Of a stretch of DNA of 64,000 nt, positions 1-64,000 are shown one piece after another; within the stretch, counting starts at the first letter, position 1; the number at the start of each line of letters is the position of its first letter. A model generated the notes under the pieces. That model was not told the DNA's origin and made no database searches. It saw only the letters and a program-made list of their open reading frames with translations. The DNA is taken from positions 18,564 through 82,563 of the forward strand of contig JBCDFZ010000003.1 of NCBI GenBank assembly GCA_039177115.1. Direction: 5' to 3'. The position numbers and the translations under genes are program-made. The stretch is from Myxococcota bacterium (GTDB taxonomy: Bacteria > Myxococcota_A > Polyangia > Polyangiales > Houyiibacteriaceae).

Positions 1-468
1 GACGACAGGCACACGCTGCTCGCCGGAGCCTACCAGCGCGGCATCGAGGTTGAGCTCGACCGCCGGATAGTTGTAGACCATGCCGAGAACGTCGAAGAAG
101 TACTCGCTCCCGAAGTAGTTCGCCGCAAACCCGAAGATCGCGATGTAGACGTTGGCCTTGAACCAGTAGGTTTGATACCAGCGCCGGCCGAGACTCGTTT
201 CGTCGCGAACGACGGCCGGAACCAGCACGAGCGGCAGCGCGACGAGCAGCCCGATGGCCAGGAGACCCGCATCGGCGACCACGTGAGTGACGCCAAATGC
301 CATCACGAGCCCGATGACGAGCATCCACACCGGGGAGTAGAGCAGGAAGAACTTCTCTCCCCATGCCTTACTTGGGTTGTCGGAGAACCATCGCGGCGAG
401 TCACCCTCGATGGCCCGCGACGCGTCCGGCAGCGCGCGGGAGTCTTCGATGGTGGCGTCGGAACTCAT
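1..468 (-). CDS. Cycloeucalenol cycloisomerase-like (plant CPI1 family) integral membrane protein; N-terminal 156 codons, gene runs off the window start
   Basis: Not in the ORF track (no stop in window). My translation from ATG 468..466: MSSDATIEDSRALPDASRAIEGDSPRWFSDNPSKAWGEKFFLLYSPVWMLVIGL...RWYQTYWFKANVYIAIFGFAANYFGSEYFFDVLGMVYNYP. The blocks NPSK-WGE-FFLLY-P-W and YW-KAN...NYF...YFF-VLG..Y.(F/Y)P match plant CPI1 as I remember it. It lies directly downstream of CYP51. A TAGTCT hexamer sits 6 nt upstream of the ATG. Confidence 0.6.
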   Translation of the reverse strand, partial: MSSDATIEDSRALPDASRAIEGDSPRWFSDNPSKAWGEKFFLLYSPVWMLVIGLVMAFGVTHVVADAGLLAIGLLVALPLVLVPAVVRDETSLGRRWYQTYWFKANVYIAIFGFAANYFGSEYFFDVLGMVYNYPAVELNLDAALVGSGEQRVPVV

Positions 469-474
469 GACCAG

Positions 475-480
475 AGACTA
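475..480 (-). promoter_or_regulatory. -10-like hexamer TAGTCT, 6 nt upstream of the CPI1-like ATG (candidate leaderless promoter)
   Basis: The minus strand reads GGGTAGTCTctggtcATG. This is part of the window-wide TAnnnT-N6/7-start pattern. Confidence 0.35.
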
Positions 481-577
481 CCCAAGCAGCGCGATCTGCA
501 CGAGTGCCCGAGCGTTGGTTGGATTTTCAACGATCCCCGGCTCCTTCCCGATCGCCTGGCGGCCCACATCGAGCTCG

Positions 578-1978
578 TCAGGAGGATATACGGGCATCGC
601 TTCCGCCTTTGTGGCGCTTCCTGTAGCGCAGATGGATCGGGGGTTTGGGGCCGAGAACGACGCGCTCGAAATCGGTTTCGATGGGACCCGGGACCAGCTC
701 GAACTCGTAGTCATTCAGCAGAACCGCCAGGATTGTCTTCATCTGCAAGATCGCGAAGGCACTCCCGAGGCATCGATGCCGCCCGCCGCCGAAAGCCACG
801 TAGGCGAACGGAACTCGGTCTTCCTCGCGGCCCGGCCCGTAACGGGTCGGGTCGAAGCGATCCGCCGCGCTGAACACGGCGTCGTCGCGATGGGCAACAA
901 TCGGAGAGACGGTGACCCAATCGCCCTTCTTGATCTCGTAGCCGAGAATCTCACAGTCTTCTTTGGCAGCGCGGAAGAGCATGAAGAGCGGTGGATGGAT
1001 GCGCAGTGCCTCTTTGATCGACCACTCGGTCTTTTCGAGGTCGCGCATCGCCTGAAAGCTGTAGTCTTCGCCGTCGGTGAAGCGGCTCCGGATCTCGTCG
1101 CACACCTGCCCGTAGTACCCGCCCGACCGCAGCAGCTCGACCAGCGTCCACGTCGTCGTGACGGAGCTCGTGTGGTGGCCCGCAAACATGTTGGCGACGA
1201 GAATGCCGGTGATCTCGTGTTCGGTGAGCCGCGAGCCATCTTTGTAAGTCGACTCCATCAGTGTTTGAAGGAAGTCGTCCCCCTCGATGCTGCGCTCCCG
1301 CCGGCGTCGGATGATGTCGGCAATCATCTCGCCGAGTCGCTTCCTGGCCGCATCACGCCGGCGAAACGCGGGGATGGGAAGGTGCGCGTTGATGTACGCA
1401 ATGGGGATGATTCCGCCCTCGAGGTCGTAGTAGACCTTCGCAAACTCCTCGCTCATCTCGTTTCGAAACTCGTCGCCGATGAGACAGCGACTCGAGGTGA
1501 AGTTGGTGAGTCTGGCAAAGAACTCACAGGCTTCGATCCGACCTTCGGATCCCCAGCTCGAGATCGTCTTCTTGGTCTCGTCGGCAATGATGTCCGTGTA
1601 AGTGCGCATTCGGTTGTTGCGAAGCGCCGGGTGAAGCATGTGGAGCTGCTCCATCATTCGGGCGGGCGTGGTGTCGTAGACGACCCCTTTACCGAACACC
1701 GGGATCATCATCTTGTAGGCCTCGGTCGGGCTCAACACCTCGTCGGGCAAACGGAACAGCGACTCGTGACCGGCGGGCCCGGTGAACAATGTGACCCGCT
1801 TCCCGAGAAGCTTGAACTGCGCCACGGCACCGCACTCGTCGTGTGCGCGCTGAAGAAGCCCGACCGGGTCGCGTGCAAAATCGATGGTGTGGCCGATGAG
1901 CGGAAAGCCGCCACGGAGCTGCGGTGGAGGCTTGCGGATTGCACCTCGCATGGGGGCCGTGTCGACGCGAGCAGTCAT
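578..1978 (-). CDS. cyp51: Sterol 14-alpha-demethylase, cytochrome P450 family 51
   Basis: ORF 578..2068(-), trimmed to ATG 1978 (MTARVDTAP...), which overlaps the tetR stop as ATGA. It carries the heme loop FGGGRHRCLG, the I-helix AGHHTSS and the B-prime motif AYKMMIPVFGKGVVYD. These are CYP51 signatures and resemble M. tuberculosis CYP51 as I recall it. Confidence 0.85.
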   Translation of the reverse strand: MTARVDTAPMRGAIRKPPPQLRGGFPLIGHTIDFARDPVGLLQRAHDECGAVAQFKLLGKRVTLFTGPAGHESLFRLPDEVLSPTEAYKMMIPVFGKGVVYDTTPARMMEQLHMLHPALRNNRMRTYTDIIADETKKTISSWGSEGRIEACEFFARLTNFTSSRCLIGDEFRNEMSEEFAKVYYDLEGGIIPIAYINAHLPIPAFRRRDAARKRLGEMIADIIRRRRERSIEGDDFLQTLMESTYKDGSRLTEHEITGILVANMFAGHHTSSVTTTWTLVELLRSGGYYGQVCDEIRSRFTDGEDYSFQAMRDLEKTEWSIKEALRIHPPLFMLFRAAKEDCEILGYEIKKGDWVTVSPIVAHRDDAVFSAADRFDPTRYGPGREEDRVPFAYVAFGGGRHRCLGSAFAILQMKTILAVLLNDYEFELVPGPIETDFERVVLGPKPPIHLRYRKRHKGGSDARISS

Positions 1979-2598
1979 GAGTTCTCCCGAAATAGCGTTC
2001 TTCGTAGTTGGCAGTCGATCTGGTCCACGAGGGCCTCTGGGTCGCCGGTCATCCCGGACTCCACCCACGACGACATGAAGACCTGCTGGATGGAGACCAT
2101 GACGCGCGCGAGCAGCACGGGATCGTCGTCGTAGACGTCTCCCTGGTTGGCGGCTTCTTCGATGACTCTTGCGATGAGGAAGATGCCGCGACGCCAGGCG
2201 TCGACGAGGTCTTCCCCGACCTCGGTCGGATCCGAAGCCCAGCCCACCCCGTCGTTCAGATGAATGCGGAGGTAGTCGGGGTGCTCCGTCAGCCAGCCGA
2301 TGAACACCCGATTTCCCTCGCGCAGCCGATCCGCTGCCCGGGCGGCGGTGCCGAGCGCCTGGCCCGCCAGTTCGAAGAGCTGCCCGAGGCGCTCCTCGTG
2401 GACCGCGTCGAGGATGTCGGATTTGCCTTCGAACACCGAGTAGAGCGTACCGAGGGACAGGCCCGAATCCGCAGCAATTTCCTGGATCTTCGTCCGCTCG
2501 TATCCCTGCGAAGCGAACAGGCGCTCGGCGGCATCGACGATGAGCGAACGGTACATCGTGGCCTTGGCGTTCTTGGCCCGGGCAGCCGCGGTTGACAT
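1975..2598 (-). CDS. TetR/AcrR family transcriptional regulator, first gene of the tetR-cyp51(-CPI) unit
   Basis: ORF 1975..2847(-), trimmed to ATG 2598 (MSTAAARAKNAK...). N-terminal HTH: RSLIVDAAERLFASQGYERTKIQEIAADSGLSLGTLYSVF. The upstream part of the ORF is Arg/Pro-rich junk. Confidence 0.85.
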   Translation of the reverse strand: MSTAAARAKNAKATMYRSLIVDAAERLFASQGYERTKIQEIAADSGLSLGTLYSVFEGKSDILDAVHEERLGQLFELAGQALGTAARAADRLREGNRVFIGWLTEHPDYLRIHLNDGVGWASDPTEVGEDLVDAWRRGIFLIARVIEEAANQGDVYDDDPVLLARVMVSIQQVFMSSWVESGMTGDPEALVDQIDCQLRRTLFRENS

Positions 2599-2608
2599 CA
2601 GATTTCGA

Positions 2609-2626
2609 AGATTAGAATGCGATTCT
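2609..2626. promoter_or_regulatory. AT-rich palindrome AGAATgcgATTCT (2614..2626) overlapping divergent -10-like hexamers; candidate TetR operator and promoters
   Basis: The plus strand has TAGAAT at 2613..2618, facing the Rieske gene. The minus strand has TAATCT at 2614..2609, 10 nt upstream of the tetR ATG. It is a perfect 5+3+5 inverted repeat in a conspicuously AT-rich patch of a GC-rich genome. Confidence 0.35.
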
Positions 2627-2666
2627 CTTTTTCGCAACCTTGTTTTTGTGCTCTTCTCCGAACGCC

Positions 2667-3662
2667 ATGGAGATCCACCCCGCCCCGAGCGCCGATCCGC
2701 GCCTCCCCATGCCCTCGGGCTGGTTTCGCGTGGCAACCAGCGAGGAAGTGCCCGCGAACGGCGTCGCGGTCGTGCGGATGAACGGGCGCGAGCTCGTTGC
2801 GTTCCGCGGCGGCGGCGAGGTGTCGGTGGTCGATCCGATCTGCCCACACATGGGGGCGCATCTCGGTCATGGCGGCCGCGTCATCGACGGGAACCTCCGC
2901 TGTCCGTTTCACGGTCTCCGCTTCGACGGGCAGGGGCGCTGCGTGGGGAGCGAGTATCCGGGTAACCCGACGCTCGACCGCACCCTTCGCACGTGGCCCG
3001 TCACGGAGCAGCTCGGCTGCATCTTCGTTTACTTCGGCCACGACGATTCAACGCCGGACTGGACGTTGCCGCAATACGACACCGCCGGGTGGACGCGACC
3101 GCGAACACGCGTTCTTCAACTCAAGGGCCACGTTCAAGATATCGCCGAGAACTCGGTGGACCTCGGTCACTTCGCCGCCGTGCATGCATACTCGGAGCTC
3201 GACGAGCCCACCATTCGCATGGACGGCCCATACCTTCACTCGAAGTTCGGATTCACCAGGAAGAATCCGTTCTTTCCGTGGGGACAGATCCAATCAGTGT
3301 TCGATACCGACGTGCACGGACTCGGCCTTTCGGTGACCGACCTCCGGGTGCCGAAACTCGGCATGCACTACCGCGTGATCCTGACGGCCACTCAGCTCGA
3401 CGCCGATCGCATGTCCTTCGGCGTCGGGGTGAGCGCGGAGTGCCCCCCACCGTTCGTCCCGCGTTCTGCACGCCGCATTCCCTTTCCCTGGCGGACGGCG
3501 ACACGCGCGCAGATGGCGCTCATTCACCGCTACGTCGTGGCTGACGTCCTTCAAGACCAAGAGATCTGGGAGCATCGCATTCCCATCGAGAACCCGGCGC
3601 TCATCCCGGGAGACGGGCCCATCGTGAAATTTCGACGGTGGGTGAAGCAGTTCTACGCGTGA
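2667..3662 (+). CDS. Rieske [2Fe-2S] non-heme-iron oxygenase (KshA / Neverland / SdmA-like sterol oxygenase family)
   Basis: ORF 2640..3662. Rieske motif: CPHMGAHLGHGG...CPFHGLRF. Mononuclear iron motif D-x2-H-x4-H: DLGHFAAVH. The start is uncertain (ATG 2667, or in-frame TTG 2640). It is divergent from tetR-cyp51. Confidence 0.8.
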   Translation: MEIHPAPSADPRLPMPSGWFRVATSEEVPANGVAVVRMNGRELVAFRGGGEVSVVDPICPHMGAHLGHGGRVIDGNLRCPFHGLRFDGQGRCVGSEYPGNPTLDRTLRTWPVTEQLGCIFVYFGHDDSTPDWTLPQYDTAGWTRPRTRVLQLKGHVQDIAENSVDLGHFAAVHAYSELDEPTIRMDGPYLHSKFGFTRKNPFFPWGQIQSVFDTDVHGLGLSVTDLRVPKLGMHYRVILTATQLDADRMSFGVGVSAECPPPFVPRSARRIPFPWRTATRAQMALIHRYVVADVLQDQEIWEHRIPIENPALIPGDGPIVKFRRWVKQFYA

Positions 3663-3670
3663 CGTCGGTG

Positions 3671-4468
3671 TCAGTGACAGGGGCCGACGCCGGCGGGCGG
3701 ACAGTAGCCGAGCGCAAGCCAGTCCATCGTGAACCCGACGGCCACGTGGATCGCCACGCCGCCCCATATCGAACGAAGTCGCATCGCCAGCGTGCCGAGC
3801 ACGATGCCGGCGCCGATGGCACTCAGGGCCTCAGGTATCGGCTTCGGGTAGTGGATGAGGGCGTAGGGAACCACCATCACGAACACCGCACCATAGCCAA
3901 ACTTGTGGCTGAGTCCTTTGAGCATGTACCCGCGGAAGAAGAACTCGAGGGCGACGAACTGAATGGCGTAAAGGAGCTGCCACTGCCAGAAGTGCCTCGG
4001 CGACTGATTGGCCCACCGATAGAAGGGGTAGGTGGCATGAAAGCTGTCGAACGTAGATACCCAATAGAGAACGGGCAGAACCAGAACGTACAGGCCCACG
4101 TAGATCCACGCGTGACGGAAGACGCCTCGAAACGTGAGGTAGTAGTCGCGTACGCGTTCGCCCGGCATGAGCCAGATGGTCGCGATTGGAATCAGCACGT
4201 AGGCGATGCACCGCGTCGCGGTCCACCACACCCGTACGAGCATCTCCCAGTCCTCGACGGAGTAGTCGCGCCGGTCGAGACCGAACACATGGGCCAGGCT
4301 GACGGAGCCCCCGTAGTAGCTCGCTACCGTCAGCGTGATGGCCGTGGTGAAGAGCACGACCGCCGGTCGCCAGTCGAAGATGCCTGTACCCGCGGTGTCG
4401 GCCTGGGACTCCGCCTCCAACCAGGACTCGTAGAAGGCGCGACGGATGAACCGACGGATCAAGGTCAT
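3671..4468 (-). CDS. CPBP family (CAAX/Abi-type) intramembrane metalloprotease
   Basis: Polytopic membrane protein with the motif ALEFFFRGY (EExxxR-type, variant) and downstream His motifs (YALIHYP, AIHVAVGF). Confidence 0.65.
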   Translation of the reverse strand: MTLIRRFIRRAFYESWLEAESQADTAGTGIFDWRPAVVLFTTAITLTVASYYGGSVSLAHVFGLDRRDYSVEDWEMLVRVWWTATRCIAYVLIPIATIWLMPGERVRDYYLTFRGVFRHAWIYVGLYVLVLPVLYWVSTFDSFHATYPFYRWANQSPRHFWQWQLLYAIQFVALEFFFRGYMLKGLSHKFGYGAVFVMVVPYALIHYPKPIPEALSAIGAGIVLGTLAMRLRSIWGGVAIHVAVGFTMDWLALGYCPPAGVGPCH

Positions 4469-4569
4469 CGTGTTAAGCGGCTCCGCAGCGAAGCTGAGCG
4501 TCCGATCTGGCCGGATTGGGTCACCTGTAGGCGCGGGACTATACCGGATGGTTTCAGGCGTTTGTAGGC

Positions 4570-4575
4570 TAAGCT
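4570..4575 (+). promoter_or_regulatory. TAAGCT within the octamer GCTAAGCT, 9 nt upstream of the GTG start
   Basis: ggCTAAGCTaggaccgacGTG. The same octamer recurs at 16903..16910 and 24091..24098, each time just upstream of a plus-strand start. Confidence 0.3.
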
Positions 4576-4584
4576 AGGACCGAC

Positions 4585-5568
4585 GTGGCATCCCCGACCG
4601 ACAAGCGATTCAAACGCGGCTTGCTTCTGGCAACCCTCGCACTTTGCGCTTTTTTTCTGGCGCAGGGAGCGACGGCGCTGCTCGGTGCGGAGGTGTTGGA
4701 CAAAGACGCCGAGGCGACCGCTCCGCGTCGAAGAGGCGGATCGTTCGCGTCGCCTCGGAAGCGTCACGATCCCAACGTGATTCTGCGTCGAAACATCTTC
4801 AACTCGGCATTGGGAGACCTGACGCAAGTCGACACGGGCTCGGCGACCGAGATCGACGGTGAGCTCGTGATTGGGGATGAAGAAGAGGTCGATCGTTGCC
4901 AGACCCGCTTGAGGCTCGCCGGCACGGCGGTCGTTCCGGGAGATCTGGAGCGCTCCCTCGCAGTGATCGTCGGCACGGACCAGGAGACGAAGGTTCACCA
5001 GGGGACAGCCGAGGTCGAGGACTTCAGGATTCGAGCGATCCACGCGGACAGCGTGTTCCTTCAGACGGGCGGCGATCTCTGCAAGCTCGCCATGTTCGTG
5101 GCGGACGACACTCAGGCGGTCCGCAAGCTGCCAAAGCCGGTCGCTCCAAAGACCACCGAGAAGGAAGACAAGAAGAAGCGTGTCAAGGTCGACCGAAACG
5201 CCGGGCTGAGCGACGAAGAGATCGCTCAGGGCATCGAGAAGGTCAACGACACCACCTTCAACATCCGGCGGACGCTGCTCAACAAGGTTCTCGATAGCGC
5301 GGGCAGGCTCATCGGGATCGCAGCAGTTAGCCCGAAGATGGAGAACGGAAAGTCGGTGGGTATGCAGATCCGCGGTATTCGAAAAGACACGTTGATCGAG
5401 AAGCTCGGACTCAAGAACCAAGACATCCTCGAGAGCGTGAACGGCGAGCCACTCTCGAGCCCCGACTCGGCGCTTGGCGCCTATACGACCCTTCGCACCT
5501 CCGACAAGTTCGTCATCGCCGTCAATCGCGAGGGAGAGTCGATGCAGATCACCTACAACCTCAACTAG
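4585..5568 (+). CDS. GspC-like PDZ-domain protein (type II secretion protein C family)
   Basis: It has an N-terminal membrane anchor (GLLLATLALCAFFLAQGATALL) and a C-terminal PDZ-like segment (GMQIRGIRKDTLIEKLGLKNQDILESVNGEPLSSPDSALGAY). No other gsp genes are adjacent. Confidence 0.55.
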   Translation: MASPTDKRFKRGLLLATLALCAFFLAQGATALLGAEVLDKDAEATAPRRRGGSFASPRKRHDPNVILRRNIFNSALGDLTQVDTGSATEIDGELVIGDEEEVDRCQTRLRLAGTAVVPGDLERSLAVIVGTDQETKVHQGTAEVEDFRIRAIHADSVFLQTGGDLCKLAMFVADDTQAVRKLPKPVAPKTTEKEDKKKRVKVDRNAGLSDEEIAQGIEKVNDTTFNIRRTLLNKVLDSAGRLIGIAAVSPKMENGKSVGMQIRGIRKDTLIEKLGLKNQDILESVNGEPLSSPDSALGAYTTLRTSDKFVIAVNREGESMQITYNLN

Positions 5569-5589
5569 TGCCCGCCTCGGTCGGGCGAT

Positions 5590-8500
5590 TCACTCTCGGC
5601 CGAGGAGCTTGGGGAGGTTGTCGGGCAGTGACCGCAGGTGCAGATCGCGCTGCGGGAACGAGATCTCGATGTCGGCTTCGCGGAAAGCCTCGTCGATGGC
5701 CATGTGTAGGGAATGGCGCGTTGGAAGCACGCCCGAGACGTGGCGGATGTACACCCTGAGCTCGAACGAGAGCGAGCTGTCGGCGAACCCGAGAAACAGC
5801 GCTTGAGGGCGCGGGTGGGACAGCACCCTCGGATCGTCTGCAGCAACTCGCTGAAGCACCTCGATGGCCTGCTTCGTGTCCGAGCCGTAGGCGATTCCGA
5901 CCGGCACATCGATTCGCAGCACGGCGTCGGAGAGCGTCCAGTTGATGAGCTCGCCGGTCACGAAGGCCTTGTTGGGGACGACGAGCTCCTTCCGGTCGAA
6001 GCCGGTGATCCACGTGGCACGGATGCGAATCTTGCTGACGGTGCCGCTGGTCGTCCCGACCGTAACGGTGTCGCCAACGCGAATGGGTCTCTCGAACAGG
6101 ATGATCAGGCCGGATATGAAGTTCGCGAAGATCTCTTGGAGGCCAAACCCGAGACCGAGACCGATCGCCGCTATCAACCACTGGAGGCTGGACCAGCCAA
6201 TGCCGATTGCGTCGAACGTGAGAGCAACGCCAGCCACCGCGACCGCGTACTTCACGATCGTGGAGTACGCGTAGCGCTCGCCTGGCGCGAGCCTGCGAAG
6301 GAGCGTGGCCTCGATCAGGGCGGGCACGTTTTGCACCAAGGCGATGGCGACGAGTGCCGTCAGCAGCGCCCTGAAGAGATCGGTCAGAGTGACCGGCACG
6401 AGCTGATCTTCCGTATGCAGCTGCTCGACACCCGAGGGGTCCAGCTCGGACACGGTGATGGGCTTGGTCACGTTCCAGAGCTCAACTTGGTCGAGAATGC
6501 GCGTTGCGGGCAGAAGATCGGCCCAAATCGCAAGAGCCCCGAAGAGCGCGACCAGGCCCACGGTCCCGATCATCAGCCGGCTGACCTGAACGCCCTCGTC
6601 CTCGGGTTCTGGCGTCGATTCGTCGTCGGACTCCACGACGCGACTTGCGATCAGCGACCATCGGGAGAACAGCTGGGCAACGATCACGAGAAGGAACACG
6701 AACGCGACCGTGAGATGCATCCGAATCCCGAACTGAAGCGCTGTCCAATAGAAGCCCCGCACGGCGGCGACCCCGAGGCCAACGGGAAGCAAAACGGACA
6801 CGACCCGGAGAACGCGAATGGTATTGGGGCGGCGCGTGAGGCCTCGCTGCAGCACCTCGGCGAGGGCGCCGTTCGGTCGAAGCGCGAACGCGTTGAAGAA
6901 CGTGATCGCGAGAACGACGACCAGGAACATCAGCCGCCCAACCGACTCGCGGCCCGCGTCTTCACCGTGGGCTTCGAAGACGGCGATCACGAACGTGGCC
7001 GGCACCATCACCGCCAGCAGCCAACGCAGCTGCCGAAACAAAGAGTGCGCGCCGCTCTCGTTCCATTCGCAGTGAGCGACCGCGACGCCGTTCGGCCTAA
7101 GCGTCTGGCGAGGCACCGCGAGGGTCATCCACGCCGCGGCAGTGCCAACGAGGGCCATGGCAACCGCGCGCGTGTAATGGGTGGCCACCGGTGACATGCC
7201 GAGTCGCCAGCCGGCGTAAGCCAACAAGATCGGAAGCCAGGTGGCCAACAGGAACGTCCACGCGACGGCCTTGGCCGTGGGTGCGTATCGATCGCAGCTC
7301 GGATCCTTCGCGACGTCGCCGAGCTCTCCGATCCTTCGACGGATCCGCACCGATGCTGGGAAGAACAAACCCGCCAGCAGAACGACGAGCAGGTTGATGA
7401 ACCACCAGCGCGACGCCGCATCCTCGACGCCGCGGACGAGCTGTTCGCGGTACTTGTCGGAAAAGAGCCAGTTCGTTGCAGTGCGCCAGTCTTCGGAGAA
7501 CGCTGCCCCGAGAGCCTGCCCGCTTGGAATCCAGAGAATTCGCTCGTCGATGAACTGAAGTAGCGCCTCAGTGCGGTCGATGAGCTCCTGCTGACGCGCG
7601 TCGAAGTCGACCAGCTTCTGGAAGTAGGTCTCGTAGTCGGACATGAGCGCGTCCATGTACTTGCGGCGCGCCTCGAACAGCTGGCGGAAGAGAGATTCGA
7701 GCTCAGCCTCCTGCTCGTCGGTCAGCGGTTCATTGACCTCGGCCATCGCCTGAGCGACCAGCCCGTCGATGTCGGAGAGCTGCTCGCGTTCCTCGCGCAA
7801 CCGAATCTGCTGGAGTTGGACGGCACCGATGCGATCCTTGCGCATGCGGATGAAGCGTCGGTACATGCCGACGTCAGGAGCCTCGGCACGGTGGCGGCGC
7901 AACAAGACGCCCACCGAGTCGGCCAGCCCAACCGCTTCGACGCGCGCCTCGAGTCTCGAAAGCTCGGCTTCGAGGCGGGCGACCTCCCCGTCTGCTCGAG
8001 CGAGCTTGACACTGACGTCGTCGATTTGATCGATGAGGCCCTCGTCACCGGTCCAAAGCGTGGCGAGCTCTTCGTTCTCTCGGGCGATCTCGCGAAGGCT
8101 CTCTGCGAACGCTTCGGGAGTTTCCTCGATGGACTCGATGCGTTTCTGCGCCGCCTCGGTCTCCTCTGCGACCTCGGCGCGCTCTTGTGCCTTCGAAGCG
8201 TCGCGTAGTTTGGCTGCGAGCGCGTCGAAGTAGGTGATTCGCATTGCGGCTCGATCTCGCTCTTTACTGAGGAGCCGGCCGCGAGCCTCGTAGCTCGCGA
8301 GCTCGTTTTCGTGAGACCGGACCTCGGCCTCGAGCACCTCCCGCTCTAGCCGTGCGACCTTGGCCGCCTCTTCTGCAACGGCCGGATCGCCGCTGGTGGG
8401 GATCGGTGTGCCTTCGAGCTCAGCCAGCTTCTGTTTTGCCGCGGCGAGAAGCTCGGGCAGTTTCTTTCGCCGCTCCGCGCGAAGCGCCGCTTCAGAGTCG

Positions 8501-8901
8501 AGCGCCATCGCCTCGCGTCGGGCCGCCGCAAGTTCCTGCTCGGCCTCGGCGACTCGGGCATCCAGTTCAGAGGCGGTCAGGCCCTTGCGCACCTCGATCG
8601 CATCGCGATTCTTGAGCTTCGCGATCTCGGCGTCGAGCACTTTGTCTCGTACCGACGCCTGCTCCCAAGTGCTCTGATACTCGGTGGCTTGTCGCTCCCA
8701 TTCCGAGATTCGCTCGCGAAGCGTCGCGGAGCGCTCCTCGAGAGCAGAGAGCTGGAGGGCCTCGTCTGGCTCGCTTTCGGCAGGCTGCGTAGGCAGCACG
8801 CCCGTCTGTGCGAACGCTGAACTCGCGGTGAGCGCTACGAGCACCAAGACGAACAGCGGCTTGAAACCCCAGAGCGATTTGGGAGTAGAACCGCGGTACA
8901 T
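5590..8901 (-). CDS. Large MscK/KefA-type mechanosensitive channel (MscS superfamily)
   Basis: ORF 5590..8919, with start preferred at ATG 8901 (AAGGGGA SD-like sequence upstream). Order of parts: signal peptide, an Ala/Glu/Leu/Arg coiled-coil of roughly 450 aa, many TM helices, then the MscS core LGFGLQEIFANFISGLIILFERPIRVGDTVTVG. Confidence 0.85.
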   Translation of the reverse strand: MYRGSTPKSLWGFKPLFVLVLVALTASSAFAQTGVLPTQPAESEPDEALQLSALEERSATLRERISEWERQATEYQSTWEQASVRDKVLDAEIAKLKNRDAIEVRKGLTASELDARVAEAEQELAAARREAMALDSEAALRAERRKKLPELLAAAKQKLAELEGTPIPTSGDPAVAEEAAKVARLEREVLEAEVRSHENELASYEARGRLLSKERDRAAMRITYFDALAAKLRDASKAQERAEVAEETEAAQKRIESIEETPEAFAESLREIARENEELATLWTGDEGLIDQIDDVSVKLARADGEVARLEAELSRLEARVEAVGLADSVGVLLRRHRAEAPDVGMYRRFIRMRKDRIGAVQLQQIRLREEREQLSDIDGLVAQAMAEVNEPLTDEQEAELESLFRQLFEARRKYMDALMSDYETYFQKLVDFDARQQELIDRTEALLQFIDERILWIPSGQALGAAFSEDWRTATNWLFSDKYREQLVRGVEDAASRWWFINLLVVLLAGLFFPASVRIRRRIGELGDVAKDPSCDRYAPTAKAVAWTFLLATWLPILLAYAGWRLGMSPVATHYTRAVAMALVGTAAAWMTLAVPRQTLRPNGVAVAHCEWNESGAHSLFRQLRWLLAVMVPATFVIAVFEAHGEDAGRESVGRLMFLVVVLAITFFNAFALRPNGALAEVLQRGLTRRPNTIRVLRVVSVLLPVGLGVAAVRGFYWTALQFGIRMHLTVAFVFLLVIVAQLFSRWSLIASRVVESDDESTPEPEDEGVQVSRLMIGTVGLVALFGALAIWADLLPATRILDQVELWNVTKPITVSELDPSGVEQLHTEDQLVPVTLTDLFRALLTALVAIALVQNVPALIEATLLRRLAPGERYAYSTIVKYAVAVAGVALTFDAIGIGWSSLQWLIAAIGLGLGFGLQEIFANFISGLIILFERPIRVGDTVTVGTTSGTVSKIRIRATWITGFDRKELVVPNKAFVTGELINWTLSDAVLRIDVPVGIAYGSDTKQAIEVLQRVAADDPRVLSHPRPQALFLGFADSSLSFELRVYIRHVSGVLPTRHSLHMAIDEAFREADIEISFPQRDLHLRSLPDNLPKLLGRE

Positions 8902-8922
8902 CGACGTTCCCCTTACCACAAC

Positions 8923-9789
8923 CTACCGCGGCTTGCGGATTCGCATCAGCCCTTCTTGGGCGACGGACGCCACGAGGGTCCCGTCCTGCGAGTGAATGTA
9001 GCCGAAGTTGAGACCCCGACCGCCGGCCGTGCGCGGGCTCTCGGTGGTGTAGAGAAGCCAGTCGTCGACCTTGATGTCGGAGTGAAGCCAGATGGCATGA
9101 TCGAGGCTAGCGATGATGAGCTCTTGCGAAAGGAAGCCGCGACCATGCTGGTTGAGCGAGCTTTCGAGCAGCCCGAAGTCACTGGCGTAGGCGAGGATGG
9201 CCTGATGGATTACTGGGTCGTCTCCGACTTCGCCGCGCGCTTTGAACCACATGCGCTTGATTCCGGTGTTCGGCGATGGGTCGAGTAGGTCCATATGGTC
9301 GATCTCGCGGCGCTCGATGGGGCGATCGAGCTTGAGCAGGAACGCGAACGCGGGGTGCTCGGACTGCTCGGTATACGCGGCCATCCGCTCTTCGTTGGTG
9401 GGTACCGCCGAAGGGGGTGGCGCCTCTGGCATGGGTCGCTGATGCACGAGTCCCTCCTCCGGCGCTTGGAAGGACACCGACATGTTGAAGATCGCCTTCC
9501 CGTGCTGCTTGGCGACCACGCGGCGCGTGGCGAAAGAACGTCCGTCCCGAATGCGGTCCACGTCATAGATGACCGGCACCTTGGTGTCGCCTTCGCGAAG
9601 GAAATAGCCGTGCAGCGAGTGGGCTACGCGACCCTCCACCGTCCGGCACGCGGCGATGTGTGATTGCGCGGCGACCAGGCCTCCGAAGATCCGCGGACGG
9701 CCGTCGTTCGGGGAAGTGCCGCGGTACAGGTTCTCGTCGAGCCGTTCGAGGTCGAGCCGTTCGAGGAGCGAGTCGATCGCAGAATCCAC
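8923..9789 (-). CDS. tesB: Acyl-CoA thioesterase II
   Basis: 288 aa. N-terminus: LLERLDLERLDENLYRGTSPNDGRPRIFGGLVAAQS. Double hot-dog length and motifs typical of TesB. Confidence 0.8.
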   Translation of the reverse strand: MDSAIDSLLERLDLERLDENLYRGTSPNDGRPRIFGGLVAAQSHIAACRTVEGRVAHSLHGYFLREGDTKVPVIYDVDRIRDGRSFATRRVVAKQHGKAIFNMSVSFQAPEEGLVHQRPMPEAPPPSAVPTNEERMAAYTEQSEHPAFAFLLKLDRPIERREIDHMDLLDPSPNTGIKRMWFKARGEVGDDPVIHQAILAYASDFGLLESSLNQHGRGFLSQELIIASLDHAIWLHSDIKVDDWLLYTTESPRTAGGRGLNFGYIHSQDGTLVASVAQEGLMRIRKPR

Positions 9790-9834
9790 CGAGGGCGCAT
9801 AGCATCGAGACCGGCGCTTTGGTAGCTTCGCTCG

Positions 9835-10740
9835 ATGGTCGACTTCGTACGGACCCCAGAAAGCCGATTTGCGAATCTCCCCGATTACCCGTTCGAGCCG
9901 AACTACGCCGACGTGGGCGGACTACGTATGCACTACGTCGACGAGGGGCCGATCGACTCGCCGCCCGTTCTGCTACTCCATGGCGAACCCAGCTGGTCGT
10001 TCCTCTATCGTTTCATGATCCCTCGCTTGGTCAACGCCGGTCACCGAGCCATCGCTCCCGACCTGATTGGATTCGGCAAATCCGACAAACCAACTCGACA
10101 AGCCGACTACTCGGTCGCGAGACACGTGGACTGGTTACAGCATCTCATCGATGGCCTCGGGCTCGACCGAATCACCTTGTTTGGTCAAGACTGGGGCTCG
10201 AGCCTCGGACTGCGGCTGGCTGCCGCGAACGAATCCCGGTTCTCGCGGATCGTGATCGGCAACGGACTCCTGCCGGCAGAGCACGGACTCGAAACCAAAC
10301 GAGCGCTGGTCCGAGCGTGGCAGGCCTTCACGCGATGGAGCCCGTGGATCCCCGTCGGGCGAATCGTCGAAGGCGCGGCCGGTCGAAGCTTCAACCGCGC
10401 GGAGCGCCAGGCCTACGATGCGCCCTTCCCATCGAACGAGTACCTCGCTGGCGTTCGAGTGTTCCCGCAGCTGATCCCAATGTCGGAACATGACCCTGCG
10501 ACGCGAGACAACGTCGAGGCGTGGCGTGTCTTGAAGCAGTGGCAGAAGCCCTTCCTGACGCTCTACAGCGACAGCGATCCGGTACTCGGCGGGATGGACC
10601 GACTCTTCCAGGAGCGCGTCCCGGGCGCCCGCGGCCTGCCCCATCACATCGTGAAAGGAGGCCACTTCTTGCAAGAGGTGTCGGGCCCCGAGCTAGCGGA
10701 GCGAATCCACTCGCTCATCGAGGCCACTCCGCCAAATTAG
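9835..10740 (+). CDS. Haloalkane dehalogenase-type alpha/beta hydrolase
   Basis: FANLPDYPFEPNY..GLRMHYVDEGP..VLLLHGEPSWSFLYR, and an Asp nucleophile elbow GQDWGS. TAGCTT sits 6 nt upstream of the ATG. Confidence 0.75.
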   Translation: MVDFVRTPESRFANLPDYPFEPNYADVGGLRMHYVDEGPIDSPPVLLLHGEPSWSFLYRFMIPRLVNAGHRAIAPDLIGFGKSDKPTRQADYSVARHVDWLQHLIDGLGLDRITLFGQDWGSSLGLRLAAANESRFSRIVIGNGLLPAEHGLETKRALVRAWQAFTRWSPWIPVGRIVEGAAGRSFNRAERQAYDAPFPSNEYLAGVRVFPQLIPMSEHDPATRDNVEAWRVLKQWQKPFLTLYSDSDPVLGGMDRLFQERVPGARGLPHHIVKGGHFLQEVSGPELAERIHSLIEATPPN

Positions 10741-10852
10741 CGCGTCTCACGGGGTGACACATGGCCGTTACGAATCGTCCAGAGTGACTCGGGTTTAGCG
10801 GAACACCGCCAAATCATTGCGGTGAAAGGGCGATTGTCGCTACCCTTGCGGC

Positions 10853-11332
10853 ATGGTGGGTGGACCGGATCTGGGACCCAGACCGAGCGGCGTGAAGCTC
10901 GAGTTCGACGTGAGCATGTGGCCGCTCTGCCTGGTGACCATGCCAGCCGAGATGTCCCTCGAGGACATCGACTTCCTGCAGGCTTCGTACGAGCACGTGT
11001 TCGCCTCGCCGAACCGTCACGCACTCATCGTGGACACCACCATGATCGAGAAGATCCCCGATGCAACCCTCCGTCGACGCATGAAGGAGTTCGAAGACTC
11101 GCGTCGTCCAATCATCCGAGAGAAAAACATCGGAAGCGCGATCGTGTTGTCGAGCTCGGTAGTGCGCGGCGCCTACACGGCACTCCGATGGATTTCGCCC
11201 CAGCCCGCGCCCAACAAAGCCTTCGCGAACGTGCGAGACGCGGCTCGGTGGTGCATCGAAGGTATCGAGGCGGACGGGCAAGACCTGCCGCCTACGGCGT
11301 ACATCCTCGCAGGCCTCTCCGAAGCAGGCTGA
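10853..11332 (+). CDS. Hypothetical protein, 159 aa (possibly a STAS/SpoIIAA-like fold)
   Basis: Coding-like composition. TACCCT sits exactly 6 nt upstream of ATG 10853. I recognise no family. Confidence 0.5.
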   Translation: MVGGPDLGPRPSGVKLEFDVSMWPLCLVTMPAEMSLEDIDFLQASYEHVFASPNRHALIVDTTMIEKIPDATLRRRMKEFEDSRRPIIREKNIGSAIVLSSSVVRGAYTALRWISPQPAPNKAFANVRDAARWCIEGIEADGQDLPPTAYILAGLSEAG

Positions 11333-12346
11333 TCAGGCGGGCGGCCCGAGCCGGCTTGCGCCCCTCGGTGAGCGGAGAAGAAGCGCGAGCCAACTCCACT
11401 CGTCCGACTGCGACGCCGTGATGCGCACGATGATCGTGAGCGGAACGGACAGCAGGGCACCAACCGGCCCGAGGACGAATCCCCAGAACACCATCGACAA
11501 CACCACCACGGTAGGTGACAGGTCGGTCGCGTCGCCGGCCCAACGTGGTTCGATCCCGATGCCAATGAGGAAGTTGATCGCCATATAGCCGAGTGCGATC
11601 CCGATGGCGGGGGCGATACCGAGGGTGACCAGCGAGAGTGCGATGGCAGGAACGGAAGCGAGGATGCTTCCGATGCTCGGGATGTAGTTCAAGATGAACG
11701 CGAGGAGCCCAAACAGCAGCGAGTGTCCGAGCCCCACGACTGCCGTCAGCGCGGCGACGAGAAGACCGGTCGCCGCGCTCGTTGCGGTCTTGATGAGCAG
11801 ATACTGCTGGACGTCGCGGGCCGCGCCACGGAGCACCTGCGCGTTGAAACGGCCGAGGCGGTCGGTATTGGCGAGCTTTCTCGAAAACGACGAGCCTTCC
11901 ACCACCAAGAACACGGTGATGAGCAGCACCAGGAACCCCGCGGAGACGACGCTGAGCGCGAGCGTAAAGCCGGGCAGCGCCAGGCCGCGAACGAGGTCGC
12001 TGGGCTCGAACTCCTGCACGGCGGTCGCCGGGATTCCGAGCCCCTGAGCCCAGAGCCAGTTGGCGAGCTCCGCCTGGAGCGAATCCCACTCGGCCCGGTA
12101 CTGGGTGAACGCGCCGGCGAGATCGGTTGCCGCGCGGGTCGTGAGGAACCCGAGGAGCGAGACGACTCCGACCGCCGAGAGGCACGCGATCGCCACGGCG
12201 AGCCATCGGGGCAGGCCTTTTTCCGTGAGGCCGACGATCTTCGAGAGACTCACCGCAATGAGGCTCGCTAGAAGCACCGGAATGACGATGGGCCGCCCCA
12301 AGCTCAACACCACGAGGAACACGCCGAAGGCGGCCAACCGAACCAT
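11333..12346 (-). CDS. AI-2E family (PerM/YhhT-like) transporter
   Basis: 337 aa, about 8 TM helices, conserved C-terminal half (...YIPSIGSILASVPAIALSL...VFWGFVLGPVGALLSVPLT). TAGTCT sits 6 nt upstream of the ATG. Confidence 0.8.
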   Translation of the reverse strand: MVRLAAFGVFLVVLSLGRPIVIPVLLASLIAVSLSKIVGLTEKGLPRWLAVAIACLSAVGVVSLLGFLTTRAATDLAGAFTQYRAEWDSLQAELANWLWAQGLGIPATAVQEFEPSDLVRGLALPGFTLALSVVSAGFLVLLITVFLVVEGSSFSRKLANTDRLGRFNAQVLRGAARDVQQYLLIKTATSAATGLLVAALTAVVGLGHSLLFGLLAFILNYIPSIGSILASVPAIALSLVTLGIAPAIGIALGYMAINFLIGIGIEPRWAGDATDLSPTVVVLSMVFWGFVLGPVGALLSVPLTIIVRITASQSDEWSWLALLLRSPRGASRLGPPA

Positions 12347-12352
12347 GGGCGG

Positions 12353-12358
12353 AGACTA
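12353..12358 (-). promoter_or_regulatory. -10-like TAGTCT, 6 nt upstream of the AI-2E transporter ATG
   Basis: The minus strand reads TGCTAGTCTccgcccATG. Confidence 0.35.
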
Positions 12359-12414
12359 GCAGACGACCATGAAAAGCACGGGCGTCGGCCACCGTGCTGA
12401 AAAAGAGCGCCGTT

Positions 12415-12798
12415 CTAGACGGTTCTGCCCCGCAGCAGCGTGAAACCCGATGCCCCGGTGAAGCGCATCGTACCGACGATGTAGGTCAGGGAGACGACCC
12501 CGTCGAACACGGCAACCGCATACTCCCATGGCGTCGACGCGAGTCCGTTCGGCACCGCATAGAGAACGCTACAGACCGCAGTCAGGCGAACCAGCGCCTG
12601 CCAGAACACGATCGGCGCTCGGGCCTCGATGTCCTTCGAGGCCCACATCAAGGCTGCTCCGGCAAACATCAGGAAGGCGCCGAGCGTCATGAGGGCCACG
12701 AAGGTTCCAGGCTCGGGCCGCATCAGCGGCGGAATCCACACCCCGAGCCCAAGCAAAACGTCGAGAAACCCGGTCACGTAAACGAACTTTTTGAACAC
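12415..12798 (-). CDS. Small integral membrane protein (4 predicted TM helices), unknown function
   Basis: GTG start preceded by AAGGAG 6 nt upstream. Hydrophobic helices throughout. Confidence 0.55.
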   Translation of the reverse strand: MFKKFVYVTGFLDVLLGLGVWIPPLMRPEPGTFVALMTLGAFLMFAGAALMWASKDIEARAPIVFWQALVRLTAVCSVLYAVPNGLASTPWEYAVAVFDGVVSLTYIVGTMRFTGASGFTLLRGRTV

Positions 12799-13040
12799 TA
12801 CGCACTCCTTGATGCTGCGAAGTCGCGAGCGTCCGCGAGTCTAGACGAACGCACTCAGCGTGTCATCGCTACCTCGTTTGGCTGCGAACGCCGCCGACTG
12901 TTACGTGTCGCGCGGCCGGGTGTGTGAGCAACCGTACAATCATCAGGGGTAGCCGTTGACGACCCGGAACCACCCCTCGACACTGAACTTTTGGGGGAAA
13001 GCGCGGCGGATGACCGCGTGCTCAGCGGTGAGGGGGACCG

Positions 13041-13772
13041 ATGAAGCACTTGGCTTGGATTGCAGGACTAACGCTGTTGGCGGCGTCGAGCGTATCGGCG
13101 CAGACGATGCAGACGACGATCTCCGGAACGGAGGAAGGGGTGAGCGTGGTGCCGCCGCAGCCGGCGGAGGATCGCAAAGAGTCGAAGGTCTACAACAAGG
13201 TCGTCGGCGGCCTCGTTTGGTTGGAAGGCACCATCGGGCCCTCGCAGTTCAACGTCACGAAGTTTCGTAGCCTGAACCTCGTGCCGGCAGAGATCGCCGC
13301 ACAGGTTCCGTCCGTGGTGGTGAGTGGCCCGGAGTTCGGCGCATCGCTGAAGATTCGCGCGGGCTCGGTCGTGGTGGGAGGCAACTTCCAATGGGCGGAC
13401 TACGAGCCGTTCGACTTGATCACGGCGGGGCTCGGTTTCGAGTTCTTGATCCGCGCAGTGCCCTACGTGCAGCCGACGATCAAGTTCGGCCTCAACTACA
13501 ACACGACCCGCGGCGGGCTCGCGATCCCGCAGATCCCCGGCGGACCTTCACTGGCAGATCTCACCAACGTGCGAACGGACGGTGGCGGCGCATCGATCGG
13601 GCTCGGGCTTCGAATCCCGATCGTGAAGTGGGTGTCGCTGGCGGCGGAGTTCGACTACTCGGTCATCGGACTTGCCGTCCGAGGCGACCTTGCCGGAGAC
13701 TCGTTCACCGGGGGCACTGCGGGAACGGCCATCGCAGGTACCTTCGCGCTGACGATTCATCTCGGCACCTGA
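13041..13772 (+). CDS. Secreted outer-membrane beta-barrel-like protein
   Basis: Signal peptide MKHLAWIAGLTLLAASSVSAQ. Gly-rich alternating beta-strand pattern. GAGGGGGA SD upstream. Confidence 0.6.
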   Translation: MKHLAWIAGLTLLAASSVSAQTMQTTISGTEEGVSVVPPQPAEDRKESKVYNKVVGGLVWLEGTIGPSQFNVTKFRSLNLVPAEIAAQVPSVVVSGPEFGASLKIRAGSVVVGGNFQWADYEPFDLITAGLGFEFLIRAVPYVQPTIKFGLNYNTTRGGLAIPQIPGGPSLADLTNVRTDGGGASIGLGLRIPIVKWVSLAAEFDYSVIGLAVRGDLAGDSFTGGTAGTAIAGTFALTIHLGT

Positions 13773-13792
13773 CGATAGGCCCGATTTCAACG

Positions 13793-13839
13793 TCGCCGCA
13801 GACGCGCTGAGGGAAGCGGGCGGCGAGTTTTTTTGTTTT
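13793..13839 (+). terminator. Rho-independent terminator after the OMP gene
   Basis: Stem TCGCCGC (13793..13799) pairs with GCGGCGA (13820..13826). It is followed by TTTTTTTGTTTT. Confidence 0.55.
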
Positions 13840-13878
13840 GCTGGGCCACGCCGATAGCGATATCGTCAGCCCGTTCTC

Positions 13879-15543
13879 GTGATGAGATTCGGCCCATATC
13901 TCTCGGCCTCCCTCGTCGCGGCGGCTTGCCTGAGCTGCAGCGGGGGTGGAGACGGTTCCGGCGCAGCGCCTGCGGTGGAAGCCGGACCCGTGGCGCTCCG
14001 TCGACTGACGACCGAGCAGTACACCGCAAGCGTTCGCGACGCCCTCGGCGATCACATCACCGTGCCGAGCCGCATCGATCCCGACGAGCGTCGGGAAGGC
14101 CTTCTGGCGGTCGGATCCACGTTTGCCGGCGTGACGCCTTCCGGCTTCGAGAAGTACGAAGCCGCTGCGACGACGATCGCAGAGCAGGCGCTGGACCCGG
14201 AGTATCGGGCAGTCCTCGTCGGCTGTGAGCCCCAATCCTCGAGCGGTGCGGACGACGTCTGTGCCCGCGAGTTCTTGGGCCGCGTTGGACGTCGACTCTT
14301 CCGGCGAGACCTGACGAGTGACGAACTCGAGGGCCGCGTTGCCGTCGCACGCGACGCCGCTGGCGTGCTCGGCGGCTTCTACGAAGGGCTCGAACTCGCG
14401 CTCGCTAGCTTGCTGGTGTCACCTGATTTTCTCTTTCGCGTAGAGCGCACGGAAGCCGATCCAGACGACGACACGCGTCAACGACTCACCGCCGGAACGA
14501 TCGCCGCGCGGCTCAGCTATCTCCTTTGGAACACCACCCCCGACGATGAGCTCCTGAACGCTGCAGATGACCGTACCTTGCTCGAGCGCGACGTCTTGCT
14601 CGAGCAGGTGGATCGACTGTTGGCCTCCCCGCGCGCGGAGGTGGGGCTGCGGTCGCTGTTCTCCGACCTCCTCGACTTCAGGCAGTTCGACGACGGCTTG
14701 GTCAACAAGGACGCCTCGCTGTTTCCGGCTTTCACGCAAACCATTGCGCAGGACGCCAAAGAGCAGACTCTTCGGACGCTCGTCGATCACCTGACGTCTG
14801 GGCGCGACTATCGGGATCTGTTCACGACGAGGCGCACGCACCTCTCGCGCGAGCTCGGCCAGGTGTACCAGGTTCCCGTGGTGACGGCGTCCGGCTTCGA
14901 GCCCCATGTCTTCGACGACGCGGTTCCCCGGGCCGGGCTGCTTTCGCATGTCAGCGTCATGTCGCTCCATGCCCAGCCCGGTCGGAGCTCCGCCACGCTT
15001 CGAGGTAAGTTCGTGCGCGAGGTCCTGCTCTGCCAAGAGGTCCCGACACCTCCGGCCGACGTCGACTTCTCGATTGTCGAGAACACGGCCGGCGAGCTCC
15101 GAACGGCTCGCGAACGCCTCGAGGTCCACGTGACGAACGACGAGTGCTCTGGCTGTCACAACTTGATGGACCCGATCGGTCTAGCCTTCGAGAACTTCGA
15201 TGCGATGGGAGCGTTCCGAGAGACCGAGAACGGCATCACTATCGACGCCTCGGGCCAGCTCGACGGCGTCCCCTATGATGGCCCGCTCGAGGCCGGCGAG
15301 GCGCTGCGAAACCACCCGAACCTCGGATCCTGCTTCGTGCGAACGCTGTTCCGCTACGCAGTAGGTCGCGACGCCGTACCCACCGAGTGGCCTCTGATCG
15401 ACTACCTCGGTGAGCGATTTGCCGAAGGCGGCTACGTCGCCAACGACATCGTCCGCGAGATCGTGCTGAGCGATGGGTTCCTCTTCACTTCAGGGCCCAG
15501 AGACCTGGAAGTCACGGACGAAACACAGGAGGCTGCCGAGTGA
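13879..15543 (+). CDS. DUF1592/DUF1588/DUF1585-type protein with a heme-c motif (Planctomycetes/Myxococcota PSD family)
   Basis: Lipoprotein-like signal MMRFGPYLSASLVAAACLSCSGG. CxxCH motif ECSGCHNLMDPIG. Paired with a DUF1552 gene by a GTGA overlap. Family assigned from memory. Confidence 0.7.
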   Translation: MMRFGPYLSASLVAAACLSCSGGGDGSGAAPAVEAGPVALRRLTTEQYTASVRDALGDHITVPSRIDPDERREGLLAVGSTFAGVTPSGFEKYEAAATTIAEQALDPEYRAVLVGCEPQSSSGADDVCAREFLGRVGRRLFRRDLTSDELEGRVAVARDAAGVLGGFYEGLELALASLLVSPDFLFRVERTEADPDDDTRQRLTAGTIAARLSYLLWNTTPDDELLNAADDRTLLERDVLLEQVDRLLASPRAEVGLRSLFSDLLDFRQFDDGLVNKDASLFPAFTQTIAQDAKEQTLRTLVDHLTSGRDYRDLFTTRRTHLSRELGQVYQVPVVTASGFEPHVFDDAVPRAGLLSHVSVMSLHAQPGRSSATLRGKFVREVLLCQEVPTPPADVDFSIVENTAGELRTARERLEVHVTNDECSGCHNLMDPIGLAFENFDAMGAFRETENGITIDASGQLDGVPYDGPLEAGEALRNHPNLGSCFVRTLFRYAVGRDAVPTEWPLIDYLGERFAEGGYVANDIVREIVLSDGFLFTSGPRDLEVTDETQEAAE

Positions 15544-16898
15544 CCCGCCGATTCCATCGCCGCTCGCTCCTCCGCGGAACGCTCGCCGGTGGTGCCGTGG
15601 CCATGGGGCTCCCGCTGCTCGACTGCTTCTTGAACGACCACGGCACGGCGCTCGCTCAGGGTGCGCCGATTCCGATTCGCTATGGAAGCTGGATGTGGGG
15701 ATGCGGCATGAACCCCGACCGGTGGAATCCGACCAGCGCCGGTACGGACTGGGAGCTGACCCCGGAGCTCGTCGCGCTCGGTCGAGAACTCCCGCAGGGC
15801 GGCACCGTCAGGGACCACGTCACGGTGCTGAGCGGCTTCGACGTCTTGCTTGGGGGACGCCCCAACTTTCCGCACACCGGGGGACTGGTCTCGACCACCA
15901 CCGGAAGCGTACCCCTCGAAGACGGAGTGTACGTCGAACCGACGCTCGATTCGGTCATTGCGTCGGAGATTGGCAAAGCCACGAGGTTCCGCTCGATCGA
16001 GATGTCCGCCACCGGGAACCCGAATCAGTTCTACAGCTACGAGGCGAGAGGCGTCCCGAACGCGCCCGAGATCTCGCCGGCCGCGCTCTACACCCGGGTC
16101 TTCGGGCCCGAGTTCGCCGACCCGAACGCAGGCCCGTTCGTGCCCGACCCGCGGCTCATGCTCCGCCAGAGCGTCCTGTCCGTCGTCAAAGAAGACCGCG
16201 ACCGGCTGATGGGCGAGCTCGGCACGCACGATCGGCAGCGCCTCGACCAATACTTCACCTCCGTCAGACAGCTCGAGCAGCAGATCGACGTGCTGCTAGC
16301 AGGCCCGCCGGACCTTGAAAGCTGCATGAAGGCGCCCGAACCCGGGCCGGAGAGCCTCGGGAACGAGGTCGGTCAGTCGCGAACCACCAATAAGCTCATG
16401 GCGGACATCCTCGCGTTCGCGCTGGCGTGCGACCAAACGCGCGTGTTCAGCATGATGTTCTCGTTTCGGCTTTCAGGGCTCCGTCAGGCCGGATCGAACT
16501 CCGAGCACCACCAGCTCACGCACGACGAGGCGGTCGTGGCGAGTCTCGGATACCAGCCGGAGGCCACCCAATTCGTCTTCGACTCCATGGAGGGCTGGGC
16601 CGACTTCGTGGAATCACTTGCCGCCATCCCCGAGGGCCAAGGGACCCTGCTCGACAATTGCTTGGTGTACGCCCACTCGGACGTCTCCTTCGCCAAGGTG
16701 CATGGCGTCATCGGGATCCCGCAGATGATCGCCGGCCGGGCCGGGGGCGCCATCACACCAGGGCTTCACATCCCGGGCAACGCTTCGCAGACCACCCGCG
16801 TCGGTCTCACGATCCAACAGGTGATGGGGCTCAACGTAGAGCGCTGGGGGACGCTTTCGATGGAGGCGACTCTGCCGGTCAACGAGCTTCTGGCGTAG
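15540..16898 (+). CDS. DUF1552 family protein with a twin-arginine signal
   Basis: TAT-type N-terminus RRFHRRSLLRGTLAGGAVAMG. Its start GTG overlaps the upstream stop (GTGA). Confidence 0.7.
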   Translation: MTRRFHRRSLLRGTLAGGAVAMGLPLLDCFLNDHGTALAQGAPIPIRYGSWMWGCGMNPDRWNPTSAGTDWELTPELVALGRELPQGGTVRDHVTVLSGFDVLLGGRPNFPHTGGLVSTTTGSVPLEDGVYVEPTLDSVIASEIGKATRFRSIEMSATGNPNQFYSYEARGVPNAPEISPAALYTRVFGPEFADPNAGPFVPDPRLMLRQSVLSVVKEDRDRLMGELGTHDRQRLDQYFTSVRQLEQQIDVLLAGPPDLESCMKAPEPGPESLGNEVGQSRTTNKLMADILAFALACDQTRVFSMMFSFRLSGLRQAGSNSEHHQLTHDEAVVASLGYQPEATQFVFDSMEGWADFVESLAAIPEGQGTLLDNCLVYAHSDVSFAKVHGVIGIPQMIAGRAGGAITPGLHIPGNASQTTRVGLTIQQVMGLNVERWGTLSMEATLPVNELLA

Positions 16899-16920
16899 TT
16901 CTGCTAAGCTCCGCGCGCTG

Positions 16921-17466
16921 ATGGGCGCCACACGGAAACGCGTTCTAGTCCTCTTCGCACACCCTGCGCTCGAACGATCGCGCGTCAATCGCGAGTTGAG
17001 CCGAGACGTCGGCAAGCTCGACGGGGTGACCTTCCACGACCTGTACGAAGCGTATCCCGACTTCGACGTCGACGTGAAGCGCGAGCAGGCCATGCTGTTG
17101 GAGCACGACATCATCGTCATGCAGCACCCGCTCTTCTGGTACAGCACGCCCGCACTCCTAAAACAGTGGGAAGACCTGGTGCTCCAGCATGGGTGGGCTT
17201 ATGGCAGTCACGGAACCGCGCTCTATGGAAAAAAGGTGCTGAGCGCCATCACCGCGGGCGGGAGCAAGGCGGCCTACCAACACGACGGGTATCACCAAAC
17301 CACGATCGACGAACTGCTTCTACCCATCAAGAAGACGGCAAACCTCTGCGGCATGGAGTACCTGCCACCCTTCGTGGTCTACGGAACACTCGACATGACG
17401 TCTGCACGCATGAAGGAACACGCTGCAGACTACCGCCGCAAGCTAGAGGAGCTCGTCGAAGGCTGA
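16921..17466 (+). CDS. kefG: Glutathione-regulated K+ efflux ancillary protein (flavodoxin-like quinone oxidoreductase)
   Basis: VLVLFAHPALERSRVNR...HDLYEAYPDFDVDVKREQAMLLEHDIIVMQHPLFWYSTPALLKQW closely parallels E. coli KefG as I recall it. It lies directly upstream of the kefB-like gene. Confidence 0.8.
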   Translation: MGATRKRVLVLFAHPALERSRVNRELSRDVGKLDGVTFHDLYEAYPDFDVDVKREQAMLLEHDIIVMQHPLFWYSTPALLKQWEDLVLQHGWAYGSHGTALYGKKVLSAITAGGSKAAYQHDGYHQTTIDELLLPIKKTANLCGMEYLPPFVVYGTLDMTSARMKEHAADYRRKLEELVEG

Positions 17467-17469
17467 CCA

Positions 17470-19368
17470 ATGCACGGACAGGGTTTCTTTTTTCAAGCGT
17501 TCGTTTACCTATGCGCGGCAGTCATTGCGGTGCCCGTCGCAAAGCGACTCGGGCTCGGGTCGGTGCTCGGATACTTGCTCGCCGGCATGGCCATCGGCCC
17601 TTTTGCCCTCGGGCTGGTCGGCACCGAAGGCGAGGACGTGATGCACTTTGCCGAGTTCGGCGTGGTGATGATGCTCTTTTTGATTGGGCTCGAGCTTCGT
17701 CCGCCGCTTCTTTGGCGAATGCGCGGCCCCATTCTCGGTCTTGGCGGGCTCCAGGTCGCGTTGACCGCCGCCGCGCTCGCCGGGATTGGCATCGGTGTCG
17801 GCCTCACCACGGGAACGGCCATCGCGATAGGCATGATCCTGGCGCTTTCGTCTACGGCGATCGTCCTCCAGACGTTGGCTGAGAAGGGGCTACTCGACAC
17901 CGATGGAGGCCAGGGCGCGTTCTCGGTGCTGCTGTTCCAAGACATCGCCGTGATTCCAATGCTCGCGATCCTCCCGCTGCTCGGAGACGGCGCTCCGGAG
18001 GCCGACGCCGCACACGGCACCGCCTGGGTGGATGGCCTACCCGCCTGGGGACAAACCGTCGCCGTGCTTGGAGCGGTCGTCGCCATCGTCGTCGGAGGAC
18101 GCTACCTGATGCGGCCTCTTCTGCGCTTCATCGCGAAGACCCGTTTGCGCGAGATCTTCACTGCGGCCGCGCTTCTGCTCGTCATTGGCATTGCGCTCTT
18201 GATGGATCTCGTCGGGCTGAGCCCCGCCCTCGGGACCTTTCTCGCGGGCGTCGTGCTGGCCGAAAGCGAGTATCGCCACGAGCTCGAAGCCGACATCGAC
18301 CCTTTCAAGGGACTGCTTCTCGGCGTGTTTTTCATCGCGGTTGGAGCCTCGATCGACTTCTCGCTCATCGCGGCACGAGGCGGGATGATCGCCTCACTCG
18401 TCGCCGCCCTGGTGCTGATCAAGCTGCTGATCCTGTTCGGCTTGAGCCGGCTGTTTCGAATGGGAACCGACCAGGGGCTTCTGTTTTCGTTCAGCCTCGC
18501 CCAAGGCGGAGAGTTCGCTTTCGTGTTGTTCTCATTCGCAACCCAGCAGGGTGTGGTGCCCACCGACGTCAGCCGCCCGCTGATCGCGGCGGTCGCCATC
18601 TCGATGGCAATCACGCCACTACTCATGCTGCTCAACGAGAAGCTCCTCCAGCCGCGTTTCGGAACCAAGGAGCAGTCCGACCGCGAGCCAGACCGCATCG
18701 AGGAAACCAACCGCGTGATCATCGCGGGATTCGGACGTGTGGGTGGAGTCGTTGGTCGCTTCCTCAGGGCGCACAAGGTCGAGGCGACGGTACTGGAGTA
18801 CGACTCGGACCATGTCGAGGTCCTTCGCAAGATCGGCATCAAAGTGTTCTACGGTGACGCATGTCGGCTCGACCTCTTGAAGGCCGCCGGGGCAGACCGA
18901 GCCGACGCCGTCGTCATTGCGCTAGACGAGCACGACCGAGTGATGACGATGGTTCGAACGTGCCAGGAGCACTTCCCTCAGATGAAGATCATCGCGCGAG
19001 CGCGCGGACGCCTTCAGGCCTACGAGCTTCTCGACGCCGGAGTGACGCACGTGTACAGGGAGACGCTCGACACCTCGCTTCGTATGGGCGTCGACGTGCT
19101 GCGGTGCCTCGGGTTCCGCGCCTACCAGGCCGAACGCGCGTCTCGGACGTTTCGACGACACGACGAGGACTCGCTCGCTGCGCTCGGCAAGATGAGGTTC
19201 GATCAGAAGGACTACTTCAGCGCCGTCCGAGAACAGATCAACTACCTCGAGCAGACGCTCCAAGACGACCTCGGTTTCGACACCGCGCCGAGCGACGACG
19301 GCTGGGACTCTTCCACGCTCCGCACCGAAGCCCGCGAGCAGGATGCGGAGGAGACCGCCATAGGGTGA
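17470..19368 (+). CDS. kefB: Glutathione-regulated K+/H+ antiporter (CPA2) with a C-terminal TrkA-N/KTN domain
   Basis: 632 aa, 12-13 TM helices, then a Rossmann segment VIIAGFGRVGGVVGRFL. The kefG-kefB gene order matches E. coli. Confidence 0.85.
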   Translation: MHGQGFFFQAFVYLCAAVIAVPVAKRLGLGSVLGYLLAGMAIGPFALGLVGTEGEDVMHFAEFGVVMMLFLIGLELRPPLLWRMRGPILGLGGLQVALTAAALAGIGIGVGLTTGTAIAIGMILALSSTAIVLQTLAEKGLLDTDGGQGAFSVLLFQDIAVIPMLAILPLLGDGAPEADAAHGTAWVDGLPAWGQTVAVLGAVVAIVVGGRYLMRPLLRFIAKTRLREIFTAAALLLVIGIALLMDLVGLSPALGTFLAGVVLAESEYRHELEADIDPFKGLLLGVFFIAVGASIDFSLIAARGGMIASLVAALVLIKLLILFGLSRLFRMGTDQGLLFSFSLAQGGEFAFVLFSFATQQGVVPTDVSRPLIAAVAISMAITPLLMLLNEKLLQPRFGTKEQSDREPDRIEETNRVIIAGFGRVGGVVGRFLRAHKVEATVLEYDSDHVEVLRKIGIKVFYGDACRLDLLKAAGADRADAVVIALDEHDRVMTMVRTCQEHFPQMKIIARARGRLQAYELLDAGVTHVYRETLDTSLRMGVDVLRCLGFRAYQAERASRTFRRHDEDSLAALGKMRFDQKDYFSAVREQINYLEQTLQDDLGFDTAPSDDGWDSSTLRTEAREQDAEETAIG

Positions 19369-19583
19369 ACGAGCTCGGCAAAGGCAACAGCCACACGAGA
19401 CGAGACATTCCGTTCATGTTGGCGGGAAGCGCAGGCGGGCACTTCAAAACGGGCCGCCACATCGACTTCGGCGGCGAGCCACGTGGGAAGCTCTTGGTCT
19501 CGCTCACGCACGCTGTGGGCAAACCCGTGAGTACGTTCGTGGTGCCACGGTACAGCCAAAGACCGTTGAGCGGCCTGACCTGA
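19365..19583 (+). pseudogene. Remnant of the C-terminal ~72 codons of a DUF1552 gene, abutting the kefB stop
   Basis: The tail of ORF 18861..19583 reads VNELGKGNSHTRRDIPFMLAGSAGGHFKTGRHIDFGG...LLVSLTHAVGKP. It aligns by eye to the C-terminus of the intact DUF1552 gene (IPQMIAGRAGGAITPGLHIPG...). There is no N-terminal part. Its GTG overlaps the kefB TGA. Confidence 0.5.
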
Positions 19584-19592
19584 CCCGCGGAC

Positions 19593-19617
19593 GCCGAAAG
19601 CCGACCATTCGGCATTT
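19593..19617 (+). terminator. Weak hairpin terminator candidate
   Basis: GCCGAA (19593..19598) pairs with TTCGGC (19608..19613), 9-nt loop, followed only by ATTT. Confidence 0.3.
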
Positions 19618-19658
19618 GGCTCCTTTGATCAGCCGCGATTTCGTGGGATACCTGCGCG

Positions 19659-20528
19659 ATGGCCTTCCGAAACGCAGTCTTCGCAGGCGGAGGAAGCCGC
19701 TGTTTTTGGCAGCTAGGCTTCTGGGAGGGTGCGATCGACGCCGGCCTCGGACTGCGCGACTCGGTAAAGTTCTTTGGATCGACGAGCGCCGGTTGCGCCA
19801 TGACCACGGCAGCGATTCTCGACCGCTCGTTTGATGCGCTCGAGCTCTTCAAAGACATGACCGGGAAGAACCCGGCGAACATTCACTGGCAGAACCTTCA
19901 TCCGCGACGAAGGGCGCCTGTACTTCCCCACGCCCGCATGTATCGCGAGGCGCTTCGCGTCTTAATGCAGCCGGAAGATCTTCCCGAGCTCAAGCGAAGC
20001 ACGGTTCATTTCTTGATGAGTGGCTCACCGAGCTGGGTGCGGGGTCGTGCGAGTATGTTCCTCGGGTTTTCGATCTACGCGCTCGAACAGACCCTACTGA
20101 ACCCCATCCATCCTACTTGGCCGAAGCGCGCGGGGTACCGCCCGCTCGTCGGTCGGGTAGCCGACTGCAACACGCTCGATGAGCTGGTAGAGCTGATTCT
20201 TGCCGCGTCTTGCATTCCCCCGGTGCTTCCGGGTGGCCGACATCGCGACGAACCGGTTCTCGACGGTGGCCTGATCGACAACGTTCCGATTGAGCTCGCG
20301 GACGACCAGCCCGGCGATACGCTCGTCTTGATGAGTCAGCGGTACGAGAACACGCCTCGGAAACGACCGGGCATGACGTACGTCCAACCCTCGAAAACGA
20401 TCAAAATCGACAAGTTCGACTACGCCAACCCCGACGGCCTTCAAGAGACCTTCGAGCTCGGTTTGCACGACGGAGCTCGGTTCGCCGAACAGGTGCGCGA
20501 ACCCTACGAAGAAACGCACGCGCCGTAA
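19659..20528 (+). CDS. Patatin-like phospholipase
   Basis: Oxyanion motif GGGSRC, nucleophile elbow STSAG (GxSxG variant), catalytic Asp in VLDGGLIDNVP. Confidence 0.8.
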   Translation: MAFRNAVFAGGGSRCFWQLGFWEGAIDAGLGLRDSVKFFGSTSAGCAMTTAAILDRSFDALELFKDMTGKNPANIHWQNLHPRRRAPVLPHARMYREALRVLMQPEDLPELKRSTVHFLMSGSPSWVRGRASMFLGFSIYALEQTLLNPIHPTWPKRAGYRPLVGRVADCNTLDELVELILAASCIPPVLPGGRHRDEPVLDGGLIDNVPIELADDQPGDTLVLMSQRYENTPRKRPGMTYVQPSKTIKIDKFDYANPDGLQETFELGLHDGARFAEQVREPYEETHAP

Positions 20529-20538
20529 TCTCGAGCGT

Positions 20539-20557
20539 TGTGAGGGGGCTCACTTTT
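20539..20557 (+). terminator. Rho-independent terminator after the patatin gene
   Basis: GTGAG-GGGG-CTCAC hairpin followed by TTTTT. Confidence 0.5.
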
Positions 20558-20597
20558 TCGAGCCAACCGTACTTCCTATAGTGTTTCTAGGGCTTAC

Positions 20598-21866
20598 ATG
20601 GGTTGGCTTAGCAAAGAGGTCCCAATCCCAGGGACCAGCTCGCGTCCGCGCATGGGGAAACTGGACCGGTGGTTTCTGCACGTCGTGCCGAGGGAGCTCC
20701 TCGACAACGACCTCCGTTCGCGGTCGCGCATACAGCTGATCCTTCGTTACACGTTCGTCGGGTTCGTACTGACGCTCGTATTCTTCCCGTACTCGGTCTT
20801 CTATCTGAAGATCCCGTACACGGCATGGACCAATAGCCTGTACGCGCTCAGCCTACTCGCGACGCCGCTCGTGCTTCGCCGGACACGGTCGGTGGGCGCG
20901 GCAGCGCACTGGACGCTCGCGTGCGCTTTCGCGGTGCTCGTGTTCCAAAGCGTGCTGCTCGGCGGAATCGCTGCGATGGCGTACCCCTGGCTCGCCATCT
21001 TGCCGCTCGCAGGAATGCTCCTTTTGGGGACCGTTGGCGGCTTGTTTTGGACGGGACTGTCCGTGGTTTCGATGATTGCGATCGGGGTGGCGCACGGCCA
21101 AGGTTGGCTCCCGAACGCCGAGGTTCCGAAGATCACCGTGCTCGACTCGAGCCTGCTGTCGTTCGTCGGGCTCGCCGTGACCCTCGGGACGCTCGGCTGG
21201 CTCTTCGAGACGCGGGCAAACGCCTTGCTACTGCACCTCGATAAGCAGCGGAAGACCTACCACGACCTCTCGGTTCGCGACGTGCTCACTGGCCTCGCAA
21301 ACCGAGCTCTCCTTTCGGAGTGCATCATCCAGAGCTGGGAGCGCTGTCGACGGAACGGGCCGCATGGGGCCCTCTTCTTCATCGACCTCAACCAGTTCAA
21401 GTCAGTCAACGACAAGTACGGTCATCTAGCCGGCGATCAGGTACTCCGTGAGGTCGCCCTCCGACTCAAGGATGTCCTTCGACGCTCCGACATTGCGGGC
21501 CGCATCGGCGGCGACGAGTTTGCGCTCGTGATCGAGGGGATCGAGAACCGCTCCGATGTAGCCGCTCTCGCGGACAAAGTGGCCTCTGCACTCGAAGTCC
21601 CGATCGAGCTCGATGGCGCGACGGTCAGAGTAGGCGCGAGCATCGGGATTGCGCTTTACCCGGACCACCGGTGCGAGCTCGCGGGGATGTCATCCCCCGA
21701 TACGACCGAGAACACCGGAATTCGGTACAAGGTCGGCCACGAAACGGTGCGAAAGCTCCTTCAGCAGGCGGACACTGCCATGTACACCGCCAAGCGGCAG
21801 GGCCGGCGCTATTGGATTCACGGCGACCGCACGTCAGGTGAGCACCGCATGCTCGAGCTCGCATAG
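20598..21866 (+). CDS. Membrane-bound diguanylate cyclase (GGDEF domain)
   Basis: About 5-6 N-terminal TM helices. Active site RIGGDEFALV, with an RxxD I-site (RRSD) five residues upstream. Confidence 0.85.
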   Translation: MGWLSKEVPIPGTSSRPRMGKLDRWFLHVVPRELLDNDLRSRSRIQLILRYTFVGFVLTLVFFPYSVFYLKIPYTAWTNSLYALSLLATPLVLRRTRSVGAAAHWTLACAFAVLVFQSVLLGGIAAMAYPWLAILPLAGMLLLGTVGGLFWTGLSVVSMIAIGVAHGQGWLPNAEVPKITVLDSSLLSFVGLAVTLGTLGWLFETRANALLLHLDKQRKTYHDLSVRDVLTGLANRALLSECIIQSWERCRRNGPHGALFFIDLNQFKSVNDKYGHLAGDQVLREVALRLKDVLRRSDIAGRIGGDEFALVIEGIENRSDVAALADKVASALEVPIELDGATVRVGASIGIALYPDHRCELAGMSSPDTTENTGIRYKVGHETVRKLLQQADTAMYTAKRQGRRYWIHGDRTSGEHRMLELA

Positions 21867-21916
21867 TACGGCTCGCCGCACTATAGATTGCGGGAACCCC
21901 CAACGACCGGAAACCC

Positions 21917-22687
21917 ATGCTTGGCTTCACGAAGAAGCGCCGACGCGAACTGATGGCGCAACCTCTGCCGCCCGAATGGCTTGCGATCGTGCACGAAAAC
22001 GTGCCTTACGTCAGCAAGCTCCCCGGGGAGGACCAGAAGGAGCTCCAAGGGTTGATGCAGGTGTTCCTCGACGAGAAGAAGTTCGAAGGGTGTGACGGCC
22101 TCGAGATTACCGACGAGATCCGAGTGACCATCGCAGCGCAGGCCTGCGTGCTGCTCCTTCACCGCGAAACCAACTTCTACCCGAAGCTGCAGTCGATTCT
22201 GGTCTATCCCCACGCCTACGTGGCGAAGGGTGTGCGGGCAACCGACCGCAACGTCATGACGGAAGGGCCGCAGGCGAGGCTCGGGGAGTCGTGGGGACAC
22301 GGAAGCGTCGTTCTTTCGTGGGACGACGTCGTACGAGGCGCATCCGACGTTCGCGATGGGCACAACGTGGTGTTCCACGAGTTCGCGCACCAGCTCGACC
22401 AAGAGAACTCGGTCGGACCAGGAGCACCGACGCTCGCTCGTCGGTCGATGTACCTCGCCTGGGCGCGCGTTCTCGGCCACGAGTACGAAGCACTGCTCGA
22501 CGACCTCGAACACCACCGGCGCACGCTCATCGACCCATACGGCGCGACCAACGCGGCGGAGTTCTTCGCGGTTGTCAGCGAGCTGTTTTTCGAGAAACCG
22601 AAGCAGCTCGAGAAGAAGCACCCGGAACTCTATGCACAGCTACGCGGGTTCTACCAGCAGGACCCGGCGTCGATTCGTCAGAGCTGA
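21917..22687 (+). CDS. mtfA: MtfA-like zinc peptidase (M90 family)
   Basis: HEFAHQLD zinc motif. About 250 aa with a typical MtfA N-terminus (LPPEWLAIVHENVPYVSKLPGEDQKEL). Confidence 0.75.
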   Translation: MLGFTKKRRRELMAQPLPPEWLAIVHENVPYVSKLPGEDQKELQGLMQVFLDEKKFEGCDGLEITDEIRVTIAAQACVLLLHRETNFYPKLQSILVYPHAYVAKGVRATDRNVMTEGPQARLGESWGHGSVVLSWDDVVRGASDVRDGHNVVFHEFAHQLDQENSVGPGAPTLARRSMYLAWARVLGHEYEALLDDLEHHRRTLIDPYGATNAAEFFAVVSELFFEKPKQLEKKHPELYAQLRGFYQQDPASIRQS

Positions 22688-24048
22688 AACCCGTCGATCA
22701 CACCGACGGCGACGGCGAGCTTGATCCTCGAGTCGTTGTACTTGGCGAGGGCCTGAACGTACTGGTTTCTTGCAGTGGCCAGCGACGTCTGCGCGGCAAC
22801 GAGCTCGAGGTTGTCGCTAACCCCGTTGAAAAAACGGTCGCGCGAGAGTTTCAGCGAAAGCTCTGAGACCTTGACTCGCTCTGCGGTCGCAACCACCTCC
22901 TGGGCGGCGAAGATAATCGACTGGATTGCGCTCCGAACCTGCTCGTCGGCGTCTTCCTTGAGCTGTTCCAGAATCTGCTCCGCCTCGGCCTGGCGGCTTC
23001 GAGCGGCCTTGATGTTCCCGATGGTTTGGCCGCCGTCATAAAGCGGCACCGAAAGCACGCCGCCAATCAGATAGGTTCCGTTGACGTTTCGCGCGATAGT
23101 GTCTCCGCTGCCACCGTAGTTGACGCCGAAACCGAGTGACGGCACCTGCTGCCCGATGGCCGCCCGAAGCTTGTACCCAGCAACACGAATGGTCTCCTCG
23201 GAGAACTTGATGTCGGGCCGGTTGGTCTCGGCGCTCTTGACGGCCTCGTCGATGAGAGGAAGTTGGACGACACGATCTTGAAGGGGCGTCGTCAGTCGAA
23301 TCGGCGTGGACTGCGGGATCTGCAGGAGCGCCTTGAGCTGGTTCGTCGATACCAAGAGAGCGGTCTGGGCTTGAAGAAGACGGGTTTCGCTCGCAAGCGC
23401 CCGCGACTCTGCGCGCGCTTTGTCTAGTGCCGTTGCAACGCCGGAGTCGAACGCCACGCTGGTGTCTTTCTCGAGCTCCTTCGCCAAAGCCAGGTCTGCC
23501 GCAAACGCCTCGACCGAACCTCGAGCTTCCAAAACCTGAACGTACGTCTCTCCGACCTTCTGAAAGACGAGGTGCTGCGAGAGCACGTACTTCACCTCAG
23601 CGCGCTCGAGCGTGGCCTTCCCGGCTTGGGCGGCCCCGATGGCAGTGAGGCTGAAGATGGTCTGAGTCGCCGTGAGGCGCGCGTCAAACGTGTTGAATGG
23701 GCCAAAGACGCTGTTTCCGAGATCGAAATCGCTGGGATCGAGCCCGACGGACACCAGGTTCGCCGTGCGCCGCGTCTGCTGAACGGAGCCCGAGACGTTG
23801 GGCAGCAGTCCGGATAGGCTCTCGAGGCGCTCACCTTTCGCGGTCTCGATTCCTTGGCGCGACACCGCGGTGCGAACGTTTCGCTCGATGCCGAGCTGAA
23901 TCGCCTTCTCGAAGCTCAGGGGTATGGTTTCGACGACTGGAATCTCGACGACTTCGACCGCGATGTCCTGCGCCGACGCGCCGTGGGCGAGCAGCGCGAG
24001 TGCAACGACGAGGGTCGCCAACGGTGGCCGCGACGGGCATTTCAGCAC
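22678..24048 (-). CDS. TolC-family outer membrane efflux protein
   Basis: ORF 22678..24270(-), trimmed to GTG 24048. This gives the signal peptide (M)LKCPSRPPLATLVVALALLAHGASAQ. GACTAT sits 6 nt upstream. Two-repeat OEP architecture. Divergent from the adaptor and pump genes. Confidence 0.75.
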   Translation of the reverse strand: MLKCPSRPPLATLVVALALLAHGASAQDIAVEVVEIPVVETIPLSFEKAIQLGIERNVRTAVSRQGIETAKGERLESLSGLLPNVSGSVQQTRRTANLVSVGLDPSDFDLGNSVFGPFNTFDARLTATQTIFSLTAIGAAQAGKATLERAEVKYVLSQHLVFQKVGETYVQVLEARGSVEAFAADLALAKELEKDTSVAFDSGVATALDKARAESRALASETRLLQAQTALLVSTNQLKALLQIPQSTPIRLTTPLQDRVVQLPLIDEAVKSAETNRPDIKFSEETIRVAGYKLRAAIGQQVPSLGFGVNYGGSGDTIARNVNGTYLIGGVLSVPLYDGGQTIGNIKAARSRQAEAEQILEQLKEDADEQVRSAIQSIIFAAQEVVATAERVKVSELSLKLSRDRFFNGVSDNLELVAAQTSLATARNQYVQALAKYNDSRIKLAVAVGVIDGFQL

Positions 24049-24072
24049 GGTCCGATAGTCCCCCAATGTCGC

Positions 24073-24092
24073 TTTTTCGGCGATTTTTCGGC
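24073..24092. repeat. Tandem direct repeat TTTTTCGGC-ga-TTTTTCGGC (11-bp phase) in the divergent efflux promoter region
   Basis: Read directly at 24073..24081 and 24084..24092. It abuts the TAAGCT hexamer (24093..24098), which lies 7 nt upstream of the adaptor GTG. Confidence 0.5.
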
Positions 24093-24105
24093 TAAGCTCC
24101 AACCC

Positions 24106-25230
24106 GTGAAACGACGTCTGATCGTGATGGGCATCGCCCTCGGGGTCGTCTTCGGGGGGCTCCTCGGGTGGAACCTCCTGAGGGGCAAGCTCCGTCAGGA
24201 CTATCTGAAGAAGCATCAGCCAGGGCCCACGGCGGTTTCGGTCACGGCCGTGACAACCAAGCCCTACCAACCGACGCTCTCCGCAGTGGGGACGCTGAAG
24301 GCCGCCGAGCAGGTGGACGTCACCTCACAAGCCGGCGGCAAGGTCACGAAGATCTTGTTCAAAGATGGGCAGAACGTTGACGAGGGTGACCTCTTGGCTG
24401 TTCTCGATGACGAGGCGCAGCGGTCGCAGCTGGCCGGTGCCGTCGCGCAACGCGACGAAGCTGCCGATGCGGTTCGCCGCTACAAGCCGTTGCTCGAGGA
24501 AGGCGCTATCTCGCAGCTGAAGTACGACCAGCTCACGGCCACCTACAAGGAGGCGAACGCGCAGGTCGGTGAGGCGAAGGCGGCGCTCTCCTACGTCCGT
24601 GTGACGGCACCGTTCGCTGGCCGCGTCGGGATCCGCCAGGTGAACCTCGGAGAGATGGTCCGGGCGGGCCAGAACATCGTCACACTCGATACGCAAGGCG
24701 GGCTCTACTGCGACTTTTCACTGCCAGAGTCCGACCGCGAACGAGTTGCGGTGGGACAGGTCGTCACGCTGACCACCGACGTCGTCCCCGGCAAGACGTT
24801 TTCGGGTTCTGTGACGGCAATCGACCCTGAGATCGACACATCCACGAGGAACTTCGGCGTACGCGCTACGTTCCCCGATGAGGAAACCGCGCTGACTCCG
24901 GGCTCTTTCGCAAACCTGGCGCTCGACGTCGGCCAGCCGGAAGACGTGCTCATGATCCCGAGGACCGCGATCGCGTACTCGCTCTACGGCGACACGGTGT
25001 ACGTACTCCAGGAGTCGACGAAAACCGAGCGCGACAAGGTCACCGCGTATCAGGTGAAGAAGACGACGGTGACCCTCGGCGCCCAGCAGGCCGACGACGT
25101 CATCGTCGACAAAGGACTCGAAGCCGGAGAGCTGATTGTCACGAGCGGGCAGCTCCGCCTCGAAGACGGCGACTGGGTGACGCCCAAGCAGAACGACCTG
25201 GAGCCTCCGAAGACGCTTCCGCTGGAGTGA
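24106..25230 (+). CDS. RND efflux periplasmic adaptor (membrane fusion protein)
   Basis: ORF 23854..25230, trimmed to GTG 24106 (VKRRLIVMGIALGVVFGGLLGW). Lipoyl/HlyD-type motifs (VDVTSQAGGKVTKILFKDGQNVDEGDLLAVLDD). Confidence 0.85.
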   Translation: MKRRLIVMGIALGVVFGGLLGWNLLRGKLRQDYLKKHQPGPTAVSVTAVTTKPYQPTLSAVGTLKAAEQVDVTSQAGGKVTKILFKDGQNVDEGDLLAVLDDEAQRSQLAGAVAQRDEAADAVRRYKPLLEEGAISQLKYDQLTATYKEANAQVGEAKAALSYVRVTAPFAGRVGIRQVNLGEMVRAGQNIVTLDTQGGLYCDFSLPESDRERVAVGQVVTLTTDVVPGKTFSGSVTAIDPEIDTSTRNFGVRATFPDEETALTPGSFANLALDVGQPEDVLMIPRTAIAYSLYGDTVYVLQESTKTERDKVTAYQVKKTTVTLGAQQADDVIVDKGLEAGELIVTSGQLRLEDGDWVTPKQNDLEPPKTLPLE

Positions 25231-25231
25231 C

Positions 25232-28200
25232 GTGAACTTCACCGACACCTTCATCAAGCGCCCCGTCCTGTCGACAGTCGTCGGCCTGGTCATCCTGCTC
25301 TTGGGAGTCCAGGGGTTCGCGAGCATCTCGGTGAGCGAGTTCCCCAAGATGAAGAACACGGTCATCACCGTGACCACGATCTACCCCGGAGCTCCACAGG
25401 ACCTCATTCAAGGCTTCATCACCACGCCGCTTCAGACAGCGATGGCCTCTGCTGAAGGCATCGACTACCTCGCCGCGTCGTCTGTCCCGAGCCAGAGCCA
25501 GATCCAAGCGTACGTCGAGCTCGACTACGATCCCGACTCGGCCCTCGTGGAGATCATGTCCAAGGTCGCCCAAGTGCAGAGCCAGTTGCCGAAGAACGCA
25601 CTGCAGCCCGTCATCGACAAGGAGACCGGCGACGAAGTCTCCGTGTTCTACATGGGCTTCTACTCCGACACCCTCAGCTCGGAGCAAATCACGGAGTACA
25701 TCAGTCGCATCGTTCAGCCACTGTTCGAGACCGTAGAGGGCGTGGGCGAAGTGGACATCCTCGGAGGCACCGAATACGCGATGCGTGTCTGGCTCGATCC
25801 GAAAGAGATGGCGGCGCGTCAGGTTCGGCCGGACGAGGTTTTCGAAGCCCTCACCAACAACAACTATCAGGCCGCAGCCGGGCAGATCGAAGGCTACTTC
25901 ACCGTCGCCTCGATCACCGCGAACACCACGCTCGAAGACACCAAGCAGTTCGAGCAGCTGGTCGTCCGGCACGAAGACGACACGCTCATTCGATTGCGCG
26001 ACATCGCCACGATCGAACTCGGCTCGGAAACCTACGACACGCGCGTTCTAGTCAAGGGGAAGCCGGCGGTCGCACTGCAGGTGGAGCAGGCGCCCGACGC
26101 GAACCCAATCACCGTGATCGGCGCCATTAAAGCGATGCTGCCGGAGATGTCGACGCAGATGCCGGAGGGGCTCGAGTACGAAATCCTGCTCGACCAGACG
26201 GTGTTCATCGAGGACTCCATTCACGAGGTGGTCGACACCATCTGGATCACCGCGGCCATCGTGATCCTGGTGATCTTTCTCTTCATGGGCAGCTTCCGCG
26301 CCGTGATCATTCCAGTGGTGACCATTCCGCTCTCTCTGGTCGGGGTCATCTTCTTCATGGAAGCGCTCGATTTCTCCCTGAATCTTCTGACCCTGCTGGC
26401 CATGGTGATCGCGATCGGGCTGGTCGTGGATGACGCCATCGTCGTAGTCGAGAACGTCCAGCGACACATCGACGAGGGGAAAACACCGCTCGAGGCGGCC
26501 AAGCTCGGCGCAAGGGAGATCGCGGGGCCGGTGATCGTCATGACCTTCACGCTCGCAGCCGTGTTCGCTCCGATCGGATTCGTCGGAGGGCTGTCCGGCG
26601 CGCTCTTCTCAGAGTTTGCCTTCACCTTGGCCGGGTCGGTGGTGGTCTCAGGCATCCTCGCGCTGACGCTCTCTCCCATGATGAGCTCTCGCTTCCTGAA
26701 GGGCGGTGATAAACCGAAGATGCAAGAATGGGTCGAACGTACGTTCGCCAAGGTCGAACGGCGCTACGCCCGCCTGCTCGAAGACGTGCTCGAGCATCGG
26801 CCCATGATTCTGATGCTTGCCGCGGCGGTGCTCTCGAGCATCCCTGTCCTGTTCTTGAACACGCCCGTCGAGCTGGCTCCGGATGAAGACAAAGGCATCA
26901 TCATGGGACAGGGCACGGCTCCGATGTACGCGAACATCGACTACACCGCGAAGTACACGGAGCAAGCAGCCGACATCTTCCAGGCGCTCCCGGAGAACCA
27001 GATCACGTTCTCCGTGGCGGGCTCGGCTGGACCGAGCGCATCCTTCATCGCAACGAGCCTCAAGCCCTGGAAGGAGCGAAAGCGGAGCCAGCGCGAGATC
27101 CGCATGGCGCTGCAGAAGGAGCTCACCGAAGTCACTGGGATGGAGTTCTACACGTTCGTGATCCCGCCGCTGCCGGGCAACAAGATCGGACTGCCCGTCC
27201 AATTCGTGATCACCACGCAGGACTCGGGTTTCGACCAACTCTACAAGGTGATGCTCGAGATCGAGAGCAAGGCAGAGGCAAGCGGCAAGTTCTATTTCAT
27301 CGACCGGAGCCTCCGCATGAACAATCCGGAGATCACGCTCGACGTGGACTCCTCGCTCGCCGGAGAGCTGGGGATTACCATGGCTGAGATCGGACGCGCT
27401 CTCGCGCTCGCGTTCGGCGACAACTACATCGATTACTTCGACATGGAGGGCCGCAGCTACGAAGTGATTCCGCAGGTCGCCCGTGAGTTTCGGATCGACG
27501 ACGACACCATCAATCAGATCTACGTAGCGACCGCGACCGACAGGCTCGTTCCGCTGGGTACGGTGGTTTCGATCAAGAAGACCACCACCCCGAACGCACT
27601 CACGCAGTACAACCAGCTCAACTCCGCGAGCCTCAACATGCTTCCCTACCCGTGGGTTTCGATGGGGGAAGCCGTCGAGCTTCTCGATGGCTGGGCGAAA
27701 GAGGTGTTTCCGAAAGGATACGACTACGCGTACACAGGCGAATCTCGTCAGTACGTCCAGGAGGGTAACACGCTGGTCTACGCGTTCATCTTCGCCATCC
27801 TTCTCATCTTCCTCATGCTGGCCGCCAAGTTCGAGTCGTGGCGCGACCCGTTCGTGGTGATGTTGAGTGTACCCATGGCAATCTCGGGCGCGCTCGTGTT
27901 CATGCAGGCCGGTGTCACCACTCTCAACATCTACTCCGAGATCGGGTTGGTGACGCTGGTCGGTCTCATCAGCAAGCACGGAATCCTGATCGTCGAGTTC
28001 GCGAACCAGTTGCAGGACGAAGGCAAGTCCAAGCTGGACGCCATCCAGGGCGCTGCGGCGACCCGCCTACGACCTGTGCTGATGACCACGTTCGCGATTG
28101 TCGTCGCGATGATCCCGCTCATGATTGCGAGCGGCGCCGGGGCCGCAGCCCATCACTCCATCGGATGGGTCATCTTCGCGGGCATGTCGATTGGAACGTG

Positions 28201-28300
28201 CTTCACCCTCTTCGTGGTTCCGGTCATGTACAGCTACATCTCCGTGGACCGGTCGGAGAAAGAGCGCGCTCACAGCGAATCGTCGACCCCAGCCGCTTGA
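25232..28300 (+). CDS. RND efflux pump inner-membrane permease (AcrB/HAE1-like)
   Basis: 1022 aa. N-terminus MNFTDTFIKRPVLSTVVGLVILLLG. 12-TM layout with two large periplasmic loops. Confidence 0.9.
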   Translation: MNFTDTFIKRPVLSTVVGLVILLLGVQGFASISVSEFPKMKNTVITVTTIYPGAPQDLIQGFITTPLQTAMASAEGIDYLAASSVPSQSQIQAYVELDYDPDSALVEIMSKVAQVQSQLPKNALQPVIDKETGDEVSVFYMGFYSDTLSSEQITEYISRIVQPLFETVEGVGEVDILGGTEYAMRVWLDPKEMAARQVRPDEVFEALTNNNYQAAAGQIEGYFTVASITANTTLEDTKQFEQLVVRHEDDTLIRLRDIATIELGSETYDTRVLVKGKPAVALQVEQAPDANPITVIGAIKAMLPEMSTQMPEGLEYEILLDQTVFIEDSIHEVVDTIWITAAIVILVIFLFMGSFRAVIIPVVTIPLSLVGVIFFMEALDFSLNLLTLLAMVIAIGLVVDDAIVVVENVQRHIDEGKTPLEAAKLGAREIAGPVIVMTFTLAAVFAPIGFVGGLSGALFSEFAFTLAGSVVVSGILALTLSPMMSSRFLKGGDKPKMQEWVERTFAKVERRYARLLEDVLEHRPMILMLAAAVLSSIPVLFLNTPVELAPDEDKGIIMGQGTAPMYANIDYTAKYTEQAADIFQALPENQITFSVAGSAGPSASFIATSLKPWKERKRSQREIRMALQKELTEVTGMEFYTFVIPPLPGNKIGLPVQFVITTQDSGFDQLYKVMLEIESKAEASGKFYFIDRSLRMNNPEITLDVDSSLAGELGITMAEIGRALALAFGDNYIDYFDMEGRSYEVIPQVAREFRIDDDTINQIYVATATDRLVPLGTVVSIKKTTTPNALTQYNQLNSASLNMLPYPWVSMGEAVELLDGWAKEVFPKGYDYAYTGESRQYVQEGNTLVYAFIFAILLIFLMLAAKFESWRDPFVVMLSVPMAISGALVFMQAGVTTLNIYSEIGLVTLVGLISKHGILIVEFANQLQDEGKSKLDAIQGAAATRLRPVLMTTFAIVVAMIPLMIASGAGAAAHHSIGWVIFAGMSIGTCFTLFVVPVMYSYISVDRSEKERAHSESSTPAA

Positions 28301-28978
28301 ATTTGCCCTCGGGCGATTTTCACGATGCGCATGGTGAGAACGGCGACCGCGACCAGTCCGAGCACGAGCGCGGCGCCCTGGGCCTCCCAGTTTGCGTGCT
28401 GTTTTCCCGCCATCTCGGTGACGTGCGCTGCGACGGTTCCGAGATACACGTCGAAGAACATGTGCGGGAACATCCCGAGCGTGCCGATCGCGACCGCCCG
28501 AAACGGGACACGCACGCCTCCGAAAGCGTAGCTGAACACCGCCGGGTTCAAGGGCAGGAGCCGAATCCAGAAGACGAGACTCGTGCCCTGAGTCTCGGCA
28601 GCAGCGACGGCGTTTCGGATGTTCGGGCGGTCGTCGAGCGCCCGCAGAACTGGCTTCCGCAAGATACGACGCCCAATCAGATACACGAGGAGGTTCGCGA
28701 CGTACACCGAAATGAAGTAGACCGCGTAGCCCTTCCACAGCCCAAAGACGACGCCGGCCGTGATTCCGAAAAGCGTGTTCGGGAAGAAGAACGGCTCGAG
28801 GACGATCACTGCGAGGATGAAGAAGAAAGGTCCCGCTGTTCCGAGCCCTTTGACCCAGTGCTCCATCTCGGGCAGCAGATGCGCAAGCCGATGCCCTTCG
28901 AACCCGAGAACGAGAATCGCGAGGCCCAACAGCAACCAGAGGCCGCGCTTTCCACTCGTTCGACGCGACTCGGTCATG
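28270..28978 (-). CDS. TVP38/TMEM64 (DedA-related) family membrane protein
   Basis: ORF 28270..29016, with start preferred at ATG 28978 (MTESRRTSGKRGLWLLLGLAIL). Conserved stretch: FFPNTLFGITAGVVFG...RLLPLNPAVFSYAFG. Confidence 0.7.
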
Positions 28979-29064
28979 CGTCTTTCCCTTGTCCACGATC
29001 CGGCAAAGACCCGCAAGGAGGCGCTTGTTGGACCGTTGGATTGGAGGTTTGCTAACCTGAAAAC

Positions 29065-29751
29065 ATGACCAGACGCCTTGCCATCGCGTTCCTGACGATC
29101 GCGGCCGCGTCACTCGGCTGCGAAGACGAGACGGTGCCCCCGCCGCCATCGTCGACTGGCGGCACCAACGGAACCGGGAACGTCGCGGGCATGGGCCCCA
29201 CCGGCGGCACCAGCGGTAGCGGCGGCAGCGCGGCTTCAGGCGGTGCAGGCGGCTCTGGAGCGACTGGCGGCGCGGGCGGATCCGCAGGCAGCGGCGGGTC
29301 GAACGGCACGGGCGGCTTTTCGGGCAACGGCGGCGGTGGCGCTGGAGCAGGTGGCGAGGCTGGCGCAGGCGGCGACAACGGCTTCTCCGGGTCTGCCTGC
29401 ATAAACGATCCGGACTCGGCAGTCATCAGTGCCGCGGTACCCAACCTTCGCCAGCGTTCGGCAGCCTGCGGAGTCAGTTGCCAGATGGCGACCGGCCTGG
29501 AGTTTCTCGCTTGCGTCGACGAGTGCTTCACTTTGTCGGTCCCCGACCTCTCTACCGGTTGCAAGGCCTGCTACCTCGAGCTGGCGACCTGTGCCGGCCC
29601 GGAGTGCAACGCCATCTGCGCGCACGAAGATGGGAATGCGTGCAGTCCAGACTGCCTAGGCAACGACCCACTTTGTGCAAACTACCCAGCCTGCCTGGAT
29701 GCGTTGAACAACTGCGCCGGCAGGGTATCACTCGACTGCGGCGGTACGTAG
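29065..29751 (+). CDS. Lipoprotein with a Gly/Ser/Ala-rich linker and a 16-Cys C-terminal domain (paralog of 55800..56306)
   Basis: Lipobox AAASLGC. About 90 aa of GGSGG-type linker. Cys scaffold: GCKACYLELATCAGPECNAICAHEDGNACSPDC. TAACCT sits 6 nt upstream of the ATG. Confidence 0.65.
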   Translation: MTRRLAIAFLTIAAASLGCEDETVPPPPSSTGGTNGTGNVAGMGPTGGTSGSGGSAASGGAGGSGATGGAGGSAGSGGSNGTGGFSGNGGGGAGAGGEAGAGGDNGFSGSACINDPDSAVISAAVPNLRQRSAACGVSCQMATGLEFLACVDECFTLSVPDLSTGCKACYLELATCAGPECNAICAHEDGNACSPDCLGNDPLCANYPACLDALNNCAGRVSLDCGGT

Positions 29752-30166
29752 CCTCCTACGGCCGGCCCCTGCGGGTATCGACCATCTTCTCGGCGCCCTT
29801 TCGCGACGCCTCGAAGCGCGGAGGCACGCTAACCATCGAGCGGTGGTTTCGATTGCGCGGTGTTCGAGCACGGCGGTGTTTGCGGTACCTGACGCCATCC
29901 GTAGTGGTATCCTCAGATTGAATCGCCCGTGCATGAGGAAAGGACTCTCGACCGACGGCGTTCACGTCGTAGATCACGTCTAACTGAACAGCTGCTCCGA
30001 CTCTCCAGTCGACGTTGGGGGCACGCGGGTCGACTGGCTTCGGCGCCTCGCTCCCAAGCCTCCTTTGCTCGACGTCCTCGACAGGTCCAACGCATGCCCT
30101 CGTCGTATCGCTGAACGCAACCTCGAAACCGCTAGGCGAATCGCGAGAGTCTGTTATTGTCGCCAG

Positions 30167-31822
30167 GTGACGGAGTCGAGTCTGCCGCCGGGGCTTTCTC
30201 CAAGCGGTCCGCTCAACCCAGAGCGCCCGTCCCTGCAGCGCACGATTGGCCTCGTCGGTCTCACCTTCGTCGCCGTGGGGGGCATCATCGGGTCGGGCTG
30301 GCTCTTCGCGCCACTCCTGACGAGCCGGCTCGCCGGCCCCGCGGCGCTGATTTCGTGGGCGATTGGCGGCGTAGCCATGCTCGCCCTCGCGCTGTGTTTC
30401 GCCGAAGTCGTCGGTATTCTTCCGGTTGCTGGCGGCATCGCCCGAATCCCGCACTTCACGCACGGGGACGTCACCAGCGCCGTGCTCGGCTGGTCCGCAT
30501 GGGTCGGATACAACACGGCCGCGCCGATCGAGACCATCGCGATGATGCAGTACATGGATCACTACGTGCCTTGGCTCTTCGACGGCAACGTCACCGACGG
30601 TTCAATGAGCTTCGCGGGCATGCTCGTCACGATCGGCGTGCTGGGCTTCTTCGTGGTGATCAATGCTTTTGGCGCAGAGGTTTTCTCCAAGGCGAACGCG
30701 GCGCTCACCTGGTTCAAGCTCGCAATCCCGGTCGTCATCGGCGTGGCCATCTTTATGGCGCGTTTCGAGCCCGGAAACTTCTCGGCCGGCGGCGGCTTCG
30801 CGCCCTACGGTGTGAAAGGGATCTTTGCCGCGGTGTCCGCGGGCGGCATCCTGTTCGCACTCATCGGGTTTCGCCACGCCATCGACATGGCGGGCGAGGT
30901 GAAGAACCCGAAGTTCACGATCCCTGCAGCGCTCACCATCTCTCTCGTCATCTGCCTTGCTGTTTACGGGCTTCTCCAAGTAGCTTTCGTTGGCGCGATT
31001 GACCCAGCTCTCCTCGAGAACGGCTGGGCGAACCTCGAGTTCGATCACACGCTCGGTCCGCTCGCGGGCGTCGCGGCCGCGCTCGGGATCGGCTGGATCA
31101 CCATCACGCTCAACGCGGGCGCCATCGTGAGCCCGTTTGGAGGCGGGCTCGTCGCCACAGGATCGATGGCGCGTCTCGGGTACGCGCTCGGACAAAACCG
31201 CGTGTTTCCCCGCTACTTCGAGCATCTGTCGAAGCGCGGTGTTCCGTTCCGCTGCTTGATGCTCAATTTCGTGCTTGGGGCCGCCGTCGTGCTCTTCGTT
31301 CCGTTTGACGAGGCCGTCGCACTCAACGGGGCCGCAATCACGCTTTCGTTCTCGGCTGGCCCTCTCGCGGTGTTGGCCCTGCGTAAGCAGTACCCCGAGG
31401 CGGAGCGCGGCTTTCGACTGCCTTTCGCGCAGCTTATCGCGCCGTTCGCGTTCATCGTAGCGACGCTCATCGTGTACTGGAGCGGCTGGGATACGATGTG
31501 GCGACTCTTCTTGATCGTGTTGGTCGGCATCGGTGTGTTCGCGATTCGGATGCGGCAAGAACGGGTCCGAAGGCACGAACTCGATCTCCGAGAAGCCTCG
31601 TGGCTTCTGCCTTACCTCCTCGGCATCGGAGTCGTGTCGTACCTAGGCGACTACGGCAGTGGGACCGGGGCACTCACTTACCCATGGGACATCATCGCGG
31701 TGGCGATCGTGGCCCTCGCGGTCTACGCCTACGGCTTCCGAGTGCGTCTCCCGCACGACAAGGCGAAAGTGTATCGCAAGCGTTGGGGAACCGATCTCCC
31801 GCCCGACACCATTCCGCTCTGA
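30167..31822 (+). CDS. APC superfamily amino acid permease
   Basis: ORF 30065..31822. GTG 30167 is preferred because TATTGT sits 6 nt upstream. Conserved stretch: IGLVGLTFVAVGGIIGSGWLFAP...AALISWAIGGVAMLALALCFAE. 12 TM helices. Confidence 0.8.
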   Translation: MTESSLPPGLSPSGPLNPERPSLQRTIGLVGLTFVAVGGIIGSGWLFAPLLTSRLAGPAALISWAIGGVAMLALALCFAEVVGILPVAGGIARIPHFTHGDVTSAVLGWSAWVGYNTAAPIETIAMMQYMDHYVPWLFDGNVTDGSMSFAGMLVTIGVLGFFVVINAFGAEVFSKANAALTWFKLAIPVVIGVAIFMARFEPGNFSAGGGFAPYGVKGIFAAVSAGGILFALIGFRHAIDMAGEVKNPKFTIPAALTISLVICLAVYGLLQVAFVGAIDPALLENGWANLEFDHTLGPLAGVAAALGIGWITITLNAGAIVSPFGGGLVATGSMARLGYALGQNRVFPRYFEHLSKRGVPFRCLMLNFVLGAAVVLFVPFDEAVALNGAAITLSFSAGPLAVLALRKQYPEAERGFRLPFAQLIAPFAFIVATLIVYWSGWDTMWRLFLIVLVGIGVFAIRMRQERVRRHELDLREASWLLPYLLGIGVVSYLGDYGSGTGALTYPWDIIAVAIVALAVYAYGFRVRLPHDKAKVYRKRWGTDLPPDTIPL

Positions 31823-31831
31823 GGAACGAGC

Positions 31832-33100
31832 CTAGGCCTCGGGGAGGCCGAGCGAGGCGCGGACCAGGTCCGCCCCGGCTGGGAGCTGGAACACCCGAAG
31901 CTCGAACTCGGGAAGCACGGCGAGAAAGTGGTCGAAGAGATCGGCCTGGATTCCTTCGTAGCGCGCCCAATTCTGGTCGTTCGAGAACACGTAGATCTCG
32001 ATCGGAAGGCCTCGATCGGATGGGGGGAGCTGTCGCACGAGGAAGGTCATGTCTCTGTGGACCTTGGGATGATGTCGAAGGTACGCAACCACGTAGGCCC
32101 GAAACGTGCCGACGTTGGTGAGGCGACGCAGATTGGTCGGCAGGTCGTCCGCCTTCCGCGCCTGATTGGTGGCCTCGACCTCCGTTCGTTTCTCGTGAAG
32201 ATAGTCCTTGAGGAGCTCGATCTTCTCGAAGCGACGCAGCATCTCGTCGTCGCAGAACCGGATGCTGTTCATATCGATGTTGAGCGCCCGCTTGATCCGG
32301 CGCCCGCCCGACTCGCTCATTCCGCGCCAGTTCTTGAACGAGTCCTGCATGAGTTGGTACGTGGGGATCGTAGAGATTGTCTTGTCCCAGTTCTGCACCT
32401 TGACCGTGTTGAGGGACACCTCGAGGACGTCACCGTCAGCGCCGTACTTCGGCATCTCGATCCAGTCTCCACGCCTCACCATATCGTTGGTAGTCAGCTG
32501 CACGCTCGCGACGAAACCGAGAATACTGTCCTTGAACACGAGCATGATCACAGCGGTCAGTGCGCCGATTCCGCTGAGGAGTGCCCATGGCGACCGATCG
32601 ATCAGACGGGACACGATGAGAACGACGGTCACGATGACCAGTACGATTTGCGCCACCTGCACGTACGTCTTGATTGGCGCGCGCTGAGAGCTCTCGTAGG
32701 TCCGGTAGACCTTCACGGCGGCGTTCAAAGCGCCGTTGATCGCGAGAGCCACCGTGATGATGACTAAAGCCATCGCGAGCCGCTGGATGATCGAAGCGAT
32801 CGAGTCCTGCTTCGGAAAGACGAACGGCACGGCTGCGTAGATCACCAGAATCGGAGCGAGGTGCGCGAGACGATCTGGGACGCGCTCCACTACCATGGCG
32901 TTGTCCCATTGGGTCTTCGACGTGGCGGCGAACCGCTTCACCCAGGTGAGCAGGATTCGGTTGGTCAGAAAGTCGACGAGCCACGCGAGGAAAAGCGCGC
33001 CCAAAAACAAGATCCCGATGGCCAGCGGTTCTGCGAAACCCGCAGAGACTCGGTTTGCTTCTAGATACTCGGTGAGGTTCAGGAGTGGGTCAGACAGCAT
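31832..33100 (-). CDS. MscS-family mechanosensitive channel (YbdG/MscM-like)
   Basis: N-terminal TM helices, then the beta-domain DMVRRGDWIEMPKYGADGDVLEVSLNTVKVQNWDKTISTIP. Confidence 0.8.
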   Translation of the reverse strand: MLSDPLLNLTEYLEANRVSAGFAEPLAIGILFLGALFLAWLVDFLTNRILLTWVKRFAATSKTQWDNAMVVERVPDRLAHLAPILVIYAAVPFVFPKQDSIASIIQRLAMALVIITVALAINGALNAAVKVYRTYESSQRAPIKTYVQVAQIVLVIVTVVLIVSRLIDRSPWALLSGIGALTAVIMLVFKDSILGFVASVQLTTNDMVRRGDWIEMPKYGADGDVLEVSLNTVKVQNWDKTISTIPTYQLMQDSFKNWRGMSESGGRRIKRALNIDMNSIRFCDDEMLRRFEKIELLKDYLHEKRTEVEATNQARKADDLPTNLRRLTNVGTFRAYVVAYLRHHPKVHRDMTFLVRQLPPSDRGLPIEIYVFSNDQNWARYEGIQADLFDHFLAVLPEFELRVFQLPAGADLVRASLGLPEA

Positions 33101-33138
33101 GGCGAGCGCGGAGTGTAGCCTCTCTACTCATAGGGAAG

Positions 33139-33144
33139 TAGTAT
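33139..33144 (+). promoter_or_regulatory. -10-like TAGTAT, 6 nt upstream of the xdhC-N ATG
   Basis: gaagTAGTATcgacccATG. The divergent mscS gene has TACACT (33117..33112), 11 nt upstream of its ATG. Confidence 0.35.
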
Positions 33145-33150
33145 CGACCC

Positions 33151-33477
33151 ATGTCGTACGCTCCCGAGGCACAGCTTCTCGGGACGGCGCGGGACTGGAA
33201 ACGAGCAGGTCATCGCGTCGCCCTTGCAACGGTCGTGCGAACGTGGGGGTCGTCGCCTCGGCCGGCCGGCAGCCACCTCATCGTACGGGACGATGGTCTT
33301 TTTCTGGGCTCGGTATCAGGCGGCTGCGTCGAGGGCGCCGTCGTCGAGGAGGCGCACGGGGTGATGGGCTCAGGATCGCCCAAGATGCTCGAGTTCGGGG
33401 TGACCCACGAGCAGGCCTGGGAGGTGGGGCTCGCGTGCGGAGGATCGGTGCGAATCTACGTGGAGCCCATCACGTGA
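33151..33477 (+). CDS. XdhC/CoxI-family N-terminal domain protein (molybdenum hydroxylase maturation)
   Basis: ATVVRTWGSSPRPAGSHLIVRDDGLFLGSVSGGCVEGAVV is the typical XdhC_CoxI domain. Confidence 0.75.
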   Translation: MSYAPEAQLLGTARDWKRAGHRVALATVVRTWGSSPRPAGSHLIVRDDGLFLGSVSGGCVEGAVVEEAHGVMGSGSPKMLEFGVTHEQAWEVGLACGGSVRIYVEPIT

Positions 33478-34157
33478 AGGCCACAGTTCTCGATGCCCTG
33501 CTCGAAGACGTGTCGGCGAAGCGTCCCGTGGTCCTGATCACCGACCTGGCCACGGGCGAGCAGCGGCTCCTTCACCCGGGCGAGGGTCGAGTCGGAAGCG
33601 AGCGCGAGACCGTCCAAGCATCGCTCCGCGACGACCGATGCGTGACCGTCGACGCAAACGAAACCAGCCAGTTCTATCAGCCGTTCAACCCGCCGCTTCG
33701 GATGGTTATCGTAGGCGCTGTGCACATCACACAAGCCCTAGCCACAATTGCCGCAGTCGCAGGATACGAAGTCCTGGTCGTCGATCCGCGGGCCGCCTTT
33801 GCCTCTGCCGATCGCTTCGAGGGAGTGGCGGTGGACTCCCGATGGCCGGACGAGGCGCTCGAGAACGCCGCCCTCGATGCGCGATCCGCCGTCGTGACCC
33901 TGACGCACGACCCCAAGCTCGACGACCCGGCGCTCGCGGTCGCTTTGCGTAGCGACGCATTCTACGTCGGCAGTCTTGGAAGCAAGAAGACGCACGCGTC
34001 GCGCCAGAAGCGCCTTCGTAAAGCCGGTTTCGCCGACGAGGAGATCGCGAGGGTTCACGGCCCCGTCGGCCTGGCCATCGGCTCGAGGACGCCCGAGGAG
34101 ATTGCAGTTTCTATCCTCGCCGAGGTAACCGAAGCCCTCCGTCGGCCTAAGGCATGA
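33474..34157 (+). CDS. XdhC-family Rossmann (XdhC_C) domain protein
   Basis: GTG 33474 overlaps the upstream stop (GTGA). Conserved stretch: PPLRMVIVGAVHITQALATIAAVAGYEVLVVDPR...THDPKLDDPAL. Confidence 0.75.
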   Translation: MKATVLDALLEDVSAKRPVVLITDLATGEQRLLHPGEGRVGSERETVQASLRDDRCVTVDANETSQFYQPFNPPLRMVIVGAVHITQALATIAAVAGYEVLVVDPRAAFASADRFEGVAVDSRWPDEALENAALDARSAVVTLTHDPKLDDPALAVALRSDAFYVGSLGSKKTHASRQKRLRKAGFADEEIARVHGPVGLAIGSRTPEEIAVSILAEVTEALRRPKA

Positions 34158-34164
34158 GTCACCC

Positions 34165-34833
34165 ATGAACGATCGCGCCACGACCATTCGCGCCGACTTC
34201 GCCAAGCGCGAGGTCGTTCACCTCGACTCGATCCCGTGGTCGCCGTCCCCCCTGCCTGGTGTGGACCGACGGATGCTCGATCGGATCGGGGACGAAGTCG
34301 CGCGAGCGACATCTGTGGTGCGGTATGCCCCAAACAGCCGGTTCCCCAGTCACACCCACGAACTAGGCGAAGAGTTCTTCGTGCTCGACGGCGTGTTCTC
34401 CGACGAACATGGAGACTTTCCGGCCGGCACATACGTGAGAAATCCGCCGGGCACGAGCCACTCGCCGCACACCGTCGACGGGTGCGAGATCTTCGTCAAG
34501 CTTCGCCAGTTCGACGGCGAGGACCTCACGCCGGTTCGAATCGACACCCGCACGGCGCCGTTCTTCGAGGGCGCCGCTCCTGGACTGGAGGTACGACCGC
34601 TCCACGAGTTCCGCGGTGAGAACGTGGCGCTCGTCCGATGGGCGCCGGGAACTCAGTTTCATCCTCACATGCACATGGGCGGGGAAGAGATCTTAGTCGT
34701 CGAGGGCGTGTTCTCGGACGAATTCGGCGACTACCCCGCCGGCACTTGGATCCGGAGCCCGCACGCAAGCAGACATCGTCCGTTTTCCGAGGAGGGGTGC
34801 TTGATCTACGTGAAGACGGGCCACCTCAAGTGA
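34165..34833 (+). CDS. ChrR-like bicupin protein (no anti-sigma N-terminal domain)
   Basis: Two cupin repeats: SHTHELGEEFFVLDGVFSDEHGDFPAGTYVRNPPGTSHSP and HPHMHMGGEEILVVEGVFSDEFGDYPAGTWIRSPHASRH. Confidence 0.7.
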   Translation: MNDRATTIRADFAKREVVHLDSIPWSPSPLPGVDRRMLDRIGDEVARATSVVRYAPNSRFPSHTHELGEEFFVLDGVFSDEHGDFPAGTYVRNPPGTSHSPHTVDGCEIFVKLRQFDGEDLTPVRIDTRTAPFFEGAAPGLEVRPLHEFRGENVALVRWAPGTQFHPHMHMGGEEILVVEGVFSDEFGDYPAGTWIRSPHASRHRPFSEEGCLIYVKTGHLK

Positions 34834-34903
34834 CGAAGGCACCTCCCACGGGGCGTCGACTCGCGTCGAGAACGCTCGAGGAGGTGCCGAGTCTTGAACC
34901 GGC

Positions 34904-36766
34904 TTAGGAACCGATGACCCCGCCGTCTTTCCGCGTGATGACGATGGTGGCGTCGCGCGGCGGCGTCACGCCATCCGTCGGCGCCGGGAAGTTCGTCGCC
35001 GTCGGGTCACCGTTGCCCGGGTGCTGCGTGTTGATGAACATCGTCCGGCGATCCGGAGTCACGGCGATGCCTGTGATCTCATCGTCGGTGACGCCCGTGA
35101 AGATGCGCCTAATGTCGCCGTTCTTCGGGTTCGCTACGAGCATCTGGTTGTTGAGCTCGTCCGGCTGGCCGCCGTCGGTCTGAATGAAAATGCGTCCGTC
35201 GGGATCGGCCCAGAGACCGTCCGGGTCGGTGAACACGTTTTCCGTCTCACGCGTGCTCGAAGCGAGAATGAAGATGTCCCACTTGAAGGTGGTACCGGTG
35301 AACCGGTCGGTGTCTTTCCAGCGGAGAATGTGACCGTCGTTGTTCGGGGCCTCGGGGTTCGGCGCATTGGGCTCGGTGCGCTGGCTGTTGTTGGTCATCG
35401 TGCCATAGACCCAACCGTCGGGGGCCACGCTGATCCACTCCGGACGATCCATCGGAGTGGCACCGACGATGTCGGCCGCGATGCGAGCGTAGGTGAGCAC
35501 CTCCGCCTGATCGTTGAATCGGGTCGCGATCGCGGGGTTGTCGATGGTCAGCTCGAGCCACTCGCCCGTGCCGTCGTCGTCGAATCGCGCCACGTAGAGC
35601 TTCCCATGGTCGAGTGGGCTCTTGCCACGCGCGCGCATCGACCAAGCGTTGCTTTCGGACACGAACTTGTAGACGTAGTCGAAGCGCTGGTCGTCACCCA
35701 TGTAGACGACTGCGCGGCCGCCCTTGCCGAGGGTCACTGCGGCGTTTTCGTGCTTGAACCGGCCGAGCGCCGTGCGTTTGACGGGCTTCTTGTGGGGGCG
35801 ACGCGGATCGATTTCGACGACCCAGCCGAACCGGTTGTTCTCGTTCTGGTAGTCGGGGCTCGACAGATCGAACCGTGGGTCGAATAGCTCCCAGCCGTAG
35901 TTGAAACCGTCGTTGTCGAAGCCGTAGCGGGCCTGTTCTTCCGTAGGCTCCCAGTCGGGCGACGTCGCGCCGAAATAGCCGTTGAAGTTCTCCTCGCAGG
36001 TGAGGTAGGTGCCCCACGGTGTCTCCCCGTTGGCGCAGTTGTTGACGGTGCCCGCCGGCTCGTTGTGCGCCGCGTTGGCGAGGAGCGGGTGGCCTGCCAC
36101 GGGGCCGCTCACCTCTACCGGAGTGTTCGCGTGAATCCGACGAGCGACCTTGCTCTTCATCGTCTCCCACTGTCCGTTCTTTTTGCGGATCTCGACGATC
36201 GTCACCCCATGGGCGTGCTGCGAGATCCGGACGTCGTCGAGGCTCTCCGGCGTCGACTTGCCCATGACGCGCGGGTTGATCCCGAACTCGCAGTTGAGGC
36301 AGAGGATTCCGCGGTCGTTGCGCGGGTACCACCACCACCGTCCGCGCTTCCACCGCGGGAAGAACGTCATGCCGTCGTGGCCGATGCCAACCTGGTGCTT
36401 CTGGTCTTCGGCCTGCTGGGCCGCATTGCCGGGCCGCACCGGGTCGAACGCCGGACCGCCTGGAACGATCGGGTCGCCCCAGGGAATCAGCACGCTGTAC
36501 TCGTACTCCTCGGAGATCGTCGGCACCGGTCCGTTGCCCGCAGCGACGGGAACCGGGGTGAAGCCGATCAGTTCCTTGCGCTTTCGTCGCCTCCACCATC
36601 CCCAGGTTGCGGATGCGTCGCTGGAGGCGAAGAAGCTGGTGGCCGCAACAGCCAGGCTTCCTTTGGCAACATCACGTCGCGAAACGTGGACTTTGAGGAC
36701 GTCGGTGAACGGCCGGTTGTCCGACGGGTTCACGACGAAGTCGTCTTCTTCATGTTCGTGGGTCAT
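34904..36766 (-). CDS. phoX: PhoX-family (DUF839) secreted alkaline phosphatase
   Basis: ORF 34904..36847, trimmed to ATG 36766 (AGGAGC SD 7 nt upstream). TAT-like segment VSRRDVAKGSLAVAATSFFASS. Beta-propeller C-terminus: PDGRIFIQTDG...EITGIAVTPDRRTMFINTQHPG. Confidence 0.8.
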   Translation of the reverse strand: MTHEHEEDDFVVNPSDNRPFTDVLKVHVSRRDVAKGSLAVAATSFFASSDASATWGWWRRRKRKELIGFTPVPVAAGNGPVPTISEEYEYSVLIPWGDPIVPGGPAFDPVRPGNAAQQAEDQKHQVGIGHDGMTFFPRWKRGRWWWYPRNDRGILCLNCEFGINPRVMGKSTPESLDDVRISQHAHGVTIVEIRKKNGQWETMKSKVARRIHANTPVEVSGPVAGHPLLANAAHNEPAGTVNNCANGETPWGTYLTCEENFNGYFGATSPDWEPTEEQARYGFDNDGFNYGWELFDPRFDLSSPDYQNENNRFGWVVEIDPRRPHKKPVKRTALGRFKHENAAVTLGKGGRAVVYMGDDQRFDYVYKFVSESNAWSMRARGKSPLDHGKLYVARFDDDGTGEWLELTIDNPAIATRFNDQAEVLTYARIAADIVGATPMDRPEWISVAPDGWVYGTMTNNSQRTEPNAPNPEAPNNDGHILRWKDTDRFTGTTFKWDIFILASSTRETENVFTDPDGLWADPDGRIFIQTDGGQPDELNNQMLVANPKNGDIRRIFTGVTDDEITGIAVTPDRRTMFINTQHPGNGDPTATNFPAPTDGVTPPRDATIVITRKDGGVIGS

Positions 36767-36940
36767 CGAGTTTGCTCCTGTCACGCTTGGATCGTTCTTC
36801 GGATACAGCGGTGCCTCGATCGCCGCCGAAACTCGGCTGCGTATCACGTGGATTACGCGAAACCGGTCAGCAGCGGTGAGCGTTCGCCATCGGCCTGGTG
36901 GTGCTCAGGCCCGACGGTTGTAGCTCGCGCGCTTCCGAGA

Positions 36941-37084
36941 ACGCGTGACGTTAGAGTGACCATCCGTTGACGGGCACGAAGCGGTCACGCGTCGCAGCGA
37001 ACGCTCGAAAGGAACGCGATGCGCGTGCGTTTTTCGGAGGACGCCGGTTGCAACGACACTCATCCCGCGTGACGGCGAGGTGAC
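36941..37084. promoter_or_regulatory. Cluster of phased GTGAC/GTCAC repeats upstream of phoX (Pho-box-like)
   Basis: GTGAC occurs at 36945 and 36956, and again at 37069 and 37080; each pair is 11 bp start to start. There is also a perfect 9-bp inverted repeat, ACGCGTGAC (36941..36949) and GTCACGCGT (36984..36992). In phoX orientation the pairs read GTCAC-N6-GTCAC. Confidence 0.35.
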
Positions 37085-37110
37085 GTGTGTCCGAGGTGAG
37101 CGCTCCGTCG

Positions 37111-37974
37111 CTAGTCGTGACAGCAGGAGCCGGTGTCGGCCGTCGATGACTCGATTGGGGTTGCCACGTCTTTGGCGCCAGCACCGCGTCGCTCGGTGGT
37201 TACCCGAATACTCTCGCGATGCGCGGTGATGGCGGCGAGGATGCTGAGAGCGATTTCCCCGGGCGTCGACGCGCCAATGTCGATCCCCGCGGGACCGTCT
37301 ACCCGTGCCCAGGCTTCTGGCGTGATGCCCTGGCGACGCATGGCGCCGCCGAGCGACGTAAATCGCTTTGGGCTTGCCACGACGCCAAGATAGCTCGGAT
37401 CGAGTGCGAGGGCGCGATGCAGCGCCTCTTCGTCGAACACTCCGTGCGTGGCCACCACGATGGCGGCCCGATCGGGTTTGGCCAACGTCGCCTCTTCGAC
37501 CGACTCGACCACTTGAGCCCCCGCGAGGGGTGGGCGCTCGGTCGTATCGACGACCGACACGCGGTACCCCACCCGCACGCCGAGCTCCACGAGGGCCTGG
37601 GCAACGGGCGAGTTGCCGAACACCAAAAGCTCTCGTTTCGCAGGATGGGGTTCGAGGTAGATCTCGAGCTCGCCCCCGCTGTAACAGGTCATCGGAACGA
37701 CTACGAGCCCTTCGCGGCCGCTTGCGTGGACCGGCTCCGGCGTGATCTGTACGACGCGGCAGGCCCCGTCCTCGAACGCCAGCGCGGACTCGCGTTTCAC
37801 GGTGGGCTCAGCACAGCTCCCCCCGATCCAGCCGTGGACCACGCCGGCCTCCGTGACGACCGCCTTGTCACCAGGCTTGGCCGAGGTGGGCGCGACGGCT
37901 CGAATGACCGTCGCCAACACGTAGCCCTCCCCGCGTTCCTCGAGCGCTTTCGCGGTCTGGTACCAGTCGTGCAT
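37111..37974 (-). CDS. XdhC/CoxF/CoxI-family CODH maturation protein (full length, both domains)
   Basis: ORF 37111..38373, trimmed to ATG 37974 (MHDWYQTAKALEERGEGYVLATVIRA...). TATACT sits 6 nt upstream. Rossmann segment LLVFGNSPVAQALVELG. The C-terminus ends ...TADTGSCCHD. Confidence 0.75.
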   Translation of the reverse strand: MHDWYQTAKALEERGEGYVLATVIRAVAPTSAKPGDKAVVTEAGVVHGWIGGSCAEPTVKRESALAFEDGACRVVQITPEPVHASGREGLVVVPMTCYSGGELEIYLEPHPAKRELLVFGNSPVAQALVELGVRVGYRVSVVDTTERPPLAGAQVVESVEEATLAKPDRAAIVVATHGVFDEEALHRALALDPSYLGVVASPKRFTSLGGAMRRQGITPEAWARVDGPAGIDIGASTPGEIALSILAAITAHRESIRVTTERRGAGAKDVATPIESSTADTGSCCHD

Positions 37975-37980
37975 GTTCTC

Positions 37981-37986
37981 AGTATA
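37981..37986 (-). promoter_or_regulatory. -10-like TATACT, 6 nt upstream of the XdhC-like ATG
   Basis: The minus strand reads CTCTATACTgagaacATG, inside the 23-nt coxL/xdhC-like spacer. Confidence 0.35.
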
Positions 37987-37997
37987 GAGGCCGAGCG

Positions 37998-40432
<2,435 letters not shown>

Positions 40433-40436
<4 letters not shown>

Positions 40437-40921
40437 TCACCCCCTTCGGCGGCCTGGAGTTTCTCGGCGGCGTACTGAATCGCCTCCACGATCTTGTTGT
40501 ACCCGGTGCAGCGGCAGAGGTTGCCCGAAATACCGTGGCGGATTTCGTCTTCGGTGGGATTCGGATTTTCAGCCAAGAACCCCTTGGCGCTCATGATCAT
40601 CCCGGGTGTGCAGTAGCCGCACTGAAGCCCGTGCTTCTCCCAGAACCCCTCCTGGAGCGGATGCAGCTCCCCGCCCGCAGCGAGGCTCTCGATGGTTTCC
40701 ACTTCGCCGCCGTCGGCCTGCACGGCAAACACGGTGCAGCTCTTCACCGGTTTCCCGTTGACGATGACGGTGCACGCACCGCAGCTGGTGGTGTCGCAGC
40801 CGATGTGGGTTCCCGTGAGCGACAGATCTTCGCGGATGAAATGCACCAGAAGAGTGCGCGCTTCGACCTTCTTGGTGACACTCTCGCCGTTGACGCTGAG
40901 CGTAATCTCGTGGTCACTCAT
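40433..40921 (-). CDS. coxS: CO dehydrogenase small subunit, 2x[2Fe-2S]
   Basis: ORF 40433..41035, trimmed to ATG 40921 ([13 protein letters not shown]...). Cys motifs: [12 protein letters not shown] and CGYCTPG...CRCTGY. Confidence 0.9.
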
Positions 40922-41793
40922 CAGTTGCCTCCCTTGGCCCGGGCTACGGCCTTTTCGATCGAACGTTTCACCATGACGCGGGTGATGTCGCGTTTGTATT
41001 CGACCGAACCGCGAAGGTCGGCCGAGGGGTCGCACTCGGCAGCCGCAGCCTGACCTGCTGCTTCCATCGCTTCGGCCGTGGGCTCTTTCCCAATCAGCGC
41101 AGCCTCCGCCTGGGTGGCACGCATGGGCACGGCGCTCACGTTGGTGAGGCCGATTCGGGCGTCGGCCACGCTGTTGCCGTCGAGTCGGAGCTGCACGGCC
41201 GCCGCCGAGATCGCGTAGTCACCGACCTTGCGTTCGAGCTTGGTGTACGCACCGCCGGTGTTCGGGCCCGGTTTGGGGATCCGAATCTCGACGAGAATCT
41301 CGTCGTCGGCCATGGCGTTTTCGAAGAGCCCCGTGAAGAAGTCGTCGATCGCGATGGCGCGTTCGCCGCCCGGCCCCTTGGCCACCGCGGTCGCGTTGTA
41401 CGCGAGCATGGTTGCGGGATGGTCGTTGGCGGGGTCGGCGTGCGCGATGTTACCGCCGACGGTCGCCTGGTTCCGAACGAGCGGGTCGGCGATGACGACC
41501 GCCGTGTCATGCAGGAGCGTATAGCCCTCACGAACGACGGCCGAGTCTTCGAGCGCGTGTTCGCGCGTCATCGAGCCAACCGCCAAGTGATCGCCCCTGT
41601 CTTCGACGTAGCGAAGGTCGTCGAGACGGTTGATGTCGATCAGGACGGACGGAACCGCGAGTCGAAAGCGCATCGCCGGAATGAGGCTTTGGCCGCCCGC
41701 GAGGATCTTGGCGTCGCCCGCATGCTGCTTGAGCAGCGAAAGCGCCTCGTCGACAGACTGCGGAGAATGATAGTCAAATGCTCCAGGTATCAC
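40921..41793 (-). CDS. coxM: CO dehydrogenase medium subunit, FAD-binding
   Basis: [21 protein letters not shown]...[15 protein letters not shown], typical of CoxM and XdhB-type FAD subunits. AAGGAG SD upstream of the GTG start. Confidence 0.9.
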
Positions 41794-41814
41794 AGGCTTC
41801 TCCTTGCGTTGGCG

Positions 41815-42423
41815 TTATCGGGTCAGAAAATAGATCAGCGCGGCAATCCCGCCGAGGGTCAGCACGATGAGTGCAGTGCGCACCGGCGCCGGCATCAGGT
41901 CCTTTGCGACCTCCTTGGCGACCTTGGTCGCAAACTCGCTCTGGCTCGCTTGGATGACCTCGGCCTCTTCGCCCTCGGTCGTCGATGCACGCGCCTTGAT
42001 GTTGGCGTTGAGCCCTTCGAGGCTCTCCTTGATGATCGCTTTGGCAGACGCGTCGATGAGACGTTGACCGACACTCGCGATGCGGCCTCCAACCTGGGCA
42101 TCCGCGTCGTAGGTCATCGAGGTTTGCTCCCCTTCGGGAGTGAGGTCGACTTTGGCTTTCGCTTTGACGAAACCTGGCGCGCCCCTCCCGTCGACCACCA
42201 TCGTATAGCCCTTCTCGTCCTCGACGTCGGAGAGGGTCACTTTCCCCTGAAACTTCCCCTGGACGGGGCCCACCTTGATGTTCAGGACGCCGACGTAGGC
42301 ACCGTCGACCAGCTCGAGCTTGTCGCACCCAGGCATGACCGCAGCGAGCACCACCGGGTCGAGGAGCGAACTCCATACGTCCGCCACGGGCGCCTCGAAC
42401 TTATAGTCTCCTGCTAGCTTCAC
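41815..42423 (-). CDS. coxG: CoxG-family SRPBCC protein with a C-terminal transmembrane tail
   Basis: ORF 41815..42570, trimmed to GTG 42423 (GGGAGG SD). SRPBCC core: KLAGDYKFEAPVADVWSSLLDP...GPVQGKFQGKVTLSD. Tail: PVRTALIVLTLGGIAALIYFLTR. Confidence 0.75.
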   Translation of the reverse strand: MKLAGDYKFEAPVADVWSSLLDPVVLAAVMPGCDKLELVDGAYVGVLNIKVGPVQGKFQGKVTLSDVEDEKGYTMVVDGRGAPGFVKAKAKVDLTPEGEQTSMTYDADAQVGGRIASVGQRLIDASAKAIIKESLEGLNANIKARASTTEGEEAEVIQASQSEFATKVAKEVAKDLMPAPVRTALIVLTLGGIAALIYFLTR

Positions 42424-43579
42424 TCGAACCTCCCTTTCGCTTCGGGAGGCGCGACAGGTGGTCGCGAAGCTGCCGAAGCGAATCAAAGTTGTGGATGGGC
42501 ATGAAGTCGTCCACGAAGGGCAACACCGCAGCCATGCCACGGACCTTCGGTGCGTAGTCTCGCCCGCCAAGGCGCGGGTTCAGCCAGATGAGCCGGTAGC
42601 AGGCGCGTTGGAGCGCCTTCACCTCCCCGCGAAGCGCATCGACGTCACCGGTTTCGCAGCCGTCCGATACGACGATCATCACGGCGCCTCGTCGAAGAAG
42701 CCTCGGGCCCCATGTCCGACGAAACTCGTGCAGGCTCTCAGCGATACGCGTCCCGCCCGCGAAGTCTCGTACGTCGCCTGACACCGTATCGAGCGCTACA
42801 TCGAGGTTTCGCAAACGAAGCGCTTCCGTGACGCGAGTCAGCCGCGTCCCAAACACGAAGGCCTCGGTGTCCCGTAGCTCTTGGCTCATCCCGTGAAAGA
42901 ACTGGAGCACGATCCGGCTGTAGAGCTCCATCGATCCGCTGACGTCGGCGAGGAGCACGATCGGCCGGGGTTTTTCCTTTCGCTCGCGCCGCGGCAGCTC
43001 GAGCGTCACCCCGCCGAGCTTGCTTGCGCGCCGCAGCGTTTCTCGATGATCGAGCATGTGGCCTTGGTGACTTCGCGTGAGTCGATGGGTCTGCCGTTTG
43101 CAGAAGTCCCATCGGAGGTTTTCCATGGAACGCCTGAGGGCGCGCCGCTCTTCCTCGGCGAGCTCCGAAAAATCTTTGCGCTGGAGAATTTCGGCCGCGG
43201 TCGCCGTGTGGGTTCGGTCGGTGAGCTCGATCTCCTTGCTCTCTCGCTTCGCTTTGGCGGCCATGAACGAAACGAGGGTCGAGCGATGAAAGTCGGAGGG
43301 ACGATGTCTCGGCGCGCGCGGCGTCTTTTGCGGGCGCGCTGCGCCAGTATCGGTCTCCCAATACTCGGAGAACACGCGATCGTAGAGCTCGAGATGCTCG
43401 CGCCGGTTGACCAGCGTTGCGCGCCCCGCGTCGTAGACGTGCTGCCGACGCAGCGGCTCTATCCAGTCGAAAGAGCCGGCGAAAGTCGCGGCTTGATCGA
43501 CCCCGATCGGGAGTCCGACACCACGAAGCTGGTGGACGAACTCGACGATGCGGCGCCTCATGGAAGGCGTCGCTAACAC
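42401..43579 (-). CDS. coxE: CoxE-family von Willebrand factor A domain protein
   Basis: VWA/MIDAS segment IVLLADVSGSMELYS. CoxE-like N-terminus RRRIVEFVHQLRGVGLPIG. GTG 43579 has TAATAT 7 nt upstream. Confidence 0.75.
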   Translation of the reverse strand: MLATPSMRRRIVEFVHQLRGVGLPIGVDQAATFAGSFDWIEPLRRQHVYDAGRATLVNRREHLELYDRVFSEYWETDTGAARPQKTPRAPRHRPSDFHRSTLVSFMAAKAKRESKEIELTDRTHTATAAEILQRKDFSELAEEERRALRRSMENLRWDFCKRQTHRLTRSHQGHMLDHRETLRRASKLGGVTLELPRRERKEKPRPIVLLADVSGSMELYSRIVLQFFHGMSQELRDTEAFVFGTRLTRVTEALRLRNLDVALDTVSGDVRDFAGGTRIAESLHEFRRTWGPRLLRRGAVMIVVSDGCETGDVDALRGEVKALQRACYRLIWLNPRLGGRDYAPKVRGMAAVLPFVDDFMPIHNFDSLRQLRDHLSRLPKRKGGSSEASRRL

Positions 43580-43586
43580 GATACGG

Positions 43587-43592
43587 ATATTA
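43587..43592 (-). promoter_or_regulatory. -10-like TAATAT, 7 nt upstream of the coxE GTG (candidate internal leaderless promoter)
   Basis: The minus strand reads CAGTAATATccgtatcGTG, in an AT-rich patch. Confidence 0.35.
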
Positions 43593-43636
43593 CTGAGATC
43601 GGCTCGGCTTTCCTAGCGGTGTTTCGGCCGCCAGAT

Positions 43637-44446
43637 TTACGCACTGCGTCGGAGTTGCGTTTCGAAAAACGCGAGCACGCGGTCGAGCGCCTGCTTGGTG
43701 GGATGACCGTCGTCGTCGACGAGTTCCTCCGTCAGCACGCTGTGCGCCGTGCGTGTGAGACCCCACGGGTTGCCTGGGCCCGAATCGATCTCGATGCCTT
43801 CGAACCCCTCGCCGAGCTCTTCTTCGAGTCGGCGAAACCTGGCTCCTGGACAGGTCGCGTCGTGGCTGAAACGCAGCCCGAGAACCGACACGCCTTCATC
43901 GCGCGCACGACGTCGAATTACCTGCAGGTCCTCCGGAGAAACGTGGAGGGCACGTGCTCGCGATTTCCCAAACGGAAACGGGAGCGAAGGCTGGGACAGC
44001 ACCGGCGCCATGACCGCGTCGTCGACCATGAGCGCCAGGGCGAAGTTCCCGGTGAGGCACATGCCGAGGGCGCCGACGCCCGGACCGCCGAGCTCCGCAT
44101 GCACGTTTCGGCAGAGCTCGCGCAGCCAATCACAGATGGGGCTCGAGCCCCCGCCCTCGAGCACCCGAAACTCCCGCGAGATGCAGGCTCGCAGGATTTC
44201 GCGGCCTGCGTAGCCGCCGCTCTTCGGCTTGTCCACGACGCCGAACAGCTCGGGTAGGACCACGGTGAACCCGCGATCGCGAACGATGCGTGCGAAGCGT
44301 GCCACCGTAGGTGTGATGCCCGGGATCTCATGAATGATGACCACGCCGGGTCCCGAGCCGCTTCGCCATACCGGCTTCGTCGTTCCTTCGAACGTGATCT
44401 CAGTGCGATGGAAGTCGTCGGCGAGCGGGCGGTTCGGAGGCAACAT
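43637..44446 (-). CDS. Dienelactone hydrolase family protein
   Basis: Alpha/beta hydrolase with a Cys nucleophile elbow GMCLTGNFA and PGVVIIHEIPG. TAGCCT sits 6 nt upstream of the ATG. Confidence 0.7.
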   Translation of the reverse strand: MLPPNRPLADDFHRTEITFEGTTKPVWRSGSGPGVVIIHEIPGITPTVARFARIVRDRGFTVVLPELFGVVDKPKSGGYAGREILRACISREFRVLEGGGSSPICDWLRELCRNVHAELGGPGVGALGMCLTGNFALALMVDDAVMAPVLSQPSLPFPFGKSRARALHVSPEDLQVIRRRARDEGVSVLGLRFSHDATCPGARFRRLEEELGEGFEGIEIDSGPGNPWGLTRTAHSVLTEELVDDDGHPTKQALDRVLAFFETQLRRSA

Positions 44447-44494
44447 CGAGGAAGGCTACCACGCGACGGCCCTTCGCAAGAACGACCGCGGCGG

Positions 44495-45364
44495 TCAGCC
44501 AGCTTGCACCCAAGCAGGGTCGTCGACGAGCTTCTCGGCGAAACCGAGGTCTTCCTGGTTCTTCAGCAGCACCCCGAGCGTCTGGCGAACCTCCGGCGCC
44601 TCGAGCTCGGCGACCCCGAGATGCAGCAGAGCCTCCGCCCAGTCGAGCGTTTCGGCCACGCCCGGGGGTTTCACGAGGTCCTCCCGCCTCAGTCGCTGTA
44701 CGGCGGCAACCGCTTGCCGCCGCAGGTTCTCAGACAGCGCCGGCACTTTGGCTGCCACGATGGCGAGCTCTTTGTCGACACTCGGGTAGTCGATCCAGCA
44801 GTAGATACACCGCCGTTTGAGCGCGTCATGAACGTCGCGCGTTCGATTCGACGTCAGTACGACCAGGGGCCGATGCGCGGCGCGAATCGTGCCGAGCTCG
44901 GGGATCGTGACTTGAAAGTCGGCGAGAAGCTCGAGCAGAAAACTCTCGAACTCGTCGTCTGCACGGTCGATCTCGTCGATTAGGAGGACCGGGGCGTCGG
45001 TGCGATCGGGGTCGATGGCGCGGAGAAGCGGCCGCTTGAGGAGGTAGGACGCGTCATAGATCTCGCCCAGATCCTCGGTTTGCTTGGCCTGAAGCTGAAG
45101 CAGCTGCTTTCGGTAGTTCCATTCATAGAGCGCCTGATGAACGTCGAGGCCTTCGTAGCACTGGAGCCGAATCAGCTCGGCCCGCAGCACACGGCTCAGC
45201 ACGCGCGCAACCTCGGTTTTCCCGACGCCGGGGGCCCCCTCCAGAAACAAAGGACGCCCCATCTTCACCGCAAGAAAAACGCTCATGGCCAGGCTGGAGT
45301 CGGCCACGTAGCCCTCTTTCTGAAGCGCTTCCTCCACGGCGTCAACGGTTGAAAAGTCGACCAT
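44495..45364 (-). CDS. coxD: CoxD-type MoxR AAA+ ATPase
   Basis: ORF 44495..45970, trimmed to ATG 45364 (MVDFSTVDAVEEAL...). Walker A GAPGVGKT, Walker B VLLIDEIDRA. Confidence 0.8.
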   Translation of the reverse strand: MVDFSTVDAVEEALQKEGYVADSSLAMSVFLAVKMGRPLFLEGAPGVGKTEVARVLSRVLRAELIRLQCYEGLDVHQALYEWNYRKQLLQLQAKQTEDLGEIYDASYLLKRPLLRAIDPDRTDAPVLLIDEIDRADDEFESFLLELLADFQVTIPELGTIRAAHRPLVVLTSNRTRDVHDALKRRCIYCWIDYPSVDKELAIVAAKVPALSENLRRQAVAAVQRLRREDLVKPPGVAETLDWAEALLHLGVAELEAPEVRQTLGVLLKNQEDLGFAEKLVDDPAWVQAG

Positions 45365-45371
45365 CTCTTCG

Positions 45372-45377
45372 ACTCTA
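45372..45377 (-). promoter_or_regulatory. -10-like TAGAGT, 7 nt upstream of the coxD ATG
   Basis: The minus strand reads CACTAGAGTcgaagagATG. The same hexamer recurs at 45761..45766 and 47449..47454 on the plus strand, upstream of starts. Confidence 0.35.
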
Positions 45378-45466
45378 GTGCCTGATCCCCACCGAACGCC
45401 AGCGTTCTCCCGTGCGGTGCAGGAAACCCACGACCTGATAGGCTGCGCGGAGGAGGACGAACGCCC

Positions 45467-45763
45467 ATGGAACCCGATGACCGCACCAAGACCGAGCTCG
45501 AAGCCGCGGCGTTTCGCCGGCTGGTCGAGCACCTTCGCGGCCGCACCGATGTCCAAAACATCGCTTTGATGGAGCTTGCAGGCTTCTGCAGGAACTGCCT
45601 GTCGCGCTGGTATCAGGAAGCCGCAGCCGAGCACGGAGTCGACCTCGATAAAGCAGGCGCGAGGGAGATCGTGTACGGGATGCCGTACGACGAATGGAAA
45701 GCCAGGCACCAGACGGAAGCAACGCCCGAGCAGAAGGCTGCTTTCGACAAGCACCACAAGTAG
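45467..45763 (+). CDS. DUF1244 family small protein
   Basis: 98 aa containing FCRNCLSRWY. GGAGGAGG SD. Family assigned from memory. Confidence 0.65.
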   Translation: MEPDDRTKTELEAAAFRRLVEHLRGRTDVQNIALMELAGFCRNCLSRWYQEAAAEHGVDLDKAGAREIVYGMPYDEWKARHQTEATPEQKAAFDKHHK

Positions 45764-45778
45764 AGTCGCGGGCGATCG

Positions 45779-47422
45779 ATGAAGTTTGGCGAGGTCGACA
45801 TCGGGCGGAGTGGCCTCGAGGGCGCGATCCTCGCCCATACGCTCAGGCTCGGCAACGGCGCAGGCGCGATCAAGAAAGGTGTCAGGCTCCAAACGGGCGA
45901 CCTCGAGCGGCTCCGACAGGCGGGTTATGAACGCATCACGGTTGCGACGCTCGAGGCCGGAGATGTTCACGAAGACGCGGCTGCGACTTCCCTAGGCGCG
46001 CGCTTCGTCGACCCGACGCTCGAGTCGTCGTCGGTCAGGACGGGACGCTGCAATCTCCACGCGACCGTCCATGGGCTCGTCGCGGTCGACCGGGCCCGGG
46101 TGGACTCCGCCAACCAAGTGTCGGAGGGCATCACGATCGCCACACTCGACGAAAGTACCCTGGTGTCGCCCGGCGACATGGTCGCCACCATCAAGATCAT
46201 CCCGTTCTCCGTGCCAGAGACCGCACTCCGCCGCTGTGAGGAAGCGCTAGGCGAGTGTGCGCTCCGCGTGGATGAGCTCAACCGGTTCGACGCCGGTCTG
46301 GTGTTGACGGAGCTCCCAGGCGTCAACGCGGGTCTGCTCGAACGCGCAAGCCGGGCACAGCGCGCACGACTCGACATGCTTGGGTCGTCGGTTCGTCGAG
46401 AGATTCGCTGCGCGCACTCGGTCGACGCGGTGGGACGCGCGATTGCAACGCTAAAGGAAGAGGGGTGCGATCCGATTCTGCTTCTCGGCGCGTCCGCCAT
46501 CGTGGATCGGGGCGATGTCATCCCTGCCGCGCTCGAGCGGGTAGGCGGGCACGTCGTACACCTCGGAATGCCGGTCGATCCCGGCAACCTGCTCATGGTT
46601 GGGCGCTTTCAGGACACTTCCGTCTTCGGGCTTCCGGGGTGCGCGCGATCGCTCAGCCCGAGTGGCTTCGACCACGTGCTGCGACATTTCTTCGTGGGGA
46701 ACTCAGTCGACTCGGCGTGGGTGAGCAGCCTCGGCGTGGGCGGACTGTTGAAAGAAACCAAGGAGCGACCGATGCCCCGAAACCTCGGCGGCACCCGTGC
46801 GGGCACCCCCTCGGTAGCCGCCATCGTGTTGGCGGCGGGCTCCTCGAAGCGCATGGGCGATACGAACAAGCTCACGGTGCCCATCGAAGGGGTGCCCATG
46901 GTCGCGCGGGTCGTCGATGCACTGCTGGCGAGCCGTGTGCGCCAGGTGCTCGTCGTGACAGGCCACGAACCGGAAGCGATCGCGAGCGCGCTCGGCGACC
47001 GAGAAGTCACGTTCGTGCACAACACGATGCACGAGGCGGGAATGGGCACCTCGGTGGCGGCAGGCTTCGAGGCAGTCTCAGACGAAGCGGATGGCGCACT
47101 CGTGGCGCTCGGAGACATGCCGTGGATCGATCCGGGCGTGGTGAACCGGCTCATCGAGTCGCTCAGCCCCGACGGTGACTTGAGCATCTACGTGCCGATG
47201 TTCGGCCGGAAACGTGGGAACCCGGTGCTCTTCGGCGCGCGCCACTTTCCCGAGCTTCGCCGCCTCGGGGGCGATGTGGGCGGCAAGGTGCTGTTCCATC
47301 GGCACAGCGAAGCGATCTGCTACGTCGACGTCACGAGCGCCGCGGTGAACATCGACATCGACACCCCCGAGGCGCTCGAAGAACTGGGAATCGACGTGCG
47401 AAACGAGACGGACCCCCCGTGA
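45779..47422 (+). CDS. Fusion protein: molybdopterin-binding (MoeA/CinA-like) domain plus MocA/MobA-like nucleotidyltransferase (probable molybdenum cofactor cytidylyltransferase)
   Basis: The C-terminal half (VAAIVLAAGSSKRMG..NKL...GDMPWI) is the MobA/MocA signature. The N-terminal ~340 aa end in PVDPGNLLMVGR...VFGLPGCARS, a MoCF-binding domain. Confidence 0.7.
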   Translation: MKFGEVDIGRSGLEGAILAHTLRLGNGAGAIKKGVRLQTGDLERLRQAGYERITVATLEAGDVHEDAAATSLGARFVDPTLESSSVRTGRCNLHATVHGLVAVDRARVDSANQVSEGITIATLDESTLVSPGDMVATIKIIPFSVPETALRRCEEALGECALRVDELNRFDAGLVLTELPGVNAGLLERASRAQRARLDMLGSSVRREIRCAHSVDAVGRAIATLKEEGCDPILLLGASAIVDRGDVIPAALERVGGHVVHLGMPVDPGNLLMVGRFQDTSVFGLPGCARSLSPSGFDHVLRHFFVGNSVDSAWVSSLGVGGLLKETKERPMPRNLGGTRAGTPSVAAIVLAAGSSKRMGDTNKLTVPIEGVPMVARVVDALLASRVRQVLVVTGHEPEAIASALGDREVTFVHNTMHEAGMGTSVAAGFEAVSDEADGALVALGDMPWIDPGVVNRLIESLSPDGDLSIYVPMFGRKRGNPVLFGARHFPELRRLGGDVGGKVLFHRHSEAICYVDVTSAAVNIDIDTPEALEELGIDVRNETDPP

Positions 47423-47448
47423 GGGTTTTCGCCACGTCCACGGCAGGA

Positions 47449-47454
47449 TAGAGT
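47449..47454 (+). promoter_or_regulatory. -10-like TAGAGT, 6 nt upstream of ATG 47461
   Basis: caggaTAGAGTtcggagATG. Confidence 0.35.
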
Positions 47455-47460
47455 TCGGAG

Positions 47461-48699
47461 ATGCGTTCGCCGATTGGCTGGTTGTGGCGCATGGCGCTGG
47501 CGCTTTCGGCATTCGGCCTCGCGCTCTACGCGTTCCGGGATGGCGTCGTCGTCTCGGACCGTCCCAACGTGGTCGGCGCGGGGGTGCTGACGCACATCTA
47601 CTATTCGCTCGGCCTGTTCGTACTCGGAGGCCTCGACCTCGGGGTCCCCACGGCGGGCCCAGCGGGAGCCCGCACGGCGCTGTGGGCGGCGTACTTCCTC
47701 GCCCCGCTCGTCACGGCGGGAGTCGTCATCGAGAGCGCTCTGCGCCTGATGAAGCCCGGATGGCTACAGCGTCAGAACCTCAAGGACCACATCGTGGTCG
47801 TCGGTGTCGGAAACCTCGGCGAGCTCTTCCTCGAGAGTCTCTACGGCAACGACCCCAAGCGAAAAGTGCTCCTGGTCGACACGCAGGAGAGCCAGCGCCT
47901 GCTCGACAAGGCGAGGAATCAGTACGGGACGCCCTACGTTTGCGCCGACATACGCACGCGCACGACGCTTGACACCCTCTCCCTCAACAGAGCGCGAGGG
48001 CTCGCGCTTCTCACAGGAGACGACCTGGTGAACCTCGAGGCGGCTTGGGCGGCGCTGGCACTGGCCCCGGGACTCCCGATCGTCACCCACATCGACGACA
48101 TGCCGATGAAGCGCGAGATGGACGAGCTGATGGGCGATAGCGACGGGCAGCGTGTCCAAGCGTTCAACATGCACCACATCGCCGCGGACCGACTCTACGA
48201 GCATCATCTCGCACGCCGTTTCCGAGAAACTGTGGGACAGGACGTGGTGGTCCTGGTTGGCTTCGGCCGATTCGGTCAGACCATGCTCGATCACCTGCGA
48301 AAGGAAGCGGTCGGCGAACTCGAAAGAGTCGTCATCGTCGACCCGCGAGCAAGGAACGCAATGGCCGCACTCTCTTTGCAAACCAAAGAAGCCACGTTTC
48401 CCATCAGCGTGATCGACGGAGACGCCCAAGATCCCGCGGTGTGGGACCAGCTCGACGATCTGCTCAAAGAGGTATCGGACCCGCCGGTGTTCATCTTGGG
48501 AACCAACAGCGACACTCTCAACCTTCGCGGGGCCATGCTGCTACGAAAACGGTCGCGCAACCTGGAGATCTTCGTGCGGTGCTTCCGAGAATCGCACTTC
48601 ACGACGCAACTCGCACAGCACTATCGCTTCCATGTGATGGCCCTCGAGCAGATGATGCAGGAGGCCCTCAAGGAGCAGCAGCGCAAGTGGTTCTCCTAG
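47461..48699 (+). CDS. Membrane protein with two TrkA-N/RCK-type Rossmann domains
   Basis: About 100 aa N-terminal with 3 hydrophobic helices, then IVVVGVGNLGELF and VVVLVGFGRFGQTM dinucleotide folds. No TVGYG-type selectivity filter is visible. Confidence 0.6.
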   Translation: MRSPIGWLWRMALALSAFGLALYAFRDGVVVSDRPNVVGAGVLTHIYYSLGLFVLGGLDLGVPTAGPAGARTALWAAYFLAPLVTAGVVIESALRLMKPGWLQRQNLKDHIVVVGVGNLGELFLESLYGNDPKRKVLLVDTQESQRLLDKARNQYGTPYVCADIRTRTTLDTLSLNRARGLALLTGDDLVNLEAAWAALALAPGLPIVTHIDDMPMKREMDELMGDSDGQRVQAFNMHHIAADRLYEHHLARRFRETVGQDVVVLVGFGRFGQTMLDHLRKEAVGELERVVIVDPRARNAMAALSLQTKEATFPISVIDGDAQDPAVWDQLDDLLKEVSDPPVFILGTNSDTLNLRGAMLLRKRSRNLEIFVRCFRESHFTTQLAQHYRFHVMALEQMMQEALKEQQRKWFS

Positions 48700-48709
48700 A
48701 GGTCTCGGT

Positions 48710-49336
48710 CTACGAGTCCCCTAGCAGCATGCGGAGCTGCGTTTTCCAGCGGTTCACGAGGCCTTTGTAGTGGGAATCGTTCTGACGGAAGATGCGCTCC
48801 ATGGCGAGGCCGCGCATGAAGTAGAGCGTCATCTCGATGGCGATTTTGGCGTCGCGATCGGTGCGGCCGACCAAGCCTTGAAATCCCTTCTGAATGCTGA
48901 GGCCTAGGCCGCGCTCGAACCGCTCGAGCTTCTCCCTGAGGTCGGCGTCGGTTCGGGCCGCCACCATGAGCTCGATCACGGCCCAATAGAGAGGGTCGGA
49001 GAACATTTCCCAGAGCATGTCGACCATGGTGTCGATCGGTTCCCCGCCCTCGGCGATCCGGGCTTTGATCTCGACCTCGAACTCCTTTCCCCGCTCGCGG
49101 GTCAGGTGCTCCGTCGCAGCGATGAGCAGGTCGGCCCGGCTCGGAAAATGATGGAGCTGGGCTCCACGTGACATCCCTGCGCGCTCACCGACCTCGACCG
49201 TCGTGGTTCCGGGGTAGCCCTTCTCGATCAGGCTTTCGATCGTCGCGTCGAGAAGCTTAGTCCGGGTAATCCGGCGCCGCTCCGCCTGCGGCACGCGGGC
49301 ACGCTTTGAAGCTGCGCCGGTTCCCGTGTTCTTCAC
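48710..49336 (-). CDS. TetR family transcriptional regulator (last gene of the MFE-2/thiolase operon)
   Basis: ORF 48710..49477, trimmed to GTG 49336 (GAGGAG SD). HTH: TKLLDATIESLIEKGYPGTTTVEVGERAGMSRGAQLHHF. Confidence 0.8.
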   Translation of the reverse strand: MKNTGTGAASKRARVPQAERRRITRTKLLDATIESLIEKGYPGTTTVEVGERAGMSRGAQLHHFPSRADLLIAATEHLTRERGKEFEVEIKARIAEGGEPIDTMVDMLWEMFSDPLYWAVIELMVAARTDADLREKLERFERGLGLSIQKGFQGLVGRTDRDAKIAIEMTLYFMRGLAMERIFRQNDSHYKGLVNRWKTQLRMLLGDS

Positions 49337-49347
49337 TCGCGTTCTCC

Positions 49348-50529
49348 TCAGTCGCGCCGATACATCGTGACGACCGCGGCGCCGCCGAGACCGAGGTTGT
49401 GTTGCAACGCGACCCGCGCGCCCTCTACCTGCCGGTCCTCGGCCTGCCCACGAAGATGCCAGACGAGCTCCGTGCACTGAGCGAGCCCGGTCGCACCAAG
49501 CGGGTGCCCCTTGGAGAGCAAGCCTCCGCTCGGGTTCGTGACGAACCTGCCGCCGTAGGTGTTGTCGCCCTCCTCGATGAACTTCTCGGCCTCGCCTTCC
49601 TTGCAGAGCCCGAGCGCCTCGTAGGTGAGAACTTCGTTGGTGGTGAAGCAGTCGTGCAGCTCGACCACGTCGACGTCTTCCGGGCCGACGCCGGCCTCCT
49701 CGTAGACGGCGTCGGCGGCGTTCTTCGCCATGTCGAAGCCAACCATCTTGATCATCGAATCGCCGAAGCTCGACTCGTAGTCGGTCCGCATGGTCTGACC
49801 TGCGATGTACACCGGGTTGGTCACTCCCTTTTTCTTGGCGAATTCATCGGAGCAGAGGATCGCCGCAGCCGCACCGCACGTCGGCGGACAGCACTGATAG
49901 CGGGTGAGCGGATCGAACACTTCGGGCGAAGCGAGGATCTCTTCAACGCTCAAAAGGTCGCGGAAAAGCGCGTAAGGGTTCTTCGCTGCGTGCTGTCGCG
50001 CCTTGGCATTCACCTTGGCGAAGGTCTCTCGCTTCGTCCCGTAGCGCCATCGGTACTCGCGTCCGGCGCCCCCGAACATCTGCGCCGCCGGGGGTGCTCC
50101 GGTGAAGCCCTGGGACTCGTTCATCACGTTCACGTGGAGGCTGAGCGGGTTCGGTCGATCGTTCCACGCGCTCCCGAGCGCACCCTTCTGCATCTGCTCG
50201 AAACCGACGGCGAGGGCGCACTCGACGATGCCGCCTTCGACCATCTGCTTGGCAAGCATCAGCGCGCTCGAACCGGTCGAGCAGTTGTTGTTGACGTTGT
50301 AAACCGGGATCCCGGTAAGCCCGACGTCGTAAACCGCGCGCTGACCACAGGTGCTGTCACCGTAGACGTAGCCTGCGACTGCCTGTTCGACGTCTTCGAA
50401 GTCGACGCTTCCGTCCGCCAGTGCCGCCTTGATGGCCTTGGCTGCCATCACGTTGTAGTCCTCGCTCTGCCCCGGCTTGGCGAATGGCACCATGCCGACT
50501 CCGATTACGTTTACCTTGCGTCCCATCAT
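49348..50529 (-). CDS. SCPx-type (nonspecific lipid-transfer protein) 3-ketoacyl-CoA thiolase
   Basis: MMGRKVNVIGVGMVPFAKPG...NVNNNCSTGSSAL (active-site Cys) ...HDCFT...GHPLGATG. SCP2-thiolase subfamily pattern. AAGGAG SD. Confidence 0.8.
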   Translation of the reverse strand: MMGRKVNVIGVGMVPFAKPGQSEDYNVMAAKAIKAALADGSVDFEDVEQAVAGYVYGDSTCGQRAVYDVGLTGIPVYNVNNNCSTGSSALMLAKQMVEGGIVECALAVGFEQMQKGALGSAWNDRPNPLSLHVNVMNESQGFTGAPPAAQMFGGAGREYRWRYGTKRETFAKVNAKARQHAAKNPYALFRDLLSVEEILASPEVFDPLTRYQCCPPTCGAAAAILCSDEFAKKKGVTNPVYIAGQTMRTDYESSFGDSMIKMVGFDMAKNAADAVYEEAGVGPEDVDVVELHDCFTTNEVLTYEALGLCKEGEAEKFIEEGDNTYGGRFVTNPSGGLLSKGHPLGATGLAQCTELVWHLRGQAEDRQVEGARVALQHNLGLGGAAVVTMYRRD

Positions 50530-50551
50530 TGCTCCTTGTCGCGTCGCGAGT

Positions 50552-53146
50552 TTAGATCAGGCCCTTTAGAAGAGTGAGTCGATGTGCGGGCTGGATGTCC
50601 CCATCCACACGTAGCTTGCCCTGTTGGTAGAGCGCCTGCGGGTCTGCGTCACCGCGGGCCAGCGAAGCCAGGTCGGCGTCGTCGAGGATCAGCGTCGTCG
50701 TCGCTCCGTCGGTTTCGCCGGTCTTGTAGGCGGGCGGGTCGTTCTTGAGGTCGACCACCCACTTCGTGTCGGGGTCGCGCACGTAGAACTGAAGTACAGC
50801 GCCGACCTCGGCCGCGAGGCCCGGCTGCTCACCGAGTCGCTTTCCGAGCGCCTCGAACACCTTCGCCGCGACCGGTTCCTTCGACGCCGCCTTCGGCGCC
50901 GGAGCCGCCGCCTGGTTCGAGGCCCCGCCCGCGCGCGCAGCCGCCTTTTCCATCACCAGGTCGAACGACATGTCGCCGAGCGCCTCGAGCTTGCTCGTCG
51001 CCATCATGTCGCCGCTCACCTTCAGCTTTCCGCTTCCGAAGAGCTTCATCGGATCGGCCTCGCCCTTTTGGAGCGCGATGTAGTTCTCCTCCGAGAGTTC
51101 CAGCGTGCAGTCCGGCTTCGCCGTCTCGCCTGCGCCCGCGTTCCCGGCCTTCAGATCGATCGTCCAGAGGCTCTCCGGGTCGGTCAGCTTGATCTGAAAC
51201 ACCGTCTGCGCCTTCTCGGCGATACCCGGGTTCTCGCTCAGGTACTCGTTGACAGCGGCCATGATGTCCGCCGACGTGGGTTCGACGGGCGCCGCGGCAC
51301 CCGGGGTGGCGGCCGGTTTCTTCTCTTTGGGCTTCGGAAGCTCTTCGAAGAACCCGATGGCGGCGTTGGAAATCACGACGGAGTCACGGTCCTTGACCTT
51401 GCATTGGAAGACGATTCGCTGGTCGGACTCCTTCCACATCTCCGTGATCAGAGTTTCGCCAGGAAAAACGTTGTCGGCGAACCGCACCTGGATGCTCTTG
51501 AAGAAGTCGGGGTTCCCGTCCGGGGCGAAGTTCTCGATCACCCGTCGGCCGGCGTACCCAAACGTGCAGAGGCCGTGGAGAATGGGCTTCTCGAAACCAA
51601 AGGCCTTGGCGAAGCTAGGATCCGCGTGAAGCGGGTTCCAGTCGCCGCTCAGTCGATAGAGGAGCGCTTGATTCGTCGGAATGATGTCTTCCGCGACGAC
51701 GTCCGGTTTCCGATCCGGAGCGACGTTCTGGGGCTCGGTCGGACCTCGGTCGCCGCCCCATCCGCCAGCCCCCCGAATGAAGGCCGTCATGTCGTTCTTG
51801 ATGAGAAGGTCGCCGTCCTCGTCGTACGAGTTGACCTGCGTGACCACGAGCGCGCCTTTGCCCTTGTCGTAGATCCGGTCGACGTGCGCGCGATGAGTCA
51901 GCGTCGCGTGAGTGGGGAGGGGCCGAACGAGCTCCGTGTACTGCTCGCCGTGGAGCAGACGGTCGAGGCCGTAGTTGAGGCCGGGCGCGTTCTTGCCCTC
52001 TTTAGCCAACGTGAGAACCGCGTTGATGCAGGGGATCACGCCGTATGTGGGGAGTGCCTTCATTCCGCTCGATGCGCCTTCGTACACGTATTGAAGGCTG
52101 TTTTCGTCGTTAGGGTCCTTTCCGGCACCCACGCCGAGCGCATAGAGCGCCAAGTCTTTTTCGTCGTAGCTCGTCTTCGTCTCGGGCAGCTTGGCTCCGA
52201 GCGCCTGGTCGACGTCGATGAACTCGTTGCCGCCTTTCGAGGGCCCGGCCTCGACGTTCTTGATGATGGGGCCGAGCGACTCCATCAGGCTCGACACGTG
52301 CTCGGTCTCGCCGAAGTCGTTGATGTCCTTCCAGCCGTCGCGAAGGAGCTCGGGGGTCACCTCGCGGCCAAGCCGGTAGGTCTTGCCGAGGGTCCGCTCC
52401 CAGCGAAGGCTCGAGTAGAAGCCTCCGCCGACCTCGAACACGCCGCCGGTGGTGTCGTTCTCTTCGCTGCAGAGGTAGGCCACGAGCGGCGAGACGTACT
52501 CGGGCTTGAGTGAGTCGAAGACAGCCGGGGGCAGAAGCCCATCGGTCAGACGAGAAGCGGCGAACGGCGCAATCGTGTTCACCAGAATGTTCTTGCGCTG
52601 GCCCTCGAGCGAAAGCGTGTTCGCAAAGCCGACGAGGCTGAGCTTGGCCGACCCATAGTTGGTTTGGCCGAAGTTGCCGTAGATGCCGGCCGAAGACGTC
52701 GTGAAGAGCACCCGGCCGTAGCCCTGCTCGTTCATGATGGGCCAGGCCGCTTTGGTCACTTTGTAAGCGCCGTAGTTGTGGACACGGAAGATGATGTCCC
52801 AGTCGCCGTCGGTCATGTTCTTGAACGACTTGTCGCGAAGGATGCCCGCGTTGTTGATGACGATGTCGACACGGCCGAACGCGTCCATCGCGGTTTTCAC
52901 GATGGCGTCGCCGTCTTCGACCGAGTCGTAGTTGGCGACCGCCTCACCGCCGGCCTTCTTGATCTCCTCGACCACGAGATCCGCCGACTCCGACGACTTC
53001 CCCTCGCCGTCCGTGGAGCCGCCGAGATCGTTGACGACGACCTTCGCCCCGCGGGATGCCAGCAACAGCGCGTGCGATCGACCAAGGCCCTGGCCTGCGC
53101 CGGTAACGATCGCAACGCGACCTTCAAAGCTCAGTTCTTTGCTCAT
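50552..53146 (-). CDS. Multifunctional enzyme type 2-like protein: SDR (3R-hydroxyacyl-CoA dehydrogenase), MaoC hydratase-2 and two tandem SCP2 domains
   Basis: 864 aa. The SDR N-terminus (GRVAIVTGAGQGLGRSHALLLASRGAKVVVNDLGG...YGSAK) closely resembles animal HSD17B4 as I recall it. A hot-dog hydratase region lies in the middle. Two SCP2-like repeats end in ...KLFGSGKLKVSGDMM and ...ALYQQGKLRVDGDIQ. Confidence 0.85.
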   Translation of the reverse strand: MSKELSFEGRVAIVTGAGQGLGRSHALLLASRGAKVVVNDLGGSTDGEGKSSESADLVVEEIKKAGGEAVANYDSVEDGDAIVKTAMDAFGRVDIVINNAGILRDKSFKNMTDGDWDIIFRVHNYGAYKVTKAAWPIMNEQGYGRVLFTTSSAGIYGNFGQTNYGSAKLSLVGFANTLSLEGQRKNILVNTIAPFAASRLTDGLLPPAVFDSLKPEYVSPLVAYLCSEENDTTGGVFEVGGGFYSSLRWERTLGKTYRLGREVTPELLRDGWKDINDFGETEHVSSLMESLGPIIKNVEAGPSKGGNEFIDVDQALGAKLPETKTSYDEKDLALYALGVGAGKDPNDENSLQYVYEGASSGMKALPTYGVIPCINAVLTLAKEGKNAPGLNYGLDRLLHGEQYTELVRPLPTHATLTHRAHVDRIYDKGKGALVVTQVNSYDEDGDLLIKNDMTAFIRGAGGWGGDRGPTEPQNVAPDRKPDVVAEDIIPTNQALLYRLSGDWNPLHADPSFAKAFGFEKPILHGLCTFGYAGRRVIENFAPDGNPDFFKSIQVRFADNVFPGETLITEMWKESDQRIVFQCKVKDRDSVVISNAAIGFFEELPKPKEKKPAATPGAAAPVEPTSADIMAAVNEYLSENPGIAEKAQTVFQIKLTDPESLWTIDLKAGNAGAGETAKPDCTLELSEENYIALQKGEADPMKLFGSGKLKVSGDMMATSKLEALGDMSFDLVMEKAAARAGGASNQAAAPAPKAASKEPVAAKVFEALGKRLGEQPGLAAEVGAVLQFYVRDPDTKWVVDLKNDPPAYKTGETDGATTTLILDDADLASLARGDADPQALYQQGKLRVDGDIQPAHRLTLLKGLI

Positions 53147-53179
53147 AATTCCTCGGCTCCAAAAACAATCAGAGCTGAC

Positions 53180-53207
53180 GGTTTATGCCATTCCCGCCCG
53201 CTGTCAA
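53180..53207 (-). promoter_or_regulatory. Sigma70-like promoter candidate TTGACA-N16-TAAACC upstream of the MFE-2 operon
   Basis: The minus strand has TTGACA at 53207..53202 and TAAACC at 53185..53180. An imperfect inverted repeat (cTGACGG ... CTGTCA) overlaps both elements and is a possible TetR operator. Confidence 0.35.
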
Positions 53208-53316
53208 TGCAGGTCGAGGCAGGGAGAACGCAGGCCCCCGTTTTCGCCTGTGATTCCCAGTCGCGGGCCTCGGCTGCACGCACGGCGGGCCCGCTACGAT
53301 CCGTCGTCCGAGGTCG

Positions 53317-53820
53317 TCAGCCGGTCGATTCGTCGTCGTCCGAGTGCGCGAGGCTGCGAAACTTCGCGAGCCGGTCGGGAAACAGGAGCGGAAGCGGACC
53401 ATCGTGCCGCGGGAGCGGTTTACCGTGGAGGACGCCGAGCGCGCGGCTCAGCTCGACCGCCTCGTACCCGCGCGTTGCGAACAGCCGCATCTCCTCGTCG
53501 TTGAGCGTGAGAATCCAATCCGTGAGCCCCAGCTGGCTTAGGCCGCGCTGCCGCCTGAGCTCGTTGACCACGTGCACCGGGTCGGTCGGATCCCATCGAT
53601 GAAGGTCGAGCGCGTCGAGGATTGCAATGTAGAGCGGCATGGAGGGCCACGTGATGCCCCGCTCTATCTGAGAGACCTGCGACTTGGAAACTCCGAGGCG
53701 CTTCGCCAGCTCGTCCTGGGTGATCCGCCGCTCTTTTCGCACCCGTTTCAAGAACGAACCGAGGTTCTTGAGCTGCGAAGCACGATGCTGCTTGACGTCT
53801 TTTTCCTTGGGGTCCGCCAC
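53317..53820 (-). CDS. XRE-family helix-turn-helix protein with a C-terminal domain of unknown function
   Basis: ORF 53317..54282, trimmed to GTG 53820 to clear the upstream LLM gene. HTH: LKRVRKERRITQDELAKRLGVSKSQVSQIERG. Confidence 0.6.
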   Translation of the reverse strand: MADPKEKDVKQHRASQLKNLGSFLKRVRKERRITQDELAKRLGVSKSQVSQIERGITWPSMPLYIAILDALDLHRWDPTDPVHVVNELRRQRGLSQLGLTDWILTLNDEEMRLFATRGYEAVELSRALGVLHGKPLPRHDGPLPLLFPDRLAKFRSLAHSDDDESTG

Positions 53821-53827
53821 GCTCGTC

Positions 53828-54865
53828 TCAGCTCGTCGCCCGAACGACGCCTCCATTGCGAAGATCGAGACCGTCGAGACAGCCAGCGATGTCTTTGTAG
53901 ACGGTGAGAGCGCCAGCCGGATCGGAGATCGGGTTGATGATGCAAACATCGACGCCTGCTTCCGCGTAGGCACGGACCCGGCTCCGTACCTGGTCGATAG
54001 GCCCAGTGACGGCCATCGCATCGCAGAGCGCGTCCGTGACGCCCGCGGCGACTCCAGCTCTGTCTTTCTTGGCAAAGGCCTCTCGGATCTGCTTCGCCTG
54101 ATCCGGGAATCCAATCCATTCGAAGCACTTGTTATAACCGGGGGTCGCGGCGTACGCGCCAAACACGTTTCGAACGATGCCGCGGCCGATTGCAGGATCG
54201 GCCACGACGCAGTGCAGCCGCGCCACGACCTCGAGCTCTCCCGGGTCGCGCCCGGCCTCCTCGGCGCCGGCACGCACTTCACTGAGCACCTGCGAAACCG
54301 CGGACTCGGGCACCATGTTCAAGCAAACGCCATCGCAGAGCGCGCCGGTCAGACGCAGCATCCCTGGGTTGAGTGCCCCGAGGTAGATTGGCACCTCTCC
54401 GACGATTGGGCCGCCCAGTCTGAAGCTCTTCGCTCGGAGAGTCTTCCCCTCGAACGACGTCTTTTTCCCGCTGAGCATCTCGCGAAGGATCTCGATGTGT
54501 TCTCGCATCCGCGTGAGCGGCTTGTCGTAGGGCTGGCCGCCCCAGTCGTGAACGATGGTCGGCGACGAAAGCCCCATGCCGAGGACGAAGTTGCCGTTCG
54601 TCATTTGATTGAGGCTCATGGCCGCCATCGCATGGGCCATGGGCGTCCGCGTTTGGGCAGGGACGACGGCCGTGCCAACGCGCATGCCTGGCGCGCCCGC
54701 CGCAACCGCGCCCAACAGGGCGTACGAATCACCGCCATTCACCTCGGCCGTCCAAACCTCCTCGTATCCCGCGTCTCTCGCCTCCTTCACCATCGCGATA
54801 GCGCCTGCCGCGCTCCCGATCGGCAGAGTGACCCCGAGGCGTACGTTCTTGGTGGCTCGTTCCAT
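53828..54865 (-). CDS. Luciferase-like monooxygenase (LLM) class, probably F420/flavin-dependent oxidoreductase
   Basis: ORF 53828..55030, trimmed to ATG 54865 (MERATKNVRLGVTLP...). TIM-barrel LLM pattern: EEVWTAEVNGGDSYALLGAVAA...LGMGLSSP. Confidence 0.75.
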   Translation of the reverse strand: MERATKNVRLGVTLPIGSAAGAIAMVKEARDAGYEEVWTAEVNGGDSYALLGAVAAGAPGMRVGTAVVPAQTRTPMAHAMAAMSLNQMTNGNFVLGMGLSSPTIVHDWGGQPYDKPLTRMREHIEILREMLSGKKTSFEGKTLRAKSFRLGGPIVGEVPIYLGALNPGMLRLTGALCDGVCLNMVPESAVSQVLSEVRAGAEEAGRDPGELEVVARLHCVVADPAIGRGIVRNVFGAYAATPGYNKCFEWIGFPDQAKQIREAFAKKDRAGVAAGVTDALCDAMAVTGPIDQVRSRVRAYAEAGVDVCIINPISDPAGALTVYKDIAGCLDGLDLRNGGVVRATS

Positions 54866-54914
54866 CGTGGGGAACCCTAGTCCAGTCGCGGGCGTTTGAG
54901 GAGGTGGCGCCGTG

Positions 54915-55373
54915 TCATCGCGCCTCCTGACGGCGTTCGGCGCGACGCGCAGTGGCTTCCTCCGCGCGACGCCGATCGTCGTCGTTCTGCAGAAGAAGCG
55001 GCGGAACCGGGCACGGGCGACCGTCCTCACCGATGTTGACGAACGTCAGGGTCGCGTCTGCACAAAGGTCCCGCTGACCCTGGTGCTCGCGCTCGACCCG
55101 CACGGCGATCTCCATGGAGGTGGAGAATGCGGCGTTGAGACGGGCCGTCAGACGCACCACGTCACCCACCTTGATTGGCGCTTTGAACTCGAGTGCATCG
55201 ACTCGGGCCGTCACCGAAACGCGGCCGCAGTGACGCTTCGCGGCGATGGAGCTCGCGATGTCCACCCAGCTCATGATCACCCCGCCAAACGCCGTGCCAA
55301 TCGCGTTGGCATGTTGGGGAAGCACGAGCTCGGTCATCTCGGTGAAGGAGTCGGAAGGCGGCTTGCCGGTCAT
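54915..55373 (-). CDS. Acyl-CoA thioesterase (YciA/hot-dog family)
   Basis: TELVLPQHANAIGTAFGGVIMSWVDIASSIAA is the typical hot-dog thioesterase motif. TATGCT sits 6 nt upstream of the ATG. Confidence 0.8.
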   Translation of the reverse strand: MTGKPPSDSFTEMTELVLPQHANAIGTAFGGVIMSWVDIASSIAAKRHCGRVSVTARVDALEFKAPIKVGDVVRLTARLNAAFSTSMEIAVRVEREHQGQRDLCADATLTFVNIGEDGRPCPVPPLLLQNDDDRRRAEEATARRAERRQEAR

Positions 55374-55391
55374 GACCGAAGCATACCGCGG

Positions 55392-55754
55392 CTATTCGTC
55401 ACGATGCACAGTGTCCGGCGAAAACGCGGGAAGGCAGATGGCGACGTACTCGGCGCCCTCGTCCTCCGGGGACTCGTATTGAACTCGCTCCCCGGCCGAC
55501 ACGATGACCGCCTGGCCCGCGCGAACCTCGAGGCGCTGCCCCTCCGTCACGACGCGCAGCATGCCGCGAAGAACCAACGTGTACTCGTCGAACTCCGGCG
55601 TCTGCGCGGGCTCAATCCAGCCGGCGGGGCTCACCATGCGCGCAACGCTCACGTCCACGGTGCTGCTGTTGACCCGACCCACATACTCCTCAATCACCTT
55701 GGGTTTGTTGCCAGCGGCTGCGATCTGGGTCGGGGCTTCGATCAGTCTGGCCAC
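55392..55754 (-). CDS. Small cupin-domain protein
   Basis: 120 aa. EYTLVLRGMLRVVTEGQRLEVRAGQAVIVSAGERVQYE is a cupin beta-barrel pattern. SD GGAG upstream of the GTG. Confidence 0.6.
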   Translation of the reverse strand: MARLIEAPTQIAAAGNKPKVIEEYVGRVNSSTVDVSVARMVSPAGWIEPAQTPEFDEYTLVLRGMLRVVTEGQRLEVRAGQAVIVSAGERVQYESPEDEGAEYVAICLPAFSPDTVHRDE

Positions 55755-55799
55755 GTCGATCTCCGCTGTGCTAGAAGTCGTGGCTTCGAAGGAGAATTC

Positions 55800-56306
55800 A
55801 TGGTTCGTTCCTTAGCATTGATGATGGTGATCTCCATGGCGCTGGCAGGCTGCGGCGATGACAGCAGCGGCGATGGTGGCTCGGGCGGCGGCGCGGGTTC
55901 TGGCGGGACGGCTGGCGCGGGCGGCGCTGCTGGCGCGGGCGGCGCCGGTGGTTCGGGCGGCGCCTCGGGGGCAGGCGGCGCAACCGGCGAAGCCTGTCTT
56001 GACGATCTCGCCGTGCTGGCCGAAATCGAGGACGTCAACGCACTCGTGACCGACACGTGCATCTTCGGTCCGTTCAACTGCCTGCTCAACGACGTCACCC
56101 AGTGCGTCGCCGGATGCCTCGAAAGCGAACTCGGCCTCCCGCAAGACTGCGGCACGTGCATCGGGCTCGTCACCGAGTGCATCGTCCGTGAATGTGCGGC
56201 CGACTGCGTCGACCCGGACGACCCAGGCTGCGATCCGTGCATCGCCACGGCGAGCGAAACGTGCGACCCCGAGTTCGAGGCGTGCGCAGGCTTCGAGGCG
56301 CCGTAG
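55800..56306 (+). CDS. Lipoprotein with a Gly-rich linker and a 14-Cys C-terminal domain (paralog of 29065..29751)
   Basis: In frame within ORF 54912..56306. ATG 55800 follows a GGAGA SD. Lipobox MALAGC. Cys scaffold: DCGTCIGLVTECIVRECAADCVDPDDPGCDPC. Confidence 0.65.
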   Translation: MVRSLALMMVISMALAGCGDDSSGDGGSGGGAGSGGTAGAGGAAGAGGAGGSGGASGAGGATGEACLDDLAVLAEIEDVNALVTDTCIFGPFNCLLNDVTQCVAGCLESELGLPQDCGTCIGLVTECIVRECAADCVDPDDPGCDPCIATASETCDPEFEACAGFEAP

Positions 56307-56314
56307 GCACTGCT

Positions 56315-56662
56315 CTAGACCCGCTCGAGGAACGCCTTGAGCAGCTGCGCGTGGTTGTGGGCCTCGGCCTTGGTCGCGTAGACGAACGTGGCGCCCTTCG
56401 CCCCGAGTCGTTTTCGGAGCGCGGCGGCGCTTTCCTTTCGGGCTTCAAGCTCTCGTCGGTAGCGCCTCTTGAACTCGCTCCAGTTGCCCTCGTCGCCGTG
56501 AAACCACCTTCGGAGCTCGGTCGAGGGCGCCAGCTCCTTTACCCAGACGTCGATCTGAGCCGCCTCCTTCGAAAGCCCGCGCGGCCACAGTCGGTCGACC
56601 AAGACCCGTATCCCGTCTCCGGGCTCCACCGGCTCGTAGACGCGCTTGATCCGGATCTTCAC
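56315..56662 (-). CDS. DUF488 family protein
   Basis: KRVYEPVEPGDGIRVLVDRLWPRGLSKE...WFHGD is the typical DUF488 pattern. TAGACT sits 6 nt upstream of the GTG. Confidence 0.7.
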   Translation of the reverse strand: MKIRIKRVYEPVEPGDGIRVLVDRLWPRGLSKEAAQIDVWVKELAPSTELRRWFHGDEGNWSEFKRRYRRELEARKESAAALRKRLGAKGATFVYATKAEAHNHAQLLKAFLERV

Positions 56663-56760
56663 CGGGAGAGTCTAGCGCTCGGAGCCTTGGCGAGCAGAGA
56701 CATTCCTGGCGAACTCGCTGGTTGGAAAGAGTGTGGTCCGCTTTCTGCTAAACGGGAGAC

Positions 56761-57735
56761 GTGAGGCGGAAGCTCTGGATTGCGGCGTTCGGGCTCGTCG
56801 CCCTCCTGGGCGTGCTCGGGTATGTGCTGTTTCGGCCGCTCGCGCCGCTTCCCCTGCCTGCGGACTTCGCCTGCTACGACATCGCCCAGGGCGCCTACGT
56901 GCCGCTCGCGCCCCCGCCACAGGCCTTCGGCGTAGGGCTCACCTACGCGGCACACATCGAGGAAACCGCGTCCTCATTCGACTCCGAATCGTCCCCGCCC
57001 ATCTTCGAGAAGCGCCCGCAAAGCACGGTTCGGACCGGCGCTCAGGTCCGACTCCCAACCGGGACCGAGATGACGGCGGCCGTCGGCGCGCTCGAGCCTG
57101 GGCTCGGCAACGCATTGATCGAGCGGTTCCCGAACCTCGATCCGCTCCTCGACTACGAGGTCGAGATGGGCTTCGTGCTGCTCGACGACATCGACGCGTC
57201 TTCTCTGGACGATCCGTCGTTCGCCCCGCGACTCGGCTTCTTCATTGCAAACGACCTATCCGCCCGGTCGGTCCAGATCCTGGGTGAAGGTCAGGGAAAT
57301 CGACGCGCATTCTGGAGCGCATCGAAGAGCTTCCCAGGGTTCATGCCCATCGCCGACCGCGCGTGGGTGCCGGAAGCGCCGCTGCCAAACGGAATCCCAT
57401 GCCTCGAGATCGAAACGCTCGTGAACGGCGAAGTCGTGCAGCGGCAGTCCACCACCGACATGATCTACACGCCCCGACAGATGCTGCGCTTCGTCCGTGA
57501 AGCCTTCCCGGACGTCCCGCTCGACAAGGGCACGGTTGTCCTCTCTGGCACCCCGAGCGGTGTCGCGATGACGACCCCCCGCTGGCTGGTTCGCCTAGCC
57601 GGCCTTCTACATCTGAGTCGCTTCCAGAAACACGGCAACAAGCTCGAAGATGCAGAGCTGTTCCTCAAAGCCGGCGACCGAGTCGTGGTTCGGGGTCAGG
57701 GCCTCGGGAAAGTCAACGTCACAGTCGCGCCATGA
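56761..57735 (+). CDS. Fumarylacetoacetate hydrolase (FAH) family protein with an N-terminal hydrophobic anchor or signal
   Basis: FAH motifs: DYEVEMGFVL, ANDLSARS, SGTPSGV. N-terminus: MRRKLWIAAFGLVALLGVLGYVLF. Confidence 0.7.
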   Translation: MRRKLWIAAFGLVALLGVLGYVLFRPLAPLPLPADFACYDIAQGAYVPLAPPPQAFGVGLTYAAHIEETASSFDSESSPPIFEKRPQSTVRTGAQVRLPTGTEMTAAVGALEPGLGNALIERFPNLDPLLDYEVEMGFVLLDDIDASSLDDPSFAPRLGFFIANDLSARSVQILGEGQGNRRAFWSASKSFPGFMPIADRAWVPEAPLPNGIPCLEIETLVNGEVVQRQSTTDMIYTPRQMLRFVREAFPDVPLDKGTVVLSGTPSGVAMTTPRWLVRLAGLLHLSRFQKHGNKLEDAELFLKAGDRVVVRGQGLGKVNVTVAP

Positions 57736-57736
57736 G

Positions 57737-58489
57737 TCAATCGAGCGCGTATCGAATCGGGAGCGAGATCTCGCGCTTGCGCCATCGAAGCTCGCTCGGC
57801 GGCGCCGGGATATGCAGGGCCATCACCGATTTCCTGGCCGAGTCATCGAGCACCTCGTGACCTGACGAAGTGAGAACGCGTACGCCGAGAATGCTCCCAT
57901 CGTCGCCGATGGTGATCCCAAGCCGCAGTTTCCCTTCGAGCCTCATACGGACTGCGGAGGCCGGATAGTTGCGCGTAGCGATCTTGTTGACTTCGCGCTG
58001 AATCTCCCGAAGCCAAGCGCGAAGCGCGTCACGTCGCGCGACCCCTTCGGCGCCGGTGCCGACGCCCGCCCGGGTGGCGTTCGGGTCGCTCCCGGCAGAA
58101 CCCATCGCCATGGAGTGACTCGGCGCGACACCGCCCTCGCCGCCCTCAGCGCCGGTCTCGACCGAGCCCTCGTTCGGAGAAGCGGCCTCTGGCGTCGGTG
58201 CAGCCTTGGGCCCCGCCGGCGTCACCTTCGACTTGGCGCGCCGGACTTGACGGAACTTCTTCTCGGGGACGGCTTCGGGCTCGGTGGCATCCCCGATCGT
58301 CGTGTCGTTCCCGACGCGTCCACCCCCGTCCTCCGTGATGGTGAAGTACTCGACCGACTCGATGGCGAGCGGCGGCTCTGCGTCAGACGGACCCACGCCG
58401 AGCGCCGCGAAAAACATGCCGTGCGCCAGCAGCGAGGGCACCACGTAGCCGCCGAGACGGGGAAACATCAGAGACGGAAACCCTGACAT
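57737..58489 (-). CDS. TonB-family energy transducer
   Basis: N-terminal TM helix, Pro/Ala/Glu-rich spacer, and a C-terminal TonB domain (NYPASAVRMRLEGKLRLGITIGDDGSILGVRVLTSSGHEVLDDSA). Confidence 0.7.
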   Translation of the reverse strand: MSGFPSLMFPRLGGYVVPSLLAHGMFFAALGVGPSDAEPPLAIESVEYFTITEDGGGRVGNDTTIGDATEPEAVPEKKFRQVRRAKSKVTPAGPKAAPTPEAASPNEGSVETGAEGGEGGVAPSHSMAMGSAGSDPNATRAGVGTGAEGVARRDALRAWLREIQREVNKIATRNYPASAVRMRLEGKLRLGITIGDDGSILGVRVLTSSGHEVLDDSARKSVMALHIPAPPSELRWRKREISLPIRYALD

Positions 58490-58548
58490 TGAAAATCATC
58501 TTCAACAAGGCCGGGCCCAGACCCACGACGCCTCGAACCGGTCGCTTT

Positions 58549-61110
58549 CTAGAACGTAACCTGAACGCCGATCTGGAACGAAAACGGGGCGTTCGGCCGG
58601 GCCCCGAACGGGCGTCGCGAAACGATCGCACGCGTATTCGTGATGTTCTGAAGGCGGAGGTAGGCCTCGACCGGGTCGAACCGAACCCGGCCGACCAAGT
58701 CGAGTACGAAGTAGTTGTCCGTCTCCGGGAGGTCCACGAAGTTCCCCGATGCGTCGCGCACCACCCCTTCCGGAAACGAGCTCACGTAGTTTCCAACCGT
58801 GTAGATGCCCCAGAAGGTTCGCTCGACCCCGACCTGCACGTTGAGCAGGTGGGGCGGCACGAAGTCGATCGGGTCGCCGCGTTGAACCGGTCCGACGACG
58901 GGGTCCACCACCGCTTCCTCCGACGAAGATCGGTACTGCGCGTTGGTGTACGTGTAGGAGAGTCGAACCGGCAGGTTGAACTCGTTCCGCAGCGGGACGT
59001 TGTAGCCACCGAGAAGCTCGACGCCGCCAATGAAGGCCCGCCCCTGGTTGAACTGCTCCCCGACCTGCGCCTGGCCGCATCCGCTCGATCCGGTGCATAG
59101 ACTCAAGATGTTGCTGTAGTCGTTGAAGAAGCCGATCGCTTCCCCAAAGCCGAGCCCATCTTTGGTTACGTATCGAAAGCCGGCTTCGTAGGCGATGGAG
59201 AGTTCGGGGTCAGCCGTATCGCTATTGCCAGGCGCAACCGCACTGAAGCCCCGGTGGACGCCGGCGAGCGCCGCGAAGCCCTCGAAGATCGTGTACTGGA
59301 TCCCGATCCCAGGGAGCGCCACCGTCTGCGCCGGATCCTGCACCTTCCCCGCGTCGGGCGCGTTCTTCTCGTCGGTGAAGAACGTGCGGATGTACTCGAC
59401 CCGAACGCCGGGCTTCAGCACGAGCCCTCCGATCTCGAGCCCCCACACCAGGTAGCCGGCCAGCGCCTGTGCCTCGCCCTCGTTGTCGGTGATCAGCAGA
59501 TCGGGATCCTCGACGAAAGTCTGCCCATCCCACACCAGCTGCGTGTTCTGCATGCTGTAGCTCTGCTCGGGCTGAAAGCGGTTTACGGAGTCGTAGTGAA
59601 AGCGAAGCCCGGATTCGATCTCGTGGTGAACACTGCCGGTGTCGAAATCAGCACGAAGCCGCGTCTGAATCCCCATGACCACGAACTGTCTGCGGTTGCT
59701 GATCACTCGGATGTTCTCGCTCTGGTTCAGCGTGGTGGAGTTCCTTGCACCCGTCACGACACCGAACAGGTCGGAGAAGGATGGGTCGGGCGGTGCGCTG
59801 GTGTCGTCCGGGAACGCCAGCACGCTCTGAAACGGGACGAAGCCTCGTTCATCGGCGCTGGTCGACTCGTCGCCAAACCGATTCGCTCGCTCCCACGTGC
59901 GGCGCATGTCGTGCCGGTATGCCGTCGTTTCGAGGAGAATATGCTCTCCGACGGCGAGGTTGTGCCGGAGCGAAACCGCCGTCCGCCAGAAGTCCATGTT
60001 GTCGAGCTGGCTTCCCGCGTAGCGTTGATAGGGGTCGTCCCGAAAGTCGGCGTCCGTGAGGCCGATGTACGTTTCGTTCGACTTCTCCTGCGAGCCTACG
60101 AACTTGACCGTCAGCCTGTTGAACGCATGCGCACTCAGCTTGTTGTTGACGAACGCTTTGAGACTGAACTCGCTCTTCTGGAATCCCGTGTTGTCCCGAC
60201 CGAAATCGGTGTCGAGCTCCTTGAACCCCTGGGTTCCGAGGTACACCCCTTCAGCGATGAAACCGCCCCAGTCGTTCTGTCGGCCGTAGTGAATGTGACC
60301 GCGAATCGTCTGAAAACGGCCGTACGACAGATCGATCTGCCCGAGCGGGTCTTCGGGGACGGGCCGGCTCTCGTAGTTGATCGCGCCTGCGACCGTCTGC
60401 GGTCCGTACAGAATCGCCGACGGCCCCTTAAACACCTCGACCCCCGTGATGCGCGCCATCATCGGGAAGTAGTACGCGGCGGGCGCGGAGTACGGGGCCG
60501 GGCCGAAGAGGACGTTGTCCTCCATGAGCGTGACTTTGGCGCTCCGGTTCGGGTCGGTCCCGCGGAGGCCGATGTTGGGTCTCAGCCCAAAGCCGTCCTC
60601 CTGACGAATGTAGACGCCAGGCACCTGGAGCAGCACGGCGTTGGGATCATCGTACTGCAGCTGCTCCAGCTGTTTCTGATCGAGCGCCTGCACCGAACCG
60701 CCCATCCGAAAGATGTCCTCGGGGGAGTAGCGAACCGTGACCTCTCGTAGTTCGGGCATGGGGACTTCGTCGGTGGCGGGCGAATCGGGCTCGCGGGCGC
60801 CCGTTGTGCCCGGCTCGGCCTCGTAGGGCTCGTCCTCTGCGAACACCTCCTCGTCGAGCATCTGGAGCTCCTCGTCGAGCATCCGATCTTCGACCCGGTC
60901 CTGTTTGTCTTCACCCTCGGGCGTGGACTCGGGACCGGGGGATTCCTCAGCCGGGGTCCCGGGAGCTTCAGGCTCCGACGCCTGCCCGGACGCGACCGCC
61001 GGGAGCCAGAGGAGAGCCAGCGCGAGGGCCAGCCCTCGTCGGTACCCCTTCTTATTGAAAATGAAAGTCAACAGGGGGTTTTCGGTACCATTCCCGATGA
61101 CGTCGCGCAA
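58549..61110 (-). CDS. TonB-dependent outer membrane receptor
   Basis: 853-aa ORF with plug and 22-strand barrel patterns and a terminal ...FQIGVQVTF. The start is uncertain: the track uses TTG 61110, but TTG 61071 would give the signal peptide (M)TFIFNKKGYRRGLALALALLWLPAVASG. Confidence 0.85.
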   Translation of the reverse strand: MRDVIGNGTENPLLTFIFNKKGYRRGLALALALLWLPAVASGQASEPEAPGTPAEESPGPESTPEGEDKQDRVEDRMLDEELQMLDEEVFAEDEPYEAEPGTTGAREPDSPATDEVPMPELREVTVRYSPEDIFRMGGSVQALDQKQLEQLQYDDPNAVLLQVPGVYIRQEDGFGLRPNIGLRGTDPNRSAKVTLMEDNVLFGPAPYSAPAAYYFPMMARITGVEVFKGPSAILYGPQTVAGAINYESRPVPEDPLGQIDLSYGRFQTIRGHIHYGRQNDWGGFIAEGVYLGTQGFKELDTDFGRDNTGFQKSEFSLKAFVNNKLSAHAFNRLTVKFVGSQEKSNETYIGLTDADFRDDPYQRYAGSQLDNMDFWRTAVSLRHNLAVGEHILLETTAYRHDMRRTWERANRFGDESTSADERGFVPFQSVLAFPDDTSAPPDPSFSDLFGVVTGARNSTTLNQSENIRVISNRRQFVVMGIQTRLRADFDTGSVHHEIESGLRFHYDSVNRFQPEQSYSMQNTQLVWDGQTFVEDPDLLITDNEGEAQALAGYLVWGLEIGGLVLKPGVRVEYIRTFFTDEKNAPDAGKVQDPAQTVALPGIGIQYTIFEGFAALAGVHRGFSAVAPGNSDTADPELSIAYEAGFRYVTKDGLGFGEAIGFFNDYSNILSLCTGSSGCGQAQVGEQFNQGRAFIGGVELLGGYNVPLRNEFNLPVRLSYTYTNAQYRSSSEEAVVDPVVGPVQRGDPIDFVPPHLLNVQVGVERTFWGIYTVGNYVSSFPEGVVRDASGNFVDLPETDNYFVLDLVGRVRFDPVEAYLRLQNITNTRAIVSRRPFGARPNAPFSFQIGVQVTF

Positions 61111-61157
61111 CTACCAAGTCGGCGAAAAAACCAGCAAAACTGGCGAGTTTGGGACCC

Positions 61158-62237
61158 TCAGGCCCAGGCGACCGCAATCATGCGGCGACCGTAGAACGGC
61201 ATGCGACCGTGGCCTGTCGAATCGTTGTCGATCGCGAGTACATCGCCCGCGCGCCAGGGCGTGATGACCAGGTTCTTCCAGATCGCGTCGCGCACAGCCT
61301 CCATGTCGGCGAAGGGAATCTCCGTGCCATCCCCGTAGGTGCAGTGCATCGGAAGCTGATTCGGGTCGCGGAAGCGACGCTGGCCCCGAGAGTAGAGGGT
61401 CCCGCCCGCCCAGGCGACAAGGCTTCGCGCGGAGGGCCGCAGTGCGAAGACGCGTCGAAGCTCGCCTTCGCCGTTCGAGCTGTGAAGGACCGCCGCGTGG
61501 TTGAACCAGACGGGCTCTCCCGTGCGGGGGTGCGGCTTCACCGCCGGCTGCTCGCTCAGCAGTTTCAGCGTCCCGTCCTCTTCCCAGATCGCCTCGAACC
61601 CCTCCTCGGCGCACTTCGCTTCGACGACCGAACGGTCGGTCGTTTGAAACATGTCCTGCCAAGGCTTCAGCTGGGAGAGGTCCCAGGGGCGCTTCCTCCC
61701 GGGGGAGCGGTAGTTGCGGATTACTCGAATGCCCTTGCGCTCGAAGCGGTCGCGCACCACCGGCTCGAGATCGGCGTACACGGCGCGCATGTCGACGAGA
61801 GGTGTTTCGCCGGTGCCCTGAGCGGGAGGCGTCTTGCACCAGAAGAACACGCTCCGCGGCGGGTTGGCCACGAAGCTCATTTCGTTGTGTTCGGGAATCG
61901 GAAACGGGCTTGGGATCTCGCTCGCGGTGAACACGTAGTCGGTCATCGCGTTCCTCGGCGAAAGCCCGAGGTACTCGTTCTTGAGGTCGTCGTCGATGGC
62001 GCGGGCGATTCGCTCGAAGTCCGTGGGCTCGCTCACGTCGAAGCCTCGAAACAAGACGGCGCCGTGGCGCGTGAGACCTTCACGGACCTCGGCTTCATGG
62101 TCGACGAGCCACGACACCAGGTCATTGACGCTCGAGCGGCCGTCCGCAGCGACCGTCAGCGGCAGGTCTCCCTGGGTGCGGTAGGCCAACTCGTTTCCCG
62201 CGCGCGCGGGAGCACGTTCGCTCGTCTGCATCACCAT
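61158..62237 (-). CDS. TauD/TfdA-family Fe(II)/2-oxoglutarate dioxygenase
   Basis: Family pattern GAVLFRGF...IPEHNEMSF (H-x-E facial-triad variant)...NHAAVLH. TACAAT sits 6 nt upstream of the ATG. Confidence 0.75.
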   Translation of the reverse strand: MVMQTSERAPARAGNELAYRTQGDLPLTVAADGRSSVNDLVSWLVDHEAEVREGLTRHGAVLFRGFDVSEPTDFERIARAIDDDLKNEYLGLSPRNAMTDYVFTASEIPSPFPIPEHNEMSFVANPPRSVFFWCKTPPAQGTGETPLVDMRAVYADLEPVVRDRFERKGIRVIRNYRSPGRKRPWDLSQLKPWQDMFQTTDRSVVEAKCAEEGFEAIWEEDGTLKLLSEQPAVKPHPRTGEPVWFNHAAVLHSSNGEGELRRVFALRPSARSLVAWAGGTLYSRGQRRFRDPNQLPMHCTYGDGTEIPFADMEAVRDAIWKNLVITPWRAGDVLAIDNDSTGHGRMPFYGRRMIAVAWA

Positions 62238-62243
62238 CGAGTC

Positions 62244-62249
62244 ATTGTA
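62244..62249 (-). promoter_or_regulatory. -10-like TACAAT, 6 nt upstream of the TauD-like ATG
   Basis: The minus strand reads GGGTACAATgactcgATG. Confidence 0.4.
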
Positions 62250-62320
62250 CCCTCGGCGTGGGGCGCGGAACAGTCGCCTTTTTTCATGGGGAAACGCGGC
62301 TGATTTTGGTAGGAGGGCTC

Positions 62321-62989
62321 GTGCGGTTCCTCGACTCTAGCCACGAGCACTCGACCGGGCGGCGGCGGGCATGGTTCGCTGTGGCGGCGGCGATGGCGTC
62401 TCTCGTCGGGGTGGCAGAGGGCGCTCTCGCGCAGGGGGTTCATCGAAGTCCGCACGTTCAGATCGAGGCTTCCAGGGAGGATCCGGACGAGACCGCCGAC
62501 CTGGAGGTCGAAGAGACCGCGAAAGGCATGCACCGCAGTCCCCACATCGAGGAAGAGACGGCGAACATCGTCGGCATCAAGGGCGGCTTCGTGAGTGTGT
62601 TCTCGGGCGGCGAGTACGTGCCTGGGGGGAACGTGGGCCCCTTTTACGAACGCAACGTCATCCCGGGCTGGCTGGAGCTCGAAGCCGCCATCGCGGTGAC
62701 CTTCGTAGAAGACGAAACAGTGCTTGGCTTCGACCTCTTCGCGAAAAAGCCCTTTCATGTGAACGAGCAGGTGAACCCCTACGTCGGCCTCGGCCCCAAC
62801 GCATCCATCATCTTCAGTCCGGAGTCGACGGTGACGCGCTTCGGCATCCTGATGGTCGGCGGGAGCTACTTCTGGTTAGGCCACGACCACCAGTGGGGTT
62901 TCGACGTCGAGCTCGTGTACCTATTGCTCTTCGACTCGGACCTGACCCACGAGCTGACGCTCGAGGTGGGACCCGCGTTTCGTTTCTGA
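62321..62989 (+). CDS. Secreted small beta-barrel-like protein with a duplicated G(V/M)HRSPH(V/I) motif
   Basis: ORF 62258..62989, trimmed to GTG 62321, which follows AGGAGG (62311..62316). Signal peptide: RRRAWFAVAAAMASLVGVAEGALAQ. It ends in ...GPAFRF. Confidence 0.5.
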   Translation: MRFLDSSHEHSTGRRRAWFAVAAAMASLVGVAEGALAQGVHRSPHVQIEASREDPDETADLEVEETAKGMHRSPHIEEETANIVGIKGGFVSVFSGGEYVPGGNVGPFYERNVIPGWLELEAAIAVTFVEDETVLGFDLFAKKPFHVNEQVNPYVGLGPNASIIFSPESTVTRFGILMVGGSYFWLGHDHQWGFDVELVYLLLFDSDLTHELTLEVGPAFRF

Positions 62990-63041
62990 GCCGAAGCGAC
63001 GCTTTGTGCCGCGCGGAGCGCGTTCGGTGCATACTTGCCGC

Positions 63042-64000
63042 ATGGCGCGGCTGTCGCAGTGGATGCCCCTCGTTTTCCTCATGGCGCTTGGTGCATGCCA
63101 CCCGAAGTCTCCAGCGGGGTACGGCCCAATCCGAGTGCTCGCCGCGTTCAATCTCACGGGGTCGGATTCCGAGCTCGACGCGGAGGCGTTCAACGGTGCT
63201 CGGATCGCCATGCGCCGGGTCAACGAGACAGGCGGGGTGAACGGAAGAAACCTCGAGATCGTTCCGATCGACACGGCCAGCAACGTAAGAGTTGCCGTCG
63301 AAGCCGTGGAACGCGCCCTCGACGACGAATCGGACATCGTCGCCGGAATCGGGTACTGCGACTCGTCCTATGCGGACGCGGTTGGCGCGCTCTTCCAGCA
63401 GGCCCAGCTTCCTTTCGTGTCGCCTGGAGCAACCGACCCCAAGGTCCCTGGGCGCGTGGGCAACGACATGTTCTTCGCCGCCTACGGCGACGACGCGCAG
63501 GCTCGCGCCATGGCCGAGTACGCGACGAAGCAGCTAGGCGTCAAGCGCATTGCCGTATGGATGGACGACACAGAGGATTACACGACCACCGTCGCCACCT
63601 ACTTTGCGGAGTCGTTCCAGAATCTCGGCGGCTACGCGAAGTTGCACACCGAAGCGCCGGCGATCGACGACTTCTCCAAGTTCATCGAGCAGGTGAAGAA
63701 GGCGCAGCCTGCGTTCGACGGTGTCTATGGGGCGACGATGCCCGCGCAGGCCGCGGCGTTCATCGAACAGGTGCGCGCGGCGGGGGTCGACGTGCCGCTT
63801 TTATCGGGCGACGGATGGGACGAGCAGCCCGTCGTCGAGACCAGCAAAAAGAAAGCAATCTCAGAGATCTATCTCACGACGCACCGCTTTGTCGGCGTCG
63901 ACTCGAGCGCCATGACGTCGTTCGTCAAAGCCTATCAAGCCGTCCACGGGCAGCCGCCGAGCAATGCCTTCGCAGCGCTCGGCTTCGACTCGGTCGGGCT
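63042..64000 (+). CDS. Periplasmic-binding-protein type 1 (LivK-like) ABC transporter substrate-binding lipoprotein; partial, runs off the window end
   Basis: Not in the ORF track. My translation: MARLSQWMPLVFLMALGACHPKS...AFNLTGSDSELDAEAFNGARIAMRRVNETGGVNGRNLEIVPIDTASN...GIGYCDSSYADAVGALFQQAQLPFVSPGATDP. Lipobox LGAC. CATACT sits 6 nt upstream of the ATG. Confidence 0.7.
   Translation, partial: MARLSQWMPLVFLMALGACHPKSPAGYGPIRVLAAFNLTGSDSELDAEAFNGARIAMRRVNETGGVNGRNLEIVPIDTASNVRVAVEAVERALDDESDIVAGIGYCDSSYADAVGALFQQAQLPFVSPGATDPKVPGRVGNDMFFAAYGDDAQARAMAEYATKQLGVKRIAVWMDDTEDYTTTVATYFAESFQNLGGYAKLHTEAPAIDDFSKFIEQVKKAQPAFDGVYGATMPAQAAAFIEQVRAAGVDVPLLSGDGWDEQPVVETSKKKAISEIYLTTHRFVGVDSSAMTSFVKAYQAVHGQPPSNAFAALGFDSVG

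Follow-up and report, generated by a model that had tools for sequence, protein, structure and literature searches.

The 64-kb stretch of DNA analysed here (hereafter the window), which comes from an uncultured myxobacterium, carries at its left end four protein genes arranged around a short divergent control region. All four had been described in an earlier note on this DNA and were recovered at the same positions. The features of the locus are as follows:

1-468, minus strand: gene of a CPI1-like polytopic membrane protein (ATG at 468-466), with 156 of its 287 codons inside the window and the rest cut off by the window edge
469-577, minus strand: cyp51-cpi intergenic spacer of 109 nt without terminator-like structure
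578-1978, minus strand: CYP51 sterol 14alpha-demethylase, 466 aa (Pfam p450, 217 bits)
1975-2598, minus strand: TetR-family regulator, 207 aa (Pfam TetR_N, 49.7 bits)
2599-2666, no strand: divergent control region of 68 bp
2614-2626: palindrome AGAATGCGATTCT, a candidate TetR operator, overlapping the promoter spacer and the -10 box
2667-3662, plus strand: KshA-like Rieske [2Fe-2S]/mononuclear-iron oxygenase, 331 aa (Pfam Rieske, 65.7 bits; KshA_C, 82 bits)

The cluster is severed by the left edge of the window and extends past it; the full CPI1-like gene is present on a Logan contig (L001:11511-12374). The CPI-like, CYP51 and Rieske frames are supported as coding by their GC3 of 0.79-0.83, and the TetR gene call by its Pfam match and conserved orthologues. 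The Rieske reading frame opens at an alternative TTG start at 2640, but translation more probably begins at the ATG at 2667, which yields a product of 331 aa that equals the database protein P0285.

The identity of the P450 as a CYP51, proposed in the earlier note, is borne out by comparison with solved structures. Its best matches are the CYP51s of Methylococcus capsulatus (6mcw, 429 bits, 45% identity) and Mycobacterium tuberculosis (1e9x, 386 bits, 43% identity), which are thus its closest solved relatives, while eukaryotic CYP51 structures score at most 297 bits and the best non-CYP51 P450 in the PDB comparison 154 bits. The motifs FGGGRHRCLG, AGHHTSS and AYKMMIPVFGKGVVYD are all found in the product. 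A ferredoxin is neither fused nor adjacent to the window CYP51, in contrast to its proteobacterial homologues, which carry one at the C-terminus. Likewise, the window locus has no counterpart of the 212-aa gene that close relatives carry between cyp51 and cpi. These features invite comparison with the bacterial CYP51 systems with ferredoxin and 8,14-Bsr partners described in Lee et al. 2026 (PMC13277303): the proteobacterial cyp51-cpi loci have the fused ferredoxin of that clade, and their 212-aa gene occupies the position expected for 8,14-Bsr. The window CYP51 lacks both and is followed by a CPI1 homologue instead; CPI does not figure in the abstract or in sections 5, 7 and 8 of that paper.

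The downstream neighbour of cyp51 is truly homologous to plant cycloeucalenol cycloisomerase, as had been suspected (BLASTP against the Mercurialis annua CPI-like protein XP_050222975.1: E 4e-36, 30% identity over 251 aa). It has 721 homologues, several of them labelled 'cycloeucalenol cycloisomerase' by JGI, and its family comprises 629 representative clusters, among them land-plant proteins that bear the name cycloeucalenol cycloisomerase. The bacterial protein aligns with land-plant CPI over its full length, is of similar size, has about seven membrane helices and shares invariant residues with the plant members, including the polar K104, H169, R177 and E206 and likewise N117 and Y118. Identity to plant CPI1, however, is only 30-35%, and an insertion of 11 residues sets the bacterial clade apart from eukaryotic CPI1. 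An AlphaFold2 model (pLDDT 73.7) displays seven long helices but matches no solved fold, and therefore lends no structural support to a CPI mechanism.

Arabidopsis CPI1 was reportedly described as a cycloeucalenol cycloisomerase by Lovato et al. in 2000, and the two families that act in plants as CPI1 and then as obtusifoliol 14-demethylase (CYP51) are here encoded by adjacent genes. In plants they catalyse consecutive steps, from cycloeucalenol to obtusifoliol to a delta-8,14 sterol (PMC8172173). By contrast with plants, cyp51 and cpi form a single bacterial operon under a TetR regulator, with functions predicted by homology, and the window locus encodes no enzymes for the C-4 demethylation that must precede CPI1 in plants. 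CPI1 homologues in bacteria, including myxobacteria and hence the phylum of the window locus, have already been reported by comparative genomics, as has their synteny with other stage-2 sterol genes in myxobacteria (Hoshino & Gaucher 2021, PMC8237579). The main-text passages of that purely phylogenetic study that bear on this family contain no TetR-coupled operon, operator, KshA-like neighbour or proteobacterial members. The genes described here are thus real, but they belong to families already known in bacteria and do not constitute a new kind of system; the locus is a good candidate for experiments.

The arrangement of these genes is not due to chance. Among the 72 loci with enough upstream sequence to be informative (Polyangiales MAGs, gamma- and alphaproteobacteria), 67 have cyp51 immediately upstream of cpi and in the same orientation (myxobacteria, 42 of 46; proteobacteria, 25 of 26), so that the pair spans two phyla with otherwise different neighbours. 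The ATGA at 1978-1975, in which the TGA stop codon of tetR overlaps the ATG of cyp51, was correctly seen in the earlier note, and 23 of 26 orthologous loci retain a 4-nt tetR/cyp51 overlap, as ATGA or GTGA. Since no terminator was found between cyp51 and cpi (fold z-score of the spacer 0.28 against shuffles; empty terminator scan of the strand), a single transcript of the two genes is plausible. The conserved unit is tetR-cyp51-cpi.

On the minus strand of the control region we propose a tetR promoter in which 17 nt separate a -35-like TTGCGA (2637-2632) from a -10-like TAATCT (2614-2609); the latter ends a few nucleotides before the tetR ATG. Alignment A2 of 15 orthologous loci shows conservation of a block of this region, GTTGCAAAAAAnAGAATnnnATTCTAAT, and in these loci the tetR promoter region contains the palindrome AGAATnnnATTCT, whose arms AGAAT/ATTCT are conserved or one to two bases off in most of them while its 3-nt centre varies freely. 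No second exact copy of the palindrome occurs in the 64-kb window. The regulator was also considered as a KstR equivalog, an identity rejected at 16.6 bits against a cut-off of 280.

The divergent gene encodes a Rieske/mononuclear-iron oxygenase with intact ligands (CPH-x17-CPFH; DLGHFAAVH, i.e. D-x2-H-x4-H), in agreement with the earlier note. Among characterised proteins it stands closest to the steroid enzyme KshA, which is the oxygenase of 3-ketosteroid 9alpha-hydroxylase (PDB 4QDC, 2ZYL). The family profile matches KshA at full length with 180 bits (residues 7-329), followed by SxtT with 109 bits, and the window protein shares with KshA both metal-binding motifs (CxH-x17-CxxH, D-x2-H-x4-H), the KshA_C domain and the C-terminal helix QD.EIW...DGP..RRW.QFY. 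It differs from KshA, which it resembles in sequence, in being about 60 residues shorter, in having no KshB-type reductase nearby and in its CYP51/CPI context instead of a kst/hsa regulon. The window protein is not an orthologue of SdmA, which the earlier note had named among the members of this family. SdmA/SdmB, reportedly described by Lee et al. in 2018 and 2023 as a bacterial sterol C-4 demethylase, likewise involves a Rieske-type oxygenase acting on sterols (SdmA; PMC10202945), but the window protein matches the NCBIfam SdmA equivalog model in its N-terminal, Rieske half alone, with 50 bits against a cut-off of 600, and no SdmB-type partner adjoins its gene.

The earlier picture of three enzymes packed around one TetR needs to be narrowed, as the Rieske gene is accessory to the locus: only 9 of 38 related Polyangiales loci have it, always divergently oriented at the same place, and all 22 proteobacterial loci lack it. 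In two loci (L002 and L024) it stays beside cpi although tetR and cyp51 are missing. Its absence from three quarters of the related loci was counted against the interpretation that we favour below.

We consider it fairly probable (roughly 0.6) that the locus is a TetR-controlled tetR-cyp51-cpi operon working on the sterol nucleus in the following way. A TetR dimer would bind the palindrome over its own promoter and repress the operon; a ligand, probably a sterol, would release it and so lead to derepression. Translation of tetR and cyp51 is coupled. A cycloartenol-type sterol would have its 9beta,19-cyclopropane ring opened by the CPI1 homologue, and the resulting delta-8 sterol would next lose its 14alpha-methyl group through CYP51 to leave a delta-8,14-diene, i.e. 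the plant order of steps. The divergent KshA-like oxygenase, which shares the control region, would be an optional addition, probably hydroxylating or desaturating substrates of the same class. Several observations count against this interpretation. We know of no assay of any bacterial CPI1 homologue, and our literature searches turned up none; a generic promoter scan did not call the proposed tetR promoter, the locus contains no ferredoxin or reductase for CYP51 or the Rieske protein, and the operon has no gene able to reduce the delta-8,14 product. Moreover, the known cycloartenol-producing bacteria leave cycloartenol unmodified (PMC4919349; PMC12004948).

The origin of the substrate admits two rival accounts, each of which we hold to be rather unlikely. 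According to the first, which was the view of the earlier note, the bacterium makes cycloartenol with its own oxidosqualene cyclase (OSC), the operon is the nucleus-tailoring branch of this synthesis and the Rieske protein fills a gap in the pathway, for instance C-4 methyl oxidation or C-7 desaturation. Plant CPI1 requires a 4alpha-monomethyl sterol as substrate, so a C-4 oxidase beside CPI would make sense, and three close Rieske homologues are named cholesterol 7-dehydrogenase or 7-desaturase by JGI. Furthermore, sterol synthesis in bacteria is deepest in the phylum Myxococcota (145 Cyp51 sequences from MAGs; PMC12004948), and PMC8237579 places myxobacterial CPI1 homologues among largely syntenic sterol-synthesis genes. 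Nothing in our data, however, reveals sterol synthesis: Pfam scans of the major ORFs of the 64-kb window found no OSC, squalene epoxidase (SQMO), C-14 reductase (ERG24), SMT or SdmB, and no catalytic motif of an OSC turned up in a six-frame search of 1.33 Mb (the window and the 10-kb cpi flanks of 80 related loci). Such missing neighbours prove little, since the sterol genes of Enhygromyxa salina are dispersed (PMC10202945). The low SdmA score of the Rieske protein and the patchy occurrence of its gene also speak against this account, and a TetR repressor coupled to the first enzyme would be more typical of an inducible substrate-processing operon than of housekeeping lipid synthesis.

The second account, to which we give a similarly low probability, is salvage or catabolism: plant or algal 9,19-cyclopropyl, 14-methyl sterols would induce the operon and be converted to a nucleus for other enzymes to use or degrade, with KshA-like, BphC/HsaC-like and HsaD-like proteins attacking the rings, as in mycobacteria with lanosterol. 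Besides the KshA-likeness of the Rieske protein, the genes conserved past the window edge, which look as catabolic as biosynthetic, count in favour of this idea. They include a GMC oxidoreductase, an aldehyde dehydrogenase (ALDH) and a pair of BphC/HsaC-like and HsaD-like genes, in an island that in related loci further encodes a TRAP-type binding protein, a sulfotransferase and an esterase resembling LipL. In proteobacteria, too, cyp51-cpi is accompanied by GMC and ALDH genes, and the hosts there include cultured degraders of hydrocarbons (HdN1, Zavarzinia marina and Spongiibacter pelagi); HdN1 is unmentioned in an OSC survey of bacterial genomes (PMC4919349). Precedents are given in PMC13277303: M. 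tuberculosis possesses Cyp51 and 8,14-Bsr although it does not synthesise sterols, and a Mycobacterium turns lanosterol into a C19 steroid. On the other hand, the extradiol dioxygenase of the related loci (BphC model 296 bits, HsaC model 241 bits) and the hydrolase (best model HsaD, 199 bits) all score under the curated cut-offs and could thus be ordinary aromatic meta-cleavage genes. KstD, KshB, HsaAB and ring C/D genes were not seen, and the catabolic-looking genes lie outside the window, in relatives only, as the contig of the window locus ends before them. To our knowledge, no steroid catabolism has been described in Myxococcota.

Finally, it is very improbable that the substrate of the P450 and the CPI-like membrane protein is some other polycyclic triterpenoid or lipid, or that the two genes are neighbours through inherited synteny, with no pathway in common. 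In favour of this reading, no activity is known for any member of the bacterial CPI clade with its insertion, and the GMC and ALDH of the alkane-degrading proteobacterial hosts resemble AlkJ/AlkH-type alcohol and aldehyde oxidation. Against it, CYP51 is the most substrate-restricted P450 family, and the window protein keeps its motifs and shares 43-45% identity with two enzymes biochemically proven to be sterol 14-demethylases. The cyp51-cpi pairing is, moreover, kept across phyla while its neighbours change, and in proteobacteria the pair occurs together with ERG25-like, 3beta-HSD-like and SdmB-like genes, which together are a sterol C-4 demethylation set.

The genes at positions 1-3662 are arranged as follows:

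window start to 468, minus strand: cpi, gene of a CPI-like membrane protein, with its ATG at 468-466, running off the window start with 156 codons inside; full product 287 aa
578-1978, minus strand: cyp51, 466 aa
1975-2598, minus strand: tetR, 207 aa, whose TGA stop overlaps the cyp51 ATG as ATGA
2667-3662, plus strand: Rieske oxygenase, 331 aa (database protein P0285), in an ORF open from TTG 2640, with ATG 2667 as the probable start

The complete CPI-like protein, a homologue of plant cycloeucalenol cycloisomerase (CPI1), is known from the Logan contig L001, which carries identical genes and one further gene before it ends; all contigs on record with these exact proteins stop about 1.8 kb beyond the window start. 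The GC content of the cluster region (0.62-0.64) is the same as that of the remainder of the window, and base composition gives no sign of a foreign origin. An earlier note had described this stretch as a CPI1-like isomerase, a CYP51, a TetR regulator and a divergent Rieske oxygenase, and this observation is confirmed: the four genes are present, their families were named correctly, and the ATGA overlap on which the translational coupling of tetR and cyp51 was based is kept in relatives. Of the interpretation built upon it, the gene families and the coupling stand; the emphasis on SdmA proved wrong, and the portrayal as three enzymes serving sterol synthesis was overstated on both counts.

Scanning one genome per species with a CPI alignment yielded 80 loci. 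Fifty-two belong to uncultured Polyangiales or Myxococcota, including Myxococcales bacterium SG8_38, and have CPI identities to the window lineage of 65-77% (best-segment tblastn), except for two loci, L078 and L079, at 52-53%. The other 28 belong to gamma- and alphaproteobacteria (50-58% identity), with gamma proteobacterium HdN1, Zavarzinia marina and Spongiibacter pelagi as cultured carriers. Neighbourhoods were compared by tblastn with the window proteins and by clustering of all called ORFs. Where 2 kb or more of upstream sequence is available, cpi is immediately preceded by a cyp51 homologue on the same strand in 42 of 46 myxobacterial loci and in 25 of 26 proteobacterial ones. A TetR of the window type (at least 60% identity) precedes cyp51 in about 25 myxobacterial loci, and the 4-nt overlap of tetR and cyp51 (ATGA or GTGA) is kept in 23 of the 26 TetR-bearing loci. 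Of the 38 myxobacterial loci that extend far enough, only nine have the Rieske gene, always in the same divergent position, and the proteobacterial loci lack it altogether; at L002 and L024, where tetR and cyp51 are missing, it still adjoins cpi. Since the pairing is kept and the Rieske gene is rare, the conserved functional unit is cyp51-cpi, usually accompanied by tetR, and the Rieske gene belongs to one sub-lineage as an accessory rather than to a set of three enzymes grouped around a TetR.

A second architecture was found in ten loci (L006, L009, L013, L015, L017, L019, L023, L035, L038 and L042), where a GNAT/cNMP-binding protein replaces tetR upstream of cyp51. The same loci possess a TetR paralogue (about 40% identity) beside an aldehyde dehydrogenase at the far end of the gene island that continues beyond cpi, about 10 kb downstream of it. 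The sequence upstream of this paralogue (GGAATTGACATTCTGATTTTCGCC...ATCATTCC) is near-identical among those loci and unlike that of the window.

The CPI-like protein is homologous to plant CPI1 over its full length, and its predicted reaction is the opening of the 9beta,19-cyclopropane ring of a 4alpha-methyl sterol, plant CPI1 itself requiring a 4alpha-monomethyl substrate. The CPI-like protein matches the Mercurialis annua protein XP_050222975.1 with 119 bits in BLASTP (E 4e-36, 30% identity over 251 aa) and, with a HMMER E-value of 1.9e-39, the database protein P0137, whose 90%-identity cluster includes a protein named cycloeucalenol cycloisomerase by JGI. A word-indexed search retrieved 721 CPI homologues, mainly from Polyangiales and Myxococcota metagenome-assembled genomes (MAGs) and several under the same JGI name, and an exhaustive HMMER search 629 representative clusters; the family includes protist proteins (Syssomonas and one MMETSP transcript) as well as land-plant members named cycloeucalenol cycloisomerase (Mercurialis, Rhizophora, Raphanus, Canavalia). 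No match to the window lineage's protein was obtained in Pfam, NCBIfam or the PDB. An alignment of 12 bacterial, protist and plant sequences contains 22 invariant columns, among them K104, N117, Y118, H169, R177 and E206, together with an 11-residue insertion particular to the bacterial clade. The AlphaFold2 model of the 287-aa protein (pLDDT 73.7) consists of seven long helices and, when compared with the PDB by Foldseek, finds nothing significant (best E 1.5); as it matches no solved fold, the fold gives no clue to the mechanism. We know of no bacterial CPI that has been assayed or characterised, and a literature search returned no report of an assayed one.

The P450 is a CYP51, as the earlier note had it, with sterol 14alpha-demethylation as its predicted reaction. 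The P450 nomenclature rule, which we used as family criterion, asks for at least 40% identity to established members; the window protein is identical to the CYP51 of M. capsulatus at 199 of 444 aligned positions (45%) and to that of M. tuberculosis at 190 of 444 (43%). Its best matches among solved structures are all CYP51s, 56 sequences at 217-429 bits, led by M. capsulatus (429 bits) and M. tuberculosis (386 bits), with eukaryotic CYP51s at 297 bits or less; the top match to any other P450 (3dbg) lies by a clear margin below them at 154 bits. The haem-thiolate motif FxxGxxxCxG is present as FGGGRHRCLG. CYP51s are further recognised by Y..F/M..P.FG..V.YD in the B'/BC region and AGxHTS in helix I, and both signatures are intact in the window protein, as AYKMMIPVFGKGVVYD and FAGHHTSS. 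The proteobacterial homologues carry a ferredoxin tail (CQGH..C...CP), and a fused or co-located ferredoxin is described as typical of the bacterial clade with Methylococcus and Mycobacterium in passages of Lee et al. 2026 (PMC13277303). By contrast, the window CYP51 has neither arrangement: there is no ferredoxin domain within its 466 aa and no ferredoxin ORF within 1-4500.

The Rieske protein has the ligands of the iron-sulphur cluster (CxH-x17-CxxH, as CPHMGAHLGHGGRVIDGNLRCPFH) and the mononuclear iron site D-x2-H-x4-H (DLGHFAAVH), and these residues are invariant in 29 homologues. Besides the Pfam Rieske domain it contains KshA_C (PF19298), covered over positions 1-207 of 207 with 82 bits against a cut-off of 23.3, so that Rieske motif, iron site and KshA_C domain are all shared with KshA. 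A profile of the 29 homologues aligns with the KshA structure 4QDC over positions 7-329 of 333 at 180 bits, the next-best structure being SxtT at 109 bits. The SdmA model NF052579, by contrast, reaches 50.4 bits against a cut-off of 600, in a match confined to the Rieske half (residues 28-181). The full-length KshA match and an SdmA score far under the cut-off indicate a KshA-like protein and not the SdmA (SdmAB are described in PMC10202945) that the earlier note had brought forward. An SdmB-type partner is likewise not adjacent, the neighbours being TetR and a CPBP protease; SdmB-like genes (127 bits) were found in proteobacterial loci only. Its activity may be the KshA reaction, 9alpha-hydroxylation of 3-ketosteroids; neither a KshB-type reductase nor kstD was found among the window ORFs scanned. 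JGI names three close homologues (P0314, P0318 and P0394) cholesterol 7-dehydrogenase or 7-desaturase, the one hint of a relation to the animal 7-desaturase Neverland/DAF-36, most others bear generic names only, and no sterol genes were found at the loci of distant homologues with 38-46% identity (L084-L087).

The regulator has a TetR_N domain (PF00440, 49.7 bits, residues 20-66) and is not an orthologue of KstR, whose NCBIfam equivalog model scores 16.6 bits against a cut-off of 280, or of any other regulator curated there. The AT-rich region of 68 bp between tetR and the Rieske gene contains a block conserved upstream of tetR, GTTGCAAAAAAnAGAATnnnATTCTAAT, in an alignment of 15 orthologous loci, with the following putative elements:

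2637-2632, minus strand: -35-like TTGCGA, followed by a 17-nt spacer
2614-2609, minus strand: -10-like TAATCT, ending about 10 nt before the tetR ATG
2614-2626: palindrome AGAATGCGATTCT, spanning spacer and -10 box, candidate TetR operator

Across the 15 loci the arms of the palindrome are conserved and its 3-nt centre is variable, the usual signature of an operator bound by a dimer, and the exact sequence occurs only once in the 64-kb window. A generic promoter scan of 1-4700 called no site, and the assignments of promoter and operator are therefore inferences from conservation, by which the palindrome in the tetR promoter region is a candidate TetR operator. No terminator-like structure was found between cyp51 and cpi, and Rfam and tRNA scans of the window returned nothing. 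No Shine-Dalgarno sequence is visible before tetR (2596-2614), and since the -10-like box lies so close to the ATG, the tetR-cyp51 mRNA may be leaderless or nearly so.

To the right of the cluster the window continues with a CPBP protease, a GspC-like protein, an MscK-type channel and an acyl-CoA thioesterase, which are syntenic in Polyangiales and have no obvious connection to sterols. A Pfam search of 36 of the longer ORFs, spread over the rest of the window, detected no oxidosqualene cyclase (OSC), squalene epoxidase, C-14 reductase, SMT or other canonical sterol gene. Related loci provide the genes beyond the left edge and some that the window lacks:

L002:12482-19375, also in L017, L022 and L036: island genes of catabolic appearance, 3-10 kb downstream of cpi, outside the window
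L004:9324-9944, L005:9320-9988, L067:9331-9969, L073:9283-9990 and others: proteins of the 212-aa type, between cyp51 and cpi
L001:12381-13115, opposite strand and convergent with cpi: 244-aa polytopic membrane protein, about 0.9-1.6 kb beyond the window start

In some relatives the island extends leftward with a LipL-like esterase and an FAD amine-oxidase-like protein. It holds an extradiol dioxygenase (296 bits with the BphC model, 241 with that of HsaC), a hydrolase with HsaD as best model (199 bits), in some loci replaced by a diaminopentanoate-dehydrogenase-like protein, and also a TRAP-type binding protein, a GMC oxidoreductase, an aldehyde dehydrogenase and a sulfotransferase. All equivalog scores in the island, including those of the HsaC- and HsaD-like genes, are under the curated cut-offs. 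The proteobacterial loci combine a CYP51-ferredoxin fusion with an ERG25-like fatty-acid hydroxylase, a 3beta-HSD-family protein and an epimerase-family protein, the SdmB-like gene product, as well as a protein of the 212-aa type, a GMC oxidoreductase, an aldehyde dehydrogenase and a divergent TetR. This cluster, compact in HdN1 (L073), Spongiibacter pelagi (L074), Zavarzinia marina (L067), L053 and others, reads like a toolkit for sterol C-4 demethylation, ring opening and C-14 demethylation, and no OSC lies within 10 kb of it.

The best-supported reading of these genes is a TetR-repressed operon for ring opening by CPI and 14-demethylation by CYP51. TetR would repress tetR-cyp51-cpi, the CPI homologue would act on a cycloartenol-type sterol by opening its cyclopropane ring, CYP51 would remove the 14alpha-methyl group, and the KshA-like oxygenase would contribute an optional third activity from the same control region. 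The enzyme families and their presence in myxobacteria are already known: CPI1 appears among eight sterol genes with myxobacterial homologues, mostly syntenic, in passages of Hoshino & Gaucher 2021 (PMC8237579), and Lee et al. 2025 (PMC12004948) counted 145 Cyp51 sequences in Myxococcota MAGs. The known cycloartenol-producing myxobacteria leave cycloartenol unmodified (Lee et al. 2025), as do Fluviicola and Methyloceanibacter (Wei et al. 2016, PMC4919349, a survey in which HdN1 goes unmentioned); searching the literature for HdN1 and steroids returned only unrelated fungal strain names.

As to the origin of the sterol substrate, its synthesis by the cell, to which the phylum Myxococcota and published phylogenies point, and its uptake or catabolism appear about equally probable. 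The latter is suggested by a regulator of inducible type, by the KshA-, HsaC- and HsaD-like genes, by the absence of OSC near cpi in the 80 genomes, by the hydrocarbon-degrading habit of the proteobacterial hosts and by a mycobacterial precedent. A six-frame search of the window and the 10-kb flanks of the 80 loci, 1.33 Mb altogether, found no OSC catalytic motif, and the 'synthesis' of the earlier note was in this respect overstated. The precedent comes from Lee et al. 2026 (PMC13277303), passages of which describe an NTF2-type 8,14-sterol reductase encoded beside ferredoxin-linked Cyp51 in methanotrophs, mycobacteria, proteobacteria and uncultured myxobacteria, and report that mycobacteria apply these enzymes to external sterols. 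In 11 myxobacterial and 12 proteobacterial loci, cyp51 and cpi are separated by the gene of a soluble protein of 212 aa (200-235 aa), which has no informative match in Pfam, NCBIfam or PDB sequences; by position, we would guess it to be a candidate for this reductase (8,14-Bsr). In the window its place is taken by a 109-nt cyp51-cpi spacer.

A more specific version of uptake is tentative and, in our estimate, somewhat unlikely as a whole: cyp51-cpi would be the inducible front end by which bacteria that make no sterols import sterols of plants or algae that carry a cyclopropyl ring and a 14-methyl group, cycloartenol for example, open the ring, demethylate the nucleus and reuse or degrade it with the KshA-, HsaC- and HsaD-like enzymes of the island. 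Its carriers would be uncultured Polyangiales of sediments together with gamma- and alphaproteobacteria that degrade hydrocarbons. If true, Myxococcota would gain their first steroid-processing island and bacterial CPI its first physiological role.

The probable TetR-controlled cyp51-cpi operon is compact and conserved; it is a candidate source of the first bacterial cyclopropyl-sterol isomerase, and the adjoining Rieske gene may encode a new oxygenase active on sterols. Together with its approximately 70 relatives it represents a conserved two-gene module with a regulator and a probable operator, which directly suits existing E. coli systems for sterol production and could reveal whether the plant-type conversion of cycloartenol into a delta-8 sterol also takes place in bacteria, the KshA-like oxygenase being a candidate for another reaction on the sterol nucleus. 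How bacteria handle sterols matters both for the question of where the eukaryotic pathway came from and for the reading of sterane biomarkers, and the module, if found in OSC-free genomes, would mean that early sterol intermediates of plants and algae are remodelled or consumed by bacteria in the environment.

The 244-aa membrane protein is conserved downstream of cpi in 28 of the 33 Polyangiales loci with enough downstream sequence. Its family comprises 518 database homologues, every one 'hypothetical', with invariant motifs that include WSxYxLFDPGY and FWQMFYGTxxYFFQFF. Pfam, NCBIfam and a profile search of PDB sequences gave nothing, and the best Foldseek match of its AlphaFold2 model (pLDDT 73.5) has E 0.65 and a TM-score below 0.3; its identification as a sterol delta-8/delta-7 isomerase of the EBP/EXPERA type was dropped, as no match supported it.

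Elsewhere in the window, the minus strand at 49348-53182 encodes a peroxisome-style beta-oxidation pair that could act on branched or steroid side chains: an SCP2-type thiolase (677 bits with the 'lipid-transfer protein' model) and, after it, an MFE-2-like protein of 876 aa that combines an SDR and a hydratase domain with two SCP2 sterol-carrier domains. Gene sets unrelated to the sterol cluster lie at 13858-16898, 22678-28300 and 37998-44455; they comprise a DUF1585-1595/DUF1552 pair with planctomycete-type PSD/PSCyt domains, an outer-membrane factor with a membrane-fusion protein and an RND efflux pump, and a molybdenum hydroxylase of the CoxL/CoxM type with CoxE.
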